Positions 1 through 54,557 of a stretch of DNA of 54,557 nucleotides are shown here, piece by piece. Positions within the stretch are counted from its first letter, which is position 1. Each line of letters opens with the position of its first letter. The DNA comes from Escherichia phage mEp044. The stretch lies in the sequence record PP180004; one strand, 5' to 3'. The notes beneath the pieces are model-generated. The model saw only the letters and a program-made list of their open reading frames with translations. It was not told where the DNA came from and ran no database searches. The translations under genes were made by a program, and so were the position numbers.

Positions 1-60
1 ATTTTTCATTAAGTTACCCATTCAAAAGATAAGTAGGTAGCTCCATTTCTATCATTTCAT

Positions 61-128
61 ATCGTGTCACATCGTCACCGTTTCGCGTTGATTTAAAAAG
101 AAATATTTATTCTATCGTGTCACATCGT
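61..128. repeat. two exact direct copies of atcgtgtcacatcgt (61-75, 114-128) plus a partial third (cacatcgtgt, 131-140); candidate integrase arm-type or int-regulatory repeats
   Basis: exact repeat read directly upstream of int. Confidence 0.4.
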
Positions 129-160
129 TCCACATCGTGTTACTATCCATGCGTAAAATG

Positions 161-184
161 TGTGTACCAAATAGTGACCAAAAT
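161..184. repeat. left copy of 24-bp direct repeat tgtgtaccaaatagtgaccaaaat; candidate att core (attL), ends 2 nt before the int ATG
   Basis: identical 24-mer at 54487-54510 with different flanks. Confidence 0.55.
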
Positions 185-185
185 T

Positions 186-1385
186 ATGCTTACAGATACC
201 AAATTACGAAACATTCACGGCAAGCCATACGACGGCCCGAAAGAAGTACCGGACGCGGGCGGATTGTCTGTCAGGATAAGCCCGCGAGGAGTTATATCTT
301 TCCAGTATCGCTACCGATTCAACGGCAAGCCTAGACGGATGAAGATTGGCACATACGGAGAAATAACACTTAAAGAAGCGCGTGCGGCGGTGGCGGAGCA
401 TAAGGAAGTTCTAAACTCAGGTCGAGATCCATCGGTAGCAAAAAGAATGCACCTTTCCCGCATTACGACACGGGCAACGGTTGAGGATATTGTAAGGGAG
501 TACATGGAATCGCCGCAGGCAAGGAACATGGTCAATTATAAGCAGGTTGAGGCCATGCTAGATAAGCACGTCATAAAACCATACGGTAGCTATATCGTCG
601 ATGATATGGACGCTATGATGTGGGAGGGGGTTTTTAGAAAGGTAGCTAATGGTGGTGCACCAGTTCAGGCAGGTATAGTTCTCAACAGAATGAAGGCCGT
701 AATAAAATACGCCATTCGCCGCCGCCGCGTTGATCGTGACGACATATCATTACTGTGCGTTAAAGACGTTGGCAAAAAACCAGCGCAAGGCAAGCGCGTT
801 TTGTCAATACAGGAGATCCACCATCTAATTAGCCTTGTAGACAGTTCAAAAATGGCGAGGCTGAATCAGATATTGATGAAGCTGATTATATTTACCGGGT
901 GCAGGACAAGCGAACTGACAAACGCAAGGCGCGAGCATTTCGATCTTGATAGCTGTGTGTGGACGGTTCCGGGTGCATTAAGTAAGAACAGGAATGAGTT
1001 TAAACGCGGCTTATCCGACGTTAGCGTGGCTTTATTGCGTGAGGCTATGGATCTGCATAGCTTTGATTTTGTCTTCGTTCCTGTGCTTTCTGGAAGGGAT
1101 GTTGCGGTGGACAGAAGTGTGCCGAAAACAGCAGCGAGGGATTTAATGATGAGGATGGGCGGCGAGCCGTGGTCGTGTCACGATCTACGCCGCACCGTGA
1201 GGACAAACCTTTCAGCGCTTGGCGTTGCGCCTCACGTCGCAGAAAAGGTTTTGGGGCATAGGCTGGCGGGGATGTTGGCTATATACGATCAGTATGACTA
1301 TGTGAGGGAACAAATAGAGGCGATGAATAAGCTGGCTGATTATTACATGAAGCCCATTGATTTACAAAATGAAATAACATCCTGA
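186..1385 (+). CDS. int: tyrosine integrase (phage integrase family)
   Basis: ORF 117-1385 with likely start at ATG 186; C-terminal HDLRRT and LAIYDQY catalytic-region motifs typical of tyrosine recombinases. Confidence 0.9.
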   Translation: MLTDTKLRNIHGKPYDGPKEVPDAGGLSVRISPRGVISFQYRYRFNGKPRRMKIGTYGEITLKEARAAVAEHKEVLNSGRDPSVAKRMHLSRITTRATVEDIVREYMESPQARNMVNYKQVEAMLDKHVIKPYGSYIVDDMDAMMWEGVFRKVANGGAPVQAGIVLNRMKAVIKYAIRRRRVDRDDISLLCVKDVGKKPAQGKRVLSIQEIHHLISLVDSSKMARLNQILMKLIIFTGCRTSELTNARREHFDLDSCVWTVPGALSKNRNEFKRGLSDVSVALLREAMDLHSFDFVFVPVLSGRDVAVDRSVPKTAARDLMMRMGGEPWSCHDLRRTVRTNLSALGVAPHVAEKVLGHRLAGMLAIYDQYDYVREQIEAMNKLADYYMKPIDLQNEITS

Positions 1386-1561
1386 TAACGGTAAAGATAA
1401 CCGCCGCGCTTTAATGCTGGCATCCCCTTAACGGGTTCAGGGAATGGAGTACCTGAATCCTTCCACTTCTTAACCAGTTTAAAAAACGCCGACTTACTAA
1501 TCCCGCCCAACATTTTTTGCACTTGCTCGCGATTAATGAGTATTGTGCCGATCTTATCCAT
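1343..1561 (-). CDS. xis: AlpA/Xis-like helix-turn-helix excisionase or regulator
   Basis: 72 aa, convergent with int; AlpA-like motif FPEPVK...YLYRYQDV. Confidence 0.6.
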   Translation of the reverse strand: MDKIGTILINREQVQKMLGGISKSAFFKLVKKWKDSGTPFPEPVKGMPALKRGGYLYRYQDVISFCKSMGFM

Positions 1562-2223
1562 TATCTTTCCCCCGTGTATTCAACGTGTCCGATACATCCA
1601 TCAATAATAGCTTGCGCCATATTGCGATAATCACGCGTAAATTCACTGTCACGGCTAAAGTCGATCTCACTTGCCGCGTCATTACCCATAACCTTAGTGG
1701 CAAGTGCGAACGCTATTCCAGCGAGCGCCTTTTCTTTAGGATCTACATACAGCCTGAAAAAGTATGATGCAAATGATAATGGCTTCTCTTCGCAATCATC
1801 TTCCTTGCTTTCACATATACCCCATTTGTCACCAACATATTTAAATTTAACGACATCAAGAACCCTTCCGCTCGTAAGACCTACACAATCAAGCCACACA
1901 CCAACCGGAGGTTTTTCGCCTGCCAACCATTCAGTTTTTTCTTGTTGAGCATCACAATCATGTCGCTCATCTTCGATTAATTCATCAATGATTTCACTTT
2001 CTTTATTCATACCGTCATCATCCTTATTCGATAAATTAGCGTATTCATCAAATTTCCAGCTTGCAGCCATAACCGAATAAGTGCCGCCAGTGTCAGCGCG
2101 AACACCTAATAAATAGTATGATCCAAAATTATATTCTGTGCGGCATGTTGTTACCTCAAACGATGGGTAACACTCAGGGTTAGTTCGATGGCTAATCACG
2201 CCAATTGCTTTGAGTTTATTCAT
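1561..2223 (-). CDS. hypothetical protein, 220 aa, acidic central region
   Basis: long ORF, no recognisable family. Confidence 0.5.
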   Translation of the reverse strand: MNKLKAIGVISHRTNPECYPSFEVTTCRTEYNFGSYYLLGVRADTGGTYSVMAASWKFDEYANLSNKDDDGMNKESEIIDELIEDERHDCDAQQEKTEWLAGEKPPVGVWLDCVGLTSGRVLDVVKFKYVGDKWGICESKEDDCEEKPLSFASYFFRLYVDPKEKALAGIAFALATKVMGNDAASEIDFSRDSEFTRDYRNMAQAIIDGCIGHVEYTGER

Positions 2224-2237
2224 TTGCTTATCCTCAA

Positions 2238-2414
2238 TTACGCCACAGTTACATTGTCAACTTTGATAAAATATTCAGGGTGGTTTTCTATTTCGTGCTT
2301 AAAGTGCGCATGACACAATCGCCAATCACGCGCCTGATTGTGAAAATAGTAAACGTATTCGCCATCAATCTTGTATAAAATGCCCGTAGGTTTAGCCATG
2401 TAGTAACGAACCAT
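2238..2414 (-). CDS. hypothetical small protein, start coupled to ninB stop (TAATG)
   Basis: ORF 2238-2468 trimmed to the ATG overlapping the NinB stop. Confidence 0.4.
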   Translation of the reverse strand: MVRYYMAKPTGILYKIDGEYVYYFHNQARDWRLCHAHFKHEIENHPEYFIKVDNVTVA

Positions 2415-2845
2415 TATTGCCCCCAGCGTTTTATAAATTCCTCGTTTAACTTCGTATCGCCAGACCACTGAACACCGTGTTCAGCGCCGAACGAGTAGAT
2501 CAGTTCGATTAATTCGCTAAATTCTGCTTTACTCATCCGGCTGGTTGACGTACCAAGCACAACAAAACCTGATTTATCAAGGTTAGGGACAACGCCATAT
2601 TTCTTAAGCCCGGCAGTAAATACCGCTTTCCAGTCTTCAGGGGACAGCTTTTTGCCGTACCAATTAACCTGATCGCTAACGTCTGTCAGAAGCGCCCAAA
2701 GCAACGCGTTTTGACTCAGCGACCGGGTTTTCTCCTGGATGGTAATTACCAGCGGGCTTTTGCTATCTGGCTGGATCTCTCTTATCTGCCTGACAGCATT
2801 TTCTTTCACGGCGTCGTTTACTATCTCAAATCTAATTTGCCTCAT
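2414..2845 (-). CDS. ninB: NinB/Orf-family recombination mediator
   Basis: 143 aa; closely resembles lambda NinB (VITIQE..RSLSQN..LW..L.DVS.QV.W.G..L....WK.VFTA..K...VVPNL...GFVV.G.STSRM...EF.EL.ELI..FG.E.GV.WS). Confidence 0.85.
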   Translation of the reverse strand: MRQIRFEIVNDAVKENAVRQIREIQPDSKSPLVITIQEKTRSLSQNALLWALLTDVSDQVNWYGKKLSPEDWKAVFTAGLKKYGVVPNLDKSGFVVLGTSTSRMSKAEFSELIELIYSFGAEHGVQWSGDTKLNEEFIKRWGQ

Positions 2846-3039
2846 GATACACCGTTACTATTTTTCCACTGCGCCCGCGCATACATGATCGCCCGCAAAG
2901 AAATTAGGCGCGAGCTTGTCATAAAAGCGCTTTTTAAGTACCTCATATCAACAACAACAGGCTTATCAGGATCGTCGCTGCGCATGTATTCCGCAATCGT
3001 GCTCAAGTCTTCAACTGTCAATTCCAATTCCCTGTTCAT
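2842..3039 (-). CDS. hypothetical small protein
   Basis: ORF 2842-3117 trimmed to ATG 3039 preceded by AAGGTGG. Confidence 0.4.
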   Translation of the reverse strand: MNRELELTVEDLSTIAEYMRSDDPDKPVVVDMRYLKSAFMTSSRLISLRAIMYARAQWKNSNGVS

Positions 3040-3049
3040 GATCGCCACC

Positions 3050-3256
3050 TTACACAATCCGCATTGTGTTTCGTAATTCACCGCGCAACGCCTGTAAAGC
3101 GTAACGAATCGACACAAAAGCCCGGTTAAATTTTACGTGCCTGTATTTGCGCATTAGTGGCGGCGTATAAACCATCGCGCCGCAAGGATCGCATGGGAAT
3201 TTAAAGTGAGATTCGTCAATAAACGTTTCAACTGAATAAAAAATTACCCGTCTCAT
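3050..3256 (-). CDS. hypothetical Cys-containing small protein
   Basis: 68-aa ORF, start overlaps the stop of the upstream gene. Confidence 0.35.
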   Translation of the reverse strand: MRRVIFYSVETFIDESHFKFPCDPCGAMVYTPPLMRKYRHVKFNRAFVSIRYALQALRGELRNTMRIV

Positions 3257-3810
3257 AATTCCAACCCCGTTTCGCCGTTAAGTTTTTCGATCTCAAATAT
3301 TGGTTTATCCGGTAGCAGGCCGTTATTTTTCCGGTATTCGTTCAGGCGTCTGTCAAAGTCAAAAGCCAAATCATTAGCGTGACCGAAGCGCCCAGGTTTA
3401 AACAATGAGTAAAAATTTACCCCGTGTCGGTTAGGGTCAACGCAAAGCGTTTCATCAATAACCATTAAACGCAGAGTACGAGATAGATAATTCCACGGAA
3501 TACCCGTTTCCGCGCTAATGTCGCGCATACGCTTTTTAACGCTGTAGTCACCAAATAACGCAGCGACGCGCTCGCGACGTTCAGCATATAACTGTTTAAT
3601 ACGATAACCAAGCAGTCGGCGGCGGCGTCCAAAACATGTATACACGCGCTCGACGATGCCGTTTTTTATTAAGTGTTTAATTGTCTCAGGCATGATTCCA
3701 TCCTTATCATACCCGACCAATAATCCTGTTTTCTGGCGTAACTGGTGCATTGTTGCGATGCCATCAAGTTCAAGGATATTGATAATTTTTGTTTCAATTT
3801 CAGCGCTCAT
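3253..3810 (-). CDS. hypothetical protein, 185 aa
   Basis: ORF in the replication/nin operon; no family recognised. Confidence 0.5.
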   Translation of the reverse strand: MSAEIETKIINILELDGIATMHQLRQKTGLLVGYDKDGIMPETIKHLIKNGIVERVYTCFGRRRRLLGYRIKQLYAERRERVAALFGDYSVKKRMRDISAETGIPWNYLSRTLRLMVIDETLCVDPNRHGVNFYSLFKPGRFGHANDLAFDFDRRLNEYRKNNGLLPDKPIFEIEKLNGETGLEL

Positions 3811-3886
3811 TTTTCGCCTCGTTTAAAACGCGATAACAGCCACCAGAAAGCGGTAAACTTTCCGGCAAGCTGTTTGCTAATATTGA

Positions 3887-5302
3887 TTAAAAAGATGCGT
3901 TATTCTGATTGTTTCGTTGGTTAAAACGGCTTGTGCGATGATTCATTGACTGAATGCACGCTGCGGCTGCGCGCGCCTGGTCGCATGGCAAGATATTACC
4001 GTTGTCATCAAACCGCTGGTAAACAGTTCCAGACTTACCATGACGGTTTTTTGACACAATGATTTCCATGTATTCGCGGGCAACAGACTGCTCGTCGTAA
4101 TACCCATCGCGGTAAACCATGATTATTCTGTCGGCATCTTGCTCAAGGTTGCCGGAATCGCGCAGATCAGAATTATTCGGGCGCTTGTTCGGTCGTTCCT
4201 CAACGCGGCGGGACAACTGCGCCAGCGCTAACACTGGAACGCGCAATTCTTTTGCCATCATCTTCAACGACCATGACAATTGCCCTACAGCGAGATCATG
4301 ACGTTCGGCCTTAGCCAGCTTCATTAACCCGATATAGTCAATCATTACCATACCCAGGTTCGGGTGATCCTGCTTCATGCGTTCCGTTGTTGCGCGTATT
4401 TCCTCAACCGTTAACTGCGACGCGTCAACGATCCACACATCAAGGTTAGCAAGTGCGCTCATACCCTGGCCGACATGCGCCCACCCTTCATCATCAAGTT
4501 TTACCGGATTGCGCAGGCAGTCAGTTGATAAATTACCAGCGCCAGCGATAGCGCGCTCAGTCATCTGATCGAGTGACATTTCAAGCGTGAAGAACAAAAC
4601 GCCAACCCGCTGATCCTTGCTGCCAGGGTAAGGGCGTTCAGCAGCAGAGCGGGCAATTGCCAGCGCAAACGCAGATTTACCAGACCCAGGGCGTCCGGCG
4701 AGAAGCACCAGATCAGTAGCGTTAATGCCGCCTAACATTTCGTCGAGTGGTTCTATCCCTGTTTTAATGTTGTCAGAATTGACACCGCATTCCATGCGCT
4801 TACTTAAAACTTCTGTGTACTCCTGGACAGCATCGCGCAACAGAACAGGGATAATCTTGTCTTTCGTTACCTTTAATTTTGAATAACGGGAATCAAAATC
4901 TTTCATCGTCTCTTTGACGACCTCAAGCGTCCCCGTCTCCAGTTTGTAGCGCATATCGTCGATGAGTTCCAACATCTGCCGCCGCTGGTACTCTTCACGT
5001 AGTAGCTGTGCGTATCCCTTCAGGTTGGCAGCAGACGGGCACGATCTCGCCGTTTGCATTAGCGGTACGAAATTTTCATTACCAATCTCATCACCTACCA
5101 GCAATGCATCGATGAGATTCCTGTTTCTGGCTTGCGCCCGGATAATTTCAAAAGCCCTCTTATACAGCGGAATAGTGAACACTTCAGGATCAAGCGTGGC
5201 GAGAACATCTTGCGCGTTAGGAGTTAGGCCGCCCAACAGCAGCCCACCGATAACTGACGCCTCACGTTCCTGCCGTAGTGAGTTTATTTGCTCAGTTACC
5301 AT
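3887..5302 (-). CDS. replicative DNA helicase, DnaB family
   Basis: 471 aa; DnaB N-terminal EREASVIGGLLLGG; Walker A GRPGSGKSAFAL; RecA-like core. Confidence 0.9.
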   Translation of the reverse strand: MVTEQINSLRQEREASVIGGLLLGGLTPNAQDVLATLDPEVFTIPLYKRAFEIIRAQARNRNLIDALLVGDEIGNENFVPLMQTARSCPSAANLKGYAQLLREEYQRRQMLELIDDMRYKLETGTLEVVKETMKDFDSRYSKLKVTKDKIIPVLLRDAVQEYTEVLSKRMECGVNSDNIKTGIEPLDEMLGGINATDLVLLAGRPGSGKSAFALAIARSAAERPYPGSKDQRVGVLFFTLEMSLDQMTERAIAGAGNLSTDCLRNPVKLDDEGWAHVGQGMSALANLDVWIVDASQLTVEEIRATTERMKQDHPNLGMVMIDYIGLMKLAKAERHDLAVGQLSWSLKMMAKELRVPVLALAQLSRRVEERPNKRPNNSDLRDSGNLEQDADRIIMVYRDGYYDEQSVAREYMEIIVSKNRHGKSGTVYQRFDDNGNILPCDQARAAAACIQSMNHRTSRFNQRNNQNNASF

Positions 5303-5320
5303 TATGTCATTACCTCCTGT

Positions 5321-6463
5321 TTACAAAATGGAAAATTCAGGGTAATAAACAAAGCGCCCGATCTCCCCATGATCCGGGCTGTAAATAATCACCGCTGCCA
5401 GACGCCGCGACCTCCAACCTCCATTAGTCGAATATGCATCTTTGCCCGCTAACGTGCCGTGATACTCAACAACGCCTAACGATGATTCAATCAGCCTTTG
5501 ATGATGCCAGTGCCCGCAATGAGCGTAAACCGCAGACGACTTGCCAAAGTCTTCCCGCCAGTCAGCTACGCAAGCAGACAATAAATTTTCCGGCTTTTTG
5601 ATAGTGTGCCCGTGGTGGTAAGCAAGGAATGTTTTCCCGTACTGCGTGTGGTGGACGATAGTAGGTGACACATCAACCGTCACGCGCGGTTCATCTTCGT
5701 AAAAAGCCGCCAGCGCCGCACGTAGCCAAATCATACCAGACTGGTCATGATTCCCTGATAACACCTGGATTTCCACATCCTTATGATTTAGCAACATCTT
5801 TCCTACCGCACGCCGGACAGACCGGATCGCCACATAAACAAGTTTTGCGTAGCGCGAATCGCAATCAAGAACGTGATTACTTGATGGCGTCACTGGTAAC
5901 AATCCGTCAGTGTGAAGCAGGTCGCCACCGAGAAGCAAGACCGCTTTTTCACTCATAGGAGCAGCGCCAACAGCATAATCAAAGAAGTTATTTAGCACGC
6001 GTTCAGCGATCCCAGTGTCGTAGCTCTCGCCGCATTCAGCTTTATGAGCAAGCGCGCCGATATGCAGATCAAATACCGGATAAAGGGCAAGGCTTTTTTG
6101 AAAATCAATTTCAGGCACTGGCACGGCATCCGCGCGTGGTATTTCCTCCGTGAATGCGTCGCGGGCAGCTTCCATTAGCCTTTCCATTTCATCGCGGTCA
6201 CGGGCTGTTTTAATCCAGCGCATGACCGTATTCCCAGCCTTATCGACAAGAACAGATTCACCAGTAACGCCAAAACCCGGCGCGCGGCGCGTTGATAATA
6301 AACCGCGTTTCGCCAGCTTTGCGCCCAGGCGCTCGACGTTGCGTTTTGACATGCCAAATTTTTCGGCGATCTGTTTATACGTTAAACCGTTGTTATATTC
6401 AGCGATCAATTGCTCATCGCTGATTTTTCTTTGCGACATAATGTTAATTCCTCCAGTTAACAA
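5321..6463 (-). CDS. N-terminal HTH fused to calcineurin-like metallophosphoesterase
   Basis: 380 aa; HTH LTYKQIAEKFGMSKRNVERL; phosphoesterase motifs DLHIG, GGDLLH, GNHDQ, HHGH, GHWHH. Confidence 0.7.
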   Translation of the reverse strand: MLTGGINIMSQRKISDEQLIAEYNNGLTYKQIAEKFGMSKRNVERLGAKLAKRGLLSTRRAPGFGVTGESVLVDKAGNTVMRWIKTARDRDEMERLMEAARDAFTEEIPRADAVPVPEIDFQKSLALYPVFDLHIGALAHKAECGESYDTGIAERVLNNFFDYAVGAAPMSEKAVLLLGGDLLHTDGLLPVTPSSNHVLDCDSRYAKLVYVAIRSVRRAVGKMLLNHKDVEIQVLSGNHDQSGMIWLRAALAAFYEDEPRVTVDVSPTIVHHTQYGKTFLAYHHGHTIKKPENLLSACVADWREDFGKSSAVYAHCGHWHHQRLIESSLGVVEYHGTLAGKDAYSTNGGWRSRRLAAVIIYSPDHGEIGRFVYYPEFSIL

Positions 6464-6472
6464 AATGTATAC

Positions 6473-7183
6473 CTACTTACACGCAAAAAGTTCAGATACC
6501 CAAAGCTGACCTTTAGCAGTAAATAGTGATTGCACGTAACCTTCAGGCGAACATTTTACCACTCCATAGCCTTTGTCTACGAACCACTGTTTAAACATCC
6601 GCCCACCGCGCTTAATTCGCGTATCGTACACGTCAACCTGTTCGAGTTTTTTGTTGAGTTGCGTAGCAGTCATACCCAAAGGCTTGGCAACCTGCGTTGC
6701 GTTGCGATGCTGTTCGTTTCTTACAATCGCATCACAGACAGCCGCTTTTGGCGCTAATTCCTTGTTTTCCAGCGCCAGCCGTTCAGCTTCCTTCTGTGCT
6801 AATAGTTTTTGCTCTACCTCATCCGCCCATGCGCGAGCCGCAACAACTGGGTCAGTGAAATCCGGCAAAGCTGGTTTGCGCACCTGTTTTTCAAGCTCCT
6901 GCCAGCGGTCAACAAGTCGCGCCGTAAATTTAGGACAGTTTTGAGCAACAACGATAATGCTGTCACGCTTGCCTTGTTCGCCTTCAAAAATATAGACATT
7001 AACAAACCTGTTAGGACTAAGTGATTGTTTATTCTCAACTTTCCCCATTGGGGGTAGTTTAATTACCCCTCTCTGTGCCATTCGTTCTATAGACTGTTTT
7101 ACTTTATCGTGACGATTGCCTAGTAGTTCCGCAATTTCAAAACTATTCATCCTAACACCATCAAAAACCATTAAATCACTCAT
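6473..7183 (-). CDS. Rha-family regulator with KilA-C/Ant C-terminal domain (antirepressor-like)
   Basis: 236 aa; N-terminal Rha-like EIAELLGNRHDKV; C-terminal KilAC-like region. Confidence 0.7.
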   Translation of the reverse strand: MSDLMVFDGVRMNSFEIAELLGNRHDKVKQSIERMAQRGVIKLPPMGKVENKQSLSPNRFVNVYIFEGEQGKRDSIIVVAQNCPKFTARLVDRWQELEKQVRKPALPDFTDPVVAARAWADEVEQKLLAQKEAERLALENKELAPKAAVCDAIVRNEQHRNATQVAKPLGMTATQLNKKLEQVDVYDTRIKRGGRMFKQWFVDKGYGVVKCSPEGYVQSLFTAKGQLWVSELFACK

Positions 7184-7215
7184 TGTATATACTCCGGTTT
7201 ACGTAATGTATTTGC

Positions 7216-7827
7216 TTAAACGATAATGCGCACAAACTTACAGCCCAACACTGCGCTTATTTCTTTTTCACGAATACGATCTGCTTCCGTATGCTGCGGT
7301 GTGAAATGTTGCTCCTCATCTATTTCATAGGCGATATTGTTTACAGGATCGTAGCCATCTATTCTGTATTTTCCTAGCACTGGATACTGCCTTATTAATT
7401 TAACTCCCTGTAATTGTTCTATGGTGGTTAATGCTGTTTTCTCTCTGATTCCGTTATTTCTGATTTTTTCACTTACGACGGATAAAGATGATATTGTTTC
7501 GCATAAATCATTGTATTCACTGAATTTATTACAAACTTCTTCTTTGAACCAATGTAAAAAGCGATAGTTTTTAGATTTCAATACAATATTGCATAAGTCA
7601 CATAACAACATAAGCGTTACGCCTTGTGGCTTGGGCTTAAAACCAATATTAAGCATTTCACCGTATTTGATTTTAATCAATGACTTACAGTGTCTTTTGA
7701 TTGCGCTTTGTGGTTTTATGTATCCAAGCGCCCGCGCCACATCCATTGCAACAAAAGCAGGTTTACCATCATAAATTACAGCAGTGATTTGGTTGTTATC
7801 GAAATTAAAACTCATCAACTCAGACAT
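7216..7827 (-). CDS. Bro-N domain protein fused to a Vsr/DUF559-like PD-(D/E)xK nuclease-like domain
   Basis: ORF 7216-7887 with likely start MSELMSFNF at 7827; C-terminal YRIDGYDP..IAYEIDEEQH..D.IRE...LGCKFVRI. Confidence 0.55.
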   Translation of the reverse strand: MSELMSFNFDNNQITAVIYDGKPAFVAMDVARALGYIKPQSAIKRHCKSLIKIKYGEMLNIGFKPKPQGVTLMLLCDLCNIVLKSKNYRFLHWFKEEVCNKFSEYNDLCETISSLSVVSEKIRNNGIREKTALTTIEQLQGVKLIRQYPVLGKYRIDGYDPVNNIAYEIDEEQHFTPQHTEADRIREKEISAVLGCKFVRIIV

Positions 7828-8194
7828 TGTAATTTCTCCGTAAAACGCTCTACAACGCAAAAATCCCACCGCGTAACACGTTTGCACATGTTGCAGTGTC
7901 TTATTGCGTCATAGGAGCAATCAGGTGGCTAATTTTTGATTTACAGACTGGTAGGTATGTTATGGATTGACTAGAAGGAATAAACCGCCGAACAAGGCGA
8001 CGTTAACAGCGATTGCCGCAGAGATGGCAAAAGCTAGGGCGAAAACGTGTTTACCGTCCATTTAAAAATCCCCTCTAAAACGCTATCTAACGAGCTAATA
8101 GCAAAAAGGTATGCAAGTGTAGCACCCAATGCAATTTAGCTCGCTGGTGAGCTTGCTGGGTTGGTTATTTTTGGTTTTTGTGTATCGTGGTTGG

Positions 8195-9187
8195 TCAAAG
8201 AGCGCCAGCGCGTGTATCACGTAGCGTTTTTGGTTTAAGCAGGAAATCAAGTGTCGCAGTGAAGCCATCGCCGAAGTAAAAATCTGAAGCCTTGTTTTTG
8301 AATGCTTCGAAGTAGGCGATAAATCCGTTAATGCTTTTGTCTTTCAGGTAGTCAGTGAACGCATAGATCTTGCGTTCAAGATCCCGATCAAGTTCGGCAG
8401 GTGGCAACAGGCCATCAAACGTGATGTTAAATTCTTCCACCACGTCGGCAGCGTTTGCAGTAGCTGATAGCTTTCGCCATTGTTCAGCATCAGCCAGATA
8501 CCCATCAAACTTAGTTGCCCGGCAAATGTTAACAGGCTTAGGTGTTCCACCACGGCTACGCCATTGCGTTAAAGCCCACTCAATCACTAATGTGATCTCA
8601 TCCTCAGTATACGCTTTACGTGTTTTTGTTTCTGTCAGTAGTTCGATGAACGGTTTTGCATCACGACATTTGCATCCTGCCTTGTCGTTGTAAAAGGCCA
8701 GGCAACGCAATGCAGCCAGATTAACCTCCCGATCTTCTTCGCTGATAGACTCGTCTTTTTCCAATACACGAAGTGTATTGTTTTTAATGTTCTCTTTACT
8801 GGTTATATATGACTGGTTAGGGTGACTCTGTGTCACTACCCCCGGTGACTCTGTGTCACTACCCTGGTGACTCTGTGTCACTACCCCCGGTGTCACAGTG
8901 ACACTACCATGTAATGACGGGAGGACTATTACATAGAAATTACTAGTTTGCTCTTTTCCTCCGATTAAGTATCTTGGTTGTTTAATCAACAACCCTTTTT
9001 CACAAAGTGAGTCTACAGCCCTCATAGCTGTTCTTTTACTGATCTCACACTCCTTTGCTATGTGATGGTAAGAAGGGTAACACTCGCCGTTATCATTAGC
9101 GTTGTCAGCTAACTTTAACAGCACAAGTTTGTGCATTGGGTCGCCGACCTCAGTATGGAAGACCTCTACCATTAGCCGCATACTCAT
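8195..9187 (-). CDS. replication initiator with N-terminal HTH domain (lambda O-like role); contains the ori iterons
   Basis: 330 aa; N-terminal HTH; internal iteron array as in lambda O. Confidence 0.7.
   Translation of the reverse strand: MSMRLMVEVFHTEVGDPMHKLVLLKLADNANDNGECYPSYHHIAKECEISKRTAMRAVDSLCEKGLLIKQPRYLIGGKEQTSNFYVIVLPSLHGSVTVTPGVVTQSHQGSDTESPGVVTQSHPNQSYITSKENIKNNTLRVLEKDESISEEDREVNLAALRCLAFYNDKAGCKCRDAKPFIELLTETKTRKAYTEDEITLVIEWALTQWRSRGGTPKPVNICRATKFDGYLADAEQWRKLSATANAADVVEEFNITFDGLLPPAELDRDLERKIYAFTDYLKDKSINGFIAYFEAFKNKASDFYFGDGFTATLDFLLKPKTLRDTRAGAL
8821..8908. repeat. origin iterons: three direct copies of about 20 bp (ggtgactctgtgtcactacc) followed by an inverted variant, then an AT-rich stretch (8909-8950)
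   Basis: read directly; lies inside the initiator gene (encodes the VTQSH peptide repeats). Confidence 0.7.
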
Positions 9188-9207
9188 AAATATGGCCTCC
9201 TGATAAA

Positions 9208-9453
9208 CTAAAACATTAACTTATAAACACAGAAGAAGCCCGGCAGCTGGCTAATCAGGCCGCTTCTTTTCAGTTGATGCAGCGCAGATATAGTGTCACG
9301 TAACGAAATTTCGCACATTTCCGCGATCTCTTCTGGCGTTACTTCGCTTTTGCCGTTGCATCCGGCCTTTGTTGCCAGTGCAATTAAGATGAGTTTTTGC
9401 GCCGGATCATTGTTATTCAGGCGAATATCAAAAGCCTTGCGCACGTAATACAT
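9208..9453 (-). CDS. small HTH DNA-binding protein, first gene of the minus-strand early operon (Cro/CII position)
   Basis: ORF 9208-9495 trimmed to ATG 9453 preceded by AGGAGA; HTH similar to the initiator N-terminus. Confidence 0.55.
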   Translation of the reverse strand: MYYVRKAFDIRLNNNDPAQKLILIALATKAGCNGKSEVTPEEIAEMCEISLRDTISALHQLKRSGLISQLPGFFCVYKLMF

Positions 9454-9561
9454 ATTCTTTTCTCCTATGGTTAGAGTGAACGCGCGGGCGGGCATCCCAT
9501 TAGCATTAGATAGCAGTGACTGACCGCTGAACAGATCCCGCCGTTGCGTGATATTTGTTTT

Positions 9562-9595
9562 TCGCTTCGCAGCGACACCGGATTTTTAAAGAGCT
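9562..9595 (-). promoter_or_regulatory. candidate nutR-like site: boxA-like GCTCTTTAAAAAT plus hairpin TCGCT-GCGA-AGCGA on the minus strand
   Basis: boxA-like match and adjacent short stem-loop in the leader of the minus-strand operon. Confidence 0.4.
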
Positions 9596-9633
9596 TTAAG
9601 GTATGTGCCTTTTGTGCTTTCCCTTATCTTTTT

Positions 9634-9735
9634 CCTTGCATCATTGCAACTATGGCCTTACCTTGTCTGTAAGTTTACAGAATGGCGTTAACAGATCAAG
9701 GATTGAAAATTACATTTTGTGACTTGCATCAAAAT
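9634..9735. promoter_or_regulatory. immunity-region operator/promoter zone: repeated TTGCATCA half-sites (9636-9649 as TTGCA-N4-TGCAA; 9726-9733), palindrome CTGTAA-GT-TTACAG (9666-9679)
   Basis: repeats read in the 305-bp divergent region between the Cro-position gene and cI. Confidence 0.4.
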
Positions 9736-9758
9736 TTTTTCGGTTATAGGGTAGCGAT

Positions 9759-10406
9759 ATGAAAACAAAATGGTATGACTTAGCAAAACAACTCATGCGG
9801 GCGCAGGGCATGAGCCAGGATTCATTGGCTGATCTTATGGGGATAACCAAAGGCGGCCTTTCTCACTGGTTGAACGGTCGCCGTGAGCCGAATCTTGAAG
9901 ATATTGCGCGGATCATGCGGGCGCTTGGGCGTCGGCAGTTCACTGTCACACATGATGGAATGGTCATTGATGATTCTGTTTCTAACACGTTGCCGGGAGC
10001 GCCACCGCGTGATTTAGGCAGTTACCCGGTTGTTGACTGGAAGGATGTAGTAAACAATATGGAAGATGCAAGGCGATCAACATTACCACACGTTACGACT
10101 AGCGTTATTTGTTCAGATGATAGTTATTGGCTGGTAGCTAAAGGCGAATCAATGAACGCGCCGCAAGGGTTAAGCATCCCGGCGGGTACTATGATACTTG
10201 TTGACCCGCACGCGCCAGCTATTGACGGCAAGCTCGTTATAGCCCAACTGGAGGAAGGGCAGACGCCTACGTTTAAACAGTTGATTATTGATGGAGGCCG
10301 AAAACTTTTGCGTTCACTTAATCCGTTGTATCCGCCGATCCCTATGAATCCAGAATCAAAAATCATTGGCGTGGTTGTTGATGCGAAGATCGTAAACCTG
10401 CCATAA
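9759..10406 (+). CDS. cI: CI-type repressor (HTH plus LexA-like S24 peptidase domain)
   Basis: 215 aa; N-terminal HTH; C-terminal AKGESM ... K motifs of S24 autopeptidases. Confidence 0.9.
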   Translation: MKTKWYDLAKQLMRAQGMSQDSLADLMGITKGGLSHWLNGRREPNLEDIARIMRALGRRQFTVTHDGMVIDDSVSNTLPGAPPRDLGSYPVVDWKDVVNNMEDARRSTLPHVTTSVICSDDSYWLVAKGESMNAPQGLSIPAGTMILVDPHAPAIDGKLVIAQLEEGQTPTFKQLIIDGGRKLLRSLNPLYPPIPMNPESKIIGVVVDAKIVNLP

Positions 10407-10411
10407 ACACT

Positions 10412-10436
10412 AGCCGCCTGATGGCGGCTTTTCTTT
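10412..10436 (+). terminator. rho-independent terminator after cI
   Basis: 7-bp GC stem agccgcc/ggcggct followed by a T-run. Confidence 0.6.
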
Positions 10437-10529
10437 GCCTGAAAAACACCAAAACGTAAACAGAAAACGTGTTTTATCATTTAAATATCAATGACATATA
10501 AAATATTTTAAAAAAGTATACAAAATGGA

Positions 10530-10558
10530 TTGACTAGGTGTTTTACGGGGCGTATATT
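10530..10558 (+). promoter_or_regulatory. sigma70-like early promoter: TTGACT, 17 bp, TATATT, immediately preceded by a TATACAAAATGG motif
   Basis: near-consensus -35/-10 with 17-bp spacing. Confidence 0.55.
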
Positions 10559-10599
10559 GCGAATCAAAGGATGAAGCAAGGCAGGGAAAGAAGGTTACT

Positions 10600-10637
10600 T
10601 GCTCTTTAACAATCTGGTCAGCCGCTGGAAGTGCGGC
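10600..10637 (+). promoter_or_regulatory. candidate nutL-like site: boxA TGCTCTTTAACAA (10600-10612) plus boxB-like hairpin GCCGC-TGGAAGT-GCGGC (10621-10637)
   Basis: boxA matches the rrn/lambdoid boxA consensus; hairpin follows 8 nt later, upstream of the N-like gene. Confidence 0.55.
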
Positions 10638-10692
10638 AATTAACGAAGATGATTTTTATTAAGTATCATCAAGGATATAAGGAGATCAGATC

Positions 10693-10983
10693 ATGACAGT
10701 TACAATCATGTATGGCAAATGTGACAGTAAACTGAATGCCAGGGAACGCAGAAGAATAAAAAGAGAAAACGAAAGAAAATCATCACCTGCAATCAATAAA
10801 ACGGACAATGTGGATAAAGCCATTCGCTTTGCAAACGAGGAGAGATGCAAACCCAATGGCATTAAAGAACGTCGCAAAGGAGCAGTAAAATGGTATACGG
10901 AAAATGAAAGCGGCAACTACTACCACGCAACGCAACCACGCCAGTTAGGGGAAAAACCCCTTGATAAAGTCCGCTATCATTAA
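10693..10983 (+). CDS. N-like antitermination protein candidate (arginine-rich motif NARERRRIKRENERK)
   Basis: 96 aa, first gene after the early promoter and nut-like site; ARM resembles lambda/P22 N. Confidence 0.5.
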   Translation: MTVTIMYGKCDSKLNARERRRIKRENERKSSPAINKTDNVDKAIRFANEERCKPNGIKERRKGAVKWYTENESGNYYHATQPRQLGEKPLDKVRYH

Positions 10984-11013
10984 TACAAAATGTAAATAAT
11001 AGGAGGTGACATT

Positions 11014-11136
11014 ATGGTTATCGAGGCGCTTCAATTCAAACTAGCGGTAGCGGAAATGCTTCATGATGCCGAAATGTGGAGCGCCGCGAATAAAGCCTTG
11101 TATGTAGTGTTAACAGCGAAGGAGATTAAAGGGTGA
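11014..11136 (+). CDS. hypothetical 40-aa protein
   Basis: short ORF in the gap between the N-like gene and erf. Confidence 0.25.
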   Translation: MVIEALQFKLAVAEMLHDAEMWSAANKALYVVLTAKEIKG

Positions 11137-11774
11137 AAACAGAGTTACACAAAAAATTATGGACGATTCAACAAACGTTGAACGCGCCGAAAAATCAGCG
11201 TAATAATTTCGGTGGTTACAATTACAGGTCGGCGGAGGATATTTTAGAGGCGGTTAAGCCACTGCTTCAAAATATAACGCTGACTGTTAGCGATGAAATC
11301 GTCCTGATCGGCAATCGCTATTATGTGAAAGCAACTGCTACACTAAGCGACGGTGAAGATGAAATTGCGGTAACTGCTTACGCCAGGGAAGAAGAAAGCA
11401 AGAAGGGAATGGACGCAAGCCAGTTAACTGGCGCGACATCAAGTTATGCGCGTAAATACGCGTTGAACGGATTGTTCTGTATTGATGATGCGCGAGATCC
11501 TGATACTGACGCATACGCAAAGCAGACAGGCCAGCAGCCTCGCCAACAGAAAAACCCACCAAAACAACAACCACAGCAGCAGAAAGCGCCGCCAAATCCT
11601 GACGAGGTGTTAGCGCGTTTCTGTGATGCAGCAGCGAAAGCGCCTGACGCTAACAAGCTGCGCGAGATATTCGGGAAGTGCTGGAAGCTACTTCCTAAAG
11701 ATTCAGAACAGCAACAGAAAGCTAAAGATGTTTATGACATTCGCTTGAAAGAGCTTAACGGGGAGATCGGTTAA
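11133..11774 (+). CDS. erf: Erf-family single-strand annealing protein
   Basis: 213 aa; YRSAEDILEAVKPLL and TSSYARKYALNGLF motifs of Erf. Confidence 0.8.
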   Translation: MKTELHKKLWTIQQTLNAPKNQRNNFGGYNYRSAEDILEAVKPLLQNITLTVSDEIVLIGNRYYVKATATLSDGEDEIAVTAYAREEESKKGMDASQLTGATSSYARKYALNGLFCIDDARDPDTDAYAKQTGQQPRQQKNPPKQQPQQQKAPPNPDEVLARFCDAAAKAPDANKLREIFGKCWKLLPKDSEQQQKAKDVYDIRLKELNGEIG

Positions 11775-12193
11775 TGAGCTTAAATTTAATCACACTTGGC
11801 GGTAATATCGGGAATGATATGGAAGTTCGCTACACACAAAACGGGAAAGCGATTGGTAGTTTTCCGTTAGCTGTAACGAATGGCTACGGTGATAATAAAC
11901 GGACAATGTGGATAACTTGCCTGGTATTTGGCGAGCGTGCGGAAAAATTAGCGCCACATATCCGCAAGGGCGGGAAAATAGTGGTAAGCGGTCGCCTGGA
12001 CGTTCGGCAATATGACCGGAACGACGGCACGAAGGGAACTGCGGTGGAAGTGGCGGTCAATGAGTTCGAATTTTGCAGCAGGAACGATCAGCAACCACAG
12101 CAACAGCCACAGCAACAGCAACAGCAACAGCAGAATTATAGCGGTGGATATAAAGAGCCGCCAATGGATTTTGATGATTCGATCCCGTTTTAA
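11774..12193 (+). CDS. ssb: single-stranded DNA-binding protein
   Basis: 139 aa; OB-fold N-terminus, Q/P-rich linker, acidic tip DFDDSIPF. Confidence 0.85.
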   Translation: MSLNLITLGGNIGNDMEVRYTQNGKAIGSFPLAVTNGYGDNKRTMWITCLVFGERAEKLAPHIRKGGKIVVSGRLDVRQYDRNDGTKGTAVEVAVNEFEFCSRNDQQPQQQPQQQQQQQQNYSGGYKEPPMDFDDSIPF

Positions 12194-12208
12194 ATAAATA
12201 GGTTAGCG

Positions 12209-12487
12209 ATGGGCGATTATTTAAAAACGCCACCGCCGCCGCGAACAAAAGAGCAAGTATTAAAAGAAGCCCGTGATCATATCGATCATGGGCTTTTTTT
12301 ATGTGGAACGGCAGCGGAACGGATGGCAAAAAGATTTAGTGACCTGTACGCAAAACAAATATGGTTCGACAACTGGCAGGCAAGTTTTTACCCGCTGCAA
12401 AGAAAACCGGATATGCACTGGCCTGAATATGTCGATCCACGTATGCGCAAATATCGCGGTCGTATGGGCCAGGTTATTAACGATTGA
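12209..12487 (+). CDS. hypothetical protein
   Basis: 92-aa ORF. Confidence 0.4.
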   Translation: MGDYLKTPPPPRTKEQVLKEARDHIDHGLFLCGTAAERMAKRFSDLYAKQIWFDNWQASFYPLQRKPDMHWPEYVDPRMRKYRGRMGQVIND

Positions 12488-12726
12488 TGGGGTATCAAAT
12501 CATGATCGAAGAAAAAGAAGTTGATAAAGAAATGCCTGACACAGCAGATGACTATGTCACTTTTAACGGCGGCCTGTATGAGTTCGAAACGTCTGCGGGC
12601 TGGCACGATAAATGGCCTATGCCAACGCGCAAGGAATTAAGCGAACGTAAAACATTTGGCGAAGATGCCGAACGCCTGGCCAATAACAAATGGCTTGATA
12701 AGTTTATTGCGGAGGGTGGCAAATGA
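12484..12726 (+). CDS. hypothetical protein
   Basis: 80-aa ORF. Confidence 0.4.
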   Translation: MMGYQIMIEEKEVDKEMPDTADDYVTFNGGLYEFETSAGWHDKWPMPTRKELSERKTFGEDAERLANNKWLDKFIAEGGK

Positions 12727-12836
12727 ACCTTGCAAAAATTGCCGCATTGCTTGCGGCTTTGTCTATCGCTGTGCTGTATCTCAGCGTATCGCTTTATATC
12801 ACGGTAGCGATCATTAAACTCATTGCTAACATGTGA
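12723..12836 (+). CDS. 37-aa hydrophobic single-helix membrane peptide
   Basis: manual translation MNLAKIAALLAALSIAVLYLSVSLYITVAIIKLIANM. Confidence 0.35.
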   Translation: MNLAKIAALLAALSIAVLYLSVSLYITVAIIKLIANM

Positions 12837-12844
12837 GGTTAATC

Positions 12845-12967
12845 ATGAAAGTCGGTAAGGATATTGTGACGGTCGCGTTTTGCATTATTTGCTTCCTGTT
12901 TTCGGTTGTATTTTGTGGCGCACTTGCGGCGGTGATCAGCTTTATTGGTAAAGGGGTGATATTATGA
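12845..12967 (+). CDS. 40-aa hydrophobic membrane peptide
   Basis: manual translation MKVGKDIVTVAFCIICFLFSVVFCGALAAVISFIGKGVIL. Confidence 0.35.
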   Translation: MKVGKDIVTVAFCIICFLFSVVFCGALAAVISFIGKGVIL

Positions 12968-13236
12968 TTCCGTGGAATGCAAAAGCTGGTGATCTGGTTG
13001 TTTTGCCTGCATATCGTAGTGATCCTGGTCTTGTGGTGCTGAATAAAGCATGTATAGAAATTGAGCGCCCGATCCTGGTCAAATACCTGGACGGAACAAT
13101 TATAGAGCCTATTTTCTTCGACAAGATTGAGCTGAAGGCCCGTAATGTTCGCGTTAAGCCGTTCCGGGCTTATGTTGAAGACCACTGGCGGAAATTGTTC
13201 GCCGGACTGAATGGGATGTACGGCGTATGGCTATAA
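12964..13236 (+). CDS. hypothetical protein
   Basis: 90-aa ORF. Confidence 0.4.
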   Translation: MIPWNAKAGDLVVLPAYRSDPGLVVLNKACIEIERPILVKYLDGTIIEPIFFDKIELKARNVRVKPFRAYVEDHWRKLFAGLNGMYGVWL

Positions 13237-13418
13237 AATTGGTGAAAGTTAAAGATTTAAAAGGCGGCGAAAAACTCCGCGCATGGTTCGGATATGAATT
13301 TATTGCTACTGCCTTTCATTTCGGGAAAGGGGGCCAGGTAACAATTTTTGATGAAGATTACGACGAAGTTGGGCAATGGCATCTTGAGCAATATATCGAG
13401 GTGTTAAATGAAAATTAA
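13227..13418 (+). CDS. hypothetical protein
   Basis: 63-aa ORF. Confidence 0.35.
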   Translation: MAIKLVKVKDLKGGEKLRAWFGYEFIATAFHFGKGGQVTIFDEDYDEVGQWHLEQYIEVLNEN

Positions 13419-13740
13419 ATTCCATAAAGCATATGATAGCCAGACAAACAAGCTATCACTATTTATTGAGTTCGAACGCCGGATCGTGGTTGTTCCTTAT
13501 TCTCGGCGCTTTAATGATGCAGCAGGGCGGAGACAGTTCGCGTTAGATATGTTGTTACGCGGTTGCGGCCTTATGCGCCCGCTATCTGATTTAAAACGGA
13601 TGATGCCTGGATCGTTCGGTCAGATTGATGAAATTGAAGTAAGCCAGGAAGAGCTAAAACGGGCGCGTGATTTGTTCCTTTCAAGCGAAGGAAACCCGTT
13701 TAATCCAGAAACTGAAATGAAATGGCATCACCAACTATAA
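13408..13740 (+). CDS. hypothetical protein
   Basis: 110-aa ORF. Confidence 0.4.
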   Translation: MKIKFHKAYDSQTNKLSLFIEFERRIVVVPYSRRFNDAAGRRQFALDMLLRGCGLMRPLSDLKRMMPGSFGQIDEIEVSQEELKRARDLFLSSEGNPFNPETEMKWHHQL

Positions 13741-13752
13741 AGGATAAATATC

Positions 13753-14373
13753 ATGAACGACATCAAAACAGCTTATTCACTCGGAAGCGATGGCATGTTA
13801 ATCACTCGCTACGCTGAAGATGCAAGTTTTCACGAAGTTGAAACGAAGGATTATCACGAAGTATTAAAAGATATGGAATCTGGCGCGTATGACGCAGATT
13901 TGAATCTGGCTTTACAGATTGTTGATATTATGATGGACGCGTCGATCCGCGATTATGTGTCTTTGGACGCTGAAGAAAAAACTGCTATAGCTCGTTATGT
14001 CTTCTGCCTAACTTTCGTGAAACGAATGGAAGAGGAATATGGTCGCGTGCCAGTGCCGGAAGAAATTGACCCGCTGGCGTTCGGAAGCGCTGTTATTTTC
14101 CCGTTAGATGAAAATCATACTGGTAGCGTTGCGCTGTATTCTATGCGCGGCGTAATGAAAAGTATTTTTGAGGCCAAAGCGCTACAGAAGTGCATTGATG
14201 AAGGGCACAGCGAAGAAGACGTAATGGCTATCATGCCGTTGTTTTATGGAGAAATGGTTGGTAATAACATGCGTGCAAATGATTTAGGTGTGCAGGCGGC
14301 TATAACTGTTCTTAATGAAGCACGGAAAATGGCACAGCCAATGCCTGAGCCGGAAAAACGTGTACTGCATTAA
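13753..14373 (+). CDS. hypothetical protein
   Basis: 206-aa ORF. Confidence 0.5.
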   Translation: MNDIKTAYSLGSDGMLITRYAEDASFHEVETKDYHEVLKDMESGAYDADLNLALQIVDIMMDASIRDYVSLDAEEKTAIARYVFCLTFVKRMEEEYGRVPVPEEIDPLAFGSAVIFPLDENHTGSVALYSMRGVMKSIFEAKALQKCIDEGHSEEDVMAIMPLFYGEMVGNNMRANDLGVQAAITVLNEARKMAQPMPEPEKRVLH

Positions 14374-14472
14374 CATCGTGATTGCGATCACATAGATATA
14401 CATTTTGTGTTGTGATCGCGTATCCGTTTTGTAAACTGAAATCAAAAGGTTTACGGTACGGAGGAAAACAAG

Positions 14473-14691
14473 ATGCCGCGCGAATTGATGCTTTATTGCG
14501 TAGAAGGTGGCGTGGGACATGATGCCTACGTCGCAGGGAAAAGCTATCCAGCAGATGAAGTGCTTTCTAATATGCACTTCCGGGAAAATGAACACCAGGT
14601 GTCTGTATGGAAGCGATGCGTTGATGGCATTGAGTTAGTTAGCCTAGAAAGATATTTGGGTAAATTTGACTACGCATTGATCGAGGCTTAA
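14473..14691 (+). CDS. hypothetical protein
   Basis: 72-aa ORF preceded by GGAGGAAAA. Confidence 0.45.
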   Translation: MPRELMLYCVEGGVGHDAYVAGKSYPADEVLSNMHFRENEHQVSVWKRCVDGIELVSLERYLGKFDYALIEA

Positions 14692-14789
14692 CTATGGACG
14701 AAGCATTGCTATTCATGTGCATTTGCTGGGGTTTTATTGCCTTATGCCTGTTTATCAGGTGGTTTATTGAATACCACATGAGGTGAGTT

Positions 14790-14981
14790 ATGAAAAAGGT
14801 TGGCGAATACATGATACCGGATAACGCTAAATTAGCCGGGATAGGTCAACTTGGTTGTTATTACTATAACTGTGTCGGTGATATTTATCAGGTCAGTATT
14901 GTTGGTGGCGTACAGCATTTTCGTCTTATGCACTTTGAATTAAGCGAACTTAAAAAGGCGGTGTTAATGTATGAAGTTTAA
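14790..14981 (+). CDS. hypothetical protein
   Basis: 63-aa ORF. Confidence 0.35.
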   Translation: MKKVGEYMIPDNAKLAGIGQLGCYYYNCVGDIYQVSIVGGVQHFRLMHFELSELKKAVLMYEV

Positions 14982-15174
14982 ACAGTATAAAGAATGGAAG
15001 ATTCCAGAGGAAGCAAAAAAGGCAGCGCCCGGAAGGTTTTCTGGCGTTTATTTTTATATGGATGGTAAATGGTATTTCGGCAGCAGGCCGGATCACTATT
15101 ATCAAGAATTATGCAAATCTCACACATGGGACATTAAGGAGCGCGTGCAAGGCGGTGTAATAGACGAGGTTTAA
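14971..15174 (+). CDS. hypothetical protein
   Basis: 67-aa ORF. Confidence 0.35.
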   Translation: MKFKQYKEWKIPEEAKKAAPGRFSGVYFYMDGKWYFGSRPDHYYQELCKSHTWDIKERVQGGVIDEV

Positions 15175-15175
15175 A

Positions 15176-15412
15176 ATGGTTAAGAGCTTTTTTAACTGGT
15201 TGGGGGCGTGGCTTTTGGCTACGCTTTTTGTTTTCTTGGCGGCCCTGACTGTTATCGGTATTATCATGCTGGTGGCTATGTTTATTACGTGGTCGCTGCC
15301 TGAATTTAACGACATTGGGAATATTCTTTTTGCAGCCCGCGCTTTATTGGCTGTTAGCGCATTCATTGGTTTTTGCTGGACTGTGGCGCCTGATTGGGGT
15401 GATGAATGGTGA
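15176..15412 (+). CDS. small membrane protein (two predicted TM helices)
   Basis: 78 aa, hydrophobic. Confidence 0.4.
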   Translation: MVKSFFNWLGAWLLATLFVFLAALTVIGIIMLVAMFITWSLPEFNDIGNILFAARALLAVSAFIGFCWTVAPDWGDEW

Positions 15413-15650
15413 TCCTATGGCTTTGTTCAATATGTCAGAACTGCAATTTAATGCCGTAAAAGCCGCCGCCCGCGCTGCACTTTCTGCTTGCAAAGCGGAG
15501 GTAGAGAAAAACGGCTACAGCGATAAAGCTACACGGCTGATATTAGAAAAGCATTATCGCAAGGTCGCCCCACTAATCAGTATTGAGCGTTTTGTATGGT
15601 TGGTGGGGTATCTCAATAACCGATGGGGGACTGACCAGGATTATTTTTAG
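15315..15650 (+). CDS. hypothetical protein (start uncertain)
   Basis: 111-aa ORF overlapping the previous gene. Confidence 0.3.
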   Translation: MGIFFLQPALYWLLAHSLVFAGLWRLIGVMNGDPMALFNMSELQFNAVKAAARAALSACKAEVEKNGYSDKATRLILEKHYRKVAPLISIERFVWLVGYLNNRWGTDQDYF

Positions 15651-15653
15651 TGT

Positions 15654-15663
15654 GGGGGGGGGG
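15654..15663. repeat. G10 homopolymer forming the Shine-Dalgarno region of the Dam-like gene
   Basis: ten consecutive G between the upstream stop (15650) and ATG 15669. Confidence 0.8.
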
Positions 15664-15668
15664 TAATA

Positions 15669-16208
15669 ATGAAAAATGATTTCGGAGGCAGCAACACGCC
15701 GAAGGAAATAAAAGACCTGTGGCAGACGCCTAAACCAGTTTTCAGGGGAATGGACCGCGAGTTTGAATTTGTCGCTGACGTTGCGGCAAACAAGGCAAAC
15801 GCGCTAGTTCCGCGATATATAACCGAAGAAATGGACACGTTGCATTATCCGTGGGGAGCGGTGGCAATGCCTGGTGAGTATGTCTGGATGAATCCGCCAT
15901 ATTCGAATCCCGGGCCATTCGTTGATAAGGCGGCGCTAGAACATCATCGAAATCACATAGGTTGCGTAATGTTATTGCCCGCTGACGTTTCTGTTAGCTG
16001 GTTTATGAACGGCATTGAGACGGCAAACGAATGCCGATTAATCACGCGCGGTCGGCTGGCGTTTATCAATGCTGCGACAGGGAAACCAGTGAGCGGAAAC
16101 AATAAAGGGAGCTTGTTTTTGATCTGGCATCCACGATGCAGACATGAATGTATTTTTACACACATAACACGTAAAGAGCTATACGCAAGAGGTGCAGATA
16201 ATGACTAG
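15669..16208 (+). CDS. dam: phage-type DNA N6-adenine methyltransferase (Dam family)
   Basis: 179 aa; NPPYS catalytic motif and WQTP N-terminal motif. Confidence 0.8.
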   Translation: MKNDFGGSNTPKEIKDLWQTPKPVFRGMDREFEFVADVAANKANALVPRYITEEMDTLHYPWGAVAMPGEYVWMNPPYSNPGPFVDKAALEHHRNHIGCVMLLPADVSVSWFMNGIETANECRLITRGRLAFINAATGKPVSGNNKGSLFLIWHPRCRHECIFTHITRKELYARGADND

Positions 16209-16698
16209 TGCGGCAGATTTACTACGAATCGCAGCGGAAACAATTGAGCAAAGAGGTAAACAAAACGGATACGACAGAAAAGAGGAAAAATCGGCGCCAA
16301 AAATAGCCACTATATACAACGCTAAGAAGGGGGCAAATTTAACACCACTTGATGTATGGGATCTGTTGATTTGTCTCAAGGAGGCGCGATTAGAGGCCAT
16401 TTTAGTTAATGGAAGCGATCCGACAGACACACTGATAGATTTAATTAGCTACAGCGCACTGAAAGCGGAGCAAGTATTAACGGAGCGTGAGAAAGAGCAA
16501 AAGGAAAAACAGGCCGCTTTTGATCTCCCTATTGGCGGATTGGTAAAAGGTGAGGCGATAACCAGTTGTAAGGGATTGCCACCTTCTATGCTTGCCCCTC
16601 AATGTGGCTGCATTCCAACTAGTGTTGGCGTGAAGTTTAATAGGGATAATGCTATTCGTGACAAGAGGTATGACCCAAATGAAAAAGGTGGCAATTGA
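16201..16698 (+). CDS. hypothetical protein
   Basis: ORF 16192-16698, start taken at ATG 16201. Confidence 0.45.
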   Translation: MTSAADLLRIAAETIEQRGKQNGYDRKEEKSAPKIATIYNAKKGANLTPLDVWDLLICLKEARLEAILVNGSDPTDTLIDLISYSALKAEQVLTEREKEQKEKQAAFDLPIGGLVKGEAITSCKGLPPSMLAPQCGCIPTSVGVKFNRDNAIRDKRYDPNEKGGN

Positions 16699-17182
16699 CA
16701 GGTTATTGGCCTGCGTTTATGTCGCCGTTTTCGTGATCATCAACCTTATTGTTAACCATTGCGGCCCGTGGGTAATTCCGATCACCACGGTAGCCGCTGT
16801 GTGTGTCAATATGATGATCCGTGACTTCCTGTTGTATGACGGCGGCCTGAAATGGTCTGCTACAACATGCGCCGCCGCTGGCGCAATTACTGTGCTGATA
16901 AATTACGACGCCGGAATGGTGGCGATAGCGTCATTCGTTGCGGTTGTTTCCGGTGCGCTTATTTCTGGCGGCGTTTACCGGGTTTTACCTGGTGATTTCG
17001 ATTCTAAGCGCTGGCCTGCAAATATAGCGTCCGCCATTGGCGATGCGTTAATTTTCCCGACGCTATCGTTTATGGCATTTATGCCTGAAATATCAGCTAT
17101 GCAATTTATCTCAAAAATGGCAGCGGTAACGGTGATCACTATCATCATGCGCCGATATTTCACGTTTGAGGGCAGAAAATGA
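16679..17182 (+). CDS. multi-pass integral membrane protein; weak resemblance to VUT/YhhQ-type transporters
   Basis: ORF 16649-17182 trimmed to ATG 16679 preceded by AGAGGT; about 5 hydrophobic helices. Confidence 0.45.
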   Translation: MKKVAIDRLLACVYVAVFVIINLIVNHCGPWVIPITTVAAVCVNMMIRDFLLYDGGLKWSATTCAAAGAITVLINYDAGMVAIASFVAVVSGALISGGVYRVLPGDFDSKRWPANIASAIGDALIFPTLSFMAFMPEISAMQFISKMAAVTVITIIMRRYFTFEGRK

Positions 17183-17937
17183 GCAAGGCTAAACACTGGT
17201 TAAATAACTGGCTAAGAAGTTGGGTTGTATGGTCGCTGTACGACGGCAGCGGGTACGCCGTTAAAGATTGGGCGGAAGCAGGATATAAATGCTATTGCTT
17301 CAACTATGACGGCGCAAATCACGGCGATTATGAAGGCGTTAAAATAATTCATCCAAATATTGAATATGTCAACGTCTGGATTGATAGCCATTTCCTGGTA
17401 ATGTTCTCCCCTGAATTGTCTGTATATCCAGATCCTGACATTATCTTGGGTTTTCCGCCATGCGACGATCTCGCTGTGTCTGGCGCTCGCTGGTTCGCTG
17501 ACAAGCGAAAAGAAGATCCTGACTTCCAGGTGAAGGCGGCGAATAGCGCCAAACTGGTAGAAAAACTGGCGAATATGCACAACGTGCCGTGGATGGTGGA
17601 AAATCCTGTTGGCGCACTGTCAACTCTATGGCGTAAACCTGATTTTATATTCAACCCGTGCGCTTACGGTGGCTACCTGCCGGAAGATGACAAACATCCT
17701 GCTTTCCCGGATGTTTATCCGCCGCGCGACGCGTACACGAAAAAAACTTGCATATGGTGCGGCAACGGATTCAAACAGCCGCTTTTTAGACCTGTAGATC
17801 TTAACTCTGGTGATAACCCTGGATGGGCGAAAACAGGAGGCAGGACGAAACGAACAAAGATGATTCGCTCACTAACGCCGCGTGGCTTTGCCCGTGCTGT
17901 ATTCCTGGCTAACCATAACAGCGCTTTACCGGACTGA
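17179..17937 (+). CDS. short C5-cytosine methyltransferase-like protein
   Basis: 252 aa; motif I-like LYDGSGY..AGY, motif IV-like GFPPCDD..SG, motif VI-like ENPVG; no obvious target-recognition domain. Confidence 0.55.
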   Translation: MSKAKHWLNNWLRSWVVWSLYDGSGYAVKDWAEAGYKCYCFNYDGANHGDYEGVKIIHPNIEYVNVWIDSHFLVMFSPELSVYPDPDIILGFPPCDDLAVSGARWFADKRKEDPDFQVKAANSAKLVEKLANMHNVPWMVENPVGALSTLWRKPDFIFNPCAYGGYLPEDDKHPAFPDVYPPRDAYTKKTCIWCGNGFKQPLFRPVDLNSGDNPGWAKTGGRTKRTKMIRSLTPRGFARAVFLANHNSALPD

Positions 17938-18096
17938 AATTTACAAAATGGCGTCATTGCGTGATGCTGATCACATAATGGCGCTTTTCACCTTGTTCTG
18001 ACGTATCCATTTTGTATACTTCAAACAAGCAAAATGCTCTTTAAAAATCCGGCAGCGCTGAAATGCGTAGAAATCACCTGAAAAGGAGAGAGCATT

Positions 18097-18273
18097 ATGC
18101 CTTTTGATAATTACCAATGGCATGACGACTATGAACGAGAAAGCGTCATGCGTGCAATGTGCAATGTATGCAGCACGAAGAAAGGAGATTGCAACGAGTG
18201 CAACGAATGTTTAGATCATTGGCTAAGGGCCGGACACGCCGAAAGGCTGAACGAAACAGAGAATCAAAAATAA
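18097..18273 (+). CDS. 58-aa Cys-rich small protein (NinF-like position)
   Basis: manual translation; strong AAAAGGAGAG ribosome-binding site. Confidence 0.45.
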   Translation: MPFDNYQWHDDYERESVMRAMCNVCSTKKGDCNECNECLDHWLRAGHAERLNETENQK

Positions 18274-18287
18274 TCGGGGTGGTTTTT

Positions 18288-18893
18288 ATGCAGAACCCTA
18301 AAAAACCCATACGACGCCGTTGCAAGTGCTGCGGCGTTTTTTTTGAGCCTAAATATCACAATCAAACGTGGTGCAGTGATGAATGTCTGGAAGAACTGAA
18401 GTTTGACCAGCTATGCCGCGACCGTGAAAAGGCTATGAAGGCTATGGAGCGTAAGAAACGACGCGACAGCCAGCGGGAAGAGCGCAACCGGAAGCGGAAG
18501 CAGTTGCACCCGCGAAGCTACTGGATACACCAGGCGCAAACCGTATTTAACGCATACATACGCGAACGAGACGCAGGACAACCGTGTATATCTTGCGGTA
18601 CTTACTATTACGAGCAATGCGGAGCAGACGCGGGCCATTATAGATCTGTGGCGGCGGCTGGGCATCTTCGATTCAACGAAGATAACGTGCATTTACAATG
18701 CAGACATTGCAACCAGATGTTAGACGGCAATATTGAGGCTTATCGACCTGCACTGATTCGAAAAATTGGCCTGGCAAGGGTGGAGGCGCTTGAGAACAAT
18801 AACGAAGTTCACAAATGGACTATCGAAGAATGCAAGGAGATCGCAAAAGTTTATCAGGCTAAGTTAAACGCCTTAAGGAGAAAGGCAGCATGA
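18288..18893 (+). CDS. ninG: NinG/Rap-family protein
   Basis: ORF 18159-18893 with likely start at 18288; Cys/His-rich HNH-like motifs. Confidence 0.7.
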   Translation: MQNPKKPIRRRCKCCGVFFEPKYHNQTWCSDECLEELKFDQLCRDREKAMKAMERKKRRDSQREERNRKRKQLHPRSYWIHQAQTVFNAYIRERDAGQPCISCGTYYYEQCGADAGHYRSVAAAGHLRFNEDNVHLQCRHCNQMLDGNIEAYRPALIRKIGLARVEALENNNEVHKWTIEECKEIAKVYQAKLNALRRKAA

Positions 18894-19318
18894 ACGAATA
18901 TTCTTTTAGCCTGCCTTACCCGCCATCGAATAATCGCTATTACCGACATTCGCGCGGTTTTCACTATATAAGCAAAGTGGGGAAGGAATATCGGGAACAA
19001 GTAAAAGACATCATCGAATTATTAAATTTAAACATCAACCTATCTTGCCGACTGGCAATCGCCATCTATGCCGCGCCGCCGGATAACCGGATCAGAGATC
19101 TGGATAATATCCCTAAATGCCTTTTTGATAGCCTTACTTACGCCGGATTCTGGACCGACGACGGGCAGATCGATTCTATAAAAATTGTCCGCTGCCGGAA
19201 GGTAAAAGGCGGACGCTTGTTTATTAAGATCCGTGAACGCGGCGACCTGCTACCGGATATTGACGAATACGCGACGAATATGTGGGGTGACAATGGAGCT
19301 AATAAACATTGTTGTTAA
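18890..19318 (+). CDS. rusA: RusA Holliday-junction resolvase
   Basis: 142 aa; PPSNNRYY and LDNIPKCLFDSLTYAGFWTDDGQI motifs. Confidence 0.8.
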   Translation: MNEYSFSLPYPPSNNRYYRHSRGFHYISKVGKEYREQVKDIIELLNLNINLSCRLAIAIYAAPPDNRIRDLDNIPKCLFDSLTYAGFWTDDGQIDSIKIVRCRKVKGGRLFIKIRERGDLLPDIDEYATNMWGDNGANKHCC

Positions 19319-19529
19319 ATGTACTCAATCAAGCGTCGATTTTTTCACTGAAGGTAAAAAATATTCAGGTTTTATAAAGCATGGGTGCTTTGCTTTCATT
19401 CTACAAGACGATCTTGTATCTGATTTCGACGACGCCGACGCATGGCGATTAGTCCAGTATTTCCCGTCAAAAAATGAGTATTTTTTGCAGGGTCATTTTA
19501 AAACTCGGTTTAAGGTGGTAGAGAAATGA
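19293..19529 (+). CDS. hypothetical protein
   Basis: ORF 19233-19529 trimmed to ATG 19293. Confidence 0.35.
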   Translation: MELINIVVKCTQSSVDFFTEGKKYSGFIKHGCFAFILQDDLVSDFDDADAWRLVQYFPSKNEYFLQGHFKTRFKVVEK

Positions 19530-19708
19530 AAAACGAAATTAAAGATCTGCAAATAGATATTCAGCGCGATGAGCATGATTTAGAAACTGTACGACAAATA
19601 CAGGCTTTCCACATGCGAGAACTGCTTGCGCTGAAAGAGCTTGAGAGGAAGCTAGTCCAATCAATATCTGATCGTAAACGTCTGGTTGCTCGTTACGGGG
19701 GCAAATAA
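19526..19708 (+). CDS. hypothetical coiled-coil protein
   Basis: 60-aa ORF. Confidence 0.35.
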   Translation: MKNEIKDLQIDIQRDEHDLETVRQIQAFHMRELLALKELERKLVQSISDRKRLVARYGGK

Positions 19709-20430
19709 TGAATCTGGAATCAATTCTTAAATTCCACTTCCCAAAATCACCTCGTTTGTCAGATGAAAGCCGGGGCACGTCCCCTGATGCGCTTAATACT
19801 ACTGATGCACTAACTGCCGCAGGTATGGCGCAATCGCGCGTAGAGCTTGGTTACAGCGCTTTTTTAGGGAAGATGGAACTATCACAAGCAGAAAAACATA
19901 AGGCCGTAGTTTTGCTTATAGAGCGTTTAAGGGCTATGGCAAAAGACTATGAATACGTTATGGAACTGGACGAGGCCAAACGCAATGATCTCATTATTCT
20001 TATTGCCGTTTTCGCGTTTCGGGATTATTGCCAGAGTGCCGCGACGGGAAAAACTTGCCCGGAGTGCGGCGGATATAAATTTACGTTTGACGAATACGGA
20101 GAAAAACACCTTTGCAAAAAATGCAAGGGGCATGGGACAGTTCGCAATCATTGTAAACAATGCAAGGGTCGGGGCGAAGTACCGGATAAAGCAGCCAGTG
20201 AAGCGGCGGAAATGCCAGTGTTCAAAACGTGCCAGCACTGCGGCGGGCGCGGGTATCCGCGTTTCCCTGTAGATCTCGTTCGGCAGGCTGTCAATCAGCT
20301 TGTCTTTCCGGTAAGCCGATCAACGTGGTGGAAGAAATACCGCGCTTTCTATGAAGACGCCATTGCTGAATTGTTCAAAGAAGAGGCGCGTGCTGATAAC
20401 GAAATTAAACGAGTTACGAGGGGTGAATAA
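19708..20430 (+). CDS. Q: lambda-type late antiterminator Q
   Basis: 240 aa; N-terminus (ESILKFHFPKSPRLSDESRGTS...AAGMAQS...ELSQAEKHKAV) and Cys-rich FAFRDYCQSAATGKTCPECGG region resemble lambda Q. Confidence 0.8.
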   Translation: MNLESILKFHFPKSPRLSDESRGTSPDALNTTDALTAAGMAQSRVELGYSAFLGKMELSQAEKHKAVVLLIERLRAMAKDYEYVMELDEAKRNDLIILIAVFAFRDYCQSAATGKTCPECGGYKFTFDEYGEKHLCKKCKGHGTVRNHCKQCKGRGEVPDKAASEAAEMPVFKTCQHCGGRGYPRFPVDLVRQAVNQLVFPVSRSTWWKKYRAFYEDAIAELFKEEARADNEIKRVTRGE

Positions 20431-20699
20431 TGAAGCCTAAATTAAAGGAGCATCTATTTGCAAAGCTGGTTAATGACCTGACATTATCCGCGCGGTTGTG
20501 CCGTGATACACAACAATTAAGGGCGTGGATAGCAAGGGATTTAAGAAAATACATTGAGCCAGGCGGACCAGGCGACAAAATGACTATGGACAAGGCCATC
20601 AAACGCCGTTCGGCTGATTGGTCAGTTAGTAACACAGGATTAACCGGATACATCGAAGGCTATAACGACTGTTTACAGGATCATAGCGATGGCAAATAA
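20430..20699 (+). CDS. hypothetical protein
   Basis: 89-aa ORF, ATGA overlap with Q stop. Confidence 0.4.
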   Translation: MKPKLKEHLFAKLVNDLTLSARLCRDTQQLRAWIARDLRKYIEPGGPGDKMTMDKAIKRRSADWSVSNTGLTGYIEGYNDCLQDHSDGK

Positions 20700-20988
20700 A
20701 CACTTACATTTAAATTTAAAAGGGGAATACTTTCACGCTATCCGGGCGGGAAAGAAGGTGGAGGAATACCGGCTTTATAATGACTACTGGCGGAAACGCC
20801 TGGAAGGGCGGGAATACACAAGATTAATCATCAAATGGGGATACCCGGCTAACAACGAGAAGGAACGAATACTGATTCTTCCTTATATGGGATACACAAT
20901 CAAGACGATTCAGCATCCTTTGTTTGGTGACGATCCTGTTAAGGTTTTTGCTATCCACTGCGATATTTATTGGCAATATAGGTTTTAG
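20689..20988 (+). CDS. ASCH/PUA-like small protein
   Basis: 99 aa; pattern resembles ASCH/DUF3850 proteins. Confidence 0.4.
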   Translation: MANKHLHLNLKGEYFHAIRAGKKVEEYRLYNDYWRKRLEGREYTRLIIKWGYPANNEKERILILPYMGYTIKTIQHPLFGDDPVKVFAIHCDIYWQYRF

Positions 20989-20991
20989 AAT

Positions 20992-21207
20992 ATGAAAAGT
21001 AACCGTAAACGCCTGGTAAGGGCATATGACAAAGCATTAAAGGCTTTTGATGATCTGCGACACAATAAGCGCAAGCGTCGCACATGGGCGCGTGTGCTTG
21101 TTCGTGAATGGCATTATTCTGATGCTTTTATGGAAAGCGCACCGCTATTAACACAAGAACAAGCCGACGAAGTAGCTAACGATAACGTTTATTATATGAT
21201 GTGGTGA
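20992..21207 (+). CDS. hypothetical protein
   Basis: 71-aa ORF. Confidence 0.35.
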   Translation: MKSNRKRLVRAYDKALKAFDDLRHNKRKRRTWARVLVREWHYSDAFMESAPLLTQEQADEVANDNVYYMMW

Positions 21208-21257
21208 TAATATGCAAATAATCATTGATTATCTCTGTCATGCTGTGAATACGCTTT

Positions 21258-21578
21258 TTGGTTTTTTATCAACAACCATTCCTAAGAGAATGGGATGAAA
21301 TGCTTAATGACATCATTGATGAGGGGATAATAGTTGCGGTTGACGAATTAACAATTACGTTCAATTACGAAGGAAAAGAATACGAAATATGGGTAGGGAA
21401 TAGATGGTACTCATACGGGCATATATATTCAATTGGCGGCAAGCACATTAAACGCAGCCAGGAGTTCAGGCCACGATTCCGCACAATGCGCCGCCTGCGT
21501 GATCTGCATATAGGTATATTTGACGAGCAGGAAGAGCGCGAACTATTCAAGATATACGGGGATAAATCATGGAATTAA
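21258..21578 (+). CDS. hypothetical protein
   Basis: 106-aa ORF. Confidence 0.4.
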   Translation: MVFYQQPFLREWDEMLNDIIDEGIIVAVDELTITFNYEGKEYEIWVGNRWYSYGHIYSIGGKHIKRSQEFRPRFRTMRRLRDLHIGIFDEQEERELFKIYGDKSWN

Positions 21579-21799
21579 AAATCTGGCAGGCTATCGACGT
21601 TGTTGATAACGCGTTGTCTATGTTCGCCACTGATGGAAAACGCGTGGCGATTATTACATGGACGCATCACTATGATGATATTGCTTTTCGTCGCAGGACT
21701 GCGGAGTGGTTTTTCTTAGAAGGCGGCTACACGATGAACATCGCACAGCTTGCCAGAATGAAAGATGAAAAGCTGGTTGACAGCTACACAATTGCGTAA
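21569..21799 (+). CDS. hypothetical protein
   Basis: 76-aa ORF. Confidence 0.35.
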   Translation: MELKIWQAIDVVDNALSMFATDGKRVAIITWTHHYDDIAFRRRTAEWFFLEGGYTMNIAQLARMKDEKLVDSYTIA

Positions 21800-21809
21800 C
21801 GGGGTTGAT

Positions 21810-22040
21810 ATGCGTATCTATGAGCACAAGCGGGATAAAACCCGCTTTTTTGTTCGTGCTGGCGTTGCGTACCAGTATCACGAATGCGGTTACATTGAGG
21901 CGCTCGCTTACGATCTGGATTTCGAGCAAGAAAAGGCATGGTTCGATTTTAAAATTTACCGTAAGCGCAAACCTACGCGCGACGAGCGACACGCTATCCG
22001 TGACTTTTTAATCAGTATTGAGCGCTGGGAGACAGATTAA
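21810..22040 (+). CDS. hypothetical protein
   Basis: ORF 21765-22040 trimmed to ATG 21810. Confidence 0.35.
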   Translation: MRIYEHKRDKTRFFVRAGVAYQYHECGYIEALAYDLDFEQEKAWFDFKIYRKRKPTRDERHAIRDFLISIERWETD

Positions 22041-22267
22041 TGAAAGTCAAATTTTTGCACGATCACGGTTATCCGTCACTGAAACAGGTTGTTGGTAAGG
22101 TGGTTAACGTCGTTCATAGTGATAATGTCACTTGCATGATTAACGGTGCTGACCTCATTGCCGCTGGCGCTGATGATCATTACATTAATCCGGCATGGTC
22201 GTATACGTTCAGCCTGAGTGACTTCGTTGGCGATAAGGGGCGCGGGCTTGAAGTAGTCGAGGGTTAA
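22040..22267 (+). CDS. hypothetical protein
   Basis: 75-aa ORF. Confidence 0.35.
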   Translation: MKVKFLHDHGYPSLKQVVGKVVNVVHSDNVTCMINGADLIAAGADDHYINPAWSYTFSLSDFVGDKGRGLEVVEG

Positions 22268-22271
22268 CATC

Positions 22272-22520
22272 ATGGACGTTTACGAAGATCTGTACCTTCA
22301 GACAAATACCAACACTTTTTATTTTCTGAAAAACGGCGTCGTGTATCGCAGTGACGACGGGGTGATAATGAAAGAGTGGTTATTTAAGCGTGAAGACCTA
22401 CTCGACGATCTGGTTTTTGCCGGGGTATTCCGTAAACGTCCGGCTAACCTGGAAGAAGAAATGTTGATAGAGGTATATCAAAATGAAAATCAGGGTAAGT
22501 TATTTCCGGGCGAAAGATAA
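22272..22520 (+). CDS. hypothetical protein
   Basis: 82-aa ORF. Confidence 0.35.
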   Translation: MDVYEDLYLQTNTNTFYFLKNGVVYRSDDGVIMKEWLFKREDLLDDLVFAGVFRKRPANLEEEMLIEVYQNENQGKLFPGER

Positions 22521-22734
22521 GGCAACAGGAAAGCAGATGGCGATCCTGGTTAACGAGGCGCGTTACATGTTTGTGCTTCAACCGTGGTGTATGGCTGACT
22601 ATAACGATGATTATCGCCGTCACGCTGCGCGAAGTGCGGTAGGCATGAAAGGATGGCAACCTCGCGACATGGAAAACTATTGTGAATGGAAATTGGTTGC
22701 AAAGTACACGGTCGATTATAAAGGGGTTTTCTGA
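22483..22734 (+). CDS. hypothetical protein
   Basis: 83-aa ORF. Confidence 0.35.
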   Translation: MKIRVSYFRAKDKATGKQMAILVNEARYMFVLQPWCMADYNDDYRRHAARSAVGMKGWQPRDMENYCEWKLVAKYTVDYKGVF

Positions 22735-22736
22735 TT

Positions 22737-22955
22737 ATGTTTGCAAGATGCGTTTACTCTGACACTGTTCATTTTACTGTTGGCGAGTTATATAGCGTTG
22801 ACCTTCTCAACGGGTCTAATTGGCGACGCGCTGGCGGTATTCATTATGTAAAAGATAATGATGGCGATGCGTGGAAATTTTACGGCGATCATGCAAAAGG
22901 GGTTGTTAAGGGAGGATTTGACAATCGAGTTATGGCGCGTTTCTCTAAGTGGTGA
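22737..22955 (+). CDS. small protein, paralog family A (DxDGxxWxFY motif)
   Basis: 72 aa; shares motif with 22965 and 23207 ORFs. Confidence 0.4.
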   Translation: MFARCVYSDTVHFTVGELYSVDLLNGSNWRRAGGIHYVKDNDGDAWKFYGDHAKGVVKGGFDNRVMARFSKW

Positions 22956-22964
22956 GGTAGTGTT

Positions 22965-23204
22965 ATGAGACAGAATCAGAGATACCAGTGCACATACTCA
23001 CGATGCAGCGCGTTTTTTAAGAATGGCAAGATCTACGAAGTCGGCGCGGCATTGGTTGACGCAAAGAATCAGGAATATATTCACGCCATTACTGACGACC
23101 AGGGTCAGTTATGGCGCTTTTATAAGATGGGGTGCGGCACGGCGCTTGTTTATGCTCGTGCTGGTGGTGGTGCTTTTGCTGCGTTTTCGTATGTAGGGGT
23201 ATGA
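22965..23204 (+). CDS. small protein, paralog family A
   Basis: 79 aa; TDDQGQLWRFY motif. Confidence 0.4.
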   Translation: MRQNQRYQCTYSRCSAFFKNGKIYEVGAALVDAKNQEYIHAITDDQGQLWRFYKMGCGTALVYARAGGGAFAAFSYVGV

Positions 23205-23206
23205 AA

Positions 23207-23425
23207 ATGATTTTAACGTGTAACGAGTCGGAATTAGGCTGTTTTGAGGAAGGCGCACAGTATACGGCTGAAAAACCGATGGGATTGTCGCCTAAGCTGC
23301 CGTTTATCGTCGTGACTGACACTCACGGTCACTTATGGTATGCGGAACCGCGCCGTGGCGTTGGTCGCTACGTTGTCCGTAGTTCGGACGGGATGATGAA
23401 GGTTACTTTTACGGAAGAAACTTAA
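23207..23425 (+). CDS. small protein, paralog family A
   Basis: ORF 23132-23425 trimmed to ATG 23207; TDTHGHLWY motif. Confidence 0.35.
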   Translation: MILTCNESELGCFEEGAQYTAEKPMGLSPKLPFIVVTDTHGHLWYAEPRRGVGRYVVRSSDGMMKVTFTEET

Positions 23426-23426
23426 A

Positions 23427-23442
23427 TGTGATCTGTATCACA
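23427..23442. promoter_or_regulatory. perfect CRP-type palindrome TGTGA-N6-TCACA, adjacent to a TTTACGAAATGG motif
   Basis: tgtgatctgtatcaca read directly, upstream of the 23522 ORF. Confidence 0.35.
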
Positions 23443-23521
23443 ATGTTTACGAAATGGCATTGTTTCGGCAGTGCCGTTTTGTTATATATAAGTCAAAGAA
23501 AGACGGAAGAGGAGGCAAGAA

Positions 23522-23660
23522 AATGAACGCTAACGCTAAATATCCGGCATGGGTTTTTGAACTATACGCACGATACTTTGAATTGCTGGCACCAGGTGAA
23601 GAAGCATTAAGCATTGACGAATACGCGGAGTGTTTGGGGTTCAAAGAAGGCAAGGAATGA
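23522..23660 (+). CDS. hypothetical 45-aa protein
   Basis: ORF 23454-23660 trimmed to ATG 23522 preceded by GGAGGCAAG. Confidence 0.35.
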
Positions 23661-23706
23661 TAAGGTACGGGGTCGGATGGCCCCATCAAATCAGAAGGGT
23701 TGAATT

Positions 23707-24006
23707 ATGAAAAGCAATAAGTTCATTGCTTGCTGTTTTGTTGAAGTGCCTAAAGATGATGTTTTCTGTAATTATGAATTTAAAGATAGTTTAGGCAGAT
23801 CTCATGTTGTTGTTGGTAAGCGCGGAGACTGGTTATATATCACTGATGGTGACAGGATCTTCACCAAAAACCAGTTATTAAGAATAAAGGCAGAAAATAA
23901 TGAAATGCCGGTAGGCAATATGTGGATCATGAACTACCACGCCTGCCTGTGTTTAAAGCATGACGCGGTGAATAAAGCGCGTAGCTTACCTGGTGCTGAA
24001 TTTTAA
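23707..24006 (+). CDS. hypothetical protein
   Basis: 99-aa ORF. Confidence 0.4.
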   Translation: MKSNKFIACCFVEVPKDDVFCNYEFKDSLGRSHVVVGKRGDWLYITDGDRIFTKNQLLRIKAENNEMPVGNMWIMNYHACLCLKHDAVNKARSLPGAEF

Positions 24007-24029
24007 TTTCTTGTTAAGGAGAATAATCA

Positions 24030-24353
24030 ATGTCTAAATTTATCAGCGTTAAGGTTTTCCGTGGCACTTTACCGAACGAAGAAAAACTTGGGCAATTCGC
24101 CGGACAACCTGGCGCATGTTTCCGTGTAGCCACTGACGACGAAGCTAACGTAAAGTGCTTCCATGTATCTGAACCGCCTTTTGACGTGAAACACCTTGAT
24201 GATACAAATCACGTTAAGCATTTTGTTTTTGCATCTGTGGTGCTTAATCCTTGCCCTGATGTTGATGTGGAATTGATTGGAGCTGAACTGGTGGCGGAAT
24301 ACAAAATGACTGAAGGTGTGACAGGGGGAATTGACATTGAGCGCATCAAATAA
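24030..24353 (+). CDS. hypothetical protein
   Basis: 107-aa ORF preceded by AAGGAGAA. Confidence 0.45.
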   Translation: MSKFISVKVFRGTLPNEEKLGQFAGQPGACFRVATDDEANVKCFHVSEPPFDVKHLDDTNHVKHFVFASVVLNPCPDVDVELIGAELVAEYKMTEGVTGGIDIERIK

Positions 24354-24591
24354 GGTATACAAGATCAGGTGTAAAGGCGAATATCCTGGATTTACGATTG
24401 GTTGCGAATACATGGGCCACATTGGGTATGGCCCTTTCGGTGAATTAGGGATGAATACGATGGACGACGACGGCGACAGCAGGACGCTTGATCTTGATTC
24501 TGATGATTTCGAATACATCCCGCCAGTAACTTACCGTGCCGTTGATGATTTCATGGCTGAACATGAAGACGAGGACGATGATTATGATTGA
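24337..24591 (+). CDS. small protein with strongly acidic C-terminus
   Basis: ORF 24331-24591; start uncertain (TTG 24337 or an internal ATG); ends DDFMAEHEDEDDDYD. Confidence 0.35.
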   Translation: MSASNKVYKIRCKGEYPGFTIGCEYMGHIGYGPFGELGMNTMDDDGDSRTLDLDSDDFEYIPPVTYRAVDDFMAEHEDEDDDYD

Positions 24592-24778
24592 ATGTCTTAT
24601 TGCTGTGACTGTTTTGCTTTATATCGCTGGCGCGATCCTGATGTCATGTTTTATTAGATTTAGCGGCGCTAAACCTGGTGGCCTTGAGATTCCTTTCTGG
24701 CCTGTAGTGGTGTTTCTCGCTTTCTTTGATGCTACGGCAGAGCAGATCAGGCGAGCTATTAAGGAGCGCAAGAAATGA
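24578..24778 (+). CDS. small membrane protein
   Basis: ORF 24536-24778 trimmed to ATG 24578; two hydrophobic helices. Confidence 0.35.
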   Translation: MIMIECLIAVTVLLYIAGAILMSCFIRFSGAKPGGLEIPFWPVVVFLAFFDATAEQIRRAIKERKK

Positions 24779-24957
24779 TTGAAGATGGGATCTATGGTGT
24801 AAACCTGATGGAAAACGTTTTTTACATGGTGGAAGGCGATACCGTAACAATCAGCGTAGATGGTGGGGAATATGTAGAGCCATTCTTCAAAACAACAAGG
24901 GAAGACATTAAGCGAAGCGTTGATAACGGTATACTATTTAAGGTTGGCGAGCTATGA
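24775..24957 (+). CDS. small protein, paralog family B
   Basis: 60 aa; GDTVTISVDGGEYVEP...DNGILFK. Confidence 0.35.
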   Translation: MIEDGIYGVNLMENVFYMVEGDTVTISVDGGEYVEPFFKTTREDIKRSVDNGILFKVGEL

Positions 24958-25130
24958 ACGAGATTGAAGACGGTATCTATTTAAGCAAGTTATTTGACAT
25001 CGCCTATTTACTTAAAGGTGATAAGGTGATGATACAAAGTACAGACAATCCATACTGGGAATCAAGCAACGTGGATCGTGAACACCTGCAAACATTATTT
25101 GATAACGGCATGATATACAGAAAGCAGTAA
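24954..25130 (+). CDS. small protein, paralog family B
   Basis: manual translation, 58 aa; GDKVMIQSTDNPYWES...DNGMIYRK, parallel to the preceding ORF. Confidence 0.35.
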   Translation: MNEIEDGIYLSKLFDIAYLLKGDKVMIQSTDNPYWESSNVDREHLQTLFDNGMIYRKQ

Positions 25131-25138
25131 AGCCGTAT

Positions 25139-25167
25139 TTGTGGAGCGAAAACAAACAGATTAAAAT
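25139..25167 (+). promoter_or_regulatory. candidate late promoter (pR-prime-like): TTGTGG, 17 bp, TAAAAT
   Basis: -35/-10 with 17-bp spacer, 30 bp upstream of a terminator and just before the holin gene. Confidence 0.45.
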
Positions 25168-25195
25168 ATTCTCTAACAATGCGAAACTGTAACTA

Positions 25196-25217
25196 CCCGG
25201 CCCTGCGCCGGGTTTTT
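25196..25217 (+). terminator. rho-independent terminator between the late promoter and the holin gene (tR-prime-like, candidate target of Q)
   Basis: hairpin cccggc-cctgc-gccggg followed by TTTTT. Confidence 0.55.
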
Positions 25218-25237
25218 GCTTTGTTGGAGGTAAATCT

Positions 25238-25438
25238 ATGTTCGACAGAATACGGGCGGCGTGCGCTTATGTTACTGGGACCGTAACCGCTTTTTTCGGT
25301 GCTATAACCATTAATGATGTTGCCGTCTTCGTGGGTATCCTATCAACCATTGGCACATTTGCCGTTAATTATTACTTCAAATCACAGGAGAACAAGCGAG
25401 CGCAAGAGGAACACGACGCGCGAATGGGGAATAAGTAA
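25238..25438 (+). CDS. holin, phage-21 S-like (pinholin-type)
   Basis: 66 aa, two TM helices, charged C-terminus, directly upstream of a SAR endolysin. Confidence 0.75.
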
Positions 25439-25439
25439 C

Positions 25440-25931
25440 ATGATTAGCCAATCGCTGAAAAACAAAATTGTTGCGGCGGCGGCTGGTGGGGCGATCGCTA
25501 TTGCGGCGGTGATGATTAAGCCATTAGAGGGCGTGGAATACGATCCTTATCGTGATGTTGTTGGTGTATGGACTGTTTGCTATGGTCACACCGGAAAAGA
25601 CATCATGTTGGGCAAGACTTACACGCAATCAGAATGCGATGCTTTGTTAAATAAAGATCTACACAAGACCGCAAAAGCGATTGACCCATATATCAAAGTC
25701 GAAATATCAGATTTTACCCGCGCAGCACTTTATTCATTCGCCTATAACGTAGGCGCAACCAACTTCAAAACATCAACCTTATTAAAACTACTCAATGACG
25801 GTAAGAAATCAGAAGCGTGCGCACAGCTTAAACGTTGGGTATACGCTGGCGGTAAGAAGTGGCAAGGCCTGGTAAACCGCCGCGAGGTTGAATATGCCGT
25901 TTGCGAATGGGGTGAGACATGGACAAGGTGA
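25440..25931 (+). CDS. SAR endolysin (T4-lysozyme-like muramidase with N-terminal signal-anchor-release helix)
   Basis: ORF 25314-25931 with start at ATG 25440; strong resemblance to phage-21 R ([33 protein letters not shown]). Confidence 0.85.
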
Positions 25932-26389
25932 AGACGTTAATCATCGCCGCTGTTGTTTGCATTGTTGTTGGCCTTGTTGCCGCGCTCAGTCATTGCCAGT
26001 CAGTGATAAACACAATGCAAAGCGAGCTAACGACCACGCAAGGCGCACTGAAAACAGCAAGTAACACTATTCAGCAGATGAAGGAGCGAAACGCCGAACT
26101 GTCAAAACTTGATAAGAGGTATCACGATGAAATTAAAGCTATCAGATCTGACATTGCCGATCTGCGCACTGGCATTGATAGCGGCACTATCAGGCTGCGC
26201 GTCAACGCAATACCAGTGCGAGTGTCCGACCCCGCCGGAACCGCCAGCAGCATTGATGGAGCCTCCTGTAGACTCACTCCCGACGCTGAATCGGCTTATC
26301 TATCCCTCAGAGAACAACTAAAAGAGAAAGACGCGAAGATAACCGCGCTTCAGGGATACATCAAAACGCAGTGCTTACGCAAAGAATAA
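25919..26389 (+). CDS. Rz: i-spanin (Rz)
   Basis: 156 aa; N-terminal TM helix then coiled-coil periplasmic domain; position after endolysin. Confidence 0.75.
26127..26321 (+). CDS. Rz1: o-spanin (Rz1), lipoprotein embedded in Rz in the +1 frame
   Basis: ORF 26109-26321; lipobox LSGC and proline-rich mature part. Confidence 0.7.
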   Translation: MKLKLSDLTLPICALALIAALSGCASTQYQCECPTPPEPPAALMEPPVDSLPTLNRLIYPSENN

Positions 26390-26667
26390 CAGTGCGTTGA
26401 CGTGTCGCCGTTTCTGCCAGCCAGCCATAACCGGGCCAATCCTTCCCGCGAGCGACGGCGGAAATTCAAAAACACGTAATACCGGGTAAACAACCTCATT
26501 AACAGGTCCGGCGCTACCTGGGTAGAAGAAAGCGCCATCCACCAATTTTATAAAATTCTGTAAACGGTACTAACACAGCGCCGTTTTCAGTGTTTTATAG
26601 CTGTTTTCACTCCCTGCGGTGTCGAGTTTTGCGGGGGTTATATTTTTCAGGATAGAGGAATATTCTG

Positions 26668-27252
26668 ATGGCTAAGGCTAAAGGCATTAAGTTGCCTCAA
26701 TTCAAAGTCCCGCTCTTTGAGCATACAACCGTTTTCTTTTGCCCGACCCGCGAGATGTTCTATGAATTTTGCGAAAAGGCAGGGATCCCAATCGAACCTG
26801 ATTTCGAACTAGCAGGAGGATTAACACTTACTTGCACTGGTGAGAAAGGTGGTAACTTCTACGTGATCGCAGTATTCGACAATGAGTTGGGAACATTGGT
26901 ACATGAATGCGCTCACACCACATTCCATGTTTTAAGTGATGTAGGCGTCGTAGCGACAACTGATCCCAGCCATCCAGCAAATGAGACTTATGCTTACATG
27001 GTGGGCCGTATCTTTGACGCATTTTCCCCCATCCTGGCAGAATCAAATGAAGCACAGGTGGCAGCTATGCAGGCCGCTGAAGTCGTAGAGAAGGCATTAG
27101 AACAGGCAGAAAAGGCGACTGATGCAGCAGAACAGGCAGTTGAACAGGCAGATGAGCCGAAAGAAGAGAAAAAACCAGCTAAGAAAGGCAAACGTAAGCC
27201 GAAAGCAAAAGATGCGTATGTGCCGCGCGTGATGAGCTTTAAACGGGGGTGA
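26668..27252 (+). CDS. HExxH-motif protein (putative zinc metallopeptidase-like) with lysine-rich C-terminal tail
   Basis: 194 aa; LVHECAHTTFH motif; C-terminus KEEKKPAKKGKRKPKAK. Confidence 0.45.
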   Translation: MAKAKGIKLPQFKVPLFEHTTVFFCPTREMFYEFCEKAGIPIEPDFELAGGLTLTCTGEKGGNFYVIAVFDNELGTLVHECAHTTFHVLSDVGVVATTDPSHPANETYAYMVGRIFDAFSPILAESNEAQVAAMQAAEVVEKALEQAEKATDAAEQAVEQADEPKEEKKPAKKGKRKPKAKDAYVPRVMSFKRG

Positions 27253-27254
27253 TT

Positions 27255-27323
27255 ATGCTTACTTTTCTGTTAGGTTTATTTATCGGAATGGTTATCGCTG
27301 TAGCATTTCTATTATGGGAATAA
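27255..27323 (+). CDS. tiny hydrophobic peptide 1 (22 aa, MLTFLLGLFIGMVIAVAFLLWE)
   Basis: manual translation; GGGGTGA 5 nt upstream. Confidence 0.35.
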   Translation: MLTFLLGLFIGMVIAVAFLLWE

Positions 27324-27327
27324 TGTT

Positions 27328-27423
27328 ATGGACTCTTATGTCATAGCAGGATTGATCGGCGTTTCTGTATTTCTGGTGAGTTTTGTTATCGCCGTACTGA
27401 TAACCGTAAAGAGCAAGTATTAG
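27328..27423 (+). CDS. tiny hydrophobic peptide 2 (31 aa, MDSYVIAGLIGVSVFLVSFVIAVLITVKSKY)
   Basis: manual translation. Confidence 0.35.
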   Translation: MDSYVIAGLIGVSVFLVSFVIAVLITVKSKY

Positions 27424-27436
27424 ATGGGGTGGCAAG

Positions 27437-27511
27437 ATGATTGACCCGCTCATTATCCTTTCTGCCTGCGTCGCTGTATGGCTGGCGATCATGATATTCA
27501 TTGAAAGCTAA
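27437..27511 (+). CDS. tiny hydrophobic peptide 3 (24 aa, MIDPLIILSACVAVWLAIMIFIES)
   Basis: manual translation; GGGGTGG upstream. Confidence 0.35.
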   Translation: MIDPLIILSACVAVWLAIMIFIES

Positions 27512-27522
27512 AGGTTCTCATC

Positions 27523-27597
27523 ATGAATATTTACGATCTAATCTGGTGGTCGTTGGTCGCCGTCATTATCTATTTCTGGTGGAAGAATGTTGTATAG
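27523..27597 (+). CDS. tiny hydrophobic peptide 4 (24 aa, MNIYDLIWWSLVAVIIYFWWKNVV)
   Basis: manual translation. Confidence 0.35.
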   Translation: MNIYDLIWWSLVAVIIYFWWKNVV

Positions 27598-27604
27598 GTG
27601 AAGC

Positions 27605-27685
27605 ATGAACGCATACGAAATGCTATTACTGGTGGCTGTAGTTGTAGTCATTGCCGTTGATTTCTATCGAGGGTTTAAAAGATGA
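27605..27685 (+). CDS. tiny hydrophobic peptide 5 (26 aa, MNAYEMLLLVAVVVVIAVDFYRGFKR)
   Basis: manual translation; AGGTGA upstream. Confidence 0.35.
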   Translation: MNAYEMLLLVAVVVVIAVDFYRGFKR

Positions 27686-27753
27686 GAGAAGCAGACTTCT
27701 TTTGCATGATTATAGTGATCGTTATCGTTGCGGTGCTTTTAAGCGTTAACTGA
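27682..27753 (+). CDS. tiny hydrophobic peptide 6 (23 aa, MREADFFCMIIVIVIVAVLLSVN)
   Basis: manual translation; ATGA overlap with peptide 5. Confidence 0.3.
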   Translation: MREADFFCMIIVIVIVAVLLSVN

Positions 27754-27771
27754 ATCGCAGGGGGTTAAAAA

Positions 27772-27840
27772 ATGAAATGGCTTGATTTCTTTTTCCTGAT
27801 TGTTGCGATTGTTCTAACCATGACCGCGCTTGCTCAATAG
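27772..27840 (+). CDS. tiny hydrophobic peptide 7 (22 aa, MKWLDFFFLIVAIVLTMTALAQ)
   Basis: manual translation; AGGGGG upstream. Confidence 0.35.
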   Translation: MKWLDFFFLIVAIVLTMTALAQ

Positions 27841-27899
27841 GTTATGGCTTGGACGCGCATTTTATGCGCTTCCTAAATTAAGTAAGTCAAATAAAGTGG

Positions 27900-27992
27900 A
27901 TGGTAACAGTGAAAGAGCTATTCGACTGGTTGGAAGTATTAACATACTGCGCAAGTTTTGTAGCTTGCGTATACATCATCAATAAATATTGA
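27900..27992 (+). CDS. tiny hydrophobic peptide 8 (30 aa, MVTVKELFDWLEVLTYCASFVACVYIINKY)
   Basis: manual translation. Confidence 0.3.
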   Translation: MVTVKELFDWLEVLTYCASFVACVYIINKY

Positions 27993-28002
27993 GAGGTGAA
28001 AT

Positions 28003-28488
28003 ATGGCCCGCACTAAAAAGGCAAAGGCTGACGATAAAAAGCCAGCAGCCAAAAAGACGGGCCGTCCGCATGGTTATACCGAAGAAAAGGCATTAGAAAT
28101 CTGTGAGCTGGTGGCGGACGGTCAAAGCATTAACAAAATATCGAAGATGCCTGATATGCCTGCGCGTTCAACAATCCTTAAATGGTTCAGAGACGTGCCA
28201 GAGTTCTCGGACATGTACATGCGCGCGAAGGAGATCGGTTTTGAGGTATTGGCTGATGAGATAATAGATATAGCAGATGCAGCGGAGAACATTGATAAAG
28301 ACGAATGCCGCCGCCATCAATTGATGATTGAAACCCGTAAATGGCTACTAGCAAAACTGCAACCGCGTAAATATGGTGAACGCGTCACACAGGAGATCGT
28401 CGGTAACAAGGAAGAAGCACCCGTCAGGGTAGAAGTCACAAAAGAAGAGATCGCCCGCATCGTCCAGGAAGTAGAAGACGAGGTGTGA
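28003..28488 (+). CDS. terminase small subunit
   Basis: 161 aa; lysine-rich N-terminus, HTH region, immediately upstream of the large subunit. Confidence 0.7.
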   Translation: MARTKKAKADDKKPAAKKTGRPHGYTEEKALEICELVADGQSINKISKMPDMPARSTILKWFRDVPEFSDMYMRAKEIGFEVLADEIIDIADAAENIDKDECRRHQLMIETRKWLLAKLQPRKYGERVTQEIVGNKEEAPVRVEVTKEEIARIVQEVEDEV

Positions 28489-29969
28489 TTATGTTGACAA
28501 TCAGAGAACGAGTTATTCAGTCCAAATGTGAAAACGATGGCCTGTTTTTCAATCGCTACTTCTATAAGCAAGCGAACGGAACGAAGATGTTAATATCAGG
28601 CCATCATTTAGCTATCCGTGATGCACTGCAACGCGTTATTAATGGTGAGATAACCCGCCTCATCATTAACATTCCCCCAGGGTACGGCAAAACTATGATC
28701 GCGACTATCAACATGATGGCGCGGTCCCTCGCAATAAACCCCCGCACAAGATTCCTTCACGTTTCCTATTCCAACAACCTGGCATTACTCAATTCCTCGA
28801 CTGTAAGAAACATGATCTGTACGCCTGAATATCAGGCAATGTGGCCCATGAAGATCCGCAATGATGCCAACAGTAAATCTATGTGGTGGACCGAATACGG
28901 TGGCGGCGTGTATGCAACGTCATCGCTTGGCCAGGTGACAGGGTTTAGGGCAGGTTACATGGAGCCGGGATTTAACGGCGCGTTAATCATCGACGACCCA
29001 TTAAAACCCGCTGACGCTTACTCTGACGTGGTGAGAAAGCAGGTAAACACAAACTATAACGACACACTTGCTTCACGTCTGGCAGTGCAAACAACGCCTG
29101 TTATCGTCATCATGCAGCGCATCCACTACGATGATTTGTCCGGCTACCTGTTACGCGGCGGCAGTGGCGAAAAGTGGTATCACCTTAACCTGCCAGTGAA
29201 GATCGATAATAGCGTTGACTATTGGGATCTGTACCCTGAAAACGAGTTCGCAATCCCTATTGCTCACAACCTGCCAGACGGCTGGCTGTGGCCCAGGAAA
29301 CACAATGACGATCATGAAGCTGGACTGAAAGCACACAGGCGGTCATTCGAGGCCCAGTACATGCAGCGCCCGCGTAAATTCGACGAAGAGGGTGCATTGT
29401 GGACTGAAGCCATGATAACCGCTGCGCACCGGATGCAGATAACGCAGGACAAGATCCGCACGGTGATAGCCATCGACCCGGCGACAACATCATCTGATGA
29501 GTCGGACGAAACCGGGATCGTGGCATGTTCCGCCTATGGTGGCGGCAAGAATGCTCAGTATTCTGTTGATGGTGACTATTCAGGCCGCATGTCACCTAAC
29601 GACTGGGCGCAGGCATCAATGAACGCATACAACATCCATGAAGCTGACGCGATAGTTATCGAAACAAACCAGGGCGGCGAAATGGCAGAGGCCACGCTAC
29701 GCAATGCCGGATTTAAAGGCCGCATTGTTAAGGTGCACGCAAGCAAAGGTAAGTTCGCCCGCGCTGAACCAATATCTGCATTGTATGCACAAGGAAGGGT
29801 GGCCCACACTGGTGAGCTGTACACGCTGGAAAATCAAATGATGGAATACGTGCCAGCCACCGCCAAAAAATCACCTGACCGTATGGACGCTATGGTATGG
29901 GGTATCACTGAATTAAGCCAACCACAGGCTATGGGCCTCATGTTACCAAAGCGCCTGCGCGGATTTTAA
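28485..29969 (+). CDS. terminase large subunit
   Basis: 494 aa; Walker-A-like PPGYGKT; C-terminal nuclease region with acidic motifs. Confidence 0.85.
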   Translation: MIMLTIRERVIQSKCENDGLFFNRYFYKQANGTKMLISGHHLAIRDALQRVINGEITRLIINIPPGYGKTMIATINMMARSLAINPRTRFLHVSYSNNLALLNSSTVRNMICTPEYQAMWPMKIRNDANSKSMWWTEYGGGVYATSSLGQVTGFRAGYMEPGFNGALIIDDPLKPADAYSDVVRKQVNTNYNDTLASRLAVQTTPVIVIMQRIHYDDLSGYLLRGGSGEKWYHLNLPVKIDNSVDYWDLYPENEFAIPIAHNLPDGWLWPRKHNDDHEAGLKAHRRSFEAQYMQRPRKFDEEGALWTEAMITAAHRMQITQDKIRTVIAIDPATTSSDESDETGIVACSAYGGGKNAQYSVDGDYSGRMSPNDWAQASMNAYNIHEADAIVIETNQGGEMAEATLRNAGFKGRIVKVHASKGKFARAEPISALYAQGRVAHTGELYTLENQMMEYVPATAKKSPDRMDAMVWGITELSQPQAMGLMLPKRLRGF

Positions 29970-30047
29970 AATCTGACTCACAATCACCCGCAAGTTTTTC
30001 TATTTTTCGCGTAGCAACGCGTAAACATGTATTCAGGAGTAAACATT

Positions 30048-31418
30048 ATGCCATCCAATTTAGAATTGGCGGTTAATGCTGCCTTGTCACAACGCCAGGC
30101 GGCCTATGCACGCTATGCAGCAGCGCACCCATTCACTATGGGGATAGATGCCAAACGTGATGCCGCGTGGAGTGAATACGGATTCAAGGAAGAGATCACG
30201 TACGACGATCTATACAAACTGTACAGACGCGGTGGTATCGCTCATGGTGCTGTAGAGAAGATTGTTACCACTTGCTGGAGAACCATACCAACGCTAATCG
30301 AAGGGACAGAAGACGAGAAAGCAGAAAAGGAAACACCCTGGGAAAGAGAAATAAAGAAACAATTTGATAACAGATTTTGGCGCGTTATTGCCGAATGTGA
30401 TCGCCGCCGCCTCATTGGTCGTTATGCCGGCCTGTTGATTCATGTCAGAGATAACCAGCCGTGGGAAAAGCCAGTCACAAAAGGCGTAGGTATTGCCAAA
30501 TTTACCCCGGTATGGGCTGGTGCTCTTACGCCGAAGGAGTTCGAAGAAGACCCAAACAGTGAAAACTATGGCCTGCCGACATGGTGGGAATACAAAGAAC
30601 GCATTAACAGCAAGACCATTGCCAGAAGAATCCACCCTGATCGAATATTCATATTTGGTGACTATTCTGATGATGCTATCGCTTTCCTTGAGCCGTCCTA
30701 TAACGCCTTTGTGTCACTGGAGAAAGTGGAAGGGGGTAGCGGTGAATCATTCCTGAAAAACGCTGCCCGTCAGCTTGCTATCTCATTCGATAAAGAGATC
30801 GACTTCCGGTCACTGGCAGCCACATACGGATGCGACGTCACAGAGCTGCGCGAAAAATTCAACGAGGCAGCGGCTGAAATGAATAAGGGTAATGACGTGA
30901 TGATGGCATTACAAGGGGCAACAGTTAGCCCGCTGGTGACTGCCGTATCTGACCCGTCAGCAACCTATGACGTCAACCTGCAAACCGCCGCCGCTGGTAT
31001 TGATATTCCAACCCGCATCCTGGTAGGGAACCAGCAGGGGGAACGCGCATCAACCGAAGACCTCCGCTACTTCAACAGCCGATGCATGACCCGCAGGGAG
31101 GAAATTGGGGGTGAGCTTGAAGATCTGTTTAGCAAGATGGCAGCGCTACGCCTTATCAGTATGCCAGTAGACGTATCAGTGATATGGGACGACCTGAACG
31201 CTATGACCAAAGCCGAACTACTGGAGGCGGCATACAAAATGGCACAAATCAATCAGGCTTGTCTGGCTACTGGTGAAGAAATATTTAGCGGTGACGAGAT
31301 CCGCGAGGCTGCCGGATACGATGGCCCAGCCAGTGAAGTAGAAACGGAAGAGGAGGACGATGATGAGGGTGAAGAAGATAATCAGGCGAATACCTCCAGC
31401 CGCGATAATGCCACCTAA
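30048..31418 (+). CDS. portal protein
   Basis: ORF 30027-31418 with start at ATG 30048 after CAGGAG; size, position after terminase, acidic C-terminal tail. Confidence 0.75.
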   Translation: MPSNLELAVNAALSQRQAAYARYAAAHPFTMGIDAKRDAAWSEYGFKEEITYDDLYKLYRRGGIAHGAVEKIVTTCWRTIPTLIEGTEDEKAEKETPWEREIKKQFDNRFWRVIAECDRRRLIGRYAGLLIHVRDNQPWEKPVTKGVGIAKFTPVWAGALTPKEFEEDPNSENYGLPTWWEYKERINSKTIARRIHPDRIFIFGDYSDDAIAFLEPSYNAFVSLEKVEGGSGESFLKNAARQLAISFDKEIDFRSLAATYGCDVTELREKFNEAAAEMNKGNDVMMALQGATVSPLVTAVSDPSATYDVNLQTAAAGIDIPTRILVGNQQGERASTEDLRYFNSRCMTRREEIGGELEDLFSKMAALRLISMPVDVSVIWDDLNAMTKAELLEAAYKMAQINQACLATGEEIFSGDEIREAAGYDGPASEVETEEEDDDEGEEDNQANTSSRDNAT

Positions 31419-32304
31419 CACCGAAGACCCTACCATGACAGGGAAGTTAAGGTCTGGTGCTATCAAGCGTTTTAAAGCCTGCCTGAAGAAAGTAGCCGAT
31501 CCATATATCGCCATACTGGACAGAATACAATACAGCCTGGCTGTTAATAAGAAATACACTTTCCAGATCTACATTGACGAATTACATGACTTGCTGGAAG
31601 ACGCCAGCGACATGATTGATGAGATATTCGAGTTAACAGACCCGGAAAACTTCTGGTTCTGGCAGGAATACGTGAAGGTGGCATATCAACGCGGCACTTC
31701 ACAGGAATACGCAAACCTGGCTAATCAGTCAGTCACATATTCCAGGGCTTATCCTGAAGTGTCGGCTGTATTAACCAGCCAGACCTATCGCACGCGCCTT
31801 GCTCTGGTCCGTACCCGCGTATTTGAAGAGATGCGCGGGCTGACTGCACAGATCAAGAAGGATATGGCCCGCCGATTAACCGAAGGCATGGCCCGTGGCC
31901 TAAACCCACTTGAAATAGCGCGCACATTGCAGCAGGAAACGCAATTACCGCTATACAGGTGCAAACGTATTGCCCGCACTGAAATATGCACAGCGTTACG
32001 CACAGCGCGTATGGATGAGGCAGAAGCGGCGACGGAAGAGCTTAACTTGCGCACTATGCAAATGCACATTTCAGCATTGTCACCGACTACCAGGCTATCA
32101 CACGCACAGCGACACGGGAAAACATACACCATAGAAGAGCAGCGCGAATGGTGGAGCAGATCCCCTAATTCAATTAACTGCAAATGTAGCACTATTACCG
32201 TGATGGTTGATGAGTCTGGTAATATATTAAACAAACGAATATTAGATCGGGCGCAAGAAAACTATAAGGTTGCGCACGCTAAATATGGCGAAGATTGGGA
32301 GTAA
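31408..32304 (+). CDS. head morphogenesis protein (Mu F / SPP1 gp7-like), start uncertain
   Basis: ORF 31360-32304; position after portal. Confidence 0.5.
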   Translation: MPPNTEDPTMTGKLRSGAIKRFKACLKKVADPYIAILDRIQYSLAVNKKYTFQIYIDELHDLLEDASDMIDEIFELTDPENFWFWQEYVKVAYQRGTSQEYANLANQSVTYSRAYPEVSAVLTSQTYRTRLALVRTRVFEEMRGLTAQIKKDMARRLTEGMARGLNPLEIARTLQQETQLPLYRCKRIARTEICTALRTARMDEAEAATEELNLRTMQMHISALSPTTRLSHAQRHGKTYTIEEQREWWSRSPNSINCKCSTITVMVDESGNILNKRILDRAQENYKVAHAKYGEDWE

Positions 32305-33578
32305 AAACCGTGAATAAAGAACTGATTCAGGTTAATACCAAATTAACCGCTAATACCATACGCCGGGAAACGTATAACGGGCGTGAGCACATTGTAGTCC
32401 CGTCGTATACGTTGCCCTTCAATATCGTTATGAATCGGGAATATTACCCGGAAGCTGAAATCATTGCTAATTATCAATCTCTGGAAGGTACGCTCGCACC
32501 GCTGGGCCATCCTACGGTTGACGGCGAATTTGTTTCCGCATTTAGCCCGGAAGGACTAAATATTGGCTTTTGTGGTGCATGGAACAGAAATGTTGAATTG
32601 CGCGGGAACCGTGTTTATGTGGAAAAGTGGGTGGATGTTGAAACCGCCAGCCATTCAGAACAGGGCCGCGAATTATTAAGCCGACTGGAAGCACTGGAAA
32701 AAGGCGAAAGCAAGGATCCGATCTGGTCATCCGTAGCCGTATATCGTCAGCGTATGCCAGCTACCGAAGAAATGAAAGCCCAGGGTGCTGACAGCGTTGT
32801 CAAAATTATGTCGATTGACCATGACGCTATCTTATTGCATGAACCGCCAGCTGCATCGCCAGAACAGGGCGTTGGCCTGATGGTTAACACTGACCAGGCC
32901 AAGCCGTTAATGGCGTTGGCAATGAAAGAAAACAGCTATCGCACGCTTGAAAGACAATTGGAAGAAGCTGCGCGTGAACTGTTCCCCGATGCAGATTATG
33001 TCTATGTGGTGGACTTCACTGATAAAGAAGTAACGATTGCCACTAATACCGAAAGTGCTCAAGTTTGCACATATGAAAAACAGGCTGATAAAATTATTCT
33101 CAATAATGGCGAGCTTGCAACCAATGAGGAAAGTAAATCCTGGTTCGCTCAGTTCGCTGAACACTTATCTAATCTTTTCTCCCTGAATGAAAAAATTAAG
33201 GCCAATAAATCGGAGGACGATCCCATGCCTTTGACCAAAGAAGAACGCGCCGAACTGGTAAAAGAAATTAACGAAGGTTTATCCGCTAATATCGCCAGTG
33301 CAGTAGCTGAAGCACTTAAACCAGTACAGGCAAGCGTAGAAGAATTACAGACCAATCAGAAAGCGATTAAAGAAGAGATCGCAGCAAACGCAGATAAAGA
33401 AGTAGCAGAAAAACGCGCCGCAGTAGCAAAAGTGCACGGCGAAATTGTTGCTAACGCTTTAAGTGGTGAAGCGTTAGAAGCAATGTTTAAATCCCTGGGC
33501 AAAGCCGCGCCGATGGCAACCAACGCAGCAAGCGAAGGTAAAAAAGGCGAAGTACCAGACTTTAACACTTATTTCTAA
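32295..33578 (+). CDS. putative scaffolding protein; TTG or GTG start
   Basis: 427 aa; Ala/Glu-rich helical C-terminal half; precedes the capsid genes. Confidence 0.45.
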   Translation: MGVKTVNKELIQVNTKLTANTIRRETYNGREHIVVPSYTLPFNIVMNREYYPEAEIIANYQSLEGTLAPLGHPTVDGEFVSAFSPEGLNIGFCGAWNRNVELRGNRVYVEKWVDVETASHSEQGRELLSRLEALEKGESKDPIWSSVAVYRQRMPATEEMKAQGADSVVKIMSIDHDAILLHEPPAASPEQGVGLMVNTDQAKPLMALAMKENSYRTLERQLEEAARELFPDADYVYVVDFTDKEVTIATNTESAQVCTYEKQADKIILNNGELATNEESKSWFAQFAEHLSNLFSLNEKIKANKSEDDPMPLTKEERAELVKEINEGLSANIASAVAEALKPVQASVEELQTNQKAIKEEIAANADKEVAEKRAAVAKVHGEIVANALSGEALEAMFKSLGKAAPMATNAASEGKKGEVPDFNTYF

Positions 33579-33594
33579 TTAAAAGGTGATCACA

Positions 33595-34017
33595 ATGTTT
33601 CGTTTTCGTCGTGTAAATATTGATGGCAAATCCGTCACAGAAACCCGCCTCGCTGGTGCTGAATTAAAACCGGGTGAACTGGTTAAACTGGAAGGCGGTA
33701 AATTTGTTAAAGCGGCCCCTGCTGATGTTGGCAAGGGACAGTTGTATATCGTTAACCCGGCATTCCATGAAGGTAAAACCATTGCTGATGCAATCGCTGC
33801 AAATGAAACCGTTGTAGCCGATTATGTGGAACAGGGGCGTGAGTTTGCTATCCGTGTTCCTAATGCCACTTATGCTAAAGGCGCAGCCCTTGCCCTTGCG
33901 GCAGATGGCGTTAAATTGTCTTCTGCTGTGGAAGGCGGATCAGCACCAATCATTGCGTACTGCCAGGAAGACGTAACCCTGGAAGCGGAAGACTTTATCC
34001 GCGTTCGCGTCGCTTAA
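33595..34017 (+). CDS. putative head decoration/structural protein
   Basis: ORF 33586-34017 trimmed to ATG 33595 after AAAAGGTGA; lies between scaffold and capsid genes. Confidence 0.4.
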   Translation: MFRFRRVNIDGKSVTETRLAGAELKPGELVKLEGGKFVKAAPADVGKGQLYIVNPAFHEGKTIADAIAANETVVADYVEQGREFAIRVPNATYAKGAALALAADGVKLSSAVEGGSAPIIAYCQEDVTLEAEDFIRVRVA

Positions 34018-34035
34018 TTTAAAAGGGGAAAAAAC

Positions 34036-35088
34036 ATGTACTTTACAAAAGAAAACCTTGCTACCAACGCCCGTATGCAGGGCCATTGGGCCGAACTGTG
34101 GGCGCAACGCAATATCTTCAACGCTCAGCATGACGCCATGATTGCAGCAAATAAAGCAAACATGACTTCTGAAATGTTGGCCTGCAACGCTGTTGGTGGC
34201 TTCGCAAAAGAGTTCTGGAAAGAAATTGATAACCAGATCATCGAACTGAACACCGAGGAAATCGGTATTGAAATCGTCAACGACCTGATGGGTGTGCAAA
34301 CCGTACTGCCTATCGGTAAAACACTGAAAATGTACAGCGTATCCGGCGACATCAACGATGAAGTCGTAATGTCTATGGACGGTCAGGCGCCACACGGCTT
34401 TGATCACACCGAATACGGCAGCGATGGCGACCCGATCCCGATGTTCGCCGCTGGTTACGGTGTTAACTGGCGTTTAGCTCAGGGCTTAAATACTGTAGGC
34501 ATTGACCTCGCCCTGGACAGCCAGCGCCTGAAACTGAAAAAATTCAACAAAGCCCGCGTTAACTTCTATCTGAACGGTAACGAAAACATCAAGGTTGATG
34601 GTCATAAAGCTATGGGTATTAAAAACCACAAAAACACCCAACAACTGACCCTGACCACTGACCTGACCACTGCACAATTTGACGCACTGATCGACTTCTT
34701 CACCATTGGTGAATTCGGTGTTATGGCCCGCAATAACTTCGTTGCAAGATATGATGTTATGTGGGTATCACCTGAAATCATGGCTAACCTGGCACGCCCG
34801 CACATCGTTAACAGTGCTGTAGTTGGCAGCGTGCTCAATACGGTTATGCCGTTCGCCCCGGTTGGTGAAATCCGCCAGACCTTTGCACTGAAAGGCAACG
34901 AAATTATTGCTTATCAGCGCCGTCGTGATGTTATCAGCCCGCTGATCGGTATGACTACTGGCGTAGTACCTGTACCGCGCACCATGCCTACCGATAACTA
35001 CAATTTCAAAATCATGTCTGCCGAAGGTTTACAAATCACCTGCGACATGCTGGGCCGTTCTGGCGTCGTTTACGGCAAAAATTCTTAA
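34036..35088 (+). CDS. major capsid protein
   Basis: 350 aa; strong RBS; followed by a strong terminator. Confidence 0.7.
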   Translation: MYFTKENLATNARMQGHWAELWAQRNIFNAQHDAMIAANKANMTSEMLACNAVGGFAKEFWKEIDNQIIELNTEEIGIEIVNDLMGVQTVLPIGKTLKMYSVSGDINDEVVMSMDGQAPHGFDHTEYGSDGDPIPMFAAGYGVNWRLAQGLNTVGIDLALDSQRLKLKKFNKARVNFYLNGNENIKVDGHKAMGIKNHKNTQQLTLTTDLTTAQFDALIDFFTIGEFGVMARNNFVARYDVMWVSPEIMANLARPHIVNSAVVGSVLNTVMPFAPVGEIRQTFALKGNEIIAYQRRRDVISPLIGMTTGVVPVPRTMPTDNYNFKIMSAEGLQITCDMLGRSGVVYGKNS

Positions 35089-35108
35089 TTAGAACGTTTC
35101 CTGTAACT

Positions 35109-35137
35109 CCCCGGCGCAATGCCGGGGATTTTTTTTG
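35109..35137 (+). terminator. rho-independent terminator after the capsid gene
   Basis: hairpin ccccggc-gcaat-gccgggg followed by T8. Confidence 0.7.
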
Positions 35138-35154
35138 TATGTGGAGAAGACAAA

Positions 35155-35541
35155 ATGGTCACTACAGAACAGGCGCGGGAATATCTTGAAAGCCAGGGTA
35201 TTGACCTGCCAGACGTTATCTTATCTTTGCTGGTGGAGCAGGCAAATAGCGTTAATGAATGCCTTGATGCTAACTATCCGGCCTCCACTGCAACATTAAT
35301 TCAACTTTATCTGATTGGCCTGTTAGGACTTACCCAGGCTAACAAATACGTTTCCTCGCATACTGGCACGAACGGCGCAAGCCAGTCGTATCGCTATGTT
35401 GATTTTAATAAGAAATGGAAGGCAGCCTATTCGTTGCTTTACTCACTTGACAAACACCATTGCACAACAGAACTGATTCCACCAGATCCAGAAAACACCG
35501 CGCACGCAGGGCTGTGGATAGGTAAAAGCGGGAGGATGTAA
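35155..35541 (+). CDS. head-tail connector/adaptor candidate
   Basis: ORF 35119-35541 trimmed to ATG 35155; position. Confidence 0.4.
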   Translation: MVTTEQAREYLESQGIDLPDVILSLLVEQANSVNECLDANYPASTATLIQLYLIGLLGLTQANKYVSSHTGTNGASQSYRYVDFNKKWKAAYSLLYSLDKHHCTTELIPPDPENTAHAGLWIGKSGRM

Positions 35542-35543
35542 CA

Positions 35544-35729
35544 ATGTGGAATGACCTGACATTACCGGATCCGCTATTACCAAAACTGTTTACCCGTGTA
35601 TGGGTGAAGACAGACACCGGGCGACAGGTGGCGGCATATCTTAATGACGCTGGCGAATGGGTGATTCTTTGCCCGCGCGTGGCGGAAACTCATCCGAAAA
35701 TCATCAAATGGAGCAACGGCTATGAGTAA
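35544..35729 (+). CDS. hypothetical structural-module protein
   Basis: 61-aa ORF. Confidence 0.35.
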   Translation: MWNDLTLPDPLLPKLFTRVWVKTDTGRQVAAYLNDAGEWVILCPRVAETHPKIIKWSNGYE

Positions 35730-36090
35730 GTTGTCACGATTCACTTACAAAGCGTTAGCCACCATTTATCCCGTGACGCGTGACGACTGGACAAACTCAG
35801 ACGTATACGGAACGCCATACCTGATTGATTGTGCATGGGAACGCACTGACGGAACCGCAACAGACGCAAACGGGAATGAGGTTAGCAACACAATAACCGT
35901 ATATACCGAACTGCTTTACAAAATGCAGCCAGTGCAGCGCCCGGAAAAAGGGTGGATGCTTGCTACTGGCGACACTACCGCTATTGCCGACCCGCTGGCG
36001 GCTGGGGCCAACTTTATAACCGGGATCGTTGAATGGGACATGATCATGTTTAACGACACGCCGGATTATAAGATCGTCACAGGAGGTTAA
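35722..36090 (+). CDS. hypothetical head-tail joining protein
   Basis: 122-aa ORF. Confidence 0.4.
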   Translation: MSKLSRFTYKALATIYPVTRDDWTNSDVYGTPYLIDCAWERTDGTATDANGNEVSNTITVYTELLYKMQPVQRPEKGWMLATGDTTAIADPLAAGANFITGIVEWDMIMFNDTPDYKIVTGG

Positions 36091-36092
36091 TT

Positions 36093-36566
36093 ATGCCACT
36101 GAAAGGCGTCAAACGCGTCCGTATGAAAATGACGGAAGAAATCAGGAGCATAGCAGACAAAAAGACTTATGAAGTGCTATGGATTGTTGGCAATGTCGCG
36201 TCCGGCCTTGCATCTGGAATGACGCCAGTTGATACGGGTTTTTTAATTAACAGCATGTATCAGACGGTTGAGAAAAACGGTAACGGTCTTTGTTTAAGGG
36301 TTGGATATACCGCCCGCTATGCTGAATGGGTGCATGACATGCCAGGGACATTAATGGGACAGCCTCGCGAGCATTTCGGTAAAACCAACAACCTTTCAGA
36401 TTTCGGCCCGAAACAGGTAGTTGAGTTCGGCGGCGGTACTGGTAAGGGTTACTACTGGGATCCAAACGCTGAACCTGAATTTTTGCGCAAGGCGTTCGAG
36501 GAACCAGATAATTTTAATGAGATCTGGAACACGATTAAACTTGGGTACTGGACGAAACAATCATGA
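36093..36566 (+). CDS. neck/head-tail joining protein candidate (HK97 gp10-like)
   Basis: 157 aa; position. Confidence 0.35.
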   Translation: MPLKGVKRVRMKMTEEIRSIADKKTYEVLWIVGNVASGLASGMTPVDTGFLINSMYQTVEKNGNGLCLRVGYTARYAEWVHDMPGTLMGQPREHFGKTNNLSDFGPKQVVEFGGGTGKGYYWDPNAEPEFLRKAFEEPDNFNEIWNTIKLGYWTKQS

Positions 36567-36949
36567 AACGCAGCGAAGTATACGATGAAATAAGGGATTG
36601 GATTAAGTCCCACGGGTACGACGAAGGTTATATTTTGCAGGCCCGTTTCTGGAATGAGCGATCCAATTCTAATAAAGACAGATACATTGTCGTACAGCAA
36701 AACGGCGGCGCGGCGGGAGAAGAGGCAATAACCCGCGACTATTTCCGCATCCTGGTTATTTCGGCGCGTAATGACGCAAATATTAGTGAAGTGGAAGATC
36801 TCGCCGATGCAATACGGCAAAGTATGATAACCGAATATAAAACTGATAAAATTACACACATGAAGCCAATTGGCGCCATTCCTGCAATGCAGACAAGAGA
36901 AGGGCGCTTCATCTTTACCGTAGCTTTTCAAACCATCATTTCAAGATAA
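36563..36949 (+). CDS. tail completion/terminator protein candidate
   Basis: 128 aa; position before the major tail gene. Confidence 0.35.
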   Translation: MKRSEVYDEIRDWIKSHGYDEGYILQARFWNERSNSNKDRYIVVQQNGGAAGEEAITRDYFRILVISARNDANISEVEDLADAIRQSMITEYKTDKITHMKPIGAIPAMQTREGRFIFTVAFQTIISR

Positions 36950-36962
36950 GAGGTAACTAAAC

Positions 36963-37439
36963 ATGTCTCAGACTTGTGATAAAGGTTCGTTCTTAGGCCG
37001 CGACGTTGCCGTATTTTACGCTATCGCTTGCCCTAATGCGAAACCTAATGACGAAGCATATAAAGCGTTAGGCATGATGCGTGGCAAATCTCTTTCCGTA
37101 GAATGGGAAACCGCAGACGCCACCGCTGATAAATCGGCAGACTATACAAAAGAATCACTGGTTACTTACAAATCTGTTGCCTTCTCAGGTGACGGCGTAT
37201 CCCGCACCGAAGAAATCCACAACCAGAAGGCACTTAAACGCCACGTTATTAACCCTGGCGAAACAACTGGTGCGCAGCCTTACGTCTGGCTTAAACTCGT
37301 TTCCCCGCTCGACGTAACAGAAGGCCCGTTCCTTTGCACCTCCTTTAAAGAAGAAGATCCGCACGACGATGTATCAACATGGTCAATTGAGTGCGAAAGC
37401 GCTGGCAAGGTCACAGTAGGTGACGTTCCGTCAGTGTAA
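36963..37439 (+). CDS. major tail protein
   Basis: 158 aa; followed by a terminator and the chaperone and tape-measure genes. Confidence 0.6.
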   Translation: MSQTCDKGSFLGRDVAVFYAIACPNAKPNDEAYKALGMMRGKSLSVEWETADATADKSADYTKESLVTYKSVAFSGDGVSRTEEIHNQKALKRHVINPGETTGAQPYVWLKLVSPLDVTEGPFLCTSFKEEDPHDDVSTWSIECESAGKVTVGDVPSV

Positions 37440-37456
37440 CAGTAAATATTAACATC

Positions 37457-37481
37457 GGGGCCATTTGGCCCCTTTATTTTT
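37457..37481 (+). terminator. rho-independent terminator after the major tail gene
   Basis: hairpin ggggcc-attt-ggcccc followed by a T-rich run. Confidence 0.65.
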
Positions 37482-37484
37482 GGG

Positions 37485-38174
37485 GTGATAGTTATGATCC
37501 ATGTTCGAACCGGACAATTTTCGGCTGTAGTCGATGGCAGGCGGTATGTGTTTAATCCCTGCTTTGCTGCAATGGCTAAGATCGGCAGTGACAGGGAATT
37601 AGTTGAATACTTCGTAACTGTTCACGGTGGCAAATACCCACAGCGTTTGCCAGCGGATCCAGACCTCCGCAATCGCATTATGGCGCGTTGTTATGGTGAG
37701 TTAGTGCAAACGTCCATACACGTCCTGAAATGTTGCTCAGAGGACGAAATAGGCCCGTTATTGGGCGAATGTAGATTTACTCCTTCGGGGAAGTTGATAC
37801 TAAAACCTGGGCTGATGCCTACCAGTGACGTTATCACACTTGCGCAACACTGCATGTATCACGGTTTAATTGGTGACGGACCAGATGAGGACACTGGCGA
37901 GGAGCAGGAAGGCGACTATAAACAGACGTTTGACATCCTTGAATACGTTTACTCCGCCGTTGCTCACCTGGGATTGTCTGAATCTGAAGCATGGGGCATG
38001 ACAATGACCGGATACAGGGCCGCTGTACGCGCTAAAACGCCACCAGACGAAAGAAACGAGAAACGTAAGCCAAACGTTCAGATAAATAAACGTGATTATG
38101 ATGAGCAAATGGAGGCCGCTAAAAGGGTGCTGGAATTAATGAAAAAACGCGAGCAAGAAAAAGCCCGGAATTAA
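37485..38174 (+). CDS. tail assembly chaperone candidate
   Basis: 229 aa; position between major tail and tape measure; acidic middle and basic C-terminus. Confidence 0.45.
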   Translation: MIVMIHVRTGQFSAVVDGRRYVFNPCFAAMAKIGSDRELVEYFVTVHGGKYPQRLPADPDLRNRIMARCYGELVQTSIHVLKCCSEDEIGPLLGECRFTPSGKLILKPGLMPTSDVITLAQHCMYHGLIGDGPDEDTGEEQEGDYKQTFDILEYVYSAVAHLGLSESEAWGMTMTGYRAAVRAKTPPDERNEKRKPNVQINKRDYDEQMEAAKRVLELMKKREQEKARN

Positions 38175-38200
38175 CCGGGCCTTTATCTTTATTTGTATGC
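38163..38200. terminator. bidirectional terminator shared by the chaperone gene and antisense cassette 1
   Basis: hairpin gcccgg-aattaa-ccgggc flanked by T-runs on both strands. Confidence 0.5.
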
Positions 38201-38491
38201 TGCAAATCTGCATCTTGCCTCATCCAGGTCGTGAATATCGTACACGTTATCGTATAGGTAAGTTGCAACCTGTGATTTCTGTACGTCAGTTGCGTTTGGG
38301 TACTCCATGTTAACGAAAGTCAATGCATCAACGTAGTTCTTAAACATTTTTTTGTTAACGCACAGTGCGTAAATCAATACAACAGGCCAGCAAATCAGCG
38401 CACCAAAGAATGCCAATAGCATATTAAGATGTTTTTTCTGAGCCACAACCATAGTTGCGATGAATCCTACGAAGCAAATTACAAGTTCCAT
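38189..38491 (-). CDS. antisense cassette 1: 100-aa membrane protein (two TM helices)
   Basis: ORF with AGGAGGTG RBS; reverse orientation inside the tail module. Confidence 0.5.
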   Translation of the reverse strand: MELVICFVGFIATMVVAQKKHLNMLLAFFGALICWPVVLIYALCVNKKMFKNYVDALTFVNMEYPNATDVQKSQVATYLYDNVYDIHDLDEARCRFAAYK

Positions 38492-38501
38492 GATACACCT
38501 C

Positions 38502-38609
38502 CTAATTACGTTTATCTTCGGTTGTCATTGCCAGCACTAGCACAGCCATCACATTAAATGCTAACCATGCCGTAATATATACATCTATAACTGTTTTGAT
38601 TGTGTCCAT
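38502..38609 (-). CDS. antisense cassette 1: 35-aa single-TM peptide (MDTIKTVIDVYITAWLAFNVMAVLVLAMTTEDKRN)
   Basis: manual translation. Confidence 0.3.
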   Translation of the reverse strand: MDTIKTVIDVYITAWLAFNVMAVLVLAMTTEDKRN

Positions 38610-38624
38610 TTGCCTGCCCAGCTT

Positions 38625-38710
38625 ATTTCTTGTTTTTAAGTGCTTTCAGCATTTCTTCGATAAAGTCGGCGTAGTGCTCATGCTCGTTGGGTCGGTAGTA
38701 GTTTTTCATT
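38625..38710 (-). CDS. antisense cassette 1: 28-aa peptide (MKNYYRPNEHEHYADFIEEMLKALKNKK)
   Basis: manual translation; GAGGA RBS. Confidence 0.3.
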
Positions 38711-38865
38711 TTCTTATCCTCTTTTGCTTCCTCCGGTTAATCCGGTCTTCTGAATCCCTTTACTCTATCCCTTTCCTTTAGCCTCTTTATACAAAATGTA
38801 TTCGTTGAAGTGAAGCCATTTTGTATAAAATAGAGATCAGGATCACACTTTTACGAGGTTAAATC

Positions 38866-41214
38866 ATGTCCACCAGTTTAGGTACAATTTATTACGAAGT
38901 TGATGCAAAAACTGGTCAACTTCTAGTCGCTCAGCGACAGGCGGACCAGGCTTTTGACAGTATCGAGCGTGGCGCAAAACGCGCTGACCGCCAGGTAAAC
39001 ACGCTTAAGACTTCAATCAAAGCACTATCCAGGGTCATTCATCTGTTGCTTGCTGCGGAGGCTGTACGCCAGTTTATTGACATGGCGGAACAAGCAAAAA
39101 TGCTTCGCGTAAAAATCAAATTGCTTACAGGTGAAGCGGAGGCCACGGAACGTGTTTTCAATAGACTGAAAGAAATATCAAAAGAAACAGGCCAAAGCCT
39201 CAAGGATACTGGCGATCTGTGGCAAGGTCTTGCTATATCGCTAAAAAACACATCCGCTACGGAAGGCCAGGTGCTTAACCTGGTTAGCACGCTGCAAAAA
39301 CTCGGCAACCTGGGCGGCGTGTCTGCGGAACAACTATCAAACTCCATGCGTCAGTTCCGCCAGGCGATTGATGCTGGCGTGTTGCAGGCTGAAGAATTTA
39401 ACTCAATACGTGACAACACACCAACAATCATACAGGAAATGGCCCGCCAAATGGGATTGTCAATGGGGCAGTTCCGCGCTGAAATGCTGGACGGCAAGAT
39501 CACTGCTGAAAGGATGCTCAACGCGATCCAGGCCGCCACGCAGGAAACAAACGAGAAGTTTGCGCAGTTGCCGCGCACATCCGGCATGGCCTTCAACGAG
39601 CTTAAAGTTGAGGTGATGGGACTTGTCGAACAGTTAGACGATCTTTTCGGCATATCAGATGGCGTTGTGTCAGCAATAGACTTAATCACTGGTGGCGTTG
39701 AGGGATTAGGTAAAGGCGCAAAATTCGCCGCAACATGCTTCAATACACTAAAAACGGCTGGCAGCGAATTTATCGATATGTTTGATGATGTGGCTGTTAA
39801 GGCTGGAGAGGTGGCGGAAGAGATTATTAGGATGGTAACGCCAATCAAGGCGCTAATGGATGGCTACAAATGGATGAAGGAGATTATTGACAAACGCAAG
39901 GAAGAGCTAAACAGCAATAACGAGAAGAAATTTGGCCCCACCATTGGCAAATTCATGACGTTTAAGAATGACATCGAAAAAGCGACTGCCGCTTATGATG
40001 AGTTCATGCAGAAACAGGGGGAGGCTGACGACGGCAAGATCACCGGATTCGATCAGCCAGTTGGCAAACCGAAAAAAGGTAAAAAAGGCAAAAAAGACAA
40101 GAAATCTGAAGCTGATCGGCTTGGTGATGAAGGTGTAAATGTCTCCGACCAGTACAACAAAGACGCCGCCGCTATGCGTAAAGCACTGGAGAACGGCAAG
40201 GCCATTGACGCTGCGTTTGCTCAGGGCAAAATAACCCTCCTTGAGTACAAGGCAGCGCAAAAGGGGATAGGCAAGGAACTGAAGGACGAATTGGCCCAAA
40301 TCCCGGTGGAGGAATTGCAAGACAAATGGGCGCACATAGTAAGCCCGATGGATCAGCTTAAGGGCGAAATCGACCCAATCAAACAGGCGCAAAATGAATG
40401 GGCAGTAAGAAAGCAAATGTTATTAGACCTGGGAGCTACAGAGGCGCAACAGAGACAGGCGCAGTTAGAATATGAACAACAGATCCGCGATCTGAAGTGG
40501 GAACAATGGCAGGCGCAAAGCGACACAAACGGCCTGATCGGTGCTTGTGTCAGTGGCCTAAAAGGTGGCATGGGCAATGCGCTTACTGGCCTGTTGAACG
40601 GTACTCAATCATTAAGCGAGGTTTTCGCCAACCTGGGAAGCAGTATACTCAACACCGTAGGCAATAAACTTTCTGAAATAGCCGCTAACTGGATAGCAGA
40701 TCAATTAATGATGGAAACGCAAAGCAAGGCTACCCAGGCAAGTACAACTGCTGGCGCTGTGGCGGCGCAGGGCGAGATTGCTGCGGCTGCGGCCCCGGCA
40801 GCGGCTGCGACGGCTGCGTCAACTGGTGGTAGCTGGGCTGCGGCTGGCGCTGCGGCTCTTTCTGCGATCATGTCGCTGGCGACGTCAATTTTTGGCGGCG
40901 GGCGTTATAATGGTGGTTCTGTGAATGGTGGTAGTCTGTATCGCGTAGGGGAACACGGAATACCGGAGCTATTCCAGACGAGCAACGGGCGTCAGTACAT
41001 GATCCCTGGGGAAAATGGCAGGGTTATTCCTGGCCGCGATCTTTTCAGCGGTGGCGGCATTAACATGCCTGTTAACATTACAGTTCAGACCACAAACGGG
41101 TTTGGCGACGAAGACGGTCGCAGACTTGAACAGACTATGGAGCGCGTAGCAATGAAGATGATGGCAAGGGAATCACAACGACCTGGAGGAATGTTGCAAC
41201 CGCGCCGCAAATAA
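38866..41214 (+). CDS. tail tape measure protein
   Basis: 782 aa; long helical protein with Ala/Gly-rich C-terminal segment, in the canonical position. Confidence 0.85.
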   Translation: MSTSLGTIYYEVDAKTGQLLVAQRQADQAFDSIERGAKRADRQVNTLKTSIKALSRVIHLLLAAEAVRQFIDMAEQAKMLRVKIKLLTGEAEATERVFNRLKEISKETGQSLKDTGDLWQGLAISLKNTSATEGQVLNLVSTLQKLGNLGGVSAEQLSNSMRQFRQAIDAGVLQAEEFNSIRDNTPTIIQEMARQMGLSMGQFRAEMLDGKITAERMLNAIQAATQETNEKFAQLPRTSGMAFNELKVEVMGLVEQLDDLFGISDGVVSAIDLITGGVEGLGKGAKFAATCFNTLKTAGSEFIDMFDDVAVKAGEVAEEIIRMVTPIKALMDGYKWMKEIIDKRKEELNSNNEKKFGPTIGKFMTFKNDIEKATAAYDEFMQKQGEADDGKITGFDQPVGKPKKGKKGKKDKKSEADRLGDEGVNVSDQYNKDAAAMRKALENGKAIDAAFAQGKITLLEYKAAQKGIGKELKDELAQIPVEELQDKWAHIVSPMDQLKGEIDPIKQAQNEWAVRKQMLLDLGATEAQQRQAQLEYEQQIRDLKWEQWQAQSDTNGLIGACVSGLKGGMGNALTGLLNGTQSLSEVFANLGSSILNTVGNKLSEIAANWIADQLMMETQSKATQASTTAGAVAAQGEIAAAAAPAAAATAASTGGSWAAAGAAALSAIMSLATSIFGGGRYNGGSVNGGSLYRVGEHGIPELFQTSNGRQYMIPGENGRVIPGRDLFSGGGINMPVNITVQTTNGFGDEDGRRLEQTMERVAMKMMARESQRPGGMLQPRRK

Positions 41215-41221
41215 ACAAAAA

Positions 41222-41251
41222 CCCCGGTACAATGCCGGGGTTATCTTTATT
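41222..41251. terminator. bidirectional terminator after the tape measure gene
   Basis: hairpin ccccgg-tacaat-gccgggg with T-runs on both strands. Confidence 0.6.
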
Positions 41252-41429
41252 CAATTTCATCATTCTTAAATTCGCCGCTTGCATAAAGCTGTAATGCTCT
41301 TATCAGTTCGTCAGCTTGCTTTTTGTTTATTACAATCATCTCGCAGTCGCTAACGATCCATAATCTTCCATCATCTTCAACACTAAGATCAATCCTTCTG
41401 CATTCTTCAGTCTCGTGAATAATCATCAT
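41247..41429 (-). CDS. antisense cassette 2: 60-aa acidic protein
   Basis: ORF, reverse orientation inside the tail module. Confidence 0.4.
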   Translation of the reverse strand: MMIIHETEECRRIDLSVEDDGRLWIVSDCEMIVINKKQADELIRALQLYASGEFKNDEIE

Positions 41430-41467
41430 AAACCTTCATTATGTTATTAATTTACTGAATAAATTTA

Positions 41468-41635
41468 CTAAAATCTTGTATATCCTCTCTCAATTTTCCC
41501 TCCGTGTACACTTCTGGCAAATACCGCGTCAGTATACCTGAAAAATGGACATGTATATGTATCCCCTTTGCTATCCATATATTTTAGCACCCATGCCATG
41601 CGTTTTACGTTGCTTTTGTTTGCCTGATTTTTCAT
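41468..41635 (-). CDS. antisense cassette 2: 55-aa basic protein
   Basis: ORF 41468-41668 trimmed to ATG 41635 preceded by GGAGG. Confidence 0.4.
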   Translation of the reverse strand: MKNQANKSNVKRMAWVLKYMDSKGDTYTCPFFRYTDAVFARSVHGGKIERGYTRF

Positions 41636-41654
41636 TTTTATTTTCCTCCGTAAA

Positions 41655-41747
41655 TCACAACCTGCCATTTCTTGCTATGTAGCTGCGAGCAAACATTACC
41701 TGCCAGATGTTCCAGATCTCCCGCCAGGTGAATTTATCGTCATCCAT
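41655..41747 (-). CDS. antisense cassette 2: 30-aa Trp-rich peptide (MDDDKFTWREIWNIWQVMFARSYIARNGRL)
   Basis: manual translation; GAGGTGA RBS. Confidence 0.3.
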   Translation of the reverse strand: MDDDKFTWREIWNIWQVMFARSYIARNGRL

Positions 41748-41755
41748 ATTTCACC

Positions 41756-42010
41756 TCATTTATGCGCCCCTTTTACGCCACAGTGGCGGTTGTATTCCAG
41801 ATGGTCAATAATTAACCACATCTTTAAATCTTCGCTGAATAACCGCCAATCGGGGTTGATGTCAAATTTATAGCCGTAGCCATCGCGTAATTTTTTGGGG
41901 TTGGCCTCTTTTTTCAGGAAAGAATTTAATAAAGCCTTGCCTTTTTTGATGATCCGTTCCTGTGCGTTTTTCTGTGCTTTCAGGTTTTTGCCAATCGCCA
42001 CCAATTTCAT
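41756..42010 (-). CDS. antisense cassette 2: 84-aa lysine-rich protein
   Basis: ORF preceded by GGGGTGAG. Confidence 0.45.
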   Translation of the reverse strand: MKLVAIGKNLKAQKNAQERIIKKGKALLNSFLKKEANPKKLRDGYGYKFDINPDWRLFSEDLKMWLIIDHLEYNRHCGVKGAHK

Positions 42011-42030
42011 AACTCACCCCACGCAATCAA

Positions 42031-42186
42031 TCAGTTGACCACTTTCAGGAAGAAATCACGGTATTCATCTTCTTTTGCATTCATCATGAATTGACCGTAT
42101 TTGAATGCATCATCAAAACCCTTCACAATCGCAACTTCCACCTGTTCGAATGCTTTGTTTAGCATTACCACTACATAGCGTTCCAT
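42031..42186 (-). CDS. antisense cassette 2: 51-aa acidic protein (paralog of 43713-43868)
   Basis: ORF 42031-42375 trimmed to ATG 42186 preceded by AAGGGGGCC. Confidence 0.4.
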   Translation of the reverse strand: MERYVVVMLNKAFEQVEVAIVKGFDDAFKYGQFMMNAKEDEYRDFFLKVVN

Positions 42187-42358
42187 ATTGGCCCCCTTTG
42201 TTGGTACTGCTTTCTCTTCTTGCTTTCTGTATACATCTTGTTGCGTCCTGTGTGAAGCCATTTCGTAAACTGGGTATAATTCTTGTGACGAAGTTATCAT
42301 TTTTCGCGTAGAAGCGCGTAAAGATGTATGCAATATGTAACTTATGATGGGGGAAATC

Positions 42359-42712
42359 ATGCCTGAAGTTTTCAAATGGACGCCGCAAAGAAGCTACAGC
42401 GTAAACACTGAACCAAACGTGTCCGTCGTTAAACTTGGTGACGGTTATGAGCAGCGCCAGGCGAAAGGGATCAACACGTTACTTGATACTTATACCCTGG
42501 TTTTCAAAGGAAGTAGTGCAGGATGCGGTGCAGCCGGAAATGTCGCGCTACAGGTTGACGCATTTTTAAGGGCGCGCGGCGCGGTCGAGGCGTTTTACTG
42601 GACTCCATCGACCGACGGGGTGCAAAGGCTTTTCGTTTGTCGTAGCTGGAGTATGACCAAAGACGGGCCTGTTTGCACGCTAAACGCAACGTTTGAACAA
42701 GTTGTTGGCTAA
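42359..42712 (+). CDS. M: minor tail protein M
   Basis: ORF 42344-42712; resembles lambda gpM (GDGYEQR ... FYWTP ... FEQVV). Confidence 0.8.
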   Translation: MPEVFKWTPQRSYSVNTEPNVSVVKLGDGYEQRQAKGINTLLDTYTLVFKGSSAGCGAAGNVALQVDAFLRARGAVEAFYWTPSTDGVQRLFVCRSWSMTKDGPVCTLNATFEQVVG

Positions 42713-42912
42713 TGGTGGGGGTTGTTATGTACGGTTTTTGTGTGGTTGATAAGACTGAATCTTTTACATTATTTGCAGACTATGAGATCAACGACCTTGC
42801 TGTAAGAGCTGACAATGGCGATACATGGTATTTGCATGATATGGGTGACGGGTATGTCGGGTGCAGATCCAGGGAGGGTAAGGAGGTTTTATTTTTGGTT
42901 GATGGCGTATAA
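42712..42912 (+). CDS. hypothetical protein
   Basis: 66-aa ORF. Confidence 0.4.
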   Translation: MVGVVMYGFCVVDKTESFTLFADYEINDLAVRADNGDTWYLHDMGDGYVGCRSREGKEVLFLVDGV

Positions 42913-42918
42913 AAACAA

Positions 42919-42941
42919 CCCCGCGCGAAGCGGGGTTTTTC
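42919..42941 (+). terminator. rho-independent terminator
   Basis: hairpin ccccgc-gcgaa-gcgggg followed by TTTTT. Confidence 0.6.
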
Positions 42942-42944
42942 TTG

Positions 42945-43082
42945 TCAGTAGTGGATATACAGCAAGCTCATTGGGTGAGCGTGCGCCATGTTGTTTGCTA
43001 TTGCCGCCCAGTCCCAATCAGCAGCGTGAATGCCAAATACTATCAGTCCCATTATTATTAGCGCCAAAACTTCTATTTTCAT
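42945..43082 (-). CDS. antisense cassette 3: 45-aa membrane peptide (MKIEVLALIIMGLIVFGIHAADWDWAAIANNMAHAHPMSLLYIHY)
   Basis: manual translation; AGGTGA RBS. Confidence 0.35.
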   Translation of the reverse strand: MKIEVLALIIMGLIVFGIHAADWDWAAIANNMAHAHPMSLLYIHY

Positions 43083-43092
43083 AATCTGTCAC

Positions 43093-43341
43093 CTATAAGT
43101 TATCACGCAGATAATTAACGCCTTTATCAGTGACGAATGAATGATTGACCTGGTTTTCGTCCGTCATGATTATGAATAGCTTTTCCTGTAGGTATTTCGC
43201 TTTCGGGTACAGCGTTAAACAGACCTGGTACAGTATCCCGCGCTCAATCAGCAAATCAATAAATTCGTGCTCATGATAACCGACGAGGCGGGCGGCCTGT
43301 TTTAACGTGTACACATAATCGCCGTGATTGCGCCGCCCCAT
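43093..43341 (-). CDS. antisense cassette 3: 82-aa putative HTH protein
   Basis: ORF; AlpA/MerR-like HTH pattern LKQAARLVGYHEHEFIDLLIERGIL. Confidence 0.45.
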   Translation of the reverse strand: MGRRNHGDYVYTLKQAARLVGYHEHEFIDLLIERGILYQVCLTLYPKAKYLQEKLFIIMTDENQVNHSFVTDKGVNYLRDNL

Positions 43342-43349
43342 GTTGCCGC

Positions 43350-43700
43350 CTATTTATCGAATGCAGACAAATTGTCGATACAGAAGTCTTTAGCAGCCTT
43401 TTCGTATTCGCGTTTTGCTTCTGGATTGTCAGCCGGGAAACCTTTTGCGTGTATTTCACCAGGGCAAGATTGATCCATAGAGTCTGCAAAGTTAACATTG
43501 GCGTTGAAGTTAACATCTTTCGGGTTCATCTCTTCCGCCTTATCCGGTACTTGGACCGGAGTAATATCAAAATCACGAGCGTTAGACCAACAGCGAAGTA
43601 ATTCGCGACCTTCATCACGCGCCTCAGTATATGTGTCAAATAGGCCCATGCGTTCCCATTCACATTTATCAGTCCAAACGTCTAATCTGTATTTTTGCAT
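43350..43700 (-). CDS. antisense cassette 3: 116-aa hypothetical protein
   Basis: ORF preceded by GAGAGG. Confidence 0.45.
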   Translation of the reverse strand: MQKYRLDVWTDKCEWERMGLFDTYTEARDEGRELLRCWSNARDFDITPVQVPDKAEEMNPKDVNFNANVNFADSMDQSCPGEIHAKGFPADNPEAKREYEKAAKDFCIDNLSAFDK

Positions 43701-43712
43701 TTTGTTAACCTC

Positions 43713-43868
43713 TCATTTGACAGGTTCTATCCTGTACCCCAAAACGCGGTCATCCTCAGCAAGTAAAAGCGCGTCAGTAAGTGCCTCGCCTTCATCTTTA
43801 TACAGGGCCACAGTCATTTCCCTGCCATCATCAAGGAACACCGTCAACCTCCACACCTTGTCAGCCAT
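43713..43868 (-). CDS. antisense cassette 3: 51-aa acidic protein (paralog of 42031-42186)
   Basis: ORF 43713-43943 trimmed to ATG 43868 preceded by GGAGGTG. Confidence 0.4.
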   Translation of the reverse strand: MADKVWRLTVFLDDGREMTVALYKDEGEALTDALLLAEDDRVLGYRIEPVK

Positions 43869-43995
43869 ATAACACCTCCGCGCCATTTTGTTAACCATGC
43901 TTCCTTTTGAGTACAATATACATATTGTAAAAAGCGCTATCAACCGTTTTGGTATGATTTAGCGTGACGTCGATCACAAATTACAAGGTGATAAA

Positions 43996-44700
43996 ATGCG
44001 CAGCATACCTACAGAAATGATTATTGATTCCGTGGATGCCGGAGTCGGCGCGGTAATTGACTTGTTTGAATTAGACCTCACGCCCCTGGGTGGCGAGGTT
44101 ATCCGCTTCCATTCCGGCGCGAATGGCTATTACGGCCCGGTTATCTGGAAGGGAGTGGCTTACAACAGCTATCCAATCGAGGCAACTGGCTTCGAAATGA
44201 AAAACGAGGGTGTTTACTCACGCCCCCAAATGGTAGTAGCCAACATTGGCGGGCTAATCACCGGGATGAATAACGATTTCAACGACCTGCGAGGAATGAA
44301 GGTTACGCGCCGCCAGGTGGAAGTAAAATACCTGGACGCCGTTAATTTCCCCAACGGCAACCCGGATGCAGATCCATCTATTGAGGCTGTGTCTTTTTAC
44401 GTCGTTGAAGCGATGAGCGAAGAAACAGCCGACCAGGTGCAATATGAACTGTCAACGCCAATTGATGCTGATAAGGCGGTTATCCCGGGGCGCACAATTC
44501 TCGCTGACGTTTGCCAGTGGCAATATCGCGGCGACGGTTGCGGATACAGCGGCGGCCCTGTAGCTACAGATAAAGACGAATCGACCAGCGATCCAAAACT
44601 GGACAGATGCAGCCACCGCTTGAGCGGTTGTCGTTTACGTTTCCCGCGTCCAAATCCGTTACCAATTTCCTGTTTCCCTGGTTCCAGCAAGGTAGGTTAA
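43996..44700 (+). CDS. L: minor tail protein L
   Basis: 234 aa; strong resemblance to lambda gpL (LDAVNF.NGN..ADP ... GRT.LAD.C.W.YRGD.CGYSG ... C..RLSGC). Confidence 0.9.
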   Translation: MRSIPTEMIIDSVDAGVGAVIDLFELDLTPLGGEVIRFHSGANGYYGPVIWKGVAYNSYPIEATGFEMKNEGVYSRPQMVVANIGGLITGMNNDFNDLRGMKVTRRQVEVKYLDAVNFPNGNPDADPSIEAVSFYVVEAMSEETADQVQYELSTPIDADKAVIPGRTILADVCQWQYRGDGCGYSGGPVATDKDESTSDPKLDRCSHRLSGCRLRFPRPNPLPISCFPGSSKVG

Positions 44701-44702
44701 TC

Positions 44703-45434
44703 ATGGTAATGGAAGACAAAATGTTGCGTTATGCCGCCGCGCATCCGTTTGAAGAAGTATGCGGGCTGGTGATAGATAACGATTATTTTTACCCATGCTT
44801 AAACGTGTCTGAAACGCCGCACAACAGCTTTAAAATCTCGCCTGACGATTATATCAAAGCTGACGAATTAGGCGTTATAACCGCCGTTTTTCACTCCCAC
44901 ACTGACAATTCATTGGTATTGTCGGCGCGGGATCGACAACAGCAGGTTATTTCCGGGCTGCCGTGGTTTTTGTGTTCAGGTGGTAGGGTAAGAAAATTCC
45001 GCCCAGTGGCACACCTGTTAGGCCGTAAATTTGAGCACGGGAAAACAGACTGCTATTCGCTTTTCCGTGACGCCTATCACCTTTGCGGCGTGGATCTGCC
45101 TGACTTTGAGCGCCTTGATGGGTGGTGGCTGCGTGGGGAAAACCTGTATTTAAAAAACTTGCCTCTAAACGGGTTTTATCAGGTTGACGCGCAAAGCATT
45201 CAGCCAGGTGATGTGATTATCCGCCAGCCGTTTAAAGGCGCTGACCCATGTCACGCGATGATTTACCTGGGCGACAATACTGTTTTGCATCATGACAATG
45301 CCGGACTGTTAAGCCGCCGCGAGCAAATGCGGCCCGCTTATGTTCGGCAGACCAACTCAATATGGAGATCTGACAAATGCTCAAGTTTAGATTTACGGGC
45401 AATCTTCGAAGATATTACGGCAAGGTGTGTTTAA
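44703..45434 (+). CDS. K: tail assembly protein K (MPN/JAB plus NlpC/P60-like domains)
   Basis: ORF 44607-45434 with start at ATG 44703; strong resemblance to lambda gpK (RKFRPVAHLLGRKFEHGKTDCYSLFRDAYHLCG). Confidence 0.9.
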   Translation: MVMEDKMLRYAAAHPFEEVCGLVIDNDYFYPCLNVSETPHNSFKISPDDYIKADELGVITAVFHSHTDNSLVLSARDRQQQVISGLPWFLCSGGRVRKFRPVAHLLGRKFEHGKTDCYSLFRDAYHLCGVDLPDFERLDGWWLRGENLYLKNLPLNGFYQVDAQSIQPGDVIIRQPFKGADPCHAMIYLGDNTVLHHDNAGLLSRREQMRPAYVRQTNSIWRSDKCSSLDLRAIFEDITARCV

Positions 45435-45907
45435 ACGTTGATACGCCAGCGCAGGGACTTCGCTTATTGACCGCACAGAATCAGGAGTTCAAGAAGGCTT
45501 TTTTAAACACCCCATTGCGCTTGCGAATTGCCGGAAAAGATTACGACGAAAAGACTGCGCCAGCAGCGGTTAACAGTAAATACCCGGATGGGACTACCGT
45601 CATTGTTGCGCCAGTGGTGGAAGGCGGTATTGCAGGAATTGGCGTTGTAGGTTGGATTTTGATCGGTGTTTCGGTTGTTAGCGTTGCGTTCTCGATCTTT
45701 ATGTCTCGCAACATGAAGATAAAAACATCAGCAGAAAGCGCACAAGATAACACCATATCTAACAACACATACACCAGCGTTGAAAACAAGGTTGGCCAGG
45801 GTAGACCAGTGCCGATCCTGTTGGGTGAAATGAAGATAGGTTCAAACGTCGGATCGTTAGGCATAGACACAAGTAATAACAAAGACGCCTTAGACGTTGT
45901 AAGTTAA
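45377..45907 (+). CDS. I: tail assembly protein I
   Basis: 176 aa; Gly/Ile-rich hydrophobic centre and GEMKIGSNV motif as in lambda gpI. Confidence 0.8.
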   Translation: MLKFRFTGNLRRYYGKVCLNVDTPAQGLRLLTAQNQEFKKAFLNTPLRLRIAGKDYDEKTAPAAVNSKYPDGTTVIVAPVVEGGIAGIGVVGWILIGVSVVSVAFSIFMSRNMKIKTSAESAQDNTISNNTYTSVENKVGQGRPVPILLGEMKIGSNVGSLGIDTSNNKDALDVVS

Positions 45908-45920
45908 CAGGAGAAAAGCC

Positions 45921-48900
45921 ATGAGTAGCGGCGGCGGCAAAGCCAAAACACCAACATTATTAAACGATAACCTGTATCATAAACAGTTTTATCGTGTTTT
46001 AGACATTCTCAGCGAGGGGCCGATATACGGCCCGGCAAACCAGAATGCGCCATTAAACAACGTAATGCTTAATGACACGCCTATCACTGACGCAAACGGA
46101 AACACATCAATTCCTGGGATTAGTATAGCCTGGCGAAACGGCACGGCTGACCAATCGCCGATTAATGGTTTTAATGCCATCGAATCAACCGTTATTGTCA
46201 ACGCAAAGGTAACTCACGACACACCAATAATAAGGACTGTTTCAGATCCAAACGTTACCCGCGTAAGGTTAAATCTTGGCGTTGATGCTCTTGTTCAGTC
46301 AGATGATGAGGGCAATCAATATAATACATCCGTTATGTTGATGGTTGATGTTAAACCGTCAACATCTTCTACGTGGTCGCTGGTTAAAGATATACACATT
46401 GGTCCCGGTAAACAAAGCGGCGAATATCTGGAAGCTCACATTATCAAAGCGCCGGATGAAAAGCCGTTTGATATTCGCGTTCGTCGCGCAACGGCAGACA
46501 GCAAAAGCGATCTTCTTCGTAATGATACGCGGTGGAGTAGCTACAGCGAAATAATCGACGATAATTTATCTTATCCTCATACCGCTGTTGCTGGCGCGGT
46601 AATTGACCATGACCAGTATACTGATACTCCTACCCGTACATATCACCTGCGCGGGCTGATTGTTGATGTTCCTGATAACTACGACCCGGAAACGCGCACG
46701 TACTCAGGTTTATGGCTTGGTGGCTTTAAAAAAGCGTATACCAATAACCCTGCATGGCTTTTCCGGTATCTGGTGAAAAATGAACGCTTCGGGCTTGCCC
46801 GCCACGCTGGTTACGTTGATGTTGACGACGGAGCATTATATACGCTTTCTCAATACTGCGACCAGTTGGTAAACGACGGTTACGGCGGCTTTGAACCACG
46901 CATGACGCTTAATGCTTACATCACGGAGCAAATGAGCGCACGAGACTTGCTGGATAACATTGCAGGTATGTTCCGTGGTATCGCGTTATGGGACGGGCAA
47001 CGCCTTACTGTGATGATTGATGCGCCACAGGATCCAATTGCCACCATTACAAATGCAAACGTCGTTGATGGCGCGTTTACTCGTTCAAGTATCGCCCGTG
47101 CAGAATCTTACAACGCCGTGATTGTGTCATGGACTGACCCGGAAAACGGTTGGGAGCAATCAAAAGAATACGTGGCAGATGATGAACTGATCGCCCGCGA
47201 TGGTTATAACGAAACCACTTTAGAGGCGTTCGGTTGTACGTCACGCGGGCAGGCGTACCGCGCTGGCAAGTGGCTGATAGAAACAGCAAAACGCGAACCA
47301 TCAAAATTCACGTTTAAAATGGCCCGTGACGCAATTCACTTCACCCCGGGTGATATTATCGAGATACTCGACAATAACCGCGCAGGCGCTCGTTTAGGCG
47401 GTCGTATCGTGGCTAATAATGGCAAGGTGATAACGGTCGATAAGGTTGATTCTGAATATATCGCGGCTGGTGACACTATCAGTTTGCTTGATAGTGATGG
47501 CAAGTTTAAAAAACACCAGATCACCGGAGTTAACGGAAACAACATCACCCTTGCAACCGCCCCCGCATGGATTCGTAACGGGACCGTATTCGCTGTGTCA
47601 ACTGAAGCGGCAAGACCTGTTCTGTGTCGAATTATCAGCGTAGCGGAAACCGAAAATAACAGCGTGTACACCATCGAGGCTGCACAGCATGATCCGCACA
47701 AGCAGGCAGTAGTTGATGAAGGTGCAATCTTCGAGGTAAACAACGACACGCTTAATCACTTCCGCGTGCCGAACATTGAAAACCTGAAGGTGTTAAATGT
47801 TGGTTCTGAAACTGTTCAATGTCGCGCTACATGGGAAACACATACGACAACGCATCGCCTGACCTTTGAGATCCGCGTATATAATGCAGACGGTCGCGTG
47901 GTGGCAAGTTATGAAACAACGAATTACCGTTATGAATTTTATGGCCTCGAAGCAGGCAGCTACACGCTTGGTATTCGCGGTCGTAATGACACTGGCATGA
48001 AGGGCGCTGAAAGTATTGTGGATCTGGTGATTGGTGCACCATTGGCCCCTGTCGGCGTTAATTGGGTTCCGGGCGTTTTCCAGGCAACAGTATACCCGAT
48101 CAGCAAAACAACCCTGACCACTGATACGGCATATGAGTTCTACTTCTCAGGTGAAAACCAGATCACAGATCCATCAAAAGTAACCACGCTGGCGCAGTTC
48201 ACCGGGCGCGGCTACCAATGGACTTTTGGCGGCATGAACACGGGTCATACCTATTACGTTTATGTGCGCACGCGTAATGCCTTTGGTGTGTCAGACTTCG
48301 TTGAAGCATCAGGCGAACCGACTGAAAACTTCGATGAAATCAGCGACTACGTCACAAAAGACGTGATTAATTCAGAACAGTTTAAGGGGATGATTAGCGA
48401 CATTAAAGATCTTGGCGACCGCGCCGACCTTATCGAAAGCGCTACAAATGACCTTAAAACTGCTACCGACAACCTCAAAACTGCAACTGATAACCTGACA
48501 AACATCACTGACGATTTGAGGGTTGACACGGACAACCTGACAAACATCACTGACGAATTGAGGACTGATACGGACGGCCTAATCACAGAAACAGGGGCCA
48601 TAAAAGCTGATACGGACACACTGAAAAAAGAGACGGAAGATCTTTATAAAAAGGTTGGGGAAAACGCCGATGATATTGGACAGCATGAGGCAAGAATAGA
48701 TTCGCTGGAGGTATCTAGCGAAAAAGTTGGCAGTGAACTAGCACAAGCAAAAGCAAGCCTGCAAAATGCGTCATTGGCGCTTATCAATAACTCACTTGCA
48801 CAGACTAACACGCGCGTAACTCTTACCGCCCAATACAAGAAAGGTAGGACAGAGACGAGGGCTGAAATTGACCGCATTGACAACGTTATTGCTGAAGAGA

Positions 48901-51407
48901 AAAAGGCAACGGCGGAATCACTGGAAACCATCACGGCAGAAATGAACACGATGGATTCTAACCTTAAAGGTCAGATCTCAAGCGTGGAACGTGCAGTGGC
49001 TGACGAGGCCAGCGCACGCGCAGAAGCCATTAACGGTGTGAACGCATCAATAAGCAATCTAGACAAGAAAACAGACGCCAGCATCAATAGACTTGATCAA
49101 GCTATTGCAGACGAAACGACCGCCCGCACACAGGCAGTCAGTGACGTTAACGCGAGTATCTCATCGCTAGACAAGAAAACTGGCGCCAGCGTGAAACGCT
49201 TGGATCAAGCGATTGCAGACGAAACCAGCGCAAGAACTGAAGCTATCAGCGGAGTGAACGCATCAATTTCCACGCTTGATAGCAAGGTAACAAGCAATGT
49301 AACGCGCATAGATAAAGCTATTGCAGACGAAACGAAGGCACGCACTGACGCAATCAGCGGCGTTAATGCAAGTATTAGCACACTCGAAGGCAACACCAAT
49401 TCAGAAGTGAAACGCCTTGATCAAGCAATAGCTGACGAGACTAGTGCCCGCACACAGGCTATCAGCGGTGTAAATGCTTCAATAAGCAATCTTGAAAGCA
49501 AAACCGACGCCAGCGTTTCCCGTCTTGATAAAGCAATAGCAGATGAAACGCAGGCAAGAAGTGCTGCAATAACAGATGTTAAAGCTGATTTAACAACACT
49601 CGAAAACAGCACAAACGCCAGCGTCAAACGTCTTGATCAGGCAATTGCCGACGAATCAAGTGCCCGCGCTGAAGCAATATCAGGCATCAATGCAGAGATT
49701 GGCAACATTGAAAATAATGTTGACAAAAACAGCGATGATATAAATCAGACAAAAGCAAGCCTGCAAAACGCGTCTATCGCGCTTATTAACAACTCAATCG
49801 CTCAAACAAACACGCGTGTTACGCTTACGGCCCAATACAAGAAAGGCCGCAAAGAAACCAACGCGCAAATTGACCGTATTGACAATGTTATCGCTGAAGA
49901 GAAAAAGGCTACAGCGGAAGCGGTTAGCGTGGTAAAAGCATCGATCACGGATCTTGATAAGAAGACTGACGCGAGCGTTTCCCGTCTCGACAAGGCTATC
50001 GCAGACGAAACAAGCGCACGCAGCGAGGCTATTAGCGGAGTAAATGCCTCAGTGTCAGCGCTAGACAAGAAAACGGATTCAAACATAAGCCGTCTTGATA
50101 AAGCCATTGCAGATGAGACAAGCGCAAGAACTGAAGCTATCAGTGGAGTGAATGCAAGTATTATCACTCTTGAAAGCAACACTGAATCTGAAGTTAGCAG
50201 GCTGGATCAGGCAATTGCCGACGAATCAAGTGCCCGCACCCAGGCTATAAGCGGAGTGAACGCATCAATTTCCACGCTTGATAGTAAGGTGACAAGTAAC
50301 GTAACCCGTATTGACAAGGCAATTGCAGACGAAACGAACGCCCGCACTGACGCGATAAGTAGCCTTAATTCATCGCTTACCAGTACGATTAACTCGAAGG
50401 TGTCTGAGGTATCAACGGCGCTTTCTACGCATGAAGCATCAAGCGCAGAAAAATTTAGCCAGATCTCAGCGTCTTTCGATTCTGTAAATTCAAGTATTAC
50501 AGAATGGTCGCAGGCTATGGCAACGGCTGACGAGGCATTATCAAGCAAAATTGATCAGCTAACAGTAACCGTTAACGGGAACACGACAGCAATAGAGACA
50601 ACATCGAATGCGCTAACCGATTTCAAGGGTAACGTTGATGCGTCATATTCCATCAAGCTGGCAACAGATAACAACGGCATGAAGTACGCTACAGGTATGT
50701 CGCTTGGCCTGACTGGTAACGGCACAAACTTTCAATCGCAGTGTATTTTCCTTGTTGACCGCTTCGTATTAATGACCGCAGCAAACGGCACATATACAAC
50801 GCCTTTCTATGTATCTAATGGCGCTATGTATGTGAAAGAAGCGTTTATTAAAAACGCATCAATAGGAGAAGCTAAAATTGCAAACGCCGCAATCACATCA
50901 GCCAAAATTGCACAGCAGATACAGTCAACTGAATTTGTTAAAGACTCAAAAGGTTGGATGATTAACAAAGATGGGTGGGCGGAGTTCAATAGCGTTACGG
51001 TGAGGGGGACTGTGTATGCTACGGACGGTAAGTTCTCCGGTTCGCTTGAGGCGAAAACCTTTATCGGTGATGTTGCGAATATGTATACAGGAGGTGACGT
51101 TAGTAGATTAAATGATGGTGTGCTAGAAAAAACAATCACATACAACGATACATCAAGTGCAGCACATAGTAGACACATCTGCGTTATGGCAAACGTCAAA
51201 GGTTTTGGTGGCTGCACGATAAACATTGGAGGTTCAGAAAAAAACCTTGCTATGAATGGAGATGAGCGTCTTGTCATGCATTCAGCGGCAATAACTACCA
51301 AGAGCGTTACAGTTAAAATTAAGGTATCCGCTCAAAATAGCAAGGGTGCATATATAAATTCGCCGACCGTCATTGTGTCGCGCGGTTCTGGTTCATTCTC
51401 AGGATAA
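45921..51407 (+). CDS. J: tail tip/host specificity protein J with an internal coiled-coil repeat expansion
   Basis: 1828 aa; N-terminal ~1000 aa resemble lambda gpJ (ISEGPIYGP, WSSYSEIID, FGCTSRGQAYRAGKWLIETAK); repeats at about aa 930-1500. Confidence 0.9.
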   Translation: MSSGGGKAKTPTLLNDNLYHKQFYRVLDILSEGPIYGPANQNAPLNNVMLNDTPITDANGNTSIPGISIAWRNGTADQSPINGFNAIESTVIVNAKVTHDTPIIRTVSDPNVTRVRLNLGVDALVQSDDEGNQYNTSVMLMVDVKPSTSSTWSLVKDIHIGPGKQSGEYLEAHIIKAPDEKPFDIRVRRATADSKSDLLRNDTRWSSYSEIIDDNLSYPHTAVAGAVIDHDQYTDTPTRTYHLRGLIVDVPDNYDPETRTYSGLWLGGFKKAYTNNPAWLFRYLVKNERFGLARHAGYVDVDDGALYTLSQYCDQLVNDGYGGFEPRMTLNAYITEQMSARDLLDNIAGMFRGIALWDGQRLTVMIDAPQDPIATITNANVVDGAFTRSSIARAESYNAVIVSWTDPENGWEQSKEYVADDELIARDGYNETTLEAFGCTSRGQAYRAGKWLIETAKREPSKFTFKMARDAIHFTPGDIIEILDNNRAGARLGGRIVANNGKVITVDKVDSEYIAAGDTISLLDSDGKFKKHQITGVNGNNITLATAPAWIRNGTVFAVSTEAARPVLCRIISVAETENNSVYTIEAAQHDPHKQAVVDEGAIFEVNNDTLNHFRVPNIENLKVLNVGSETVQCRATWETHTTTHRLTFEIRVYNADGRVVASYETTNYRYEFYGLEAGSYTLGIRGRNDTGMKGAESIVDLVIGAPLAPVGVNWVPGVFQATVYPISKTTLTTDTAYEFYFSGENQITDPSKVTTLAQFTGRGYQWTFGGMNTGHTYYVYVRTRNAFGVSDFVEASGEPTENFDEISDYVTKDVINSEQFKGMISDIKDLGDRADLIESATNDLKTATDNLKTATDNLTNITDDLRVDTDNLTNITDELRTDTDGLITETGAIKADTDTLKKETEDLYKKVGENADDIGQHEARIDSLEVSSEKVGSELAQAKASLQNASLALINNSLAQTNTRVTLTAQYKKGRTETRAEIDRIDNVIAEEKKATAESLETITAEMNTMDSNLKGQISSVERAVADEASARAEAINGVNASISNLDKKTDASINRLDQAIADETTARTQAVSDVNASISSLDKKTGASVKRLDQAIADETSARTEAISGVNASISTLDSKVTSNVTRIDKAIADETKARTDAISGVNASISTLEGNTNSEVKRLDQAIADETSARTQAISGVNASISNLESKTDASVSRLDKAIADETQARSAAITDVKADLTTLENSTNASVKRLDQAIADESSARAEAISGINAEIGNIENNVDKNSDDINQTKASLQNASIALINNSIAQTNTRVTLTAQYKKGRKETNAQIDRIDNVIAEEKKATAEAVSVVKASITDLDKKTDASVSRLDKAIADETSARSEAISGVNASVSALDKKTDSNISRLDKAIADETSARTEAISGVNASIITLESNTESEVSRLDQAIADESSARTQAISGVNASISTLDSKVTSNVTRIDKAIADETNARTDAISSLNSSLTSTINSKVSEVSTALSTHEASSAEKFSQISASFDSVNSSITEWSQAMATADEALSSKIDQLTVTVNGNTTAIETTSNALTDFKGNVDASYSIKLATDNNGMKYATGMSLGLTGNGTNFQSQCIFLVDRFVLMTAANGTYTTPFYVSNGAMYVKEAFIKNASIGEAKIANAAITSAKIAQQIQSTEFVKDSKGWMINKDGWAEFNSVTVRGTVYATDGKFSGSLEAKTFIGDVANMYTGGDVSRLNDGVLEKTITYNDTSSAAHSRHICVMANVKGFGGCTINIGGSEKNLAMNGDERLVMHSAAITTKSVTVKIKVSAQNSKGAYINSPTVIVSRGSGSFSG
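48741..50400 (+). repeat. in-frame coding tandem repeats inside J: about eleven 108-bp (36-aa) units in two blocks, each block headed by a ~180-bp duplicated segment (48741 and 49750)
   Basis: repeated peptide LDQAIADETSARTEAISGVNASIS...; attgcagacgaaac recurs every 108-109 bp. Confidence 0.8.
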
Positions 51408-51414
51408 AAAACAA

Positions 51415-51440
51415 CCCCGCATCGCGCGGGGTTTTCTTTT
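51415..51440. terminator. bidirectional terminator after J
   Basis: hairpin ccccgc-atcgc-gcgggg with T-runs on both strands. Confidence 0.6.
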
Positions 51441-51687
51441 AGTAGTTGGCTACACAGTTCGACGGGCTACCGATGCGGCGCATGTTGTGATCGAGTTCAT
51501 GACACCATTGCCCAGTATACGGCAGTTTTTCAGTGTCATAGACAAGATGACCGCTGCCATCATAGACAACATCCTGTGGAATTACTCCGCTATTAGGCAG
51601 GTTATGCAATGCGGCCTCTTTGTCAATAGCGCAACCAGTAAGAGCAACAGCCGCAGAGAACAAAACCACTTTGAACACGTTTTTCAT
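51439..51687 (-). CDS. lipoprotein (signal peptide plus lipobox LTGC), antisense between J and the tail fibre; Cor/Lom-position candidate
   Basis: 82 aa; MKNVFKVVLFSAAVALTGC lipoprotein signal. Confidence 0.55.
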   Translation of the reverse strand: MKNVFKVVLFSAAVALTGCAIDKEAALHNLPNSGVIPQDVVYDGSGHLVYDTEKLPYTGQWCHELDHNMRRIGSPSNCVANY

Positions 51688-51864
51688 TTTTGAATCCTCA
51701 TTCTTGTTGGTTCATCCGGTTTACCCGGTGGTTTAAATATCCGACAAAACCACATTTCGTATATTGATATAAGTCAATAAATACATTTTGTGTAAGCAGA
51801 AAATGCAACATAGATCACAAAATGGTAGAATTATTCCGTTAATTAACATAATGGAGTCATTGCG

Positions 51865-54429
51865 ATGATTTACACAACTGGAACAATTGCCATCAACGGC
51901 AACACTGTTAAAGGCACGGGAACAGACTTTTCCGCGCCGCTTTCTCTCATTCGTGTAGGGTGCACGCTCATTGCTATCAGCAACCCCATCCAGATCTTTA
52001 CCGTTACTGAAATCAAGAGCGGCACTGAACTATCAGTGACGCCAGCGGCTAACCCTGCAATTGCTGCCGGGACAAAATTCAGTATTCTACTTTCTGACTC
52101 GATCTCAGTTGATGGGCTTGCCCAGGATGTAGCAGAAACGCTTCGTTTTTATCAGGAAAAAGAAGATGAAATAACAAGCGCAATAGATGGCAGCAATATT
52201 GGCTTGGGGCCAGAGCCGCGAGATTGCACCGATATATCAGGCGATCCGTCTTCTTACGTTGGCTTTTTGCGCATAAAGGAAACGGCTAAGGGTTTTCCTT
52301 CTGTAGCGGCTGGTGAATCATTTTTGAGTGGATTCATCTGTCAACGAGATGTCACGCCTTCATATACAGGCGTCTTTGTCGGTTGGGCTACGCGATCACT
52401 TTATACTTATACATGGGTAGCCACATCAGGTCCGCAATGGACACGCAACGCAAGAAAAGATGAAGTTGACAGGCTTGTCCAAAGAACAGGAGAAACGCGC
52501 GTATGCTCTCAAAACGCAAATAAATTCCTTACTGTCTATGATTCTGGATCGTGGGGTTATTACGATTCAGAGGCCAGCAAATGGCTACCGCTTCCAATTC
52601 TTGCTGGCGGCACTGGCGCAACATCGCTTGATGATGCAAAAAAAAATCTTCAGATCCCTGAAGGCGGTCTATCAAAAACGATAACCATAAGCGCCCCATC
52701 AGGTATGGAAGATGGAAAATACTATCCTATAATCGTGTTTACTGGTGAAACAAACGGAGGAGCTTTTCCGTGTCCGGTTGAAATTGTAACTGTTGGCGGA
52801 CCTTCCACCTCAGAAATGAACAGCAATACATTTTCTGGTTATGTCAGATGCGGTGGATGGTCAGACATCAGAAATATAGCGTATGGGTACTATACTGCAT
52901 ACGAACCAAAAGAGGTTGCTATACTTTGCATTAAGGGATCAACCAAAGACTACGCTCAACATATAGCTTTTTATGTAAGCAATAAAGCGTTTCCAATTAA
53001 AATCCAAGTAGGATATAAAGCGCAAGTATTCGTGCCCACTAGTGATTATTCTTTGGGAACAAACGGGGTAAAATTCAAATTTGGCGTGTCAACATCAGAA
53101 GAGGGTAACACAGAAAACAGCGTTACTAATATACTTGATTTTACTGGTGGCCAATCAGGTTTTTACAGTAACGCATTATTCAGGCAAGGATACTCAACAA
53201 ATTTTGCGCTTACTAATAAATTAAACTCAACAGATCCGTTTATTGTTACGCTGCCGTCATTCACAGTTTTAGGGTCTATTAATTGCACTAAAGGACTTAT
53301 TGCATATGGCGAGGACGTAACCAACAGGACATTTGTATCACGGCGCACCAATGCAGCAGCCAATGAGACGCTTGATCAGTCAGAGTTCAGGGCAGCAGAA
53401 AAAGCCGCGCAAATTGTTGTTCGTGACATGACTGCATCAAACCATATGTTTTTTAATTTTAATGGTGATGGTACTTTTAATGCACCAGGAGGTCTTGTAT
53501 CACAGACTGGCACTGACTGGAACGGTCAGCAGTCAGATAACATAAACAGGTTTAAGCCGATTGCTGGTCAAATAAATACACCGGAAAATAATGTTGTTTA
53601 TGGCGGTTTTCATGTCGGTTTTAGCGGCAACTACGCAACCCAGTTCGCTGGGCGCAATTCAAAATTCTACGCCAGAAGTTTTGAGGCAGGAGTAGACAAA
53701 GGATGGTGTCAGCTTGCAACGCTTAACAATGAGCTTGTGCAAAGGTGGACGGGATACCAACAATTTAAATCAACGGATTTTTTTGCTGATACTTTCACAA
53801 GAAAAATAACTCTAGCCGTCTCAAATTCATCGGCAAGAAATGCCGAGCTTTATTTGTGGGGCGCTGAAAACCGTCCCACCGTACTTGAGTTCAAGATAAA
53901 GGATCCAGACACAGGTAGTGGGCTTTCATGGGCTTTTTACGCACAGCAAAACCAGGATGATTCATGCCAATTTAATGTTAACGGTGCTGTAAACTGCACA
54001 ACAGTTAACCAGTCATCTGACCGCGACTTGAAAGACAACATTCAGGTTATAGGTGACGCAACTGAAGCCATCCGTAAAATGAACGGGTACACTTATACCC
54101 TCAAGGAAAACGGCCTGCCTTACGCTGGCGTTATCGCTCAGGAGGTCATGGAGGCACTGCCGGAAGCTGTGGGGTCGTTTACTCATTACGGTAAAGCATT
54201 GCAAGGACCGACCATTGACGGCAACGAGCTACGCGAAGAAACGCGTTATCTCAATGTTGACTACGCCGCAGTAACTGGTTTACTTGTCCAGGTTGCACGA
54301 GAAACGGATAACCGCGTCACCGAACTGGAAGAAGAAAACGCAAGCCTACGCGCTAACATTGCCGCAATGGATGAGCGTATCGCAAAACTTGAAGCGCTTG
54401 TCAGTAAGTTGACAGAAGGCGAAAAATAA
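51865..54429 (+). CDS. tail fibre/tailspike with C-terminal intramolecular-chaperone (peptidase S74) domain
   Basis: 854 aa; C-terminal SSDRDLKDNIQ ... LNVDYAAVTGLLVQ and coiled-coil end typical of S74 autoproteolytic chaperone domains. Confidence 0.75.
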   Translation: MIYTTGTIAINGNTVKGTGTDFSAPLSLIRVGCTLIAISNPIQIFTVTEIKSGTELSVTPAANPAIAAGTKFSILLSDSISVDGLAQDVAETLRFYQEKEDEITSAIDGSNIGLGPEPRDCTDISGDPSSYVGFLRIKETAKGFPSVAAGESFLSGFICQRDVTPSYTGVFVGWATRSLYTYTWVATSGPQWTRNARKDEVDRLVQRTGETRVCSQNANKFLTVYDSGSWGYYDSEASKWLPLPILAGGTGATSLDDAKKNLQIPEGGLSKTITISAPSGMEDGKYYPIIVFTGETNGGAFPCPVEIVTVGGPSTSEMNSNTFSGYVRCGGWSDIRNIAYGYYTAYEPKEVAILCIKGSTKDYAQHIAFYVSNKAFPIKIQVGYKAQVFVPTSDYSLGTNGVKFKFGVSTSEEGNTENSVTNILDFTGGQSGFYSNALFRQGYSTNFALTNKLNSTDPFIVTLPSFTVLGSINCTKGLIAYGEDVTNRTFVSRRTNAAANETLDQSEFRAAEKAAQIVVRDMTASNHMFFNFNGDGTFNAPGGLVSQTGTDWNGQQSDNINRFKPIAGQINTPENNVVYGGFHVGFSGNYATQFAGRNSKFYARSFEAGVDKGWCQLATLNNELVQRWTGYQQFKSTDFFADTFTRKITLAVSNSSARNAELYLWGAENRPTVLEFKIKDPDTGSGLSWAFYAQQNQDDSCQFNVNGAVNCTTVNQSSDRDLKDNIQVIGDATEAIRKMNGYTYTLKENGLPYAGVIAQEVMEALPEAVGSFTHYGKALQGPTIDGNELREETRYLNVDYAAVTGLLVQVARETDNRVTELEEENASLRANIAAMDERIAKLEALVSKLTEGEK

Positions 54430-54460
54430 GAGGTGATGTGCGAAGAACATCGCCACGCGA

Positions 54461-54487
54461 AACGAGGCTAACGCCTCGTTTCTTTTT
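54461..54487 (+). terminator. rho-independent terminator after the tail fibre gene, abutting the right 24-bp repeat
   Basis: 8-bp stem aacgaggc/gcctcgtt followed by a T-run. Confidence 0.7.
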
Positions 54488-54510
54488 GTGTACCAAATAG
54501 TGACCAAAAT
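54487..54510. repeat. right copy of 24-bp direct repeat tgtgtaccaaatagtgaccaaaat; candidate att core (attR)
   Basis: identical to 161-184 with different flanks. Confidence 0.55.
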
Positions 54511-54557
54511 GATAAATCAAAAACAAAAACAAAGCATAACACATTGAATACAAATTA

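Follow-up and report, generated by a model that had tools for sequence, protein, structure and literature searches.

We analyzed a 54,557-nt stretch of Escherichia phage mEp044 DNA (PP180004; the window in the following), which is essentially the whole genome of a temperate coliphage of the mEp021 group. Positions 15669–17937 are filled by four overlapping open reading frames (ORFs), all on the plus strand, with overlaps of 8, 20, and 4 nt between successive genes. An initial annotation, made from the sequence alone, had described four genes here as a Dam-like methyltransferase, a protein of about 166 aa, a membrane protein, and a short C5-methyltransferase-like protein, and all four lie where it had placed them. 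The block and the region closing it comprise the following features:

15669..16208, + strand: Dam, phage-type N6-adenine DNA methyltransferase (179 aa; PF05869/TIGR01712)
16201..16698, + strand: DUF6378 protein (165 aa; PF19905, phrog_9871/474)
16679..17182, + strand: short, divergent membrane protein of the VUT/YhhQ family (167 aa; phrog_4899, profile comparison)
17179..17937, + strand: predicted compact Dcm-like DNA C5-cytosine methyltransferase (252 aa; phrog_757)
17938..18096, + strand: intergenic region closing the block, with a terminator and nutR2, both transferred by homology to mEp021 only

The block shares 87–92% nucleotide identity with its counterparts in six cultured phages and was found in 35 of 5426 complete E. 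coli genomes. In the mEp021 record, a predicted terminator (TERM_4) directly follows gp33, 14–47 nt past the stop codon, and its equivalent in the window lies at roughly 17951–17984. nutR2 has been placed just 3′ of the C5-methyltransferase gene in mEp021 (PMC11893012). A consensus terminator scan of positions 15000–18300 missed the terminator known from the mEp021 annotation, and a consensus promoter scan of the same interval performed no better than on shuffled sequence. The block lies upstream of nutR2, NinG, RusA, and Q and would belong to the delayed-early rightward operon of a mEp021-type temperate coliphage, at its distal end.

The product of the first gene is a full-length match to the phage-type N6-adenine methyltransferase families PF05869 (E 2.2e-51; 174 bits, cut-off 28.1; profile positions 1–166 of 169) and TIGR01712 (141 bits; cut-off 97.05), and also matches phrog_111 and the PADLOC orphan methyltransferase model. 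The catalytic (D/N)PP(Y/F) motif is present as NPPY at residues 75–78, which together with the profile matches bears out the earlier Dam-family assignment. Dam evolves under purifying selection (dN/dS 0.07–0.08 against mEp021 and MagusPhagus), and GATC is not avoided in the phage genome (253 observed vs 171 ± 12 expected).

The second gene corresponds to the protein of about 166 aa that had been noted between Dam and the membrane gene. It encodes 165 aa from the ATG at 16201, the start used by all database homologues, or 168 aa from an alternative GTG at 16192. The product matches PF19905 (31.4 bits, cut-off 27.1, residues 10–93), which is carried by all 120 homologues listed for it, as well as phrog_9871/474. 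Across 19 homologues, the helical N-terminal domain (approximately residues 1–95) is nearly invariant, and the C-terminal tail is hypervariable with insertions and deletions; dN/dS is 0.23. An AF2 model contained four helices at a pLDDT of 49 and was unusable, a profile-based sequence search of the PDB returned no match, and a literature search found nothing on DUF6378 function. We regard the product as a small, probably helical protein with a fast-evolving tail. Its conserved helices recall the DUF1599/MazG-like helical bundles, a type linked to nucleotide modification, and this likeness serves as a lead only.

For the third gene, the ATG at 16679, with an AAGAGG 10 nt before it, is the start that agrees with the homologues; alternative upstream ATGs occur at 16649 and 16670. 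Its hydropathy profile contains six hydrophobic segments, in agreement with the multi-pass topology proposed earlier, and the mEp021 record lists six transmembrane segments by both TMHMM and Phobius. No match at E ≤ 0.1 was obtained in direct Pfam and NCBIfam scans, nor any in the PDB by sequence search, while phrog_4899 matched with E 2e-46. An exhaustive phmmer search retrieved 143 cluster representatives, with E-values down to 1e-21 for non-trivial relatives, and 58 of the 61 relatives scanned matched PF02592 (Vut_1; best E 1.9e-16). The window protein itself stays below the PF02592 gathering score (12.3 bits, E 0.22, vs 27.2) but spans profile positions 6–149 of 152, and a profile comparison with E. 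coli YhhQ using hhalign gave a probability of 93.8% (E 1.7e-7 over 120 columns). We therefore read the membrane protein, on the strength of these comparisons, as a probable short and divergent member of the VUT/YhhQ queuosine-precursor transporter family. Profile searches had been suggested as a check on this protein and on the 252-aa protein, and they led to the VUT/YhhQ family and phrog_757, respectively.

This assignment points to 7-deazaguanine (queuosine-precursor) biology rather than methylation. In the earlier view, protection against restriction alone did not account for the membrane protein; the family assignment now largely explains it. A SAM or methionine importer, a candidate raised by the location of the gene between two SAM enzymes, was dropped in favor of the VUT assignment and the DpdA linkage to deazaguanine bases described below.

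In 80 metagenomic viral loci containing VUT, phrog_887 (‘queuine tRNA-ribosyltransferase’, DpdA-like) occurred near VUT in 76 by HMM and in 72 by clustering, nearly always directly adjacent and on the same strand. A DpdA-like gene also directly adjoins VUT in the phages Opt-719, PEAT2, LHE71, Phc, RCIP0319, Flyfo Tbat1_6, and ECO111 5-P, and the same arrangement was seen in every cultured phage checked from outside the mEp021 group. Homologues of YhhQ are known from phages, and their distribution was reported as independent of phage group (PMC6884629); set against this literature, the VUT–DpdA pairing appears near-universal in phages. No DpdA-like ORF was detected in the window by an HMM of the DpdA neighbors run on all six frames with filters off (best E 3.9), and Pfam and PHROG scans revealed no DpdA/TGT-like gene among the remaining unassigned window ORFs. 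Likewise, the annotation of the related phage MagusPhagus lists no DpdA. Scans of the ORFs (small ORFs not all individually) turned up no genes for preQ0 synthesis, nor do the annotations of relatives list any.

The window VUT belongs to a divergent DpdA-less clade that consists of the mEp021 group, its relative L004 (54% identical), and the P0134 group (46% identical). We propose that this lineage would have arisen from phage VUTs feeding a neighboring DpdA DNA transglycosylase and that DpdA was probably lost here, with the C5 gene now in its place beside VUT. VUT is nevertheless under strong purifying selection. The transporter would import 7-deazaguanine bases, presumably preQ0/preQ1-like, and the most likely beneficiary during infection would be the Tgt/queuosine-tRNA pathway of the host. 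Its substrate may have changed, given its score below the Pfam threshold and its place in a divergent DpdA-less clade. Because preQ1 synthesis and a YhhQ are native to E. coli, what the phage would gain from additional import is not obvious.

Among the alternatives, the one that fares best, though we consider it improbable, is that VUT, now useless and retained by operon position alone, survives as the decaying remnant of a former DpdA–VUT deazaguanine module. The absence here of a DpdA gene that lies nearby, usually adjacent, for nearly all other phage VUTs fits such a relic, as do the deletions that cut VUT in the natural variants P0130, P0127, and P0132 and the observation that deleting yhhQ from phage CAjan left DNA modification unaffected (PMC7544227). 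A relic would, however, hardly be the most constrained gene of the four (dN/dS 0.018–0.044 at dS 0.24–0.37). The protein is intact and 98–100% identical in the six cultured phages, against 87–92% for the DNA of the block, all family-invariant residues (N22, G29, D49, D122, F131, and K146) are retained, and the DpdA-less arrangement persists down to the 54% protein identity of L004.

It is about equally doubtful that the DpdA-less clade has taken on a new role since its split from DpdA, either import of a 7-deazaguanine or another base that would reprogram the queuosine status of host tRNA in infected cells, or supply of an as yet unrecognized DNA modification carried out with the neighboring enzymes. 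If this were true, the extreme constraint on VUT without its usual partner would mark a new phage use of queuosine-precursor transport. DpdA-bearing and DpdA-less phages form a clean contrast set for studying what purpose phage-encoded precursor import serves.

The fourth gene encodes the 252-aa protein, which matches phrog_757 over residues 3–248 (E 9.7e-87). Direct scans gave no PF00145 or NCBIfam match at E ≤ 0.1, a precomputed PF00145 match is carried by only 2 of the 120 homologues listed, and a sequence search found no match in the PDB. The C5-methyltransferase motifs reported earlier are nevertheless all present: motif I as YDGSG at residues 21–25 (YDGSGY from residue 21), motif IV as GFPPCDD from residue 91 with the catalytic PC at P94-C95, and an ENV-type motif VI as ENPVG from residue 141 (E141-N142-P143). 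K188-K189 is conserved as well. Since G23, S24, P94, C95, E141, N142, and P143 are invariant in 32 homologues of 52–95% identity, the motifs are not due to chance; motif IV reads PCDD in the window protein and PCTD in most of the family. This family has more than 7765 homologues and occurs in 1518 phage genomes. The initial annotation had called the enzyme truncated and had seen no room for a normal target-recognition domain. The first part is not supported: by sequence, the protein is full-length, not a truncated oddity, and its compact family is very common in phages. As to the second, the stretch available for recognition comprises only about 32 residues. The short enzyme is thereby explained, orphan methylases of this kind being among the most common in phages.

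Structure prediction yielded a confident model with seven strands and the complete C5-methyltransferase fold, closest to DNMT3. The roughly 32 residues (194–225) between the strand at 190–195 and the C-terminal helices contain a conserved GG(K/R)(S/T)xxTK and would form a minimal loop of the DNMT3 kind instead of a full domain. DNMT3 enzymes are known for a minimal recognition domain.

A characterized relative is available in K42 Dcm, for which tonijn gp41 serves as a proxy (gene length 711 bp; C82, E128, K175, and K176 in the same numbering as K42 Dcm); the window protein is 61% identical to tonijn gp41 over 233 residues. K42 Dcm raises 5mC in msDNA as measured by LC-MS and triggers retron Ec86, and its activity depends on the residues equivalent to C95, E141, K188, and K189 of the window protein (bioRxiv 10.1101/2023.08.16.553469). 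The authors took CCWGG as the target of the compact family by assumption, from host Dcm, and did not map it. Specificity can change at 61% identity, which counts against a CCWGG assignment for the window enzyme. CCWGG sites are not avoided in the phage genome (117 observed vs 61 ± 8 expected). Enrichment of CCWGG and GATC was considered as evidence of methyl protection and set aside: it is compatible with protection, yet typical of E. coli DNA and therefore non-discriminating.

The block had been interpreted as a methylation module. In natural variants with in-frame deletions, Dam, DUF6378, and half of VUT are gone and the C5 gene is kept, and such C5-only variants occur on at least 11 contigs; the four genes are hence not an obligate unit, and the module label does not hold. 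The loss of VUT in several natural variants counts against our main explanation of the block.

A tighter coupling, with the four genes as one unit for a DNA modification beyond plain m6A or 5mC, would have the C5-like enzyme or DUF6378 install the VUT-imported precursor and so replace DpdA. We consider this very unlikely in view of the distribution of the two genes: the C5 family is found in ~1500 phage genomes, VUT homologues in only 20 phage records, and the two are directly paired only in six records of the mEp021 group. A C5-like gene lies near VUT in only 2 of the 80 metagenomic loci, in both of which DpdA is also present, and a VUT–C5 linkage beyond the mEp021-type lineage was rejected on this ground. 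The close C5 relative makes ordinary 5mC, C5 occurs without VUT in deletion variants, on many full-length contigs, and the gene order of L004 reflects whole-region synteny and is not independent evidence. Least probable of all is that the 252-aa protein is something other than a DNA 5mC methyltransferase here, such as an inactive DNA-binding derivative or an RNA or nucleotide methylase: the missing PF00145 and NCBIfam matches, the very short recognition region, and the PCDD variant of motif IV would suit it, but conservation extends to the catalytic cysteine, the ENV glutamate, the lysine pair, and the glycines of the SAM motif, dN/dS is 0.05–0.13, the best fold match is to DNA C5-methyltransferases, and the relative at 61% identity acts on DNA through exactly these residues.

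Anti-restriction is the standard reading of orphan phage methyltransferases. The two enzymes of the block support it in so far as they appear, from their sequences, to be orphan DNA methyltransferases of the Dam and C5 types without a restriction partner (PADLOC returned orphan-methyltransferase matches only); a protective role had also been proposed in the initial annotation. Dam and the Dcm-like C5 enzyme would methylate replicating phage DNA with SAM, most likely at GATC-type and CCWGG-type sites, and the methylation would shield progeny from methylation-blocked restriction enzymes whatever the dam/dcm status of the host. The same Dcm activity could expose the phage to methylation-sensing defenses, e.g., retron Ec86. 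For the close relative of this enzyme, activity against restriction comes with a cost, because it triggers retron Ec86, and we predict that the same retron may sense mEp021-type phages.

Overall, we think it likely that the block combines two protective methylases, a VUT importer without DpdA, and a DUF6378 protein as independent genes in one operon, four accessory genes that would be translationally coupled while acting independently of one another. This proposal builds on the gene structures, family assignments, fold, conservation of the residues that were mutated in the active C5 relative, VUT–DpdA linkage elsewhere, absence of DpdA here, and selection pattern, from which we infer the methylase target sequences, the VUT substrate, and the use of the import. 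The block changes no paradigm; it is mostly ordinary, and its one modest puzzle is the orphan VUT.

Compared with known systems, the window C5 enzyme shares only 15–17% identity with the catalytic domains of DNMT3A/DNMT3B, a likeness at the level of fold and superfamily only, and unlike them it has no regulatory domains or known partner. Its nearest characterized counterpart, the 236-aa K42/Warwickvirus Dcm (by the tonijn proxy), belongs to the same phrog_757 family at 61% identity and has in common with it the catalytic cysteine, the ENV glutamate, the Lys-Lys pair, and a DNMT3-like predicted fold. The window protein differs from K42 Dcm in a 13-residue N-terminal extension and in PCDD instead of PCTD. 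Its gene resides beside VUT in a phage of the temperate mEp021 type; K42 belongs to the Drexlerviridae and is lytic.

The window VUT falls by profile comparison into the same family as E. coli YhhQ and the phage YhhQ/VUT proteins of 7-deazaguanine clusters (e.g., CAjan and PEAT2; PMC6884629, PMC7544227). Like the latter, it is phage-encoded with six predicted membrane segments; it is ~55 residues shorter than YhhQ, falls below the Pfam threshold, and stands without the DpdA partner that accompanies nearly all other phage VUTs examined. The closest system is gp30–gp33 of mEp021 (MH706966; mEpimmI group, PMC11893012), in which all four genes recur in unchanged order and the nucleotide identity is 89.7%. 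These were annotated as a putative Dam, a hypothetical protein, a putative membrane protein (6 TM), and a putative DNA cytosine methyltransferase, with no VUT/YhhQ label for the membrane protein and no DUF6378 label for the hypothetical protein. The membrane protein, which mEp021 lists as a ‘putative membrane protein’ and related records as ‘hypothetical’, can now be re-annotated as a probable VUT/YhhQ family member.

Four open reading frames occupy positions 15669-17937 on the + strand, where the initial annotation had placed them, and carry the motifs it quoted: a Dam-like methyltransferase, a DUF6378 protein, a membrane protein and a 252-aa C5-cytosine methyltransferase-like protein (C5). 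The DUF6378 gene most likely starts at the ATG at 16201, which would yield 165 aa, as in nearly all of the homologues among the matches listed. For the membrane protein, the ATG at 16679, preceded by AAGAGG 10 nt upstream, is the most likely start and results in 167 aa, in agreement with its homologues. Consecutive genes overlap by 8, 20 and 4 nt, which argues for one translationally coupled unit.

Six cultured phages of the mEp021 (mEpimmI) group, all temperate coliphages, share 87-92% DNA identity with the 2.4-kb region, and of 5426 complete E. coli genomes, 35 contained a prophage with similar DNA. Since the 54.6-kb window spans integrase to tail fibres and mEp021 measures 54,655 bp, it represents essentially the whole phage. 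The four genes correspond to mEp021 gp30-gp33, whose existing annotations read putative Dam, hypothetical protein, putative membrane protein (6 TM) and putative DNA cytosine methyltransferase. In the mEp021 record the block is followed by a terminator, and the nutR2 site has also been placed after the four genes (PMC11893012); downstream come NinG, RusA and the late regulator Q. Two further ORFs were noted:

15417-15650, + strand: small ORF just upstream of Dam, abutting the block, syntenic with mEp021_29
1561-2223, - strand: 220-aa ORF adjoining the integrase

The first is the syntenic counterpart of ipe (inducer of pleiotropic effects), which has been given a name but is little understood. 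The second had no match in Pfam and PHROG scans and may be a lysogeny-associated cargo gene.

A profile search of the membrane protein, as proposed in the initial annotation, led to the VUT/YhhQ family by way of its relatives. Close relatives are few, and an exhaustive phmmer search against 1.8 billion representatives recovered 143 relatives in total. Pfam Vut_1 (PF02592, the YhhQ queuosine-precursor transporter family) was matched by 58 of the 61 relatives scanned, the window protein by itself reaching only 12.3 bits. A profile including the window protein aligned to E. coli YhhQ with a probability of 93.8%. With six hydrophobic segments and every family-invariant residue retained, the protein is a predicted divergent VUT-family member, open to re-annotation as a VUT transporter.

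We surveyed and clustered the gene neighbours of VUTs 31-37% identical to that of the window in 80 viral metagenome loci (IMG/VR, L009-L088). Clustering placed a DpdA-like gene near VUT on the same strand in 72 loci and the HMM in 76, nearly always directly adjacent. This ~245-aa neighbour matches phrog_887 ‘queuine tRNA-ribosyltransferase’, a DpdA-like DNA transglycosylase. DpdA also directly flanks VUT in all seven non-mEp021 cultured phages checked (Opt-719, PEAT2, LHE71, Phc, RCIP0319, Flyfo Tbat1_6 and ECO111 5-P; loci L089, L090 and L093-L097). The short VUT/YhhQ-like genes of these pairs encode ~160 aa, and the phrog_887 gene is often labelled just ‘hypothetical’, e.g. in LHE71, Phc and Opt-719, all Drexlerviridae. 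The pairing supports a role for phage VUTs as suppliers of 7-deazaguanine bases used in DNA modification, and adds precision to an earlier description of phage-encoded YhhQ homologues as uncorrelated with any phage group (PMC6884629).

Within the window, a filters-off HMM search for a DpdA-like gene in six frames gave a best match of only E 3.9, and Pfam and PHROG scans detected no DpdA among the otherwise unassigned ORFs. Its usual place beside VUT is occupied by the C5 gene, located directly 3' and overlapping the VUT stop codon. The same four-gene order (Dam-DUF6378-VUT-C5) occurs in a relative with a VUT only 54% identical, and a VUT of 46% identity resides in a different phage without DpdA, with an N6/N4 methylase nearby in two of three recovered loci. 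The three DpdA-less VUTs group together in a neighbour-joining tree, as one clade adjoining a DpdA-linked one.

That VUT persists as a neutral relic is contradicted by the selection data. Its dN/dS was 0.018 (dS 0.37) against mEp021 and 0.044 (dS 0.24) against MagusPhagus, while the same references gave 0.07-0.08 for Dam, 0.05-0.13 for C5 and a block maximum of 0.23 for DUF6378. VUT is thus the most constrained gene of the block and maintained, raising the question of why constraint is so tight in a DpdA-less lineage. VUT would most likely import preQ0/preQ1-type bases; with phage DpdA absent, we infer the host Tgt/queuosine-tRNA pathway as their likeliest consumer.

VUT is also dispensable. 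In the deletion variant P0130, found on at least 11 contigs of mostly full phage or prophage length, Dam residues 1-36 run in frame into the C-terminal half of VUT, with the junction at an ‘FVA’ microhomology common to both:

L098:3001-3348 and L099:774-1121: P0130 coding region

This deletion takes out DUF6378 entirely, along with most of Dam and half of VUT, and retains the C5 gene. Two other variants (P0127, P0132) are VUT-C5 fusions. Overall, the block looks like a hotspot of short-homology deletions. Since deletion variants keep C5, this methylase can do without VUT, and the four genes do not make up an obligate machine. The proposed ‘methylation module’ accordingly holds for its four genes and both methylases, not as an obligate unit. 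A coupled novel modification pathway is contradicted by these variants and by the family distributions; the observation itself holds, and each of its components belongs to a known kind.

Gene 1 matched Pfam PF05869 (E 2e-51), exceeded the cut-off of the NCBIfam equivalog TIGR01712 and encodes NPPY at residues 75-78; it is a predicted, ordinary phage-type N6-adenine methyltransferase with a presumed target site. Across the whole window, GATC (253 observed, 171±12 expected) and CCWGG (117 observed, 61±8 expected) are strongly over-represented relative to dinucleotide-preserving shuffles.

Gene 2 scored just over threshold for PF19905, and neither the PDB nor the literature held anything on DUF6378 function; its predicted structure was too poor for use. 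Residues 1 to ~95 are nearly invariant among relatives, while the last ~70 (16486-16698) are hypervariable and differ by indels between E. coli prophage relatives that are otherwise close; diversifying pressure or relaxed constraint could account for this pattern. The final 20 nt of the gene overlap the VUT gene start.

C5 had no match among Pfam and NCBIfam profiles and matched phrog_757 ‘DNA methyltransferase’ (E 1e-86). Nearly all of its >7765 homologues measure 225-260 aa, so its shortness, initially read as truncation, is the norm of a compact family of which it is a complete member. By tblastn, the family occurs in 1518 of ~50,700 phage records, among them Drexlerviridae, Klebsiella siphoviruses, rV5-like myoviruses and HK578-like phages. 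From an alignment of 32 homologues, AlphaFold produced a confident model (pLDDT 88, pTM 0.87, seven strands), with DNMT3A/3B catalytic domains as best Foldseek matches. Only ~32 residues separate the last core strand from the C-terminal helices, bearing out the suspected lack of room for a classical recognition domain; the analogy to DNMT3 shows that a minimal loop would be enough. Inactivity is contradicted by residue conservation: the SAM-motif glycines, Pro94-Cys95, Glu141-Asn142-Pro143 and the C-terminal IRSLTxR helix are invariant across the 32 homologues. In two viral contigs, DpdA-VUT pairs have nearby genes of a second, even shorter C5-methyltransferase-like family (~200 aa), distantly related to the window enzyme (E 1e-16 to the HMM of its family):

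L041:7060-7686 and L017:4226-4822: ~200-aa C5-like genes (ACEYSG...HPPCT...ENPVS...KTTCLW)

Dam and C5 would most likely methylate replicating phage DNA, shielding progeny from methylation-blocked restriction independently of host dam/dcm status, at the cost that C5 activity could be detected by methylation-triggered defences. C5 belongs to a compact, known and active family. In a retron Ec86 study (10.1101/2023.08.16.553469, preprint), phage K42 (Drexlerviridae), closely related to KarlJaspers (Bas06), escaped the retron upon loss of a 711-bp ‘Dcm’ gene. Expression of this Dcm, modelled by the authors on DNMT3A, increased 5mC in msDNA by LC-MS, and a C82A/E128A/K175A/K176A mutant was inactive. 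The authors took its CCWGG specificity over from host Dcm, with msDNA-site mutation as the only support, so the motif of the compact family, including the window enzyme, is likewise putative. Phage tonijn (Warwickvirus) carries a 711-bp gene with Cys82, Glu128, Lys175 and Lys176 at exactly the K42 Dcm positions; its product shares 61% identity with the window C5, where these residues correspond to Cys95, Glu141, Lys188 and Lys189.

Follow-up and report, generated by a model that had tools for sequence, protein, structure and literature searches.

Small variable genes between a lambda-type antiterminator gene Q and a putative late-control cassette in Escherichia phage mEp044

The nin region of phage lambda is composed of small, dispensable, delayed-early genes, and its embedded terminators tR2-tR4 are read through by N-modified RNA polymerase. 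Polymerase modified in the N-type manner does not pause at PR'-like pause sites of lambda. In canonical lambdoid phages the late promoter PR' adjoins the antiterminator gene Q (PMC9388147), while in Stx phages the cargo genes lie downstream of PR'-tR' and are expressed late in a Q-dependent manner (PMC7547250). The mEpimmI group of phages (mEp021, mEp010, mEp013, mEp554, and MagusPhagus) was described recently by Negrete-Mendez et al. 2025 (PMC11893012). That paper locates nutR2 and the predicted terminator t4 of mEp021 in the interval bounded by the cytosine methyltransferase gene and ninF, and reports terminator t5 of mEp021 as experimentally demonstrated; the term "late promoter" does not occur in it, and in the passages found Q is named only in general terms.

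The whole stretch of DNA analysed here (the window; 54,557 nucleotides of Escherichia phage mEp044, record PP180004) represents an mEp021-like temperate E. coli phage of the mEpimmI group, and the five described members of this group are 84-90% identical to it in nucleotide sequence. The genome architecture, Q, the core genes of the block downstream of Q, the cassette that follows the block, and the lysis genes are all as in that group, whereas the combination of block genes was found in no relative, the best match having 96% coverage and 87% identity. Related blocks are present in 35 of 5426 E. coli genomes. The detailed comparison of the block covered 18 loci, and the conservation of the cassette and of hairpins was followed in 65, namely in these 18 and in 47 further contigs with the scan motif. 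All features given below are on the + strand.

The product of Q (240 aa; 19708..20430) is an antiterminator of lambda type, as proposed in the initial annotation. It matches Pfam PF03589 with 102 bits (cut-off 26.7) and lambda Q of PDB 7UBM with E=7e-39, residues 1-120 and 148-238 being aligned; the homology extends over the torus-forming region at the N-terminus and the DNA-binding body at the C-terminus, both of which are intact, and the pN/pS of 0.11 indicates purifying selection. Unlike lambda Q, it has an additional CxxC...CxxC segment inserted into the zinc-ribbon arm, and two alleles of this insert (240 and 242 aa) occur among the relatives. The first base of the ATG of the next gene, o01 (20430), is shared with the stop codon of Q, and in 18 of 18 loci there is no space between Q and the gene that follows it. 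Nothing is conserved directly after Q, because relatives have different genes there (of family 0, 16, or 4). The sequence scan of 19708-21026 gave no promoter-like match on the + strand that could correspond to a late promoter right after Q, and Q itself contains just one terminator-like match, a weak one.

Mostly lineage-specific small genes fill the region between Q and the cassette. There are 19 of them (45-107 aa; 20430-25130), co-oriented and starting without a gap after Q, which agrees with the block of about 4.7 kb and about twenty small open reading frames noted initially. The start codons of three were revised (o06 to 21810, o13 to 23523, and o16 to TTG at 24337). Adjacent genes overlap or are separated by at most 10 nt at 15 of 18 junctions. 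All 19 are real genes under purifying selection (pN/pS 0.05-0.40), and 16 have PHROG matches. The synteny comparison of the 18 loci revealed a mosaic: 24 gene families, only 4 of them in every locus, and a block length of 2.0-7.3 kb. Viable mEp021 is devoid of 12 of the 19 genes. The block is thus accessory, highly variable cargo, as had been supposed. Some relatives contain extra tandem copies of families A, B, and 15, as well as of o01, o03, and o15, and several in-frame chimeras joining unrelated block genes are on record; the block evolves by gene gain, loss, tandem duplication, and deletion. Its G+C content (0.43-0.46) matches that of the rest of the phage, and the GC skew is positive over its entire length. 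No sigma-70-like promoter was found by the scan upstream of any block gene, and no promoter/terminator pairs were found to flank block genes. The only + strand promoter matches in the block, two weak ones, are each located inside a gene, and promoter-like sites are depleted (9 found vs. 17.6 expected from shuffles). The presence of 19 small genes between Q and its probable target site is unusual for a lambda-type switch. Apart from this layout, the region from Q to the lysis genes is an ordinary variable cargo region, and the whole arrangement departs only modestly from a known system.

The cassette downstream of the block comprises a putative late promoter with a pause element (25139..25180), as judged from sequence layout and conservation, and an intrinsic terminator (25195..25217; -20.5 kcal/mol, z -4.2) in the holin leader. 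Its elements are a weak -35 hexamer TTGTGG (25139-25144), a 17-nt spacer, the -10 hexamer TAAAAT (25162-25167), 7 nt, a second, -10-like hexamer AACAAT (25175-25180), and the terminator, which is the homologue of mEp021 t5 (TERM_5 of score 100 in the mEp021 record). The motif at 25139-25217 is unique in the window, in line with the initial description of it as the sole late-promoter-like element. Most of the cassette is invariant across the 65 related genomes, and the 18 loci are invariant from AAACAAA onward; in all 65 loci the terminator combines an invariant stem with a variable loop. The spacer before TAAAAT contains an invariant AAACAAAC, which, by analogy to lambda, is a candidate Q-binding element. 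The distance from the start of the scan motif to the holin ATG is 78-89 nt (79 in most cases). In the 36 genomes in which both Q and the cassette could be located, they are 1.9-7.2 kb apart (4.7 kb in the window) and adjacent in none, so the separation of Q from the late-control-like cassette by the block, which had been claimed for the window, is general among them.

The layout of the cassette resembles that of lambda PR' (TAAATT-TGACTC-AACGAT with 6 nt between the hexamers vs. TAAAAT-ATTCTCT-AACAAT with 7 nt), and as in lambda an intrinsic terminator follows and then the lysis genes: the holin gene, the first late gene (25238..25438; phrog_20, E=5e-19), the endolysin gene (25440-25931; assigned from its open reading frame and the annotations of relatives), and Rz/Rz1. 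In contrast to lambda, Q is not adjacent to the site, and the -35 element is weak or absent. TTGTGG matches at three of six positions and is replaced by TCGCGC in about a third of the relatives, including the plaque-forming MagusPhagus. The terminator is about 20 nt past the presumed start, so that RNA terminated there would be about 45 nt long, as against 194 nt in lambda; the leader from the presumed start to the holin gene is about 64 nt. An extended -10 is not present, and the generic promoter scan makes no call at the cassette. The initial proposal of a late promoter and terminator is strengthened by the conservation of the -10 element, the pause-like repeat, and the terminator, but it is weakened by the -35 element and the silence of the generic scan. 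By analogy to lambda, the cassette is most likely the site on which Q acts and would be a promoter bound by Q. This link rests on the lambda analogy, since covariation between the Q alleles and the cassette was looked for among the relatives and not found.

Taken together, the lack of promoter-like sites in front of the block genes, two embedded hairpins, and a nutR2-like site upstream lead us to favour the reading in which the block is a delayed-early accessory array, dependent on the N-like protein Gp17, at the variable end of the rightward early operon, with Q acting in trans at the cassette. The nutR2-like site (18035..18068), with boxA-like TGCTCTTTAAAAA at 18035-18047 and a boxB-like hairpin at 18055-18068, is located 5' of ninF, ninG, rusA, Q, and the block, and is preceded by a t4-like hairpin, detected by folding (about 17950-17985). 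The region 17925-18100 is 97% identical to the stretch of mEp021 that separates the cytosine methyltransferase gene from ninF. The first terminator-like hairpin embedded in the block lies within o06 (21828..21853; 7-bp GC-rich stem followed by T6; fold z -4.9) and is present nearly unchanged in 45 of 65 loci; in mEp010, a compensatory and synonymous double change turned CGG/ACC of the hairpin into CGC/ACG. The second one, in a 97-nt intergenic gap (23449..23490; fold z -3.9), occurs in 43 of 65 loci with a constant stem and a variable loop, and is annotated as a terminator in the mEp554 and mEp010 records (ARNold prediction of their authors).

According to the favoured reading, Gp17 would make polymerase from the early rightward promoter termination-resistant at nut sites, with nutR2 at about 18.04 kb being the last. 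The modified polymerase would transcribe ninF, ninG, rusA, Q, and then the 19 translationally coupled small genes without interruption, passing the hairpins at 21828 and 23449, and by virtue of this uninterrupted transcription through Q and the block the small proteins would appear at the delayed-early time of Q itself. The early operon would end at the cassette, which would physically belong to the lysis module and whose AACAAT would serve as a -10 repeat resembling a sigma-dependent pause element. Q, acting in trans from 4.7 kb upstream, would engage polymerase that initiates and pauses at the cassette, and the Q-modified polymerase would read through t5 and subsequent terminators to reach the genes for lysis and morphogenesis. 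Since the block genes are coupled in one operon upstream of the late promoter, their expression is expected to be delayed-early, neither from the prophage nor dependent on Q.

It seems probable, to a similar degree, that the block corresponds to a nin-like region placed after Q. Like lambda nin, it consists of consecutive small genes that are coupled, dispensable, and different between relatives, follows a nut site within the rightward early operon, contains embedded terminator-like hairpins, and has ninF, ninG, and rusA as neighbours. The differences are the unrelated gene content, the presence of tandem paralog arrays, and the position downstream of Q, because of which the terminators of the block cannot gate Q expression. 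A variable accessory zone between Q and the holin gene is also a feature of Stx and other lambdoid phages, with stx, tRNAs, or nanS-p as cargo. Here, however, the cargo is upstream of the cassette and is therefore expected to be Q-independent and early, unlike in Stx phages.

Of the other explanations, the one that survives best, while still unlikely, is that the cassette is not a promoter but just the terminator of the early operon, containing -10-like sequences, and that the late genes are reached by read-through from upstream, either because Gp17-modified polymerase ignores t5 or because Q loads on early-operon polymerase when sigma-70 re-binds the -10-like elements. The deficient -35 element, missing even in a viable phage, the lack of a call by the generic scan, and the upstream position of nutR2 are consistent with it, as are the study of t5 in work on Gp17 antitermination (PMC11893012) and the engagement of elongating polymerase by sigma-70 from solution in vivo (PMC4604602). 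On the other hand, TAAAAT with a -10-like hexamer 7 nt on nearly copies the lambda PR'/pause arrangement, and the two hexamers, like the spacer before the -10, do not vary among the 65 genomes, which is beyond the need of a bare terminator. The conserved Q of lambda type with its intact functional regions argues in the same direction, as does the fact that N-type modified polymerase would not pause at such sites.

It is far less probable that the block represents cargo comparable to stx, expressed late in dependence on Q from a late promoter directly after Q or inside its 3' end, with the cassette before the holin gene being secondary. The adjacency of PR' and Q in canonical lambdoid phages and the detection of a homologue of one block protein (o08) in virions would fit such an arrangement, but the lack of both intergenic space and a conserved gene after Q, the negative scan of 19708-21026, the single copy of the cassette motif in the window, and the weakness of the sole terminator-like match in Q oppose it. 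Equally improbable is the reading of the block as morons, namely lysogenic-conversion genes with their own promoters, expressed from the prophage to the benefit of the host: small size, lineage restriction, and high turnover agree with this label of the initial annotation, and the membrane protein o17 may in principle mediate exclusion, but the absence of upstream promoter-like sites and promoter/terminator pairs, the coupling of the genes in a single operon, their phage-like G+C content, and the occurrence of homologues in strictly virulent phages speak against it.

The small block proteins may target the host at an early stage of infection. The only hints toward an anti-defence or host-takeover role, as had been supposed initially, are the position in the early operon, the small size of the genes, their turnover, and the fact that P22-like, Stx, and virulent phages have homologues in their early regions. 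The variable o01 (89 aa; 20430..20699; phrog_29262, E=3e-56; pN/pS 0.13), a member of family 0, occurs in two tandem copies in 6 of the 18 loci. Protein o02 (99 aa; 20689..20988; phrog_625, E=3e-37; in 12 of 18 loci) is a weakly ASCH-like protein, similar to the early accessory protein Eaa2. The ASCH resemblance noted initially is weak by its own score against PF04266 (16.4 bits, below the cut-off of 21.2), but homologues of 50-60% identity, found in 329 phage records, are annotated as ASCH/Eaa2 in P22-like and Stx phages, where they are located in the ea/early regions. It is followed by the gene of a basic protein, o03 (71 aa; 20992..21207; phrog_8758, E=2e-26; pN/pS 0.36), and by o04 (21212..21578; phrog_16975, E=8e-50), which is frameshifted. 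Alignment with three relatives indicates a T6 run (21262-21267) in place of T5, i.e., a +1 frameshift, and a 106-aa open reading frame from TTG at 21258 remains of what is a 366-nt gene in relatives.

Four genes are core genes, present in 18 of 18 loci: o05 (76 aa; 21569..21799; phrog_38280; pN/pS 0.30), o06 (76 aa; 21810..22040; phrog_30442, E=1e-52), which with pN/pS of 0.05 is the most strongly constrained gene of the block, o08 (82 aa; 22272..22520), and o09 (83 aa; 22483..22734; phrog_38609, E=3e-58), the latter two overlapping by 38 nt. Protein o07 (75 aa; 22040..22267; phrog_5009; pN/pS 0.12) has homologues of 42% identity in rV5-like virulent phages. Protein o08 is 98% identical to mEp021_41 (gp41), which is annotated as a virion structural protein and is reported to have been found in virions by mass spectrometry; the virion presence of this homologue is easier to reconcile with late or structural function than with an early role. 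Further downstream are the genes of acidic o13 (45 aa; 23523..23660; phrog_22232, whose alignment begins at residue 24 of the longer o13 reading frame; pN/pS 0.09), o14 (99 aa; 23707..24006; in 16 of 18 loci; pN/pS 0.12), for which the PHROG and Pfam searches gave no match, and o15 (107 aa; 24030..24353; phrog_23107, E=2e-58; pN/pS 0.40). The strongly acidic protein and the small membrane protein predicted initially were both recovered. The former, o16 (84 aa; 24337..24591; phrog_25234; TTG start as in PGAP-annotated relatives), has 22 D/E vs. 6 K/R residues, pI of 4.1, and net charge of about -16, with 19 D/E among its C-terminal 48 residues. The latter, o17 (about 24563..24778, alternative start 24578; phrog_10061), is the sole hydrophobic product of the block, with a Kyte-Doolittle 19-residue maximum of 2.48 and a second hydrophobic segment.

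Two mutually unrelated paralog families are present in the block, and in both the similarity of a pair exceeds chance on formal alignment. In family A, the initial grouping of three genes is upheld for A1 (72 aa; 22737..22955; phrog_31142, E=1e-37) and A2 (79 aa; 22965..23204; phrog_31142, E=1e-5), which are real paralogs (Smith-Waterman p~1e-5; hhalign of A2 to other A subfamilies 87% and 73%), but the pairwise similarity of the third, A3 (72 aa; 23207..23425), to family A is not significant (p 0.008-0.03). A3 is probably a distant member, since it is linked to the family only via the intermediate subfamily s7 from related phages (hhalign 93% over 42 columns; blastp 34.7 bits to an s7 member); in the pooled HMM its E value of 0.03 is marginal. 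Structure prediction for family A yielded no usable model (pLDDT 45.6). The proteins of family B, B1 (60 aa; 24775..24957; phrog_15318, E=4e-21) and B2 (58 aa; 24954..25130; phrog_15318, E=1e-24), are a true paralog pair, as had been proposed, with a Smith-Waterman score of 74 (attained by 0 of 2000 shuffles; p~6e-8) and hhalign of 95%. For B2, AlphaFold2 confidently predicts a beta3-alpha-beta fold (pLDDT 91.9), which has no match in PDB and resembles small ORFan proteins from numerous phages (TM 0.65-0.82).

In the textbook scheme of Q antitermination, the Q gene and its target, consisting of a promoter, a pause element and a terminator, travel as one module. Results of our analysis indicate that in the mEpimmI phages, to which Escherichia phage mEp044 belongs, Q and its putative target are uncoupled, the target being fixed to the lysis genes, with up to 7 kb of small genes of fast turnover following Q. 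Such a layout departs only modestly from the lambda-type Q system; as a new variant it leaves known principles unchanged and is of value mainly for annotating this phage group, the genomes of which are publicly available. Passages of the 2025 description of the group present these phages as Nus-dependent and non-lambdoid, with Gp17 as an analogue of lambda N, three nut sites and a Q-like protein, and describe their prevalence in human faecal samples as equal to that of lambdoid phages; in the passages found, Q is treated only in general terms and the term "late promoter" is absent (PMC11893012). The Q-to-holin stretch of mEp044 has 84-90% nucleotide identity to those of six sequenced phages (mEp010, mEp554, MagusPhagus, mEp013, mEp021, and mEp515). 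Among 5426 complete E. coli genomes, 35 contain prophages that match it, though never identically (best match: 96% coverage, 87% identity).

The assignment of Q (19708-20430) to the lambda type in the initial annotation is borne out by a match to the Q-lambda family PF03589 of Pfam (102.4 bits; cut-off 26.7) and by an alignment with the solved structure of Q-lambda, 7UBM (E=7e-39), in which Q residues 1-120 and 148-238 correspond to Q-lambda residues 1-121 and 117-207. Both the N-terminal segment, which forms the RNA-exit-channel torus in Q-lambda, and the C-terminal helix-turn-helix body are covered, and Q is predicted to antiterminate at a cognate site. The zinc-ribbon arm, which contacts DNA in Q-lambda, carries an insertion of about 30 extra residues with two more CxxC pairs (20068-20150, Q residues about 121-147). 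Within the phage group this zinc-ribbon-like insert exists as two very different alleles, in 240-aa and 242-aa forms of Q, both associated with the same downstream cassette.

A late promoter directly behind Q finds no place in these genomes. The ATG of the next gene shares one base with the Q stop codon, as had been noticed initially, so that there is no space for a promoter; the gene 3' of Q differs among relatives, nothing is conserved there, and a promoter scan gave no promoter-like match on the + strand from the Q start to 21026. On the other side of Q, about 200 nt at 19301-19500, between rusA and a conserved 183-nt gene that precedes Q, are matched in at most two of 17 related loci and are possibly an insertion specific to this phage; the region 19233-19529 contains an open reading frame, up to 98 aa long, in overlap with the end of rusA.

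The element at 25139-25217 on the + strand, proposed initially as the sole one resembling a late promoter, withstood our comparisons, its -35 being the weak point. This cassette, which ends shortly before the holin gene (25238), comprises TTGTGG, 17 nt, TAAAAT, ATTCTCT, AACAAT, 14 nt, a 7-bp GC-rich hairpin and a T5 run. The arrangement parallels that of lambda PR', composed of TTGACT, 17 nt, TAAATT, TGACTC and AACGAT, where the second hexamer is a sigma-dependent pause element and the loading site of Q (PMC9388147). AACAAT lies 7 nt after the -10 (6 nt in the case of lambda AACGAT), is unchanged in 65 genomes and is a putative -10-like sigma-dependent pause element. The cassette motif occurs once in the window. 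A 28-nt motif spanning both hexamers was found in 47 further viral contigs, all of the mEpimmI type; its first base lies 78-89 nt, in most cases 79, ahead of the holin start. While in the canonical Q cassette PR' directly follows Q, here the next gene overlaps the Q stop and the cassette lies 4.7 kb away; among the 36 genomes in which both were located, the distance is 1.9-7.2 kb and the two are never adjacent. The predicted features that the two systems would share are a -10-like hexamer in the initially transcribed region and an intrinsic terminator before the late genes.

The -10 hexamer TAAAAT is invariant. The -35 matches at three of six positions in mEp044, where a consensus scan calls no promoter; roughly one genome in three has TCGCGC in its place. 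Such weakness or absence of the -35 would fit an alternative in which polymerase from further upstream is the substrate of Q or Gp17; we consider it unlikely in view of the invariance of the -10-like hexamer in all 65 genomes and of the PR'-like layout of the cassette. A bolder version, namely that the mEpimmI-type lineage has no canonical late promoter and that Q would catch early-operon polymerase paused by re-binding of sigma-70 at -10-like elements, we regard as very doubtful; if true, "late" transcription would be a Q-gated continuation of the early transcript, and the array of 2-7 kb would build in a delay from Q synthesis to lysis. If instead the cassette is a PR'-like late promoter uncoupled from Q, these phages lend themselves to testing, in a natural setting, the trans action and timing of lambda-type Q and the working of a promoter whose -35 is poor or missing.

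The -35 region (25139-25161 and related loci) falls into two sequence classes, GTATTTGTrG... and ATAATCGCGCAT..., the latter lacking a -35-like hexamer whether the spacing is taken as 16, 17 or 18 nt and being present in the plaque-forming MagusPhagus. Covariation of the Q alleles with these two upstream-sequence classes was not found. The stretch that begins with AAACAAA in the -35/-10 spacer and extends to the holin ribosome-binding site is almost invariant in 18 loci, while the flanking B2 protein is only 57-76% identical; the invariant AAACAAAyrGAT of this spacer is a candidate Q binding element. The terminator of the cassette has a 7-bp GC stem that never varies, a loop that does, and T5 (-20.5 kcal/mol, z -4.2). 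Its homologue in mEp021, t5, carries an annotation score of 100 and, in a passage of the group description, is said to be experimentally demonstrated (PMC11893012). A possibility related to the bolder version above, and likewise very doubtful, is that the predicted terminated RNA of about 45 nt, almost invariant in sequence, is a prophage small RNA like StxS. The predicted terminator TERM_6 of mEp021, which separates Rz from the following late gene, has a conserved counterpart in mEp044 (26590-26625), and therefore a late transcript would face at least two terminators.

The block between Q and the cassette (20430-25130) appears to belong to the early operon. Promoter-like sites on its + strand are fewer than in shuffled sequence and none is located upstream of a gene; a TTGACA at 21776, considered as an internal promoter, lacks both a partner -10 and conservation. 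The GC skew is positive throughout the block. The segment 17925-18100 is 97% identical to that of mEp021 containing the predicted t4 and nutR2, and includes a nutR2-like site at 18035-18068. The simplest reading would be a single Gp17-dependent delayed-early transcript, which would run from the rightward promoter through ninF, ninG, rusA, Q and the block, would be kept termination-resistant by Gp17, and would end at t5. Terminator-like hairpins are embedded in the block at 21828-21853, within the o06 coding sequence (T6 tail, z -4.9, nearly invariant in 45 loci), and at 23449-23490, in the only sizeable intergenic gap (z -3.9, stem conserved, loop variable). In mEp010 the former shows compensatory changes in both stem arms that affect synonymous codons only.

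The block resembles the lambda nin region in its predicted place within a rightward operon antiterminated by an N-type protein, behind a nut site, in its embedded terminator-like hairpins and in its dispensable genes that vary among viable relatives; it differs in that nin precedes Q, whereas the block follows it. Cargo of Stx phages represents the opposite arrangement, as it lies downstream of PR' and depends on Q, while the block lies upstream of the cassette. What pulls against the early reading is o08 (22272-22520), the homologue of which in mEp021, gp41 (98% identical), was detected in purified virions and is annotated as a virion structural protein on the basis of mass spectrometry. The o08 gene is remote from the structural cluster, lies upstream of the late cassette and shares 38 nt with o09 in every locus.

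The initial observation as a whole proved correct and exceeds chance, and its interpretation of the block as accessory cargo is retained, while the designation of the genes as morons is not: none has a promoter-like site upstream, the genes overlap or abut, and their G+C is like that of the neighbours (0.43-0.46 in the block, similar to neighbouring 1-kb windows). If the reading of the accessory genes as early is right, their likely roles are host takeover or counter-defence and not lysogenic conversion, which we infer from expression position, size, turnover, and the presence of related genes in virulent phages and in the early regions of temperate ones.

The block comprises 19 + strand genes of 45-107 aa, in agreement with the initial estimate of about twenty, and 15 of their 18 junctions overlap or have gaps of at most 10 nt. 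All 19 show purifying selection (pN/pS of 0.05-0.40 against orthologues) and 16 have PHROG matches, almost exclusively to families without a known function. These are real genes. The starts of o06, o13 and o16 were revised to 21810, 23523 and a TTG at 24337, respectively. In comparison with three relatives, o04 has one extra T in a T-run (T6 at 21262-21267 vs. T5), by which the frame is shifted, the normal start at 21212 is lost and the N-terminus is shortened; this reflects either a sequencing error or a genuine frameshift or slippage site. Neither Pfam nor NCBIfam profiles gave a match above threshold for the block proteins, an Rfam search of 17800-26500 gave no match, and a tRNA search found none. 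The strongly acidic protein (o16, 22 D/E vs. 6 K/R) and the small membrane protein, the single hydrophobic one in the block, are as first described. The ASCH-like character ascribed to o02 is weak in its own sequence, which scores 16.4 bits against PF04266 (gathering score 21.2), with residues 8-32 alone covered, and the best PDB match of which is 2Z0T (E 0.63); 329 phage records with 50-60% identity to o02, from early regions of P22-like and Stx phages, are annotated as ASCH/Eaa2 (ASCH by NCBI).

Comparison of 18 related loci confirms the accessory nature of the block. The Q-to-holin distance varies from 2.0 kb (mEp021, 8 genes) to 7.3 kb, and only four of the 24 gene families (o05, o06, o08, and o09) are universal. 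Most of the block is dispensable, since 12 of the 19 genes are missing from mEp021 and 7 from mEp013, both of which are viable. Four independent in-frame deletion chimeras of unrelated block genes were identified (A2::B1, A1::o16, o13::B1, and A2::o15) in the proteins P0014 (mEp013_60, L005:4028-4324), P0006, P0090 and P0019, the mEp044 genes concerned being located at 22737-25130. Their junctions lie at short shared peptide motifs (GGG/GGE, DGD, EYAE), which suggests frequent microhomology-mediated deletion, with selection for an open reading frame through the array.

Tandem duplicates occur in several block families, including the two pointed out initially. The paralogy of family B (B1 at 24775 and B2 at 24954) is supported by a Smith-Waterman score unmatched by any of 2000 shuffles (p~6e-8), by matches of both proteins to phrog_15318 (E=4e-21 and E=1e-24, respectively) and by a B1-B2 hhalign probability of 95%. 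In the proposed family A of three, the relation of A1 (22737) to A2 (22965) is upheld (p~1e-5, Smith-Waterman), while that of A3 (23207) is not significant in pairwise alignment; phrog_31142 is matched by A1 (E=1e-37) and A2 (E=1e-5) and not by A3. The link of A3 to the family runs solely through a subfamily of related phages, s7 (hhalign 93%, 42 columns), with which it shares C..ES...CFE.G..YT...D.HG..W; against a pooled HMM without its own subfamily, A3 gives E 0.03, near decoy scores. A3 is thus a probable distant member of family A. Inclusion of o16, considered because of an RC...FT[VI]G..Y motif and the A1::o16 chimera, was rejected as unproven (hhalign at most 55%, to one subfamily). A superfamily of A and B was also rejected: their single-linkage merge was caused by the in-frame A2::B1 chimera of mEp013, profile comparison gives 4% (hhalign), and the two families are judged to be unrelated.

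Arrays of family A in the 18 loci contain up to four copies at one position, with none in mEp021 and the loci L012 and L017; family B arrays, of one to three genes, close the block at its 3' end. As far as the searches reach, both families are confined to the mEpimmI-type lineage. Among 5.8 billion proteins searched by word index, all hits were small proteins, most of them without a source name; the named sources are all E. coli or mEp phages, except for one metagenome Caudoviricetes entry. An exhaustive profile search of 1.84 billion representatives gave just 22 hits to family A, among which three large repetitive surface proteins look spurious. If our reading is right, functional screens have concrete candidates in the tandem families A and B, in the acidic o16 and in the membrane protein. 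Structure prediction for family A yielded no usable model (pLDDT 45.6). For B2 it gave a confident beta3-alpha-beta fold (pLDDT 91.9), which has no match among solved structures and resembles unnamed proteins of 50-70 aa from many unrelated phages (TM 0.65-0.82).

Follow-up and report, generated by a model that had tools for sequence, protein, structure and literature searches.

Hypervariable arrays of mini-genes for predicted single-helix membrane peptides between the lysis and terminase genes of Escherichia phage mEp044 and its relatives

Phage lysis membrane proteins include antiholins such as RI of phage T4. LysF1b, an accessory protein with a single N-out/C-in transmembrane domain (TMD), tunes lysis in the F1 mycobacteriophages (PMC13056207). 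Proteins of the LysF1b and antiholin types are small, phage-encoded near the lysis genes, late and built on one N-out/C-in helix; individually they are non-essential tuners of lysis. Holins contain at least one transmembrane (TM) helix, make lethal lesions in the membrane at a programmed time, and are encoded next to the endolysin gene in the lysis cassette. Among bacterial proteins, AcrZ, MgrB, MgtS, KdpF and CydX are less than 50 residues in length, contain one hydrophobic helix, have been missed in annotation and are thought to act by helix-helix binding to larger membrane proteins. Type I toxins (Ibs/Sib, Ldr/Rdl) are hydrophobic peptides of 18-35 residues, within a class limit of 60 aa, and are encoded by tandem paralogues missed by gene finders, each with its own promoter and antisense RNA. 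Such toxins have stand-alone transcripts with a structured 5′ UTR and are toxic when overexpressed; Fozo et al. reportedly described such peptides, e.g. Ibs, Ldr and ShoB, some of them in tandem copies. The staphylococcal psm-alpha locus and those of the multi-peptide leaderless bacteriocins comprise about four back-to-back ORFs of 20-35 codons with their own Shine-Dalgarno (SD) sequences, the products of which are amphipathic, often cationic and exported. Finally, the Pf3 coat protein, a filamentous-phage virion protein, is tiny: a single helix lies between a short, acidic N-tail and a basic C-terminal end. It adopts an N-out orientation without a signal peptide.

A locus which resembles each of these systems in part is found in Escherichia phage mEp044 of the mEpimmI group, where the window (the whole analysed stretch of 54,557 nucleotides; PP180004) carries eight tightly packed mini-ORFs of 22-31 codons at 27255-27992, all on the + strand. 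A preliminary description of this DNA had noted eight tiny single-helix ORFs in about 740 bp, and all eight are present. Like LysF1b-type proteins and antiholins, the products are small, phage-encoded in the vicinity of the lysis genes and predicted to form a single N-out/C-in helix, and they may likewise be late, individually dispensable tuners of lysis. The described proteins are, however, several times longer and encoded by one or two genes inside the lysis cassette, whereas the array peptides number 2-13 and lie outside it, have almost no soluble domain and share no sequence similarity with them. The peptides show holin-like hydrophobicity, but the array does not adjoin the endolysin gene. 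They share small size, a predicted single helix and oversight in annotation with the AcrZ class, whose genes stand singly in the chromosome, each under its own regulation, in contrast to a dense, coupled and hypervariable array in a phage late operon. At 22-31 aa they also fall in the size range of the type I toxins, while their genes are predicted to be co-transcribed, are coupled and belong to diverged families rather than repeats. Their cores, predicted to span the membrane, are uncharged, in contrast to the psm-alpha and leaderless bacteriocin peptides, and the flanking genes examined include no annotated exporter. The Pf3 coat protein serves as a works-like comparison only, as it has no homology to the array peptides and its insertion route could apply to them by analogy.

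The array occupies the slot between the stop codon of an HExxH protein gene and the small terminase gene. The preliminary description had placed a holin, a SAR endolysin, Rz/Rz1 and an HExxH protein ahead of it, and the context is as claimed: the lysis cassette includes a 2-TM holin (25238-25438; the homologue in relatives is Phage_holin_2_3), a SAR-type lysozyme (ending at 25931) and Rz with an embedded Rz1 (25919-26389). Between the cassette and the HExxH gene lies a 280-bp non-coding gap harboring a terminator-like hairpin, and with Rz/Rz1, this gap and the HExxH gene intervening, the array starts 1.3 kb beyond the endolysin. The 194-aa HExxH protein (26668..27252, +; phrog_1365) contains an invariant HExxHxxxH motif and a long helix, with a disordered tail rich in Lys, and its moderate fold model (pLDDT 76.6) has no PDB match at E≤0.001. 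Its gene forms the left border of the slot in 70/70 related genomes; in mEp013, an HNH endonuclease gene is located between it and the array. The right border is the small terminase subunit gene terS (28003..28488, +; Sf6_terminase family), whose own strong SD (AGAGGTGA) is located just beyond the stop codon of mini-gene 8. All mini-genes are co-oriented with the flanking late genes. The relatives comprise 70 phages and prophages, 68 of which were scored while two more were read by eye. A search for the same array at this junction in related phages had been proposed, and all 70 carry one in the slot, with 2-13 mini-genes each encoding peptides of 20-47 residues.

The eight mini-ORFs use all three frames and fill 626 of the 750 bases from the upstream gene to terS. 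Mini-gene 1 (27255..27323, +; family B) starts 2 nt past the upstream stop codon, has an SD of -9.9 kcal/mol and encodes MLTFLLGLFIGMVIAVAFLLWE (22 aa), with the GxxxG motif GLFIG; its family is present in 55/68 genomes (pN/pS 0.32). It is followed by mini-gene 2 (27328..27423, +; family C, 59/68 genomes, pN/pS 0.26), encoding the 31-aa MDSYVIAGLIGVSVFLVSFVIAVLITVKSKY with an AGLIG motif, and mini-gene 3 (27437..27511, +; SD -7.1), encoding MIDPLIILSACVAVWLAIMIFIES (24 aa) of the near-universal family E (65/68 genomes; pN/pS 0.29). The Trp/Tyr-rich product of mini-gene 4 (27523..27597, +), MNIYDLIWWSLVAVIIYFWWKNVV (24 aa), has a short uncharged core of 15 residues and belongs to family F, a paralogue of D, x1 and I found in 45/68 genomes (pN/pS 0.26). 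The most widespread family, I (66/68 genomes; pN/pS 0.24), is represented by mini-gene 5 (27605..27685, +; MNAYEMLLLVAVVVVIAVDFYRGFKR, 26 aa), the 3′ codons of which contain the SD of mini-gene 6 (27682..27753, +; MREADFFCMIIVIVIVAVLLSVN, 23 aa). The latter is a member of family J, a paralogue of K and O present in 23/68 genomes. Mini-gene 7 (27772..27840, +; SD -10.1) encodes MKWLDFFFLIVAIVLTMTALAQ (22 aa) of family K (63/68 genomes; pN/pS 0.14). A 59-nt non-coding spacer (27841..27899, +) then follows, which occurs in the 11 genomes where K is directly succeeded by R or Q. It can form an imperfect hairpin, GGACGCGCAU-UUU-AUGCGCUUCC, that is no better than those of shuffled sequences (z=-1.5), and inspection of the spacers ruled out a decayed cassette at this point. 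Mini-gene 8 (27900..27992, +; family R) encodes M(VTV)KELFDWLEVLTYCASFVACVYIINKY, which measures 30 aa if translation begins at ATG 27900 and 27 aa if it begins at GTG 27909. With SD energies of -0.9 and -6.8 kcal/mol for the ATG and GTG, respectively, the true start may be GTG 27909, giving the 27-aa MKELF... form of most relatives. Family R is the most constrained (pN/pS 0.09), is present in 61/68 genomes with the allelic Q in a further 5/68, is located directly 5′ of terS in nearly all genomes and is retained in the minimal two-gene array.

Several lines of evidence argue that these ORFs are translated. When non-overlapping ATG-started TM-like ORFs were counted, eight were observed on the + strand and none on the - strand, against a maximum of three in 2000 dinucleotide-preserving shuffles of the region, and no other 750-bp stretch outside the array locus reaches four on either strand. 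Pooled pN/pS in the proposed frames is 0.24, whereas the alternative + frames give 0.93 and 1.47, and two of the - frames 0.80 and 1.94; the value of 0.35 in the antisense frame whose wobble position coincides with the sense wobble is the expected artefact of that coincidence and provides no independent evidence. The individual families range from 0.09 to 0.36, each of the 19 falling below 0.4. Mini-ORFs cover a median of 94% of the array span, and the mean SD pairing energy is -5.1 kcal/mol against a background of -2.0. The SD-like strings quoted earlier are found 5′ of ORF1 (GGGGTGA), ORF3 (GGGGTGG), ORF5 (AGGTGA) and ORF7 (AGGGGG), as is the claimed ATGA overlap of ORF5 and ORF6 (27682-27685). 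Lack of frame conservation in relatives had been named as grounds for doubting the genes, and the frames are kept in the 70 genomes. Together, frame conservation, pN/pS, SD enrichment and coupling spacings lend strong comparative support to the original proposal of translated genes rather than chance ORFs, and at the level of sequence the comparative evidence shows the eight mini-genes to be real, protein-coding and arranged as an operon.

Alternatively, the region could be non-coding, i.e. a pac/cos or regulatory site, or it could contain a decayed multi-pass membrane gene or a minus-strand gene. It lies directly 5′ of terS, the place of cos in lambda-like phages, and is T-rich with a low GC content (0.40-0.42 vs 0.45-0.54). 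The RefSeq annotation across its 0.75-1.1 kb is furthermore near-empty in the prophages of 35 complete E. coli genomes, with a 129-aa minus-strand ORF called in one genome. The shuffles, frame-specific purifying selection and SD enrichment nevertheless render this reading extremely improbable. The packaging site raised in the preliminary description is contradicted by the conserved frames, pN/pS values and SD signals, and the array contains neither repeats nor inverted repeats of the kind that mark terminase-binding sites. The small terminase is moreover of the Sf6 family, and Sf6, the type phage, packages by the headful mechanism. A single decayed polytopic gene was rejected given the use of three frames, the individual starts and SDs of the eight ORFs and their behaviour as cassettes. 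The minus-strand gene (a PGAP call in strain LSU61) was likewise rejected, as 48/68 arrays lack a minus-strand ORF of at least 60 aa. The lower GC content results from codon choice for hydrophobic residues, and is thus not the deviant composition expected of a moron, an accessory gene with its own expression inside a late operon; nor does a conserved promoter and terminator bracket the array as in a moron.

Neighbouring mini-genes are set apart by -8 to +17 nt and are coupled, with peaks at -4 (111 cases), +8 (94), -8 (52) and +11 (50), so that ATGA overlaps and 8-11-nt spacers predominate. A consensus scan identified no promoter-like sites within the array on either strand, and the minus strand has none anywhere from 24,900 to 28,600. 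The only promoter-like site near the array, at 27014-27043, was discarded as an internal promoter since its hexamers vary at synonymous sites among the 68 genomes. A late transcript would therefore be expected to span the lysis cassette, the HExxH gene and the mini-genes and to reach into the terminase genes, with ribosomes probably handed on between neighbouring mini-genes through translational coupling, either at ATGA overlaps or across 8-11-nt spacers where the SD would be placed in the end of the preceding mini-gene. The coupling spacings are unbroken from the upstream stop codon to the terS SD, as might be expected if the chain of mini-ORFs acted in cis, holding ribosomes on the mRNA against Rho or decay and setting the number that reach terS, with the peptides being incidental. 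A variable number of ORFs could then tune terS output. This is a very doubtful explanation, however, since open frames would suffice for it, yet the amino acid sequences are conserved and the plan of acidic tail and hydrophobic helix is kept in every ORF. The terS gene also has its own strong SD, and relatives exist with only two ORFs and others with 13.

The preliminary description had assigned one hydrophobic helix to each peptide. With a Kyte-Doolittle 19-residue window (KD19; threshold 1.6), values for the eight window peptides range from 1.5 to 2.9; six exceed the threshold, while ORF4 (1.55) and ORF8 (1.51), with shorter cores, fall just below it. The common plan consists of a very short acidic N-tail, an uncharged helix of 13-24 residues and a neutral or basic C-terminal stub. 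The N flank is net-negative in 15/19 families, D or E occurs within residues 2-7 of 561/631 peptides, and the C-terminal flanks are neutral or positive. The C-terminal flank of the window peptides is 0-8 residues long with a net charge of -1 to +2, and the charged hydrophilic C-terminal domain of holins is lacking. In families F, I and R the uncharged core comprises only 13-16 residues, such that full spanning of the membrane is uncertain. The positive-inside rule and the analogy with the Pf3 coat predict post-translational insertion of the peptides into the inner membrane in an N-out/C-in orientation. Families B, C and G carry GxxxG-type motifs, a hint of helix packing. The variable positions do not show significant helical periodicity in any family, and a conserved binding face is hence not demonstrated.

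In size and hydrophobicity the peptides are comparable to toxins of the Ibs, Ldr and ShoB type, which suggests that they might depolarise the membrane in the manner of type I toxins, or of holins by mass action. Their accumulation would collapse the proton-motive force (PMF), trigger the pinholin and release the SAR endolysin, and their predicted co-transcription with late genes near this PMF-sensitive system is compatible with such a role. Family P, which is absent from the window, furthermore has a basic 11-residue C-tail and faint matches to holin profiles (E=0.04). We nonetheless regard this as distinctly unlikely, as the helix cores are uncharged and non-amphipathic with only short polar ends, and the genes form a tightly coupled operon rather than standing alone behind long 5′ UTRs. 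No match of the window peptides to holin families was found in Pfam, PHROGs or NCBIfam, or to the Hok, Ldr, Ibs, TisB, ShoB and Fst toxin families in Pfam and NCBIfam at E≤0.01. The data do not support a type I toxin-antitoxin locus of the classical layout, with no antisense RNA signal, own promoters or family match; Rfam yielded no match above chance and no sRNA family at the array. Apart from this, the results favour none of the roles put forward in the preliminary description (lysis timing, depolarising toxin-like peptides or superinfection exclusion) over the others.

The reading we tentatively prefer, although we would put it at somewhat below even odds, is that the late-expressed N-out/C-in inner-membrane micro-proteins have an accessory part in modulating what happens at the membrane as infection ends, most likely by helix binding. 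A first candidate process would be the timing or robustness of lysis by the pinholin and SAR endolysin encoded about 1 kb upstream, for which LysF1b provides a precedent (PMC13056207), while the blocking of host inner-membrane proteins would be an alternative. The array is linked to lysis by position only, and across both the 280-bp gap with its terminator-like hairpin and the HExxH gene. The lysis and terminase modules are common to all related genomes, with no natural swap of either among 67 loci. P22-like phages which possess the same upstream gene lyse without an array, which counts against a role in lysis, and a copy number of 2-13 argues against a stoichiometric role.

About 19 peptide families account for the 631 intact mini-ORFs of the 68 genomes; these families are to our knowledge undescribed and share a minimal design of acidic tail, one helix and short stub. 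Family order is fixed, while at least 44 presence/absence architectures can be distinguished. Array content differs even between phages with near-identical neighbouring terminase DNA: only 50% of genome pairs with terS DNA at least 99.5% identical, and 0% of those with 95-99.5% identity, share an architecture. The same SD-ATG strings recur at cassette junctions and decayed cassettes are present in some spacers, which is consistent with individually dispensable accessory genes of one phage lineage that may be reshuffled rapidly as entire cassettes are gained and lost where junction sequences recur. The peptides had been described as not obvious copies of one another. This is accurate at the DNA level, where no repeats occur within the array, but ORF6/ORF7 (J-K; z=6.3) and ORF4/ORF5 (F-I; z=4.2) are detectable paralogues at the protein level, as are the family pairs Q-R, D-I, J-O (z=10), F-x1 and K-O. 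Part of the array thus probably grew by tandem duplication followed by divergence, and it offers a natural experiment on how membrane proteins of the smallest size originate through duplication and then diverge, and on their gain and loss.

In the searches made, array homologues occurred only in mEpimmI-type phages. Querying 50,697 phage records by tblastn with all families, and 100,044 species-representative genomes with the R/Q alignment, recovered only close relatives or the same contigs. With peptide C, phmmer against 1.84 billion representatives retrieved only four close relatives, and when 2.9 million viral contigs were scanned for DNA patterns, that of the family E motif included, only this lineage was hit. 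P22-like phages in which this slot carries the same upstream gene lack the array, and no analogous array was present in a small sample of six loci with distant Sf6-type terminases or from P22-like phages. As far as these searches extend, the earlier remark that no such array was known thus holds.

This confinement to one lineage, together with very fast turnover of gene content despite purifying selection on each peptide, could point to a combinatorial toolkit against inner-membrane functions of the host or competitors, with one target per peptide and a repertoire shuffled by an arms race. Membrane-embedded abortive-infection effectors, the DNA-entry channels of superinfecting phages, proteases and transporters would be candidate targets. 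The paralogues J and O are mutually exclusive (no genome with both; p=6.5e-6), as expected of alternative versions of one function, and the binding of larger membrane proteins is typical of small single-TM bacterial proteins such as AcrZ, MgrB, MgtS, KdpF and CydX. Classical superinfection exclusion by a prophage, however, requires expression in the lysogen, which is unlikely for an array without an independent promoter. The phage group is moreover already equipped with repressor immunity and with an exclusion protein of the Lpp/Cor type that has been characterised (PMC11893012), and no peptide has a significant match in Pfam, NCBIfam, PHROGs or PADLOC. On balance such a toolkit is possible, if on the unlikely side. 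That the array constitutes a new kind of accessory island, of minimal inhibitors of different membrane-embedded host or rival-phage functions (for instance abortive-infection pores, DNA-entry channels or proteases), seems less likely again; it would evolve by duplication and cassette exchange by analogy with anti-defence islands, but with single helices of about 25 residues only. Should the preferred action on lysis, or one on host membrane proteins, prove true, the array would provide a compact and tractable natural set of TM modulators in a culturable K-12 phage, and the role of phage micro-proteins would be directly testable by deletion and single-gene expression.

The array is not mentioned in the paper describing mEp044 and its group, and no description of such arrays was found in the full-text literature searched, which excludes most subscription journals. 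A collection of about 15 billion protein sequences contains no peptides of less than 30 residues, and the product of mini-gene 2 is the only window peptide represented in it, as mEp044_73 (WWQ70571.1). Standard pipelines overlook a whole block of genes under clear selection: the mini-genes are mostly unannotated in RefSeq, and wrong-frame fusions are annotated at the array in some phage records.

All ORFs of at least 20 codons were listed for the region 26900-28400, and the eight tiny plus-strand membrane-peptide ORFs of the preliminary description were recovered at their proposed positions between the gene for a 194-aa HExxH protein (26668-27252) and the small terminase gene terS (28003-28488). 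Each begins with ATG, and they are located at 27255-27323 (ORF1, 22 aa), 27328-27423 (ORF2, 31 aa, deposited as protein mEp044_73), 27437-27511 (ORF3, 24 aa), 27523-27597 (ORF4, 24 aa), 27605-27685 (ORF5, 26 aa), 27682-27753 (ORF6, 23 aa), 27772-27840 (ORF7, 22 aa) and 27900-27992 (ORF8, 30 aa). They are distributed over all three frames and together account for 626 of the 750 bases that separate the flanking genes, and the ATGA overlap noted earlier lies between ORF5 and ORF6. Each of the eight encodes a single hydrophobic stretch, with 19-residue Kyte-Doolittle maxima of 1.5-2.9 (above 1.6 in six, ORF4 and ORF8 falling slightly under), and T occupies 56% of second codon positions. The surroundings are likewise as first described: a holin gene (25238-25438; 66 aa, two helices), a lysozyme gene whose product is SAR-like at its N-terminus, an Rz gene in which Rz1 is embedded, and the HExxH protein gene precede the array, which is followed by a small terminase gene of the Sf6 family and then the large terminase and portal genes. 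In the mechanical ORF list the lysozyme is 205 aa long, starting from the ATG at 25314 (25314-25931); relatives annotate a 163-aa form, which places the start near 25440, directly past the holin stop, and exposes an Ala/Gly-rich SAR-like N-terminus.

Matches to the array region were found in six phage records (mEp021, mEp013, mEp010, mEp554, mEp515 and MagusPhagus) and, among 5,426 complete E. coli genomes, in prophages of 35. The relatives examined comprised six phage loci, 14 prophage loci, 47 viral contigs located by means of the upstream 194-aa protein and two more divergent contigs, and all 70 genomes carry the same kind of array in the same slot, with 2 to 13 mini-genes each. RefSeq annotation leaves this slot nearly empty in the prophage loci, while PHANOTATE-based records call some of the mini-genes along with some wrong-frame fusions, such as MVGGRRHYLFLVEE... 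joined to peptide family G. The fusion ORFs over the array in mEp013 (L002 2565-2777) and in L004 (2570-2773 and 3005-3148) are probable mis-annotations, as is the minus-strand ORF of 129 aa that PGAP predicts over the array of E. coli O157:H7 LSU61 (L014 1598-1987). The large protein collection contains no peptides shorter than 30 residues.

Eight non-overlapping TM-like ATG ORFs are found on the plus strand of the mEp044 region and none on the minus strand, compared with a maximum of three in 2000 dinucleotide-preserving shuffles, and no other stretch outside the locus, on either strand, reaches four or more per 750 bp. The reading frames, whose conservation in relatives had been named as a check, are under purifying selection, with a pN/pS of 0.24 across all allele pairs (Nei-Gojobori) and of 0.09-0.36 in individual families with more than two alleles, against 0.93 and 1.47 in the control plus-strand frames and 0.80, 0.35 and 1.94 in the minus-strand frames. 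The antisense value of 0.35 is a known artefact, as the wobble positions of that frame coincide with those of the sense frame. Among 68 arrays, mini-ORFs cover a median of 94% of the array span and 48 lack any minus-strand ORF of at least 60 aa. Predicted anti-Shine-Dalgarno pairing averages -5.1 kcal/mol at 631 starts compared with -2.0 at random positions. On this comparative evidence the mini-genes are real and under selection, and the shuffles, frame-specific pN/pS and Shine-Dalgarno enrichment exclude non-coding explanations. Distances between neighbours peak at -4 (ATGA, 111 cases), +8 (94), -8 (52) and +11 (50), a pattern of translational coupling; that the array serves purely as a cis-acting translational relay is, of the roles considered, one of the less likely.

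A net-negative N-terminal flank characterizes 15 of the 19 peptide families, and D or E occurs at residues 2-7 in 561 of the 631 peptides. The uncharged core has a median length of 18 residues and is followed by a neutral or basic C-terminal flank. Given the positive-inside rule and how Pf3-coat-type proteins behave, such peptides would be predicted to insert N-out/C-in without a signal peptide. Insertion would be post-translational, since synthesis of peptides this short ends before they emerge from the ribosome. The cores of families F, I and R are short (13-16 residues), making full membrane spanning uncertain for them. GxxxG-type motifs occur in families B, C and G, and the helical periodicity of variable positions is not significant.

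Scans of both strands of the array found no sigma-70-like site, and matches to Rfam families did not exceed chance. The sole promoter-like site (27014-27043) lies 210 bp upstream and varies freely at synonymous positions in relatives. A strong hairpin resembling an intrinsic terminator (25195-25213) is situated just ahead of the holin gene, 25 nt upstream of its start; its 7-bp stem with six GC pairs, followed by a T-run, recalls the lambdoid terminator that follows the late promoter. A further terminator-like hairpin lies near 26603-26640, in the 280-bp gene-free gap between Rz and the 194-aa gene (26390-26667), and the annotations of mEp021 and mEp013 show terminators at the corresponding position; if the hairpin is a real terminator, expression of the array and terminase genes requires read-through. 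The array would therefore most simply be transcribed together with its flanking genes, as part of the late transcript.

Judged from the sequence, the products would be tiny, very hydrophobic peptides made alongside the late proteins, and a role in late membrane events appears most likely. The first candidate, given their position and timing and the precedent of accessory lysis proteins with a single N-out/C-in TMD (PMC13056207), would be an effect on when, or how robustly, the PMF-sensitive pinholin/SAR-endolysin pathway acts. The peptides do not fit the definition of holins, as they lack a charged C-domain and a holin family match and do not adjoin the endolysin gene. Nor do they fit that of type I toxins, as no antisense RNA, own promoter or toxin family match was found, and a depolarising toxin-like action is considered less likely. 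Bacterial small membrane regulators resemble the peptides in size and design only.

Clustering of 631 mini-ORFs from 68 genomes at a minimum of 60% identity yielded about 19 families, labelled A-R, x1 and x2, with L and M forming one merged cluster. The mEp044 array comprises B, C, E, F, I, J, K and R, corresponding to ORF1-ORF8. Order is nearly fixed, save for a few B/C rearrangements, and presence varies, giving 44 distinct architectures, the smallest being O R. Nearly universal are families I (66 genomes), E (65) and K (63), together with R, which in some genomes is replaced by its allelic form Q (66 for the two combined). Array content turns over fast: an architecture is shared by only half of the genome pairs with at least 99.5% identity over the 400 nt of terS next to the array, and by none of those with 95-99.5% identity. 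Families L/M and N co-occur, with their genes overlapping by 8 nt, while the paralogues J and O are never found together (23 genomes with J only, 24 with O only; p=6.5e-6, a statistic that ignores phylogeny). Such rapid, combinatorial turnover and mutually exclusive paralogues would be better explained if the peptides, as a set, inhibited membrane proteins of the host or of rivals through helix binding, a role nearly as likely as one in late membrane events; however, no lysogenic promoter was found, and exclusion systems are already known in the mEpimmI group to which mEp044 belongs (PMC11893012). Of 22 long spacers, ten are 95-100% identical to cassette DNA and have the appearance of decayed (or uncalled) cassettes, indicating that decay, and not only clean deletion, removes mini-genes. 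Remnants in relatives include N between L/M and R (L056-L060), F (L029, L053) and C (L022). The 59-nt non-coding spacer between ORF7 and ORF8 (27841-27899), common to the 11 genomes in which R or Q directly follows K, was rejected as a decayed cassette; it can form an imperfect hairpin (GGACGCGCAU-UUU-AUGCGCUUCC), with a folding energy no better than that of shuffles (z=-1.5).

The initial impression that the peptides are not obvious copies of one another holds at the DNA level, where the mEp044 array contains no repeat longer than 21 nt, but not for all of the proteins. Scoring against shuffled partners identified the paralogue pairs Q-R (z=13), D-I (11.6), J-O (10) and F-x1 (9.3) and, more weakly, K-O (6.5), J-K (6.3), D-F (4.8) and F-I (4.2), making ORF6/ORF7 and ORF4/ORF5 related pairs; B, C and E showed no demonstrable relation to other families by this scoring. 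Junctions preceding J, K and O repeat short strings such as GG(A/G)GTTTAAAA(A/G)ATG, and the C-terminal allele of family I co-varies with the next gene. The paralogy and junction patterns fit growth by tandem duplication, with gain and loss through recombination at the repeated gene borders.

The preliminary description knew of no such array at this position in lambda, P21 or HK97, and searches bear this out. A tblastn comparison of every family with 50,697 phage records matched only the six mEpimmI-type phages, peptide C found four relatives (77-90% identical) among 1.84 billion representative proteins, and a back-translated peptide E motif recovered, from 2.9 million viral contigs, 36 contigs, all of them already found via the upstream gene. 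An R/Q alignment detected neither family in 100,044 species-representative genomes, and the array is absent from four distant phages with Sf6-type small terminases. The P22-like phages ST64T, ST104 and epsilon34, which carry the N-terminal 125 residues of the 194-aa protein in the same lysis-terminase slot, have no array behind them. Within reach of these searches, only one lineage of E. coli phages thus carries the array. It goes unmentioned in the paper on these phages, and no description was found in the other literature searched. Small membrane proteins as such are already known from phages; the novelty is an array, dense, coupled and hypervariable, in which up to 13 different single-helix micro-genes occupy a fixed genomic slot and evolve under purifying selection.

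The stop of the upstream 194-aa gene lies 2 nt from the first mini-gene, and its product and the array may for this reason be functionally linked. The protein carries an invariant H79-E80-x-x-H83-x-x-x-H87 motif, and its N-terminal 125 residues recur in P22-like phages at 36-46% identity; in P22 and HK620 this segment has another location, close to sieA in the former. A relative with 59% identity is labelled 'PolyVal metallopeptidase superfamily' by one source. In the AlphaFold model (pLDDT 76.6), a small sheet is accompanied by the HExxH helix and a further helix of ~60 residues, and the Lys-rich tail is disordered; Foldseek returned no match in the PDB. HNH endonuclease genes occur at three different module sites in different relatives (mEp013, L002 1998-2483; L070 2252-2773; L071 4750-5253), namely behind a truncated 194-aa gene, between the genes for endolysin and Rz, and between the two terminase genes, and these insertions look like mobile homing-type events.

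Follow-up and report, generated by a model that had tools for sequence, protein, structure and literature searches.

Reverse-oriented small-gene units in the tail module of coliphage mEp044: probable accessory insertions with a shared control motif

The tail module of Escherichia phage mEp044 is interrupted by three cassettes of small genes that point backwards. These cassettes are accessory, "moron"-type insertions of an already known kind, the reverse morons. On the sequence evidence, they probably represent three autonomous units occupying hotspots of the tail module, with a control motif that is common to them and the immunity region of the phage, into whose circuitry they appear to be wired.

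The window analyzed is the whole 54,557-nt stretch of record PP180004, which belongs to a temperate coliphage of the mEp021 group (immunity I). It is 86–95% identical in DNA sequence to the six named relatives that were compared (mEp010, mEp554, mEp021, MagusPhagus, mEp515 and mEp013). The ingroup consists of relatives sampled through gpL (gpL-anchored), including IMG/VR relatives, of which 42–43 have measurable junctions. The gpL of the outgroup is about 71% identical to that of the ingroup.

Anatomy of the cassettes

The original prediction of three minus-strand cassettes in a plus-strand tail module was borne out, with exact ORF spans of 38189–38709, 41247–42186 and 42945–43868 and three, five and four genes, respectively (Table 1). 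All neighbors, namely the chaperone, tape measure (TMP), gpM (with the 66-aa ORF) and gpL genes, are on the plus strand. The GC content is 0.39, 0.39 and 0.45 in cassettes 1, 2 and 3, compared with 0.48–0.52 in the tail genes, and most cassette ORFs have the usable Shine–Dalgarno (SD) sequence that had been anticipated. Seven of the ten cassette proteins tested matched PHROG families, and two ORFs passed the curated Pfam cutoffs. No Rfam RNA was found in the region, and PADLOC defence models gave no match among the window's cassette proteins.

Bracketing of each cassette by bidirectional terminators holds at the 3′ ends only, where one predicted terminator is present, a hairpin rich in GC that has T-runs on both strands; the 5′ side is instead a promoter region. 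The hairpin of cassette 1 has a folding energy of −19.5 kcal on the minus strand, where it is followed by TTTTTCTT, and −15.1 kcal on the plus strand. Membrane peptides, expected in all three units, are predicted in cassettes 1 (35 and 100 aa) and 3 (45 aa), whereas cassette 2 lacks a TM-like segment. No HTH protein could be identified; the nearest is the 82-aa KilAC-domain protein. The first genes of cassettes 2 and 3 do both encode acidic 51-aa proteins. Their supposed paralogy was rejected, as BLASTP returned no alignment at E ≤ 100 and the two belong to different PHROGs.

Table 1. Predicted features of the three cassettes and their flanks.
Unit	Feature	Coordinates	Strand	Remarks
Cassette 1	Bidirectional intrinsic terminator	38163..38180		Predicted; common to chaperone gene (+) and cassette 1 (−); hairpin GCCCGG-N6-CCGGGC
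Cassette 1	Gene 3, 100-aa protein	38189..38491	−	TM-like segments 1–19 and 21–39
Cassette 1	Gene 2, 35-aa single-TM peptide	38502..38609	−	TM-like segment 6–24
Cassette 1	Gene 1, 28-aa leader ORF	38623..38709	−	Conserved promoter-proximal part
Cassette 1	Control region, predicted promoter	38786..38847	−	CRP-like half-site, 12-mer, −35, −10
Cassette 2	Bidirectional terminator	41220..41242		Predicted; common to TMP (+) and cassette 2 (−); −16.8 and −15.3 kcal, T-runs on both strands
Cassette 2	Gene 5, 60-aa acidic protein (pI 4.4)	41247..41429	−	Variable distal cargo; phrog_13627, unknown function
Cassette 2	Gene 4, 55-aa basic protein	41468..41635	−	ORF list: 66 aa from 41668
Cassette 2	Gene 3, 30-aa ORF	41655..41747	−	No TM segment; not membrane-like
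Cassette 2	Gene 2, 84-aa basic protein (pI 9.9)	41756..42010	−	Pfam ParE_like; candidate toxin
Cassette 2	Gene 1, 51-aa acidic protein (pI 4.85)	42031..42186	−	Candidate antitoxin; phrog_29810, unknown function
Cassette 2	Control region, predicted promoter	42228..42299	−	CRP-like site, 12-mer, −35, −10
gpM–gpL	66-aa ORF	42712..42912	+	Overlaps gpM stop codon
Cassette 3	Bidirectional terminator	42917..42937		Predicted; common to 66-aa ORF (+) and cassette 3 (−)
Cassette 3	Gene 4, 45-aa peptide	42945..43082	−	N-terminal TM-like or signal-like segment
Cassette 3	Gene 3, 82-aa stand-alone KilAC (antirepressor C-terminal) domain	43093..43341	−	PF03374; phrog_5689
Cassette 3	Gene 2, 116-aa acidic protein	43350..43700	−	Folded variable N-domain; invariant C-terminal tail predicted disordered
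Cassette 3	Gene 1, 51-aa acidic protein (pI 4.39)	43713..43868	−	GGAGG SD; phrog_29559
Cassette 3	Control region, predicted promoter	43883..43943	−	Sigma-70-like TTGATA-17-TATATT (43943–43915)

The leader ORF of cassette 1 is kept in five of the six named relatives at 82–100% (pN/pS 0.06). The 100-aa gene, which has an AGGAGG SD sequence (−11.5 kcal), is found in mEp554 only among the six and in a minority of the IMG/VR relatives, and the 35-aa gene occurs alongside it. The 100-aa protein had no match in the family databases.

Cassette 2 carries a candidate toxin–antitoxin pair, so the suggestion of such cargo stands for one cassette. The 84-aa protein matches Pfam ParE_like (PF24732) with an E-value of 1.6e-11 and 44.5 bits (cutoff 24.4), and its name in RefSeq and UniRef is "ParE family toxin-like protein"; the family is restricted to this phage group. 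The acidic 51-aa gene (pN/pS 0.06) lies 20 nt upstream, and a gene for it precedes the ParE-like gene in 8/8 named phage or prophage relatives and 40/42 gpL-anchored loci. All 42 gpL-anchored relatives in which the TMP–gpM gap could be measured carry the ParE-like gene itself, and minimal cassettes of 671–675 bp still carry the pair. The 30-aa ORF is 70–100% conserved in all six named relatives (pN/pS 0.09), gene 4 is found in five and the 60-aa gene in two. Gene 4 most likely starts at 41635 rather than at 41668, since a GGAGG SD sequence precedes the ATG at 41635, none precedes 41668, and a gene of 168 nt is annotated in relatives.

In cassette 3, the KilAC gene is the most conserved cassette gene, with 93–100% identity in relatives and a pN/pS of 0.05; its product matches PF03374 at E 1.3e-6 (29.1 bits, cutoff 25.3). 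The 51-aa protein is 86–92% identical among relatives. AF2 modeled residues 1–50 of the 116-aa protein with pLDDT above 93 (a bbab arrangement) and the rest below 60, and fold and family searches with this protein gave no matches. The 45-aa gene is missing in MagusPhagus and about a third of the relatives.

Occupied junctions and mosaic cargo

That the cassettes are insertions is upheld by comparison of the junctions. The H–M–L junctions of HK97 are tight; in the outgroup, 21 of the 35 loci that could be measured for TMP–gpM have a tight junction (−4 to +8 bp), and 18 of 36 have a gpM–gpL spacer of 45 bp. The ingroup gaps are 643–1278 bp (chaperone–TMP), 671–1554 bp (TMP–gpM) and 1199–1894 bp (gpM–gpL). 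The chaperone–TMP junction is occupied in every ingroup relative measured. Of the 43 gpL-anchored relatives whose gpM–gpL gap could be measured, 42 carry cassette 3; one contig has lost it by secondary deletion. The contrast between occupied ingroup junctions and the mostly tight ones of HK97 and the outgroup points to lineage-fixed insertions at recurrent hotspots. The 66-aa plus-strand ORF is missing along with cassette 3 in deletion variants, one of which, MS 21-1, has kept the cassette 3 control region.

Judged by the refuting condition proposed at the outset, conservation in all relatives, the parts nearest the promoters act like core genes of the lineage. The distal cargo is mosaic and in relatives includes HNH, T5orf172 with treble-clef zinc fingers, and VasI-like cargo. 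The occupied outgroup junctions share the layout of a small plus-strand ORF followed by reverse cargo, and one of their cargo genes encodes a PD-(D/E)xK/NucC-like nuclease. The near-universal presence of the cassette 2 core and cassette 3 fits genes needed by the phage equally well as cargo.

A shared control motif

A 12-mer had been reported in front of cassettes 2 and 3. It is real and far above chance, with 12 copies at up to one mismatch against 1.0 expected, a number reached in none of 100 shuffles. However, the cassette 3 copy, TTAACAAAATGG (43894–43883), has one mismatch and lies downstream of the predicted promoter, in the 5′ leader adjoining the SD sequence, and a further copy, missed earlier, precedes cassette 1. 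The consensus, T[TA][TA]AC[AG]AAATGG, is found at all three cassettes and at the PR-like and repressor-gene promoters. With 126 matches in 623 kb of ingroup sequence and none in 502 kb of outgroup, the 12-mer is a phage-group-specific element, newly recognized here. It is present 5′ of cassette 1 in 33/38 ingroup loci and at cassette 3 in 37/41.

At 6 of 11 sites, a −10-like hexamer lies 35–37 nt 3′ of the motif (background 5%, P = 6e-6). In cassette 1, a CRP-like half-site (38847–38832) is followed by the 12-mer TATACAAAATGG (38827–38816) and a predicted promoter with −35 TTCACT (38814–38809) and −10 TATAAA (38791–38786); together with the −10 region, this 12-mer makes up an inverted repeat of 18 nt. 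Cassette 2 has the CRP-like site TGATAACTTCGTCACA (42299–42284), the 12-mer TTTACGAAATGG (42269–42258), −35 TTCACA (42256–42251) and −10 TATACA (42233–42228). The motif/−35/−10 spacing in both is identical to that at the PR-like promoter at 10517, which adjoins the repressor gene. The −10 of cassette 3 lies within a perfect 18-bp palindrome, TACAATAT-ac-ATATTGTA (43912–43929). All assignments of promoters, start sites and timing are predictions from the sequence.

Since the 12-mer is common to the cassettes and the PR-like and repressor-gene promoters, the cassettes appear to be wired into the regulatory circuit of the phage rather than being simply constitutive. The identical geometry at an early promoter puts expression in the lysogen in doubt, and the cassettes may be expressed either there or early in the lytic cycle.

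Proposed mechanism

The hotspots would be the chaperone–TMP, TMP–gpM and gpM–gpL junctions of a lambda-type tail module. Each unit would begin in a control region of 110–160 bp adjoining the following tail gene, run leftward in the antisense direction relative to the late operon, and end at the two-way hairpin immediately 3′ of the preceding tail gene. The group's Q-type antiterminator would carry late lytic transcription past all three terminators, which in the absence of Q would keep the cassettes transcriptionally separate from the tail genes. Promoter-proximal genes have become fixed within the lineage and distal genes are swapped, in some relatives with genes of homing-endonuclease type. 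Cassette 1 would most likely produce small inner-membrane proteins of the HK97 gp15 kind, acting in entry exclusion. Cassette 2 would supply a toxin–antitoxin-like pair, with the acidic 51-aa protein neutralizing the basic ParE-like protein, plus three small proteins, and cassette 3 a KilAC-domain protein, its pair of acidic partners and a peptide of the membrane type.

Alternative explanations

Every cassette ORF has a pN/pS of 0.05–0.32 in comparisons with up to eight relatives, similar to the tail genes, and purifying selection acts on all of them. This effectively refutes the idea that they are chance antisense reading frames in non-coding spacers. Several are indeed very short (28, 30, 35 and 45 aa) and without family match, but the SD sequences and the PHROG and Pfam matches also speak against chance, which is scarcely credible. 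That selection on the leftward ORFs is as strong as on the tail genes also counts against the suggestion that the control regions mainly serve the latter. The late operon would then be segmented (terminator–promoter–terminator), with the motif in rightward internal late promoters and the units as by-products whose small ORFs play a minor role. The inverted motif can be read as a −10-like element (TGTATAAA, TGTAAACT) for plus-strand promoters of TMP, gpM and gpL, so that the control regions may serve tail genes too. A perfect TATAAT lies just 3′ of the inverted motif upstream of gpM, a plus-strand promoter-like TTGTTA-18-TACAAT (43888–43917) faces gpL, and the deletion variant retains exactly that region before gpL. 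However, the better −35/−10 matches and the fixed geometry are on the minus strand, the plus-strand −35 candidates are poor, and internal late promoters are superfluous in a phage with a Q-type antiterminator, such as this one; this role as the main one is decidedly improbable.

Two other explanations involve the immunity-I repressor, Rep021. The cassettes could be early lytic genes for host takeover or counter-defence that stay silent in the prophage and are activated at infection or induction along with PL and PR, the 12-mer being the Rep021 operator or part of it. This is possible, if rather unlikely. It would account for the common motif offset at 10517 and cassettes 1 and 2, the cluster of three motif-core copies upstream of rep (9674–9772) and the restriction of the motif to a homoimmune group. 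Rep is lambda-CI-like along its full length, the cassette 3 palindrome consists of motif-like half-sites in the usual CI-type dimer format, and the Rep021 operators were left undefined in published work (PMC11893012). However, the sites are non-palindromic except at cassette 3, head-to-head pairs are spaced 2, 20, 30 and 59 bp apart, which ill suits a simple CI-type dimer, and a site centered near −42 could serve activation just as well as repression. A toxin–antitoxin pair made in the lytic cycle only would also be unusual. The other, an improbable explanation, makes cassette 3 a second regulatory region like immI of P22, its KilAC protein and acidic partners serving as an antirepressor against Rep021. 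Such inactivation of the repressor would account for the induction of a prophage that does not respond to UV and encodes a repressor with no Ala-Gly cleavage site (PMC11893012). The idea also fits the Pfam match and conservation of the KilAC gene and the operator-like palindrome over its promoter. However, the 82-aa protein is a C-terminal domain only, with no N-terminal Ant/Bro/KilA-N domain, no Arc/Mnt-like regulator was recognized in family searches of the cassette proteins, and cassette 3 is wholly missing from two contigs, which may represent non-viable phages. A LexA box is also absent, the palindrome being ACAAT...ATTGT and not CTGT...ACAG.

Comparison with known systems

Sources on the HK97 gene 15 moron are Juhala et al. 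2000, Cumby et al. 2012 and the review PMC3594210. Gene 15 was the first moron to be named; it lies at the chaperone–TMP junction, and its product is a membrane protein that acts in exclusion (PMC3594210). Cassette 1 occupies the same junction and resembles it in having its own terminator, small predicted inner-membrane products and the lower GC content of add-on DNA. However, gene 15 stands alone and reads in the direction of the tail operon, whereas cassette 1 is reversed and has three genes. No similarity to gp15 or YebO was found in the cassette 1 proteins, the 100-aa protein included, and exclusion is a candidate function by analogy. HK97 Gp23, annotated as a "reverse moron product", likewise comes from a small reverse gene that sits in a lambda-type tail operon and has its own terminator. 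That gene, however, lies at another junction, between tail genes I and J, is single and shows no shared promoter motif, whereas here three multi-gene units share one element.

The candidate pair of cassette 2 is like type II ParDE/RelBE systems in that an acidic gene lies directly 5′ of a basic ParE_like gene and is co-inherited with it in almost every relative examined, but its 51-aa partner falls outside the known antitoxin families, and the toxic and neutralizing roles, autoregulation and a ParE fold are putative. In P22, immI has the layout mnt-arc-ant, with the antirepressor gene in a separately controlled unit, and likewise lies within the late region. Cassette 3 shares with it such a unit and an operator-like palindrome over the promoter, but has the C-terminal KilAC domain alone and no recognized Arc/Mnt-type regulators, and an antirepressor role is putative.

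Defence hotspots and morons encoded by prophages, such as the P2/P4 hotspots and JBD26 Tab, are likewise fixed genome positions at which diverse accessory genes are exchanged (PMC10884400). Unlike P2/P4-type defence hotspots, the positions described here are inside the tail operon, their genes point backwards, and the window's proteins match no known defence family. The NucC-like nuclease of the outgroup, in turn, is cargo resembling that of prophage defence hotspots (PMC10884400).

Layout and coding status of the reverse units

The tail module of mEp044 is interrupted by three units coding in the reverse direction, each with a conserved control region and a bidirectional terminator. Their positions are fixed and their content is mosaic, and the junctions where they lie are found in a tight, ancestral-type form in an outgroup. 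These units, here called cassettes 1, 2 and 3, lie between the chaperone-position and tape measure protein (TMP) genes, between TMP and gpM, and between gpM and gpL, respectively. The original prediction that minus-strand open reading frames (ORFs) break the run of plus-strand tail genes at these points agrees exactly with the ORF list, which gives three genes in cassette 1, five in cassette 2 and four in cassette 3.

Coordinates of tail-module features and of motif sites in the immunity and nut regions
Feature	Position	Strand	Basis or context
Chaperone-position DUF6246 protein	37485-38174	+	ORF list; name from RefSeq in relatives
Terminator hairpin, cassette 1 end	38163-38180	both	GC-rich, T-runs either side
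Cassette 1	38189-38709	-	
TMP	38866-41214	+	ORF list
Terminator hairpin, cassette 2 end	41220-41242	both	GC-rich, T-runs either side
Cassette 2	41247-42186	-	
gpM	42344-42712	+	ORF list
66-aa ORF overlapping gpM	to 42912	+	ORF list
Terminator hairpin, cassette 3 end	42917-42937	both	GC-rich, T-runs either side
Cassette 3	42945-43868	-	
gpL	43996-44700	+	ORF list
Motif site	9674		between divergent HTH gene and repressor gene
Motif site	10517		directly ahead of strong TTGACT-17-TATATT promoter, between repressor gene and N-like gene
Motif sites	17940, 18018		adjoin nutR2

The region from 37400 to 44800 matches six coliphages, mEp010, mEp554, mEp021, MagusPhagus, mEp515 and mEp013, at 86-95% DNA identity. 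All six are assigned to the Nus-dependent, non-lambdoid “mEp immunity I” group, whose members are reported to be as common as lambdoid phages in human faeces (PMC11893012). The same paper maps the structural genes, the repressor Rep021, and the N-like Gp17 with its nut sites; the reverse genes of the tail module are not discussed there, and operators and promoters of these units are not defined. The tail-assembly-chaperone position itself is occupied by a single 229-aa DUF6246 protein with no obvious G/GT-type frameshift partner in the ORF list.

Every cassette ORF, read in the minus-strand frame, has a pN/pS of 0.05-0.32, compared with 0.04-0.23 for the neighbouring tail genes. Because purifying selection acts on each of them, the cassette ORFs are genes, including those of only 28 and 30 aa. 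The GC content of cassettes 1, 2 and 3 is 0.393, 0.391 and 0.446, versus 0.478-0.522 in the flanking tail genes. Terminators had been expected to bracket each cassette; the hairpins are found at the 3' ends only, and since the promoter side lacks a terminator, “bracketed” is the wrong description. No Rfam family matched in the cassette region.

Insertion at recurrent tail junctions

Reverse genes are present at all three junctions in all six named phages, with varying content. Among 5,426 complete RefSeq E. coli genomes, the region was found in 35, in every case on the chromosome. Additional relatives were sampled from IMG/VR through gpL, which avoids ascertainment through the cassettes themselves, and divided into an ingroup, with gpL 85-99% identical, and an outgroup, with gpL 70-72% identical. 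In the ingroup, the chaperone-TMP gap measures 643-1278 bp and the TMP-gpM gap 671-1554 bp, while the gpM-gpL gap is 1199-1894 bp in 42 of the 43 measurable loci and 128 bp in the remaining one.

In that exception (L088, the same contig as L044), as in a prophage of E. coli MS 21-1 (L008:6903-7028), cassette 3 is missing together with the 66-aa plus-strand ORF that overlaps gpM. Such loci could be read as sites that had never been occupied. In the MS 21-1 alignment, however, the cassette 3 promoter region and its motif are kept and joined to the initial bases of that ORF, and a TTGTTA repeat is found at both deletion breakpoints (window ~42727 and ~43886). The locus has thus undergone a secondary deletion. 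In both variants, MS 21-1 and L044/L088, the cassette 3 promoter and its palindrome remain in front of gpL.

Of the 35 outgroup loci in which the TMP-gpM distance can be measured, 21 have the two genes tightly joined (-4 to +8 bp); the gpM-gpL gap is 45 bp in 18 of 36. The other outgroup loci have inserts of 180-1300 bp at these two junctions, laid out as in the window, with a small plus-strand ORF past gpM followed by reverse cargo of 65-268 aa. The cargo between gpM and gpL in loci L124, L127, L128 and L133 includes, in reverse orientation, a 268-aa DUF6602/PD-(D/E)xK NucC-like nuclease (PADLOC, 2.7e-26) and a 154-aa aspartyl-protease-like protein. The nuclease gene was the only PADLOC match; the defence models gave none at E <= 0.1 among the 10 window cassette proteins scanned.

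The H-M-L junctions of HK97 are also tight. Comparison with relatives therefore supports insertion, as had been proposed, given the tight junctions in HK97 and in much of the outgroup and the occupied outgroup loci, which together identify the cassettes as additions to a basic tail module; it does not bear out presence-absence variation within the mEp021 lineage, where the cassettes are fixed. On the sequence comparisons, the cassettes are best described as insertions at recurrent hotspot junctions, fixed in that lineage and with mosaic distal parts. They are extra DNA and differ in base composition from their surroundings, two of the features of a moron in the Juhala/Hendrix definition; of its further features, a terminator of their own is clear from the hairpins, and a promoter of their own is predicted.

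A 12-mer motif and predicted promoters

Twelve sites matching TTTACRAAATGG with at most one mismatch occur in the window, where 1.0 would be expected. A motif had been proposed to precede cassettes 2 and 3; a copy in gene orientation is found before all three cassettes (TATACAAAATGG, TTTACGAAATGG and TTAACAAAATGG). The other sites are mainly intergenic and in the early region (5320, 9674, 10517, 14424-14435(-), 17940, 18007-18018(-) and 23446), among them sites on either side of the repressor gene and directly ahead of nutR2. The motif is kept at all three cassette positions in the named relatives, and the exact degenerate form, T(T/A)(T/A)AC(A/G)AAATGG, is present in 33 of 38, 32 of 41 and 37 of 41 ingroup loci at cassettes 1, 2 and 3. 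Ingroup loci totalling 623 kb contain 126 copies, and 502 kb of outgroup sequence contains none; the motif is therefore a regulatory element specific to this phage group and not a general promoter feature.

The motif stands at a regular distance from promoter-like hexamers. A -35-like hexamer begins 13 nt past its first base at the PR-like promoter (10517; TTGACT), cassette 1 (TTCACT) and cassette 2 (TTCACA), and a -10-like hexamer follows at 36 nt (TATATT, TATAAA and TATACA, respectively). Overall, 6 of 11 motif sites have a TA-type -10 hexamer at an offset of 35-37, against a background of 5% (P = 6e-6). Upstream of the motif are CRP-like sites, TGTGATCCTGATCTCT at cassette 1 and TGATAACTTCGTCACA at cassette 2, each matching at 8/10 positions and, by count, centred at about -60 to -70 from the inferred start sites, with one half-site kept in relatives. 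A perfect CRP consensus, TGTGATCTGTATCACA, is found at 23427-23442, 4 nt upstream of motif 23446, with a TATATA -10 ~37 nt downstream of that motif. This arrangement suggests cAMP-CRP-dependent accessory promoters.

Cassette 3 is organized differently. Its predicted sigma-70-like promoter is TTGATA-17-TATATT (10/12 matches). The -10 falls within TACAATAT-ac-ATATTGTA, a perfect palindrome that occurs nowhere else in the window and whose half-site is one base off the motif core. This tight palindromic format was not found in the immunity region. Unlike in cassettes 1 and 2, the 12-mer sits in the leader, beside the Shine-Dalgarno (SD) sequence. A LexA box was considered at this promoter and rejected, as the palindrome reads ACAAT..ATTGT and not CTGT..ACAG.

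In inverted orientation, the motif can be taken for the -10 of oppositely directed promoters that face TMP, gpM and gpL or nutL and nutR2. A boxA-like GCTCTTTAA followed by a short hairpin occurs at 9586-9594(-), 10601-10609(+) and 18036-18044(+), corresponding to nutL, nutR1 and nutR2 as described for mEp021, and inverted motif copies precede nutL (CCATTCTGTAAACTT) and nutR2 (CCATTTTGTATACTT).

From its sequence context, the 12-mer may be an operator or other regulatory site of the immunity-I phages, for which it is a candidate. The repressor is lambda CI-like; most motif sites are non-palindromic, and head-to-head pairs are variably spaced. An attempt to infer the operator from the repressor HTH was abandoned, because the CI-like match lies mostly in the C-terminal domain and is uninformative on the operator. 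A more elaborate scheme can be imagined, in which the 12-mer would be recognised by the immunity-I repressor or another phage-specific regulator and would join the three cassettes, the repressor promoter, PL and PR into one dispersed regulon. Through its palindromic operator and its KilAC protein, cassette 3 would then be a second control region that resembles P22 immI and governs the induction of these non-UV-inducible prophages. We consider this scheme improbable as a whole.

As to expression, each cassette would be read leftward from its own predicted sigma-70-type promoter and stop at its hairpin, and late transcription would pass the hairpins through Q-type antitermination. mEp021 has an annotated Q-like gene, and antitermination of this type is invoked in PMC11893012. 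That the cassettes are lysogen-expressed is put forward as a hypothesis; expression in the prophage is uncertain given the presence of the same motif at the PR-like promoter. Because cassettes 1 and 2 share the PR-like early promoter format, their timing may follow the phage's own switch.

Gene content of the cassettes

Cassette 2 encodes proteins of 51, 84, 30, 55 and 60 aa. The fourth gene has an SD (GGAGG) only at the ATG at 41635, which yields 55 aa; the 66-aa start in the ORF list (41468-41668) has none. For the 51-aa protein (42031-42375), many database entries give 68 aa, from a longer start that would fall inside the predicted -10 or upstream of it. The 84-aa protein matches PF24732 (ParE_like) across the whole model (E 1.6e-11, 44.5 bits, cutoff 24.4), and distant members of its family match PF24732 only; by sequence family, this candidate toxin belongs with ParE/RelE. 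The 51-aa gene lies 20 nt upstream in the same orientation and is a linked small partner gene of the kind seen in type II toxin-antitoxin loci, the two products being opposite in charge (pI 4.85, acidic, versus pI 9.91, basic). All 42 ingroup loci with a measurable TMP-gpM gap contain the ParE-like gene; its 51-aa partner gene was detected in 40 of them and in 8/8 named phage and prophage relatives. Minimal cassettes of 671-675 bp retain this pair alone. The family is confined to the mEp021-type prophage group, and the ParE-like gene was not found in a scan of species-representative genomes. Cassette 2 would thus provide a toxin-antitoxin-like pair.

The 51-, 84- and 30-aa genes of cassette 2 are present in all six named phages, and the distal genes vary. 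Homing-endonuclease-type genes occupy the distal part in mEp021 (L002:4391-5725), mEp515 (L003:5697-6203) and mEp013 (L005:3683-4993), encoding HNH and a combination of T5orf172, DUF4379 treble-clef zinc fingers and a CapR domain. A T6SS VasI-like protein and proteins resembling lipoproteins are among the other cargo of relatives. The homing-endonuclease-type genes could drive cargo exchange at this junction.

Cassette 3 encodes proteins of 51, 116, 82 and 45 aa and is nearly constant in content in the six named phages. Its 51-aa protein had been taken for a paralog of that in cassette 2, a relationship contradicted by BLASTP, which shows no similarity, and by their assignment to different PHROGs. 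A kinship of either 51-aa protein with the N-domain of the 116-aa protein was likewise discarded, BLASTP giving nothing meaningful. The 82-aa protein, whose gene is the best conserved of all the cassette genes, consists of a KilAC domain on its own (PF03374, residues 10-82, E 1.3e-6, 29.1 bits versus a cutoff of 25.3), and cassette 3 would accordingly be described as a putative KilAC-based module.

The N-domain of the 116-aa protein is variable in sequence and predicted to form a bbab fold (pLDDT >93), with no significant fold match among PDB structures. Its C-terminal 45 residues (43350-43490), SMDQSCPGEIHAKGFPADNPEAKREYEKAAKDFCIDNL, are predicted to be disordered and are near-invariant, the most conserved stretch of cassette 3, a pattern expected if the tail were to bind a conserved partner. 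A RecA-like match of this tail at E 1e-6 to 1e-12 proved to be an artefact of PDB chains with 4-6 fused RecA copies, a single copy scoring 6.3 bits. The tail loosely recalls RecA residues 276-306 (DNPETAKEIEKK), a likeness that is insignificant for one RecA copy and curious in a non-UV-inducible group.

Cassette 1 encodes proteins of 28, 35 and 100 aa. The 28-aa leader ORF is kept in 5/6 named phages, with the downstream cargo swapped; among the six, the 35- plus 100-aa pair is found in mEp554 only. A membrane protein had been anticipated in each cassette, which holds for cassettes 1 and 3 and fails for cassette 2: TM-like segments are seen in the 35-aa (one) and 100-aa (two) proteins of cassette 1 and in the 45-aa protein of cassette 3 (one). 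The cassette 1 proteins would then act at the inner membrane. Pfam YebO had no match among the cassette proteins, and NCBIfam gave nothing useful on those of the window.

Elsewhere in the window, the 1828-aa J-like tail fibre protein (45921-51407) has a long central run of near-identical ~30-35-residue repeats (…RLDQAIADETSARTEAISGVNASIS…).

Significance and comparison with known systems

The ParE-like pair at TMP-gpM, in all members, and the KilAC cassette at gpM-gpL, in nearly all, are concrete candidates for prophage effects on their hosts. The motif is the most useful by-product, as a specific candidate for the group's operator or regulatory site, and it warns against presuming that reverse cassettes in a late operon are expressed in the lysogen. 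The TMP-gpM and gpM-gpL hotspots in lambda-type tail modules should be useful for mining accessory and defence genes.

Tail-operon morons, including a reverse one, are already established, as are prophage toxin-antitoxin pairs and KilAC proteins. GenBank and RefSeq already have annotations for the individual cassette genes, and in RefSeq E. coli genomes the recognisable ones are named “ParE family toxin-like protein” and “phage antirepressor KilAC domain-containing protein”. Three findings extend existing descriptions. In a prevalent group of gut phages, the ParE-like pair and the KilAC cassette are near-universal and stand at fixed tail junctions; TMP-gpM and gpM-gpL emerge from comparison of related tail modules as hotspots where reverse cargo recurs; and a motif specific to the group links the cassettes with promoters of the immunity region.

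The 82-aa protein shares the KilAC domain with phage antirepressors of the Ant/KilA family but is missing their N-terminal domain, Pfam detecting KilAC only and no Ant, Bro-N or KilA-N. HK97 gp15, encoded between the chaperone and TMP genes, was the first named moron and blocks DNA entry (PMC3594210). Cassette 1 parallels it in position and product type; unlike gp15, it is not co-oriented with the operon, and the two are not homologous, BLASTP of the cassette 1 proteins giving no alignment with gp15. In HK97 itself, Gp23 is annotated as a “reverse moron”.
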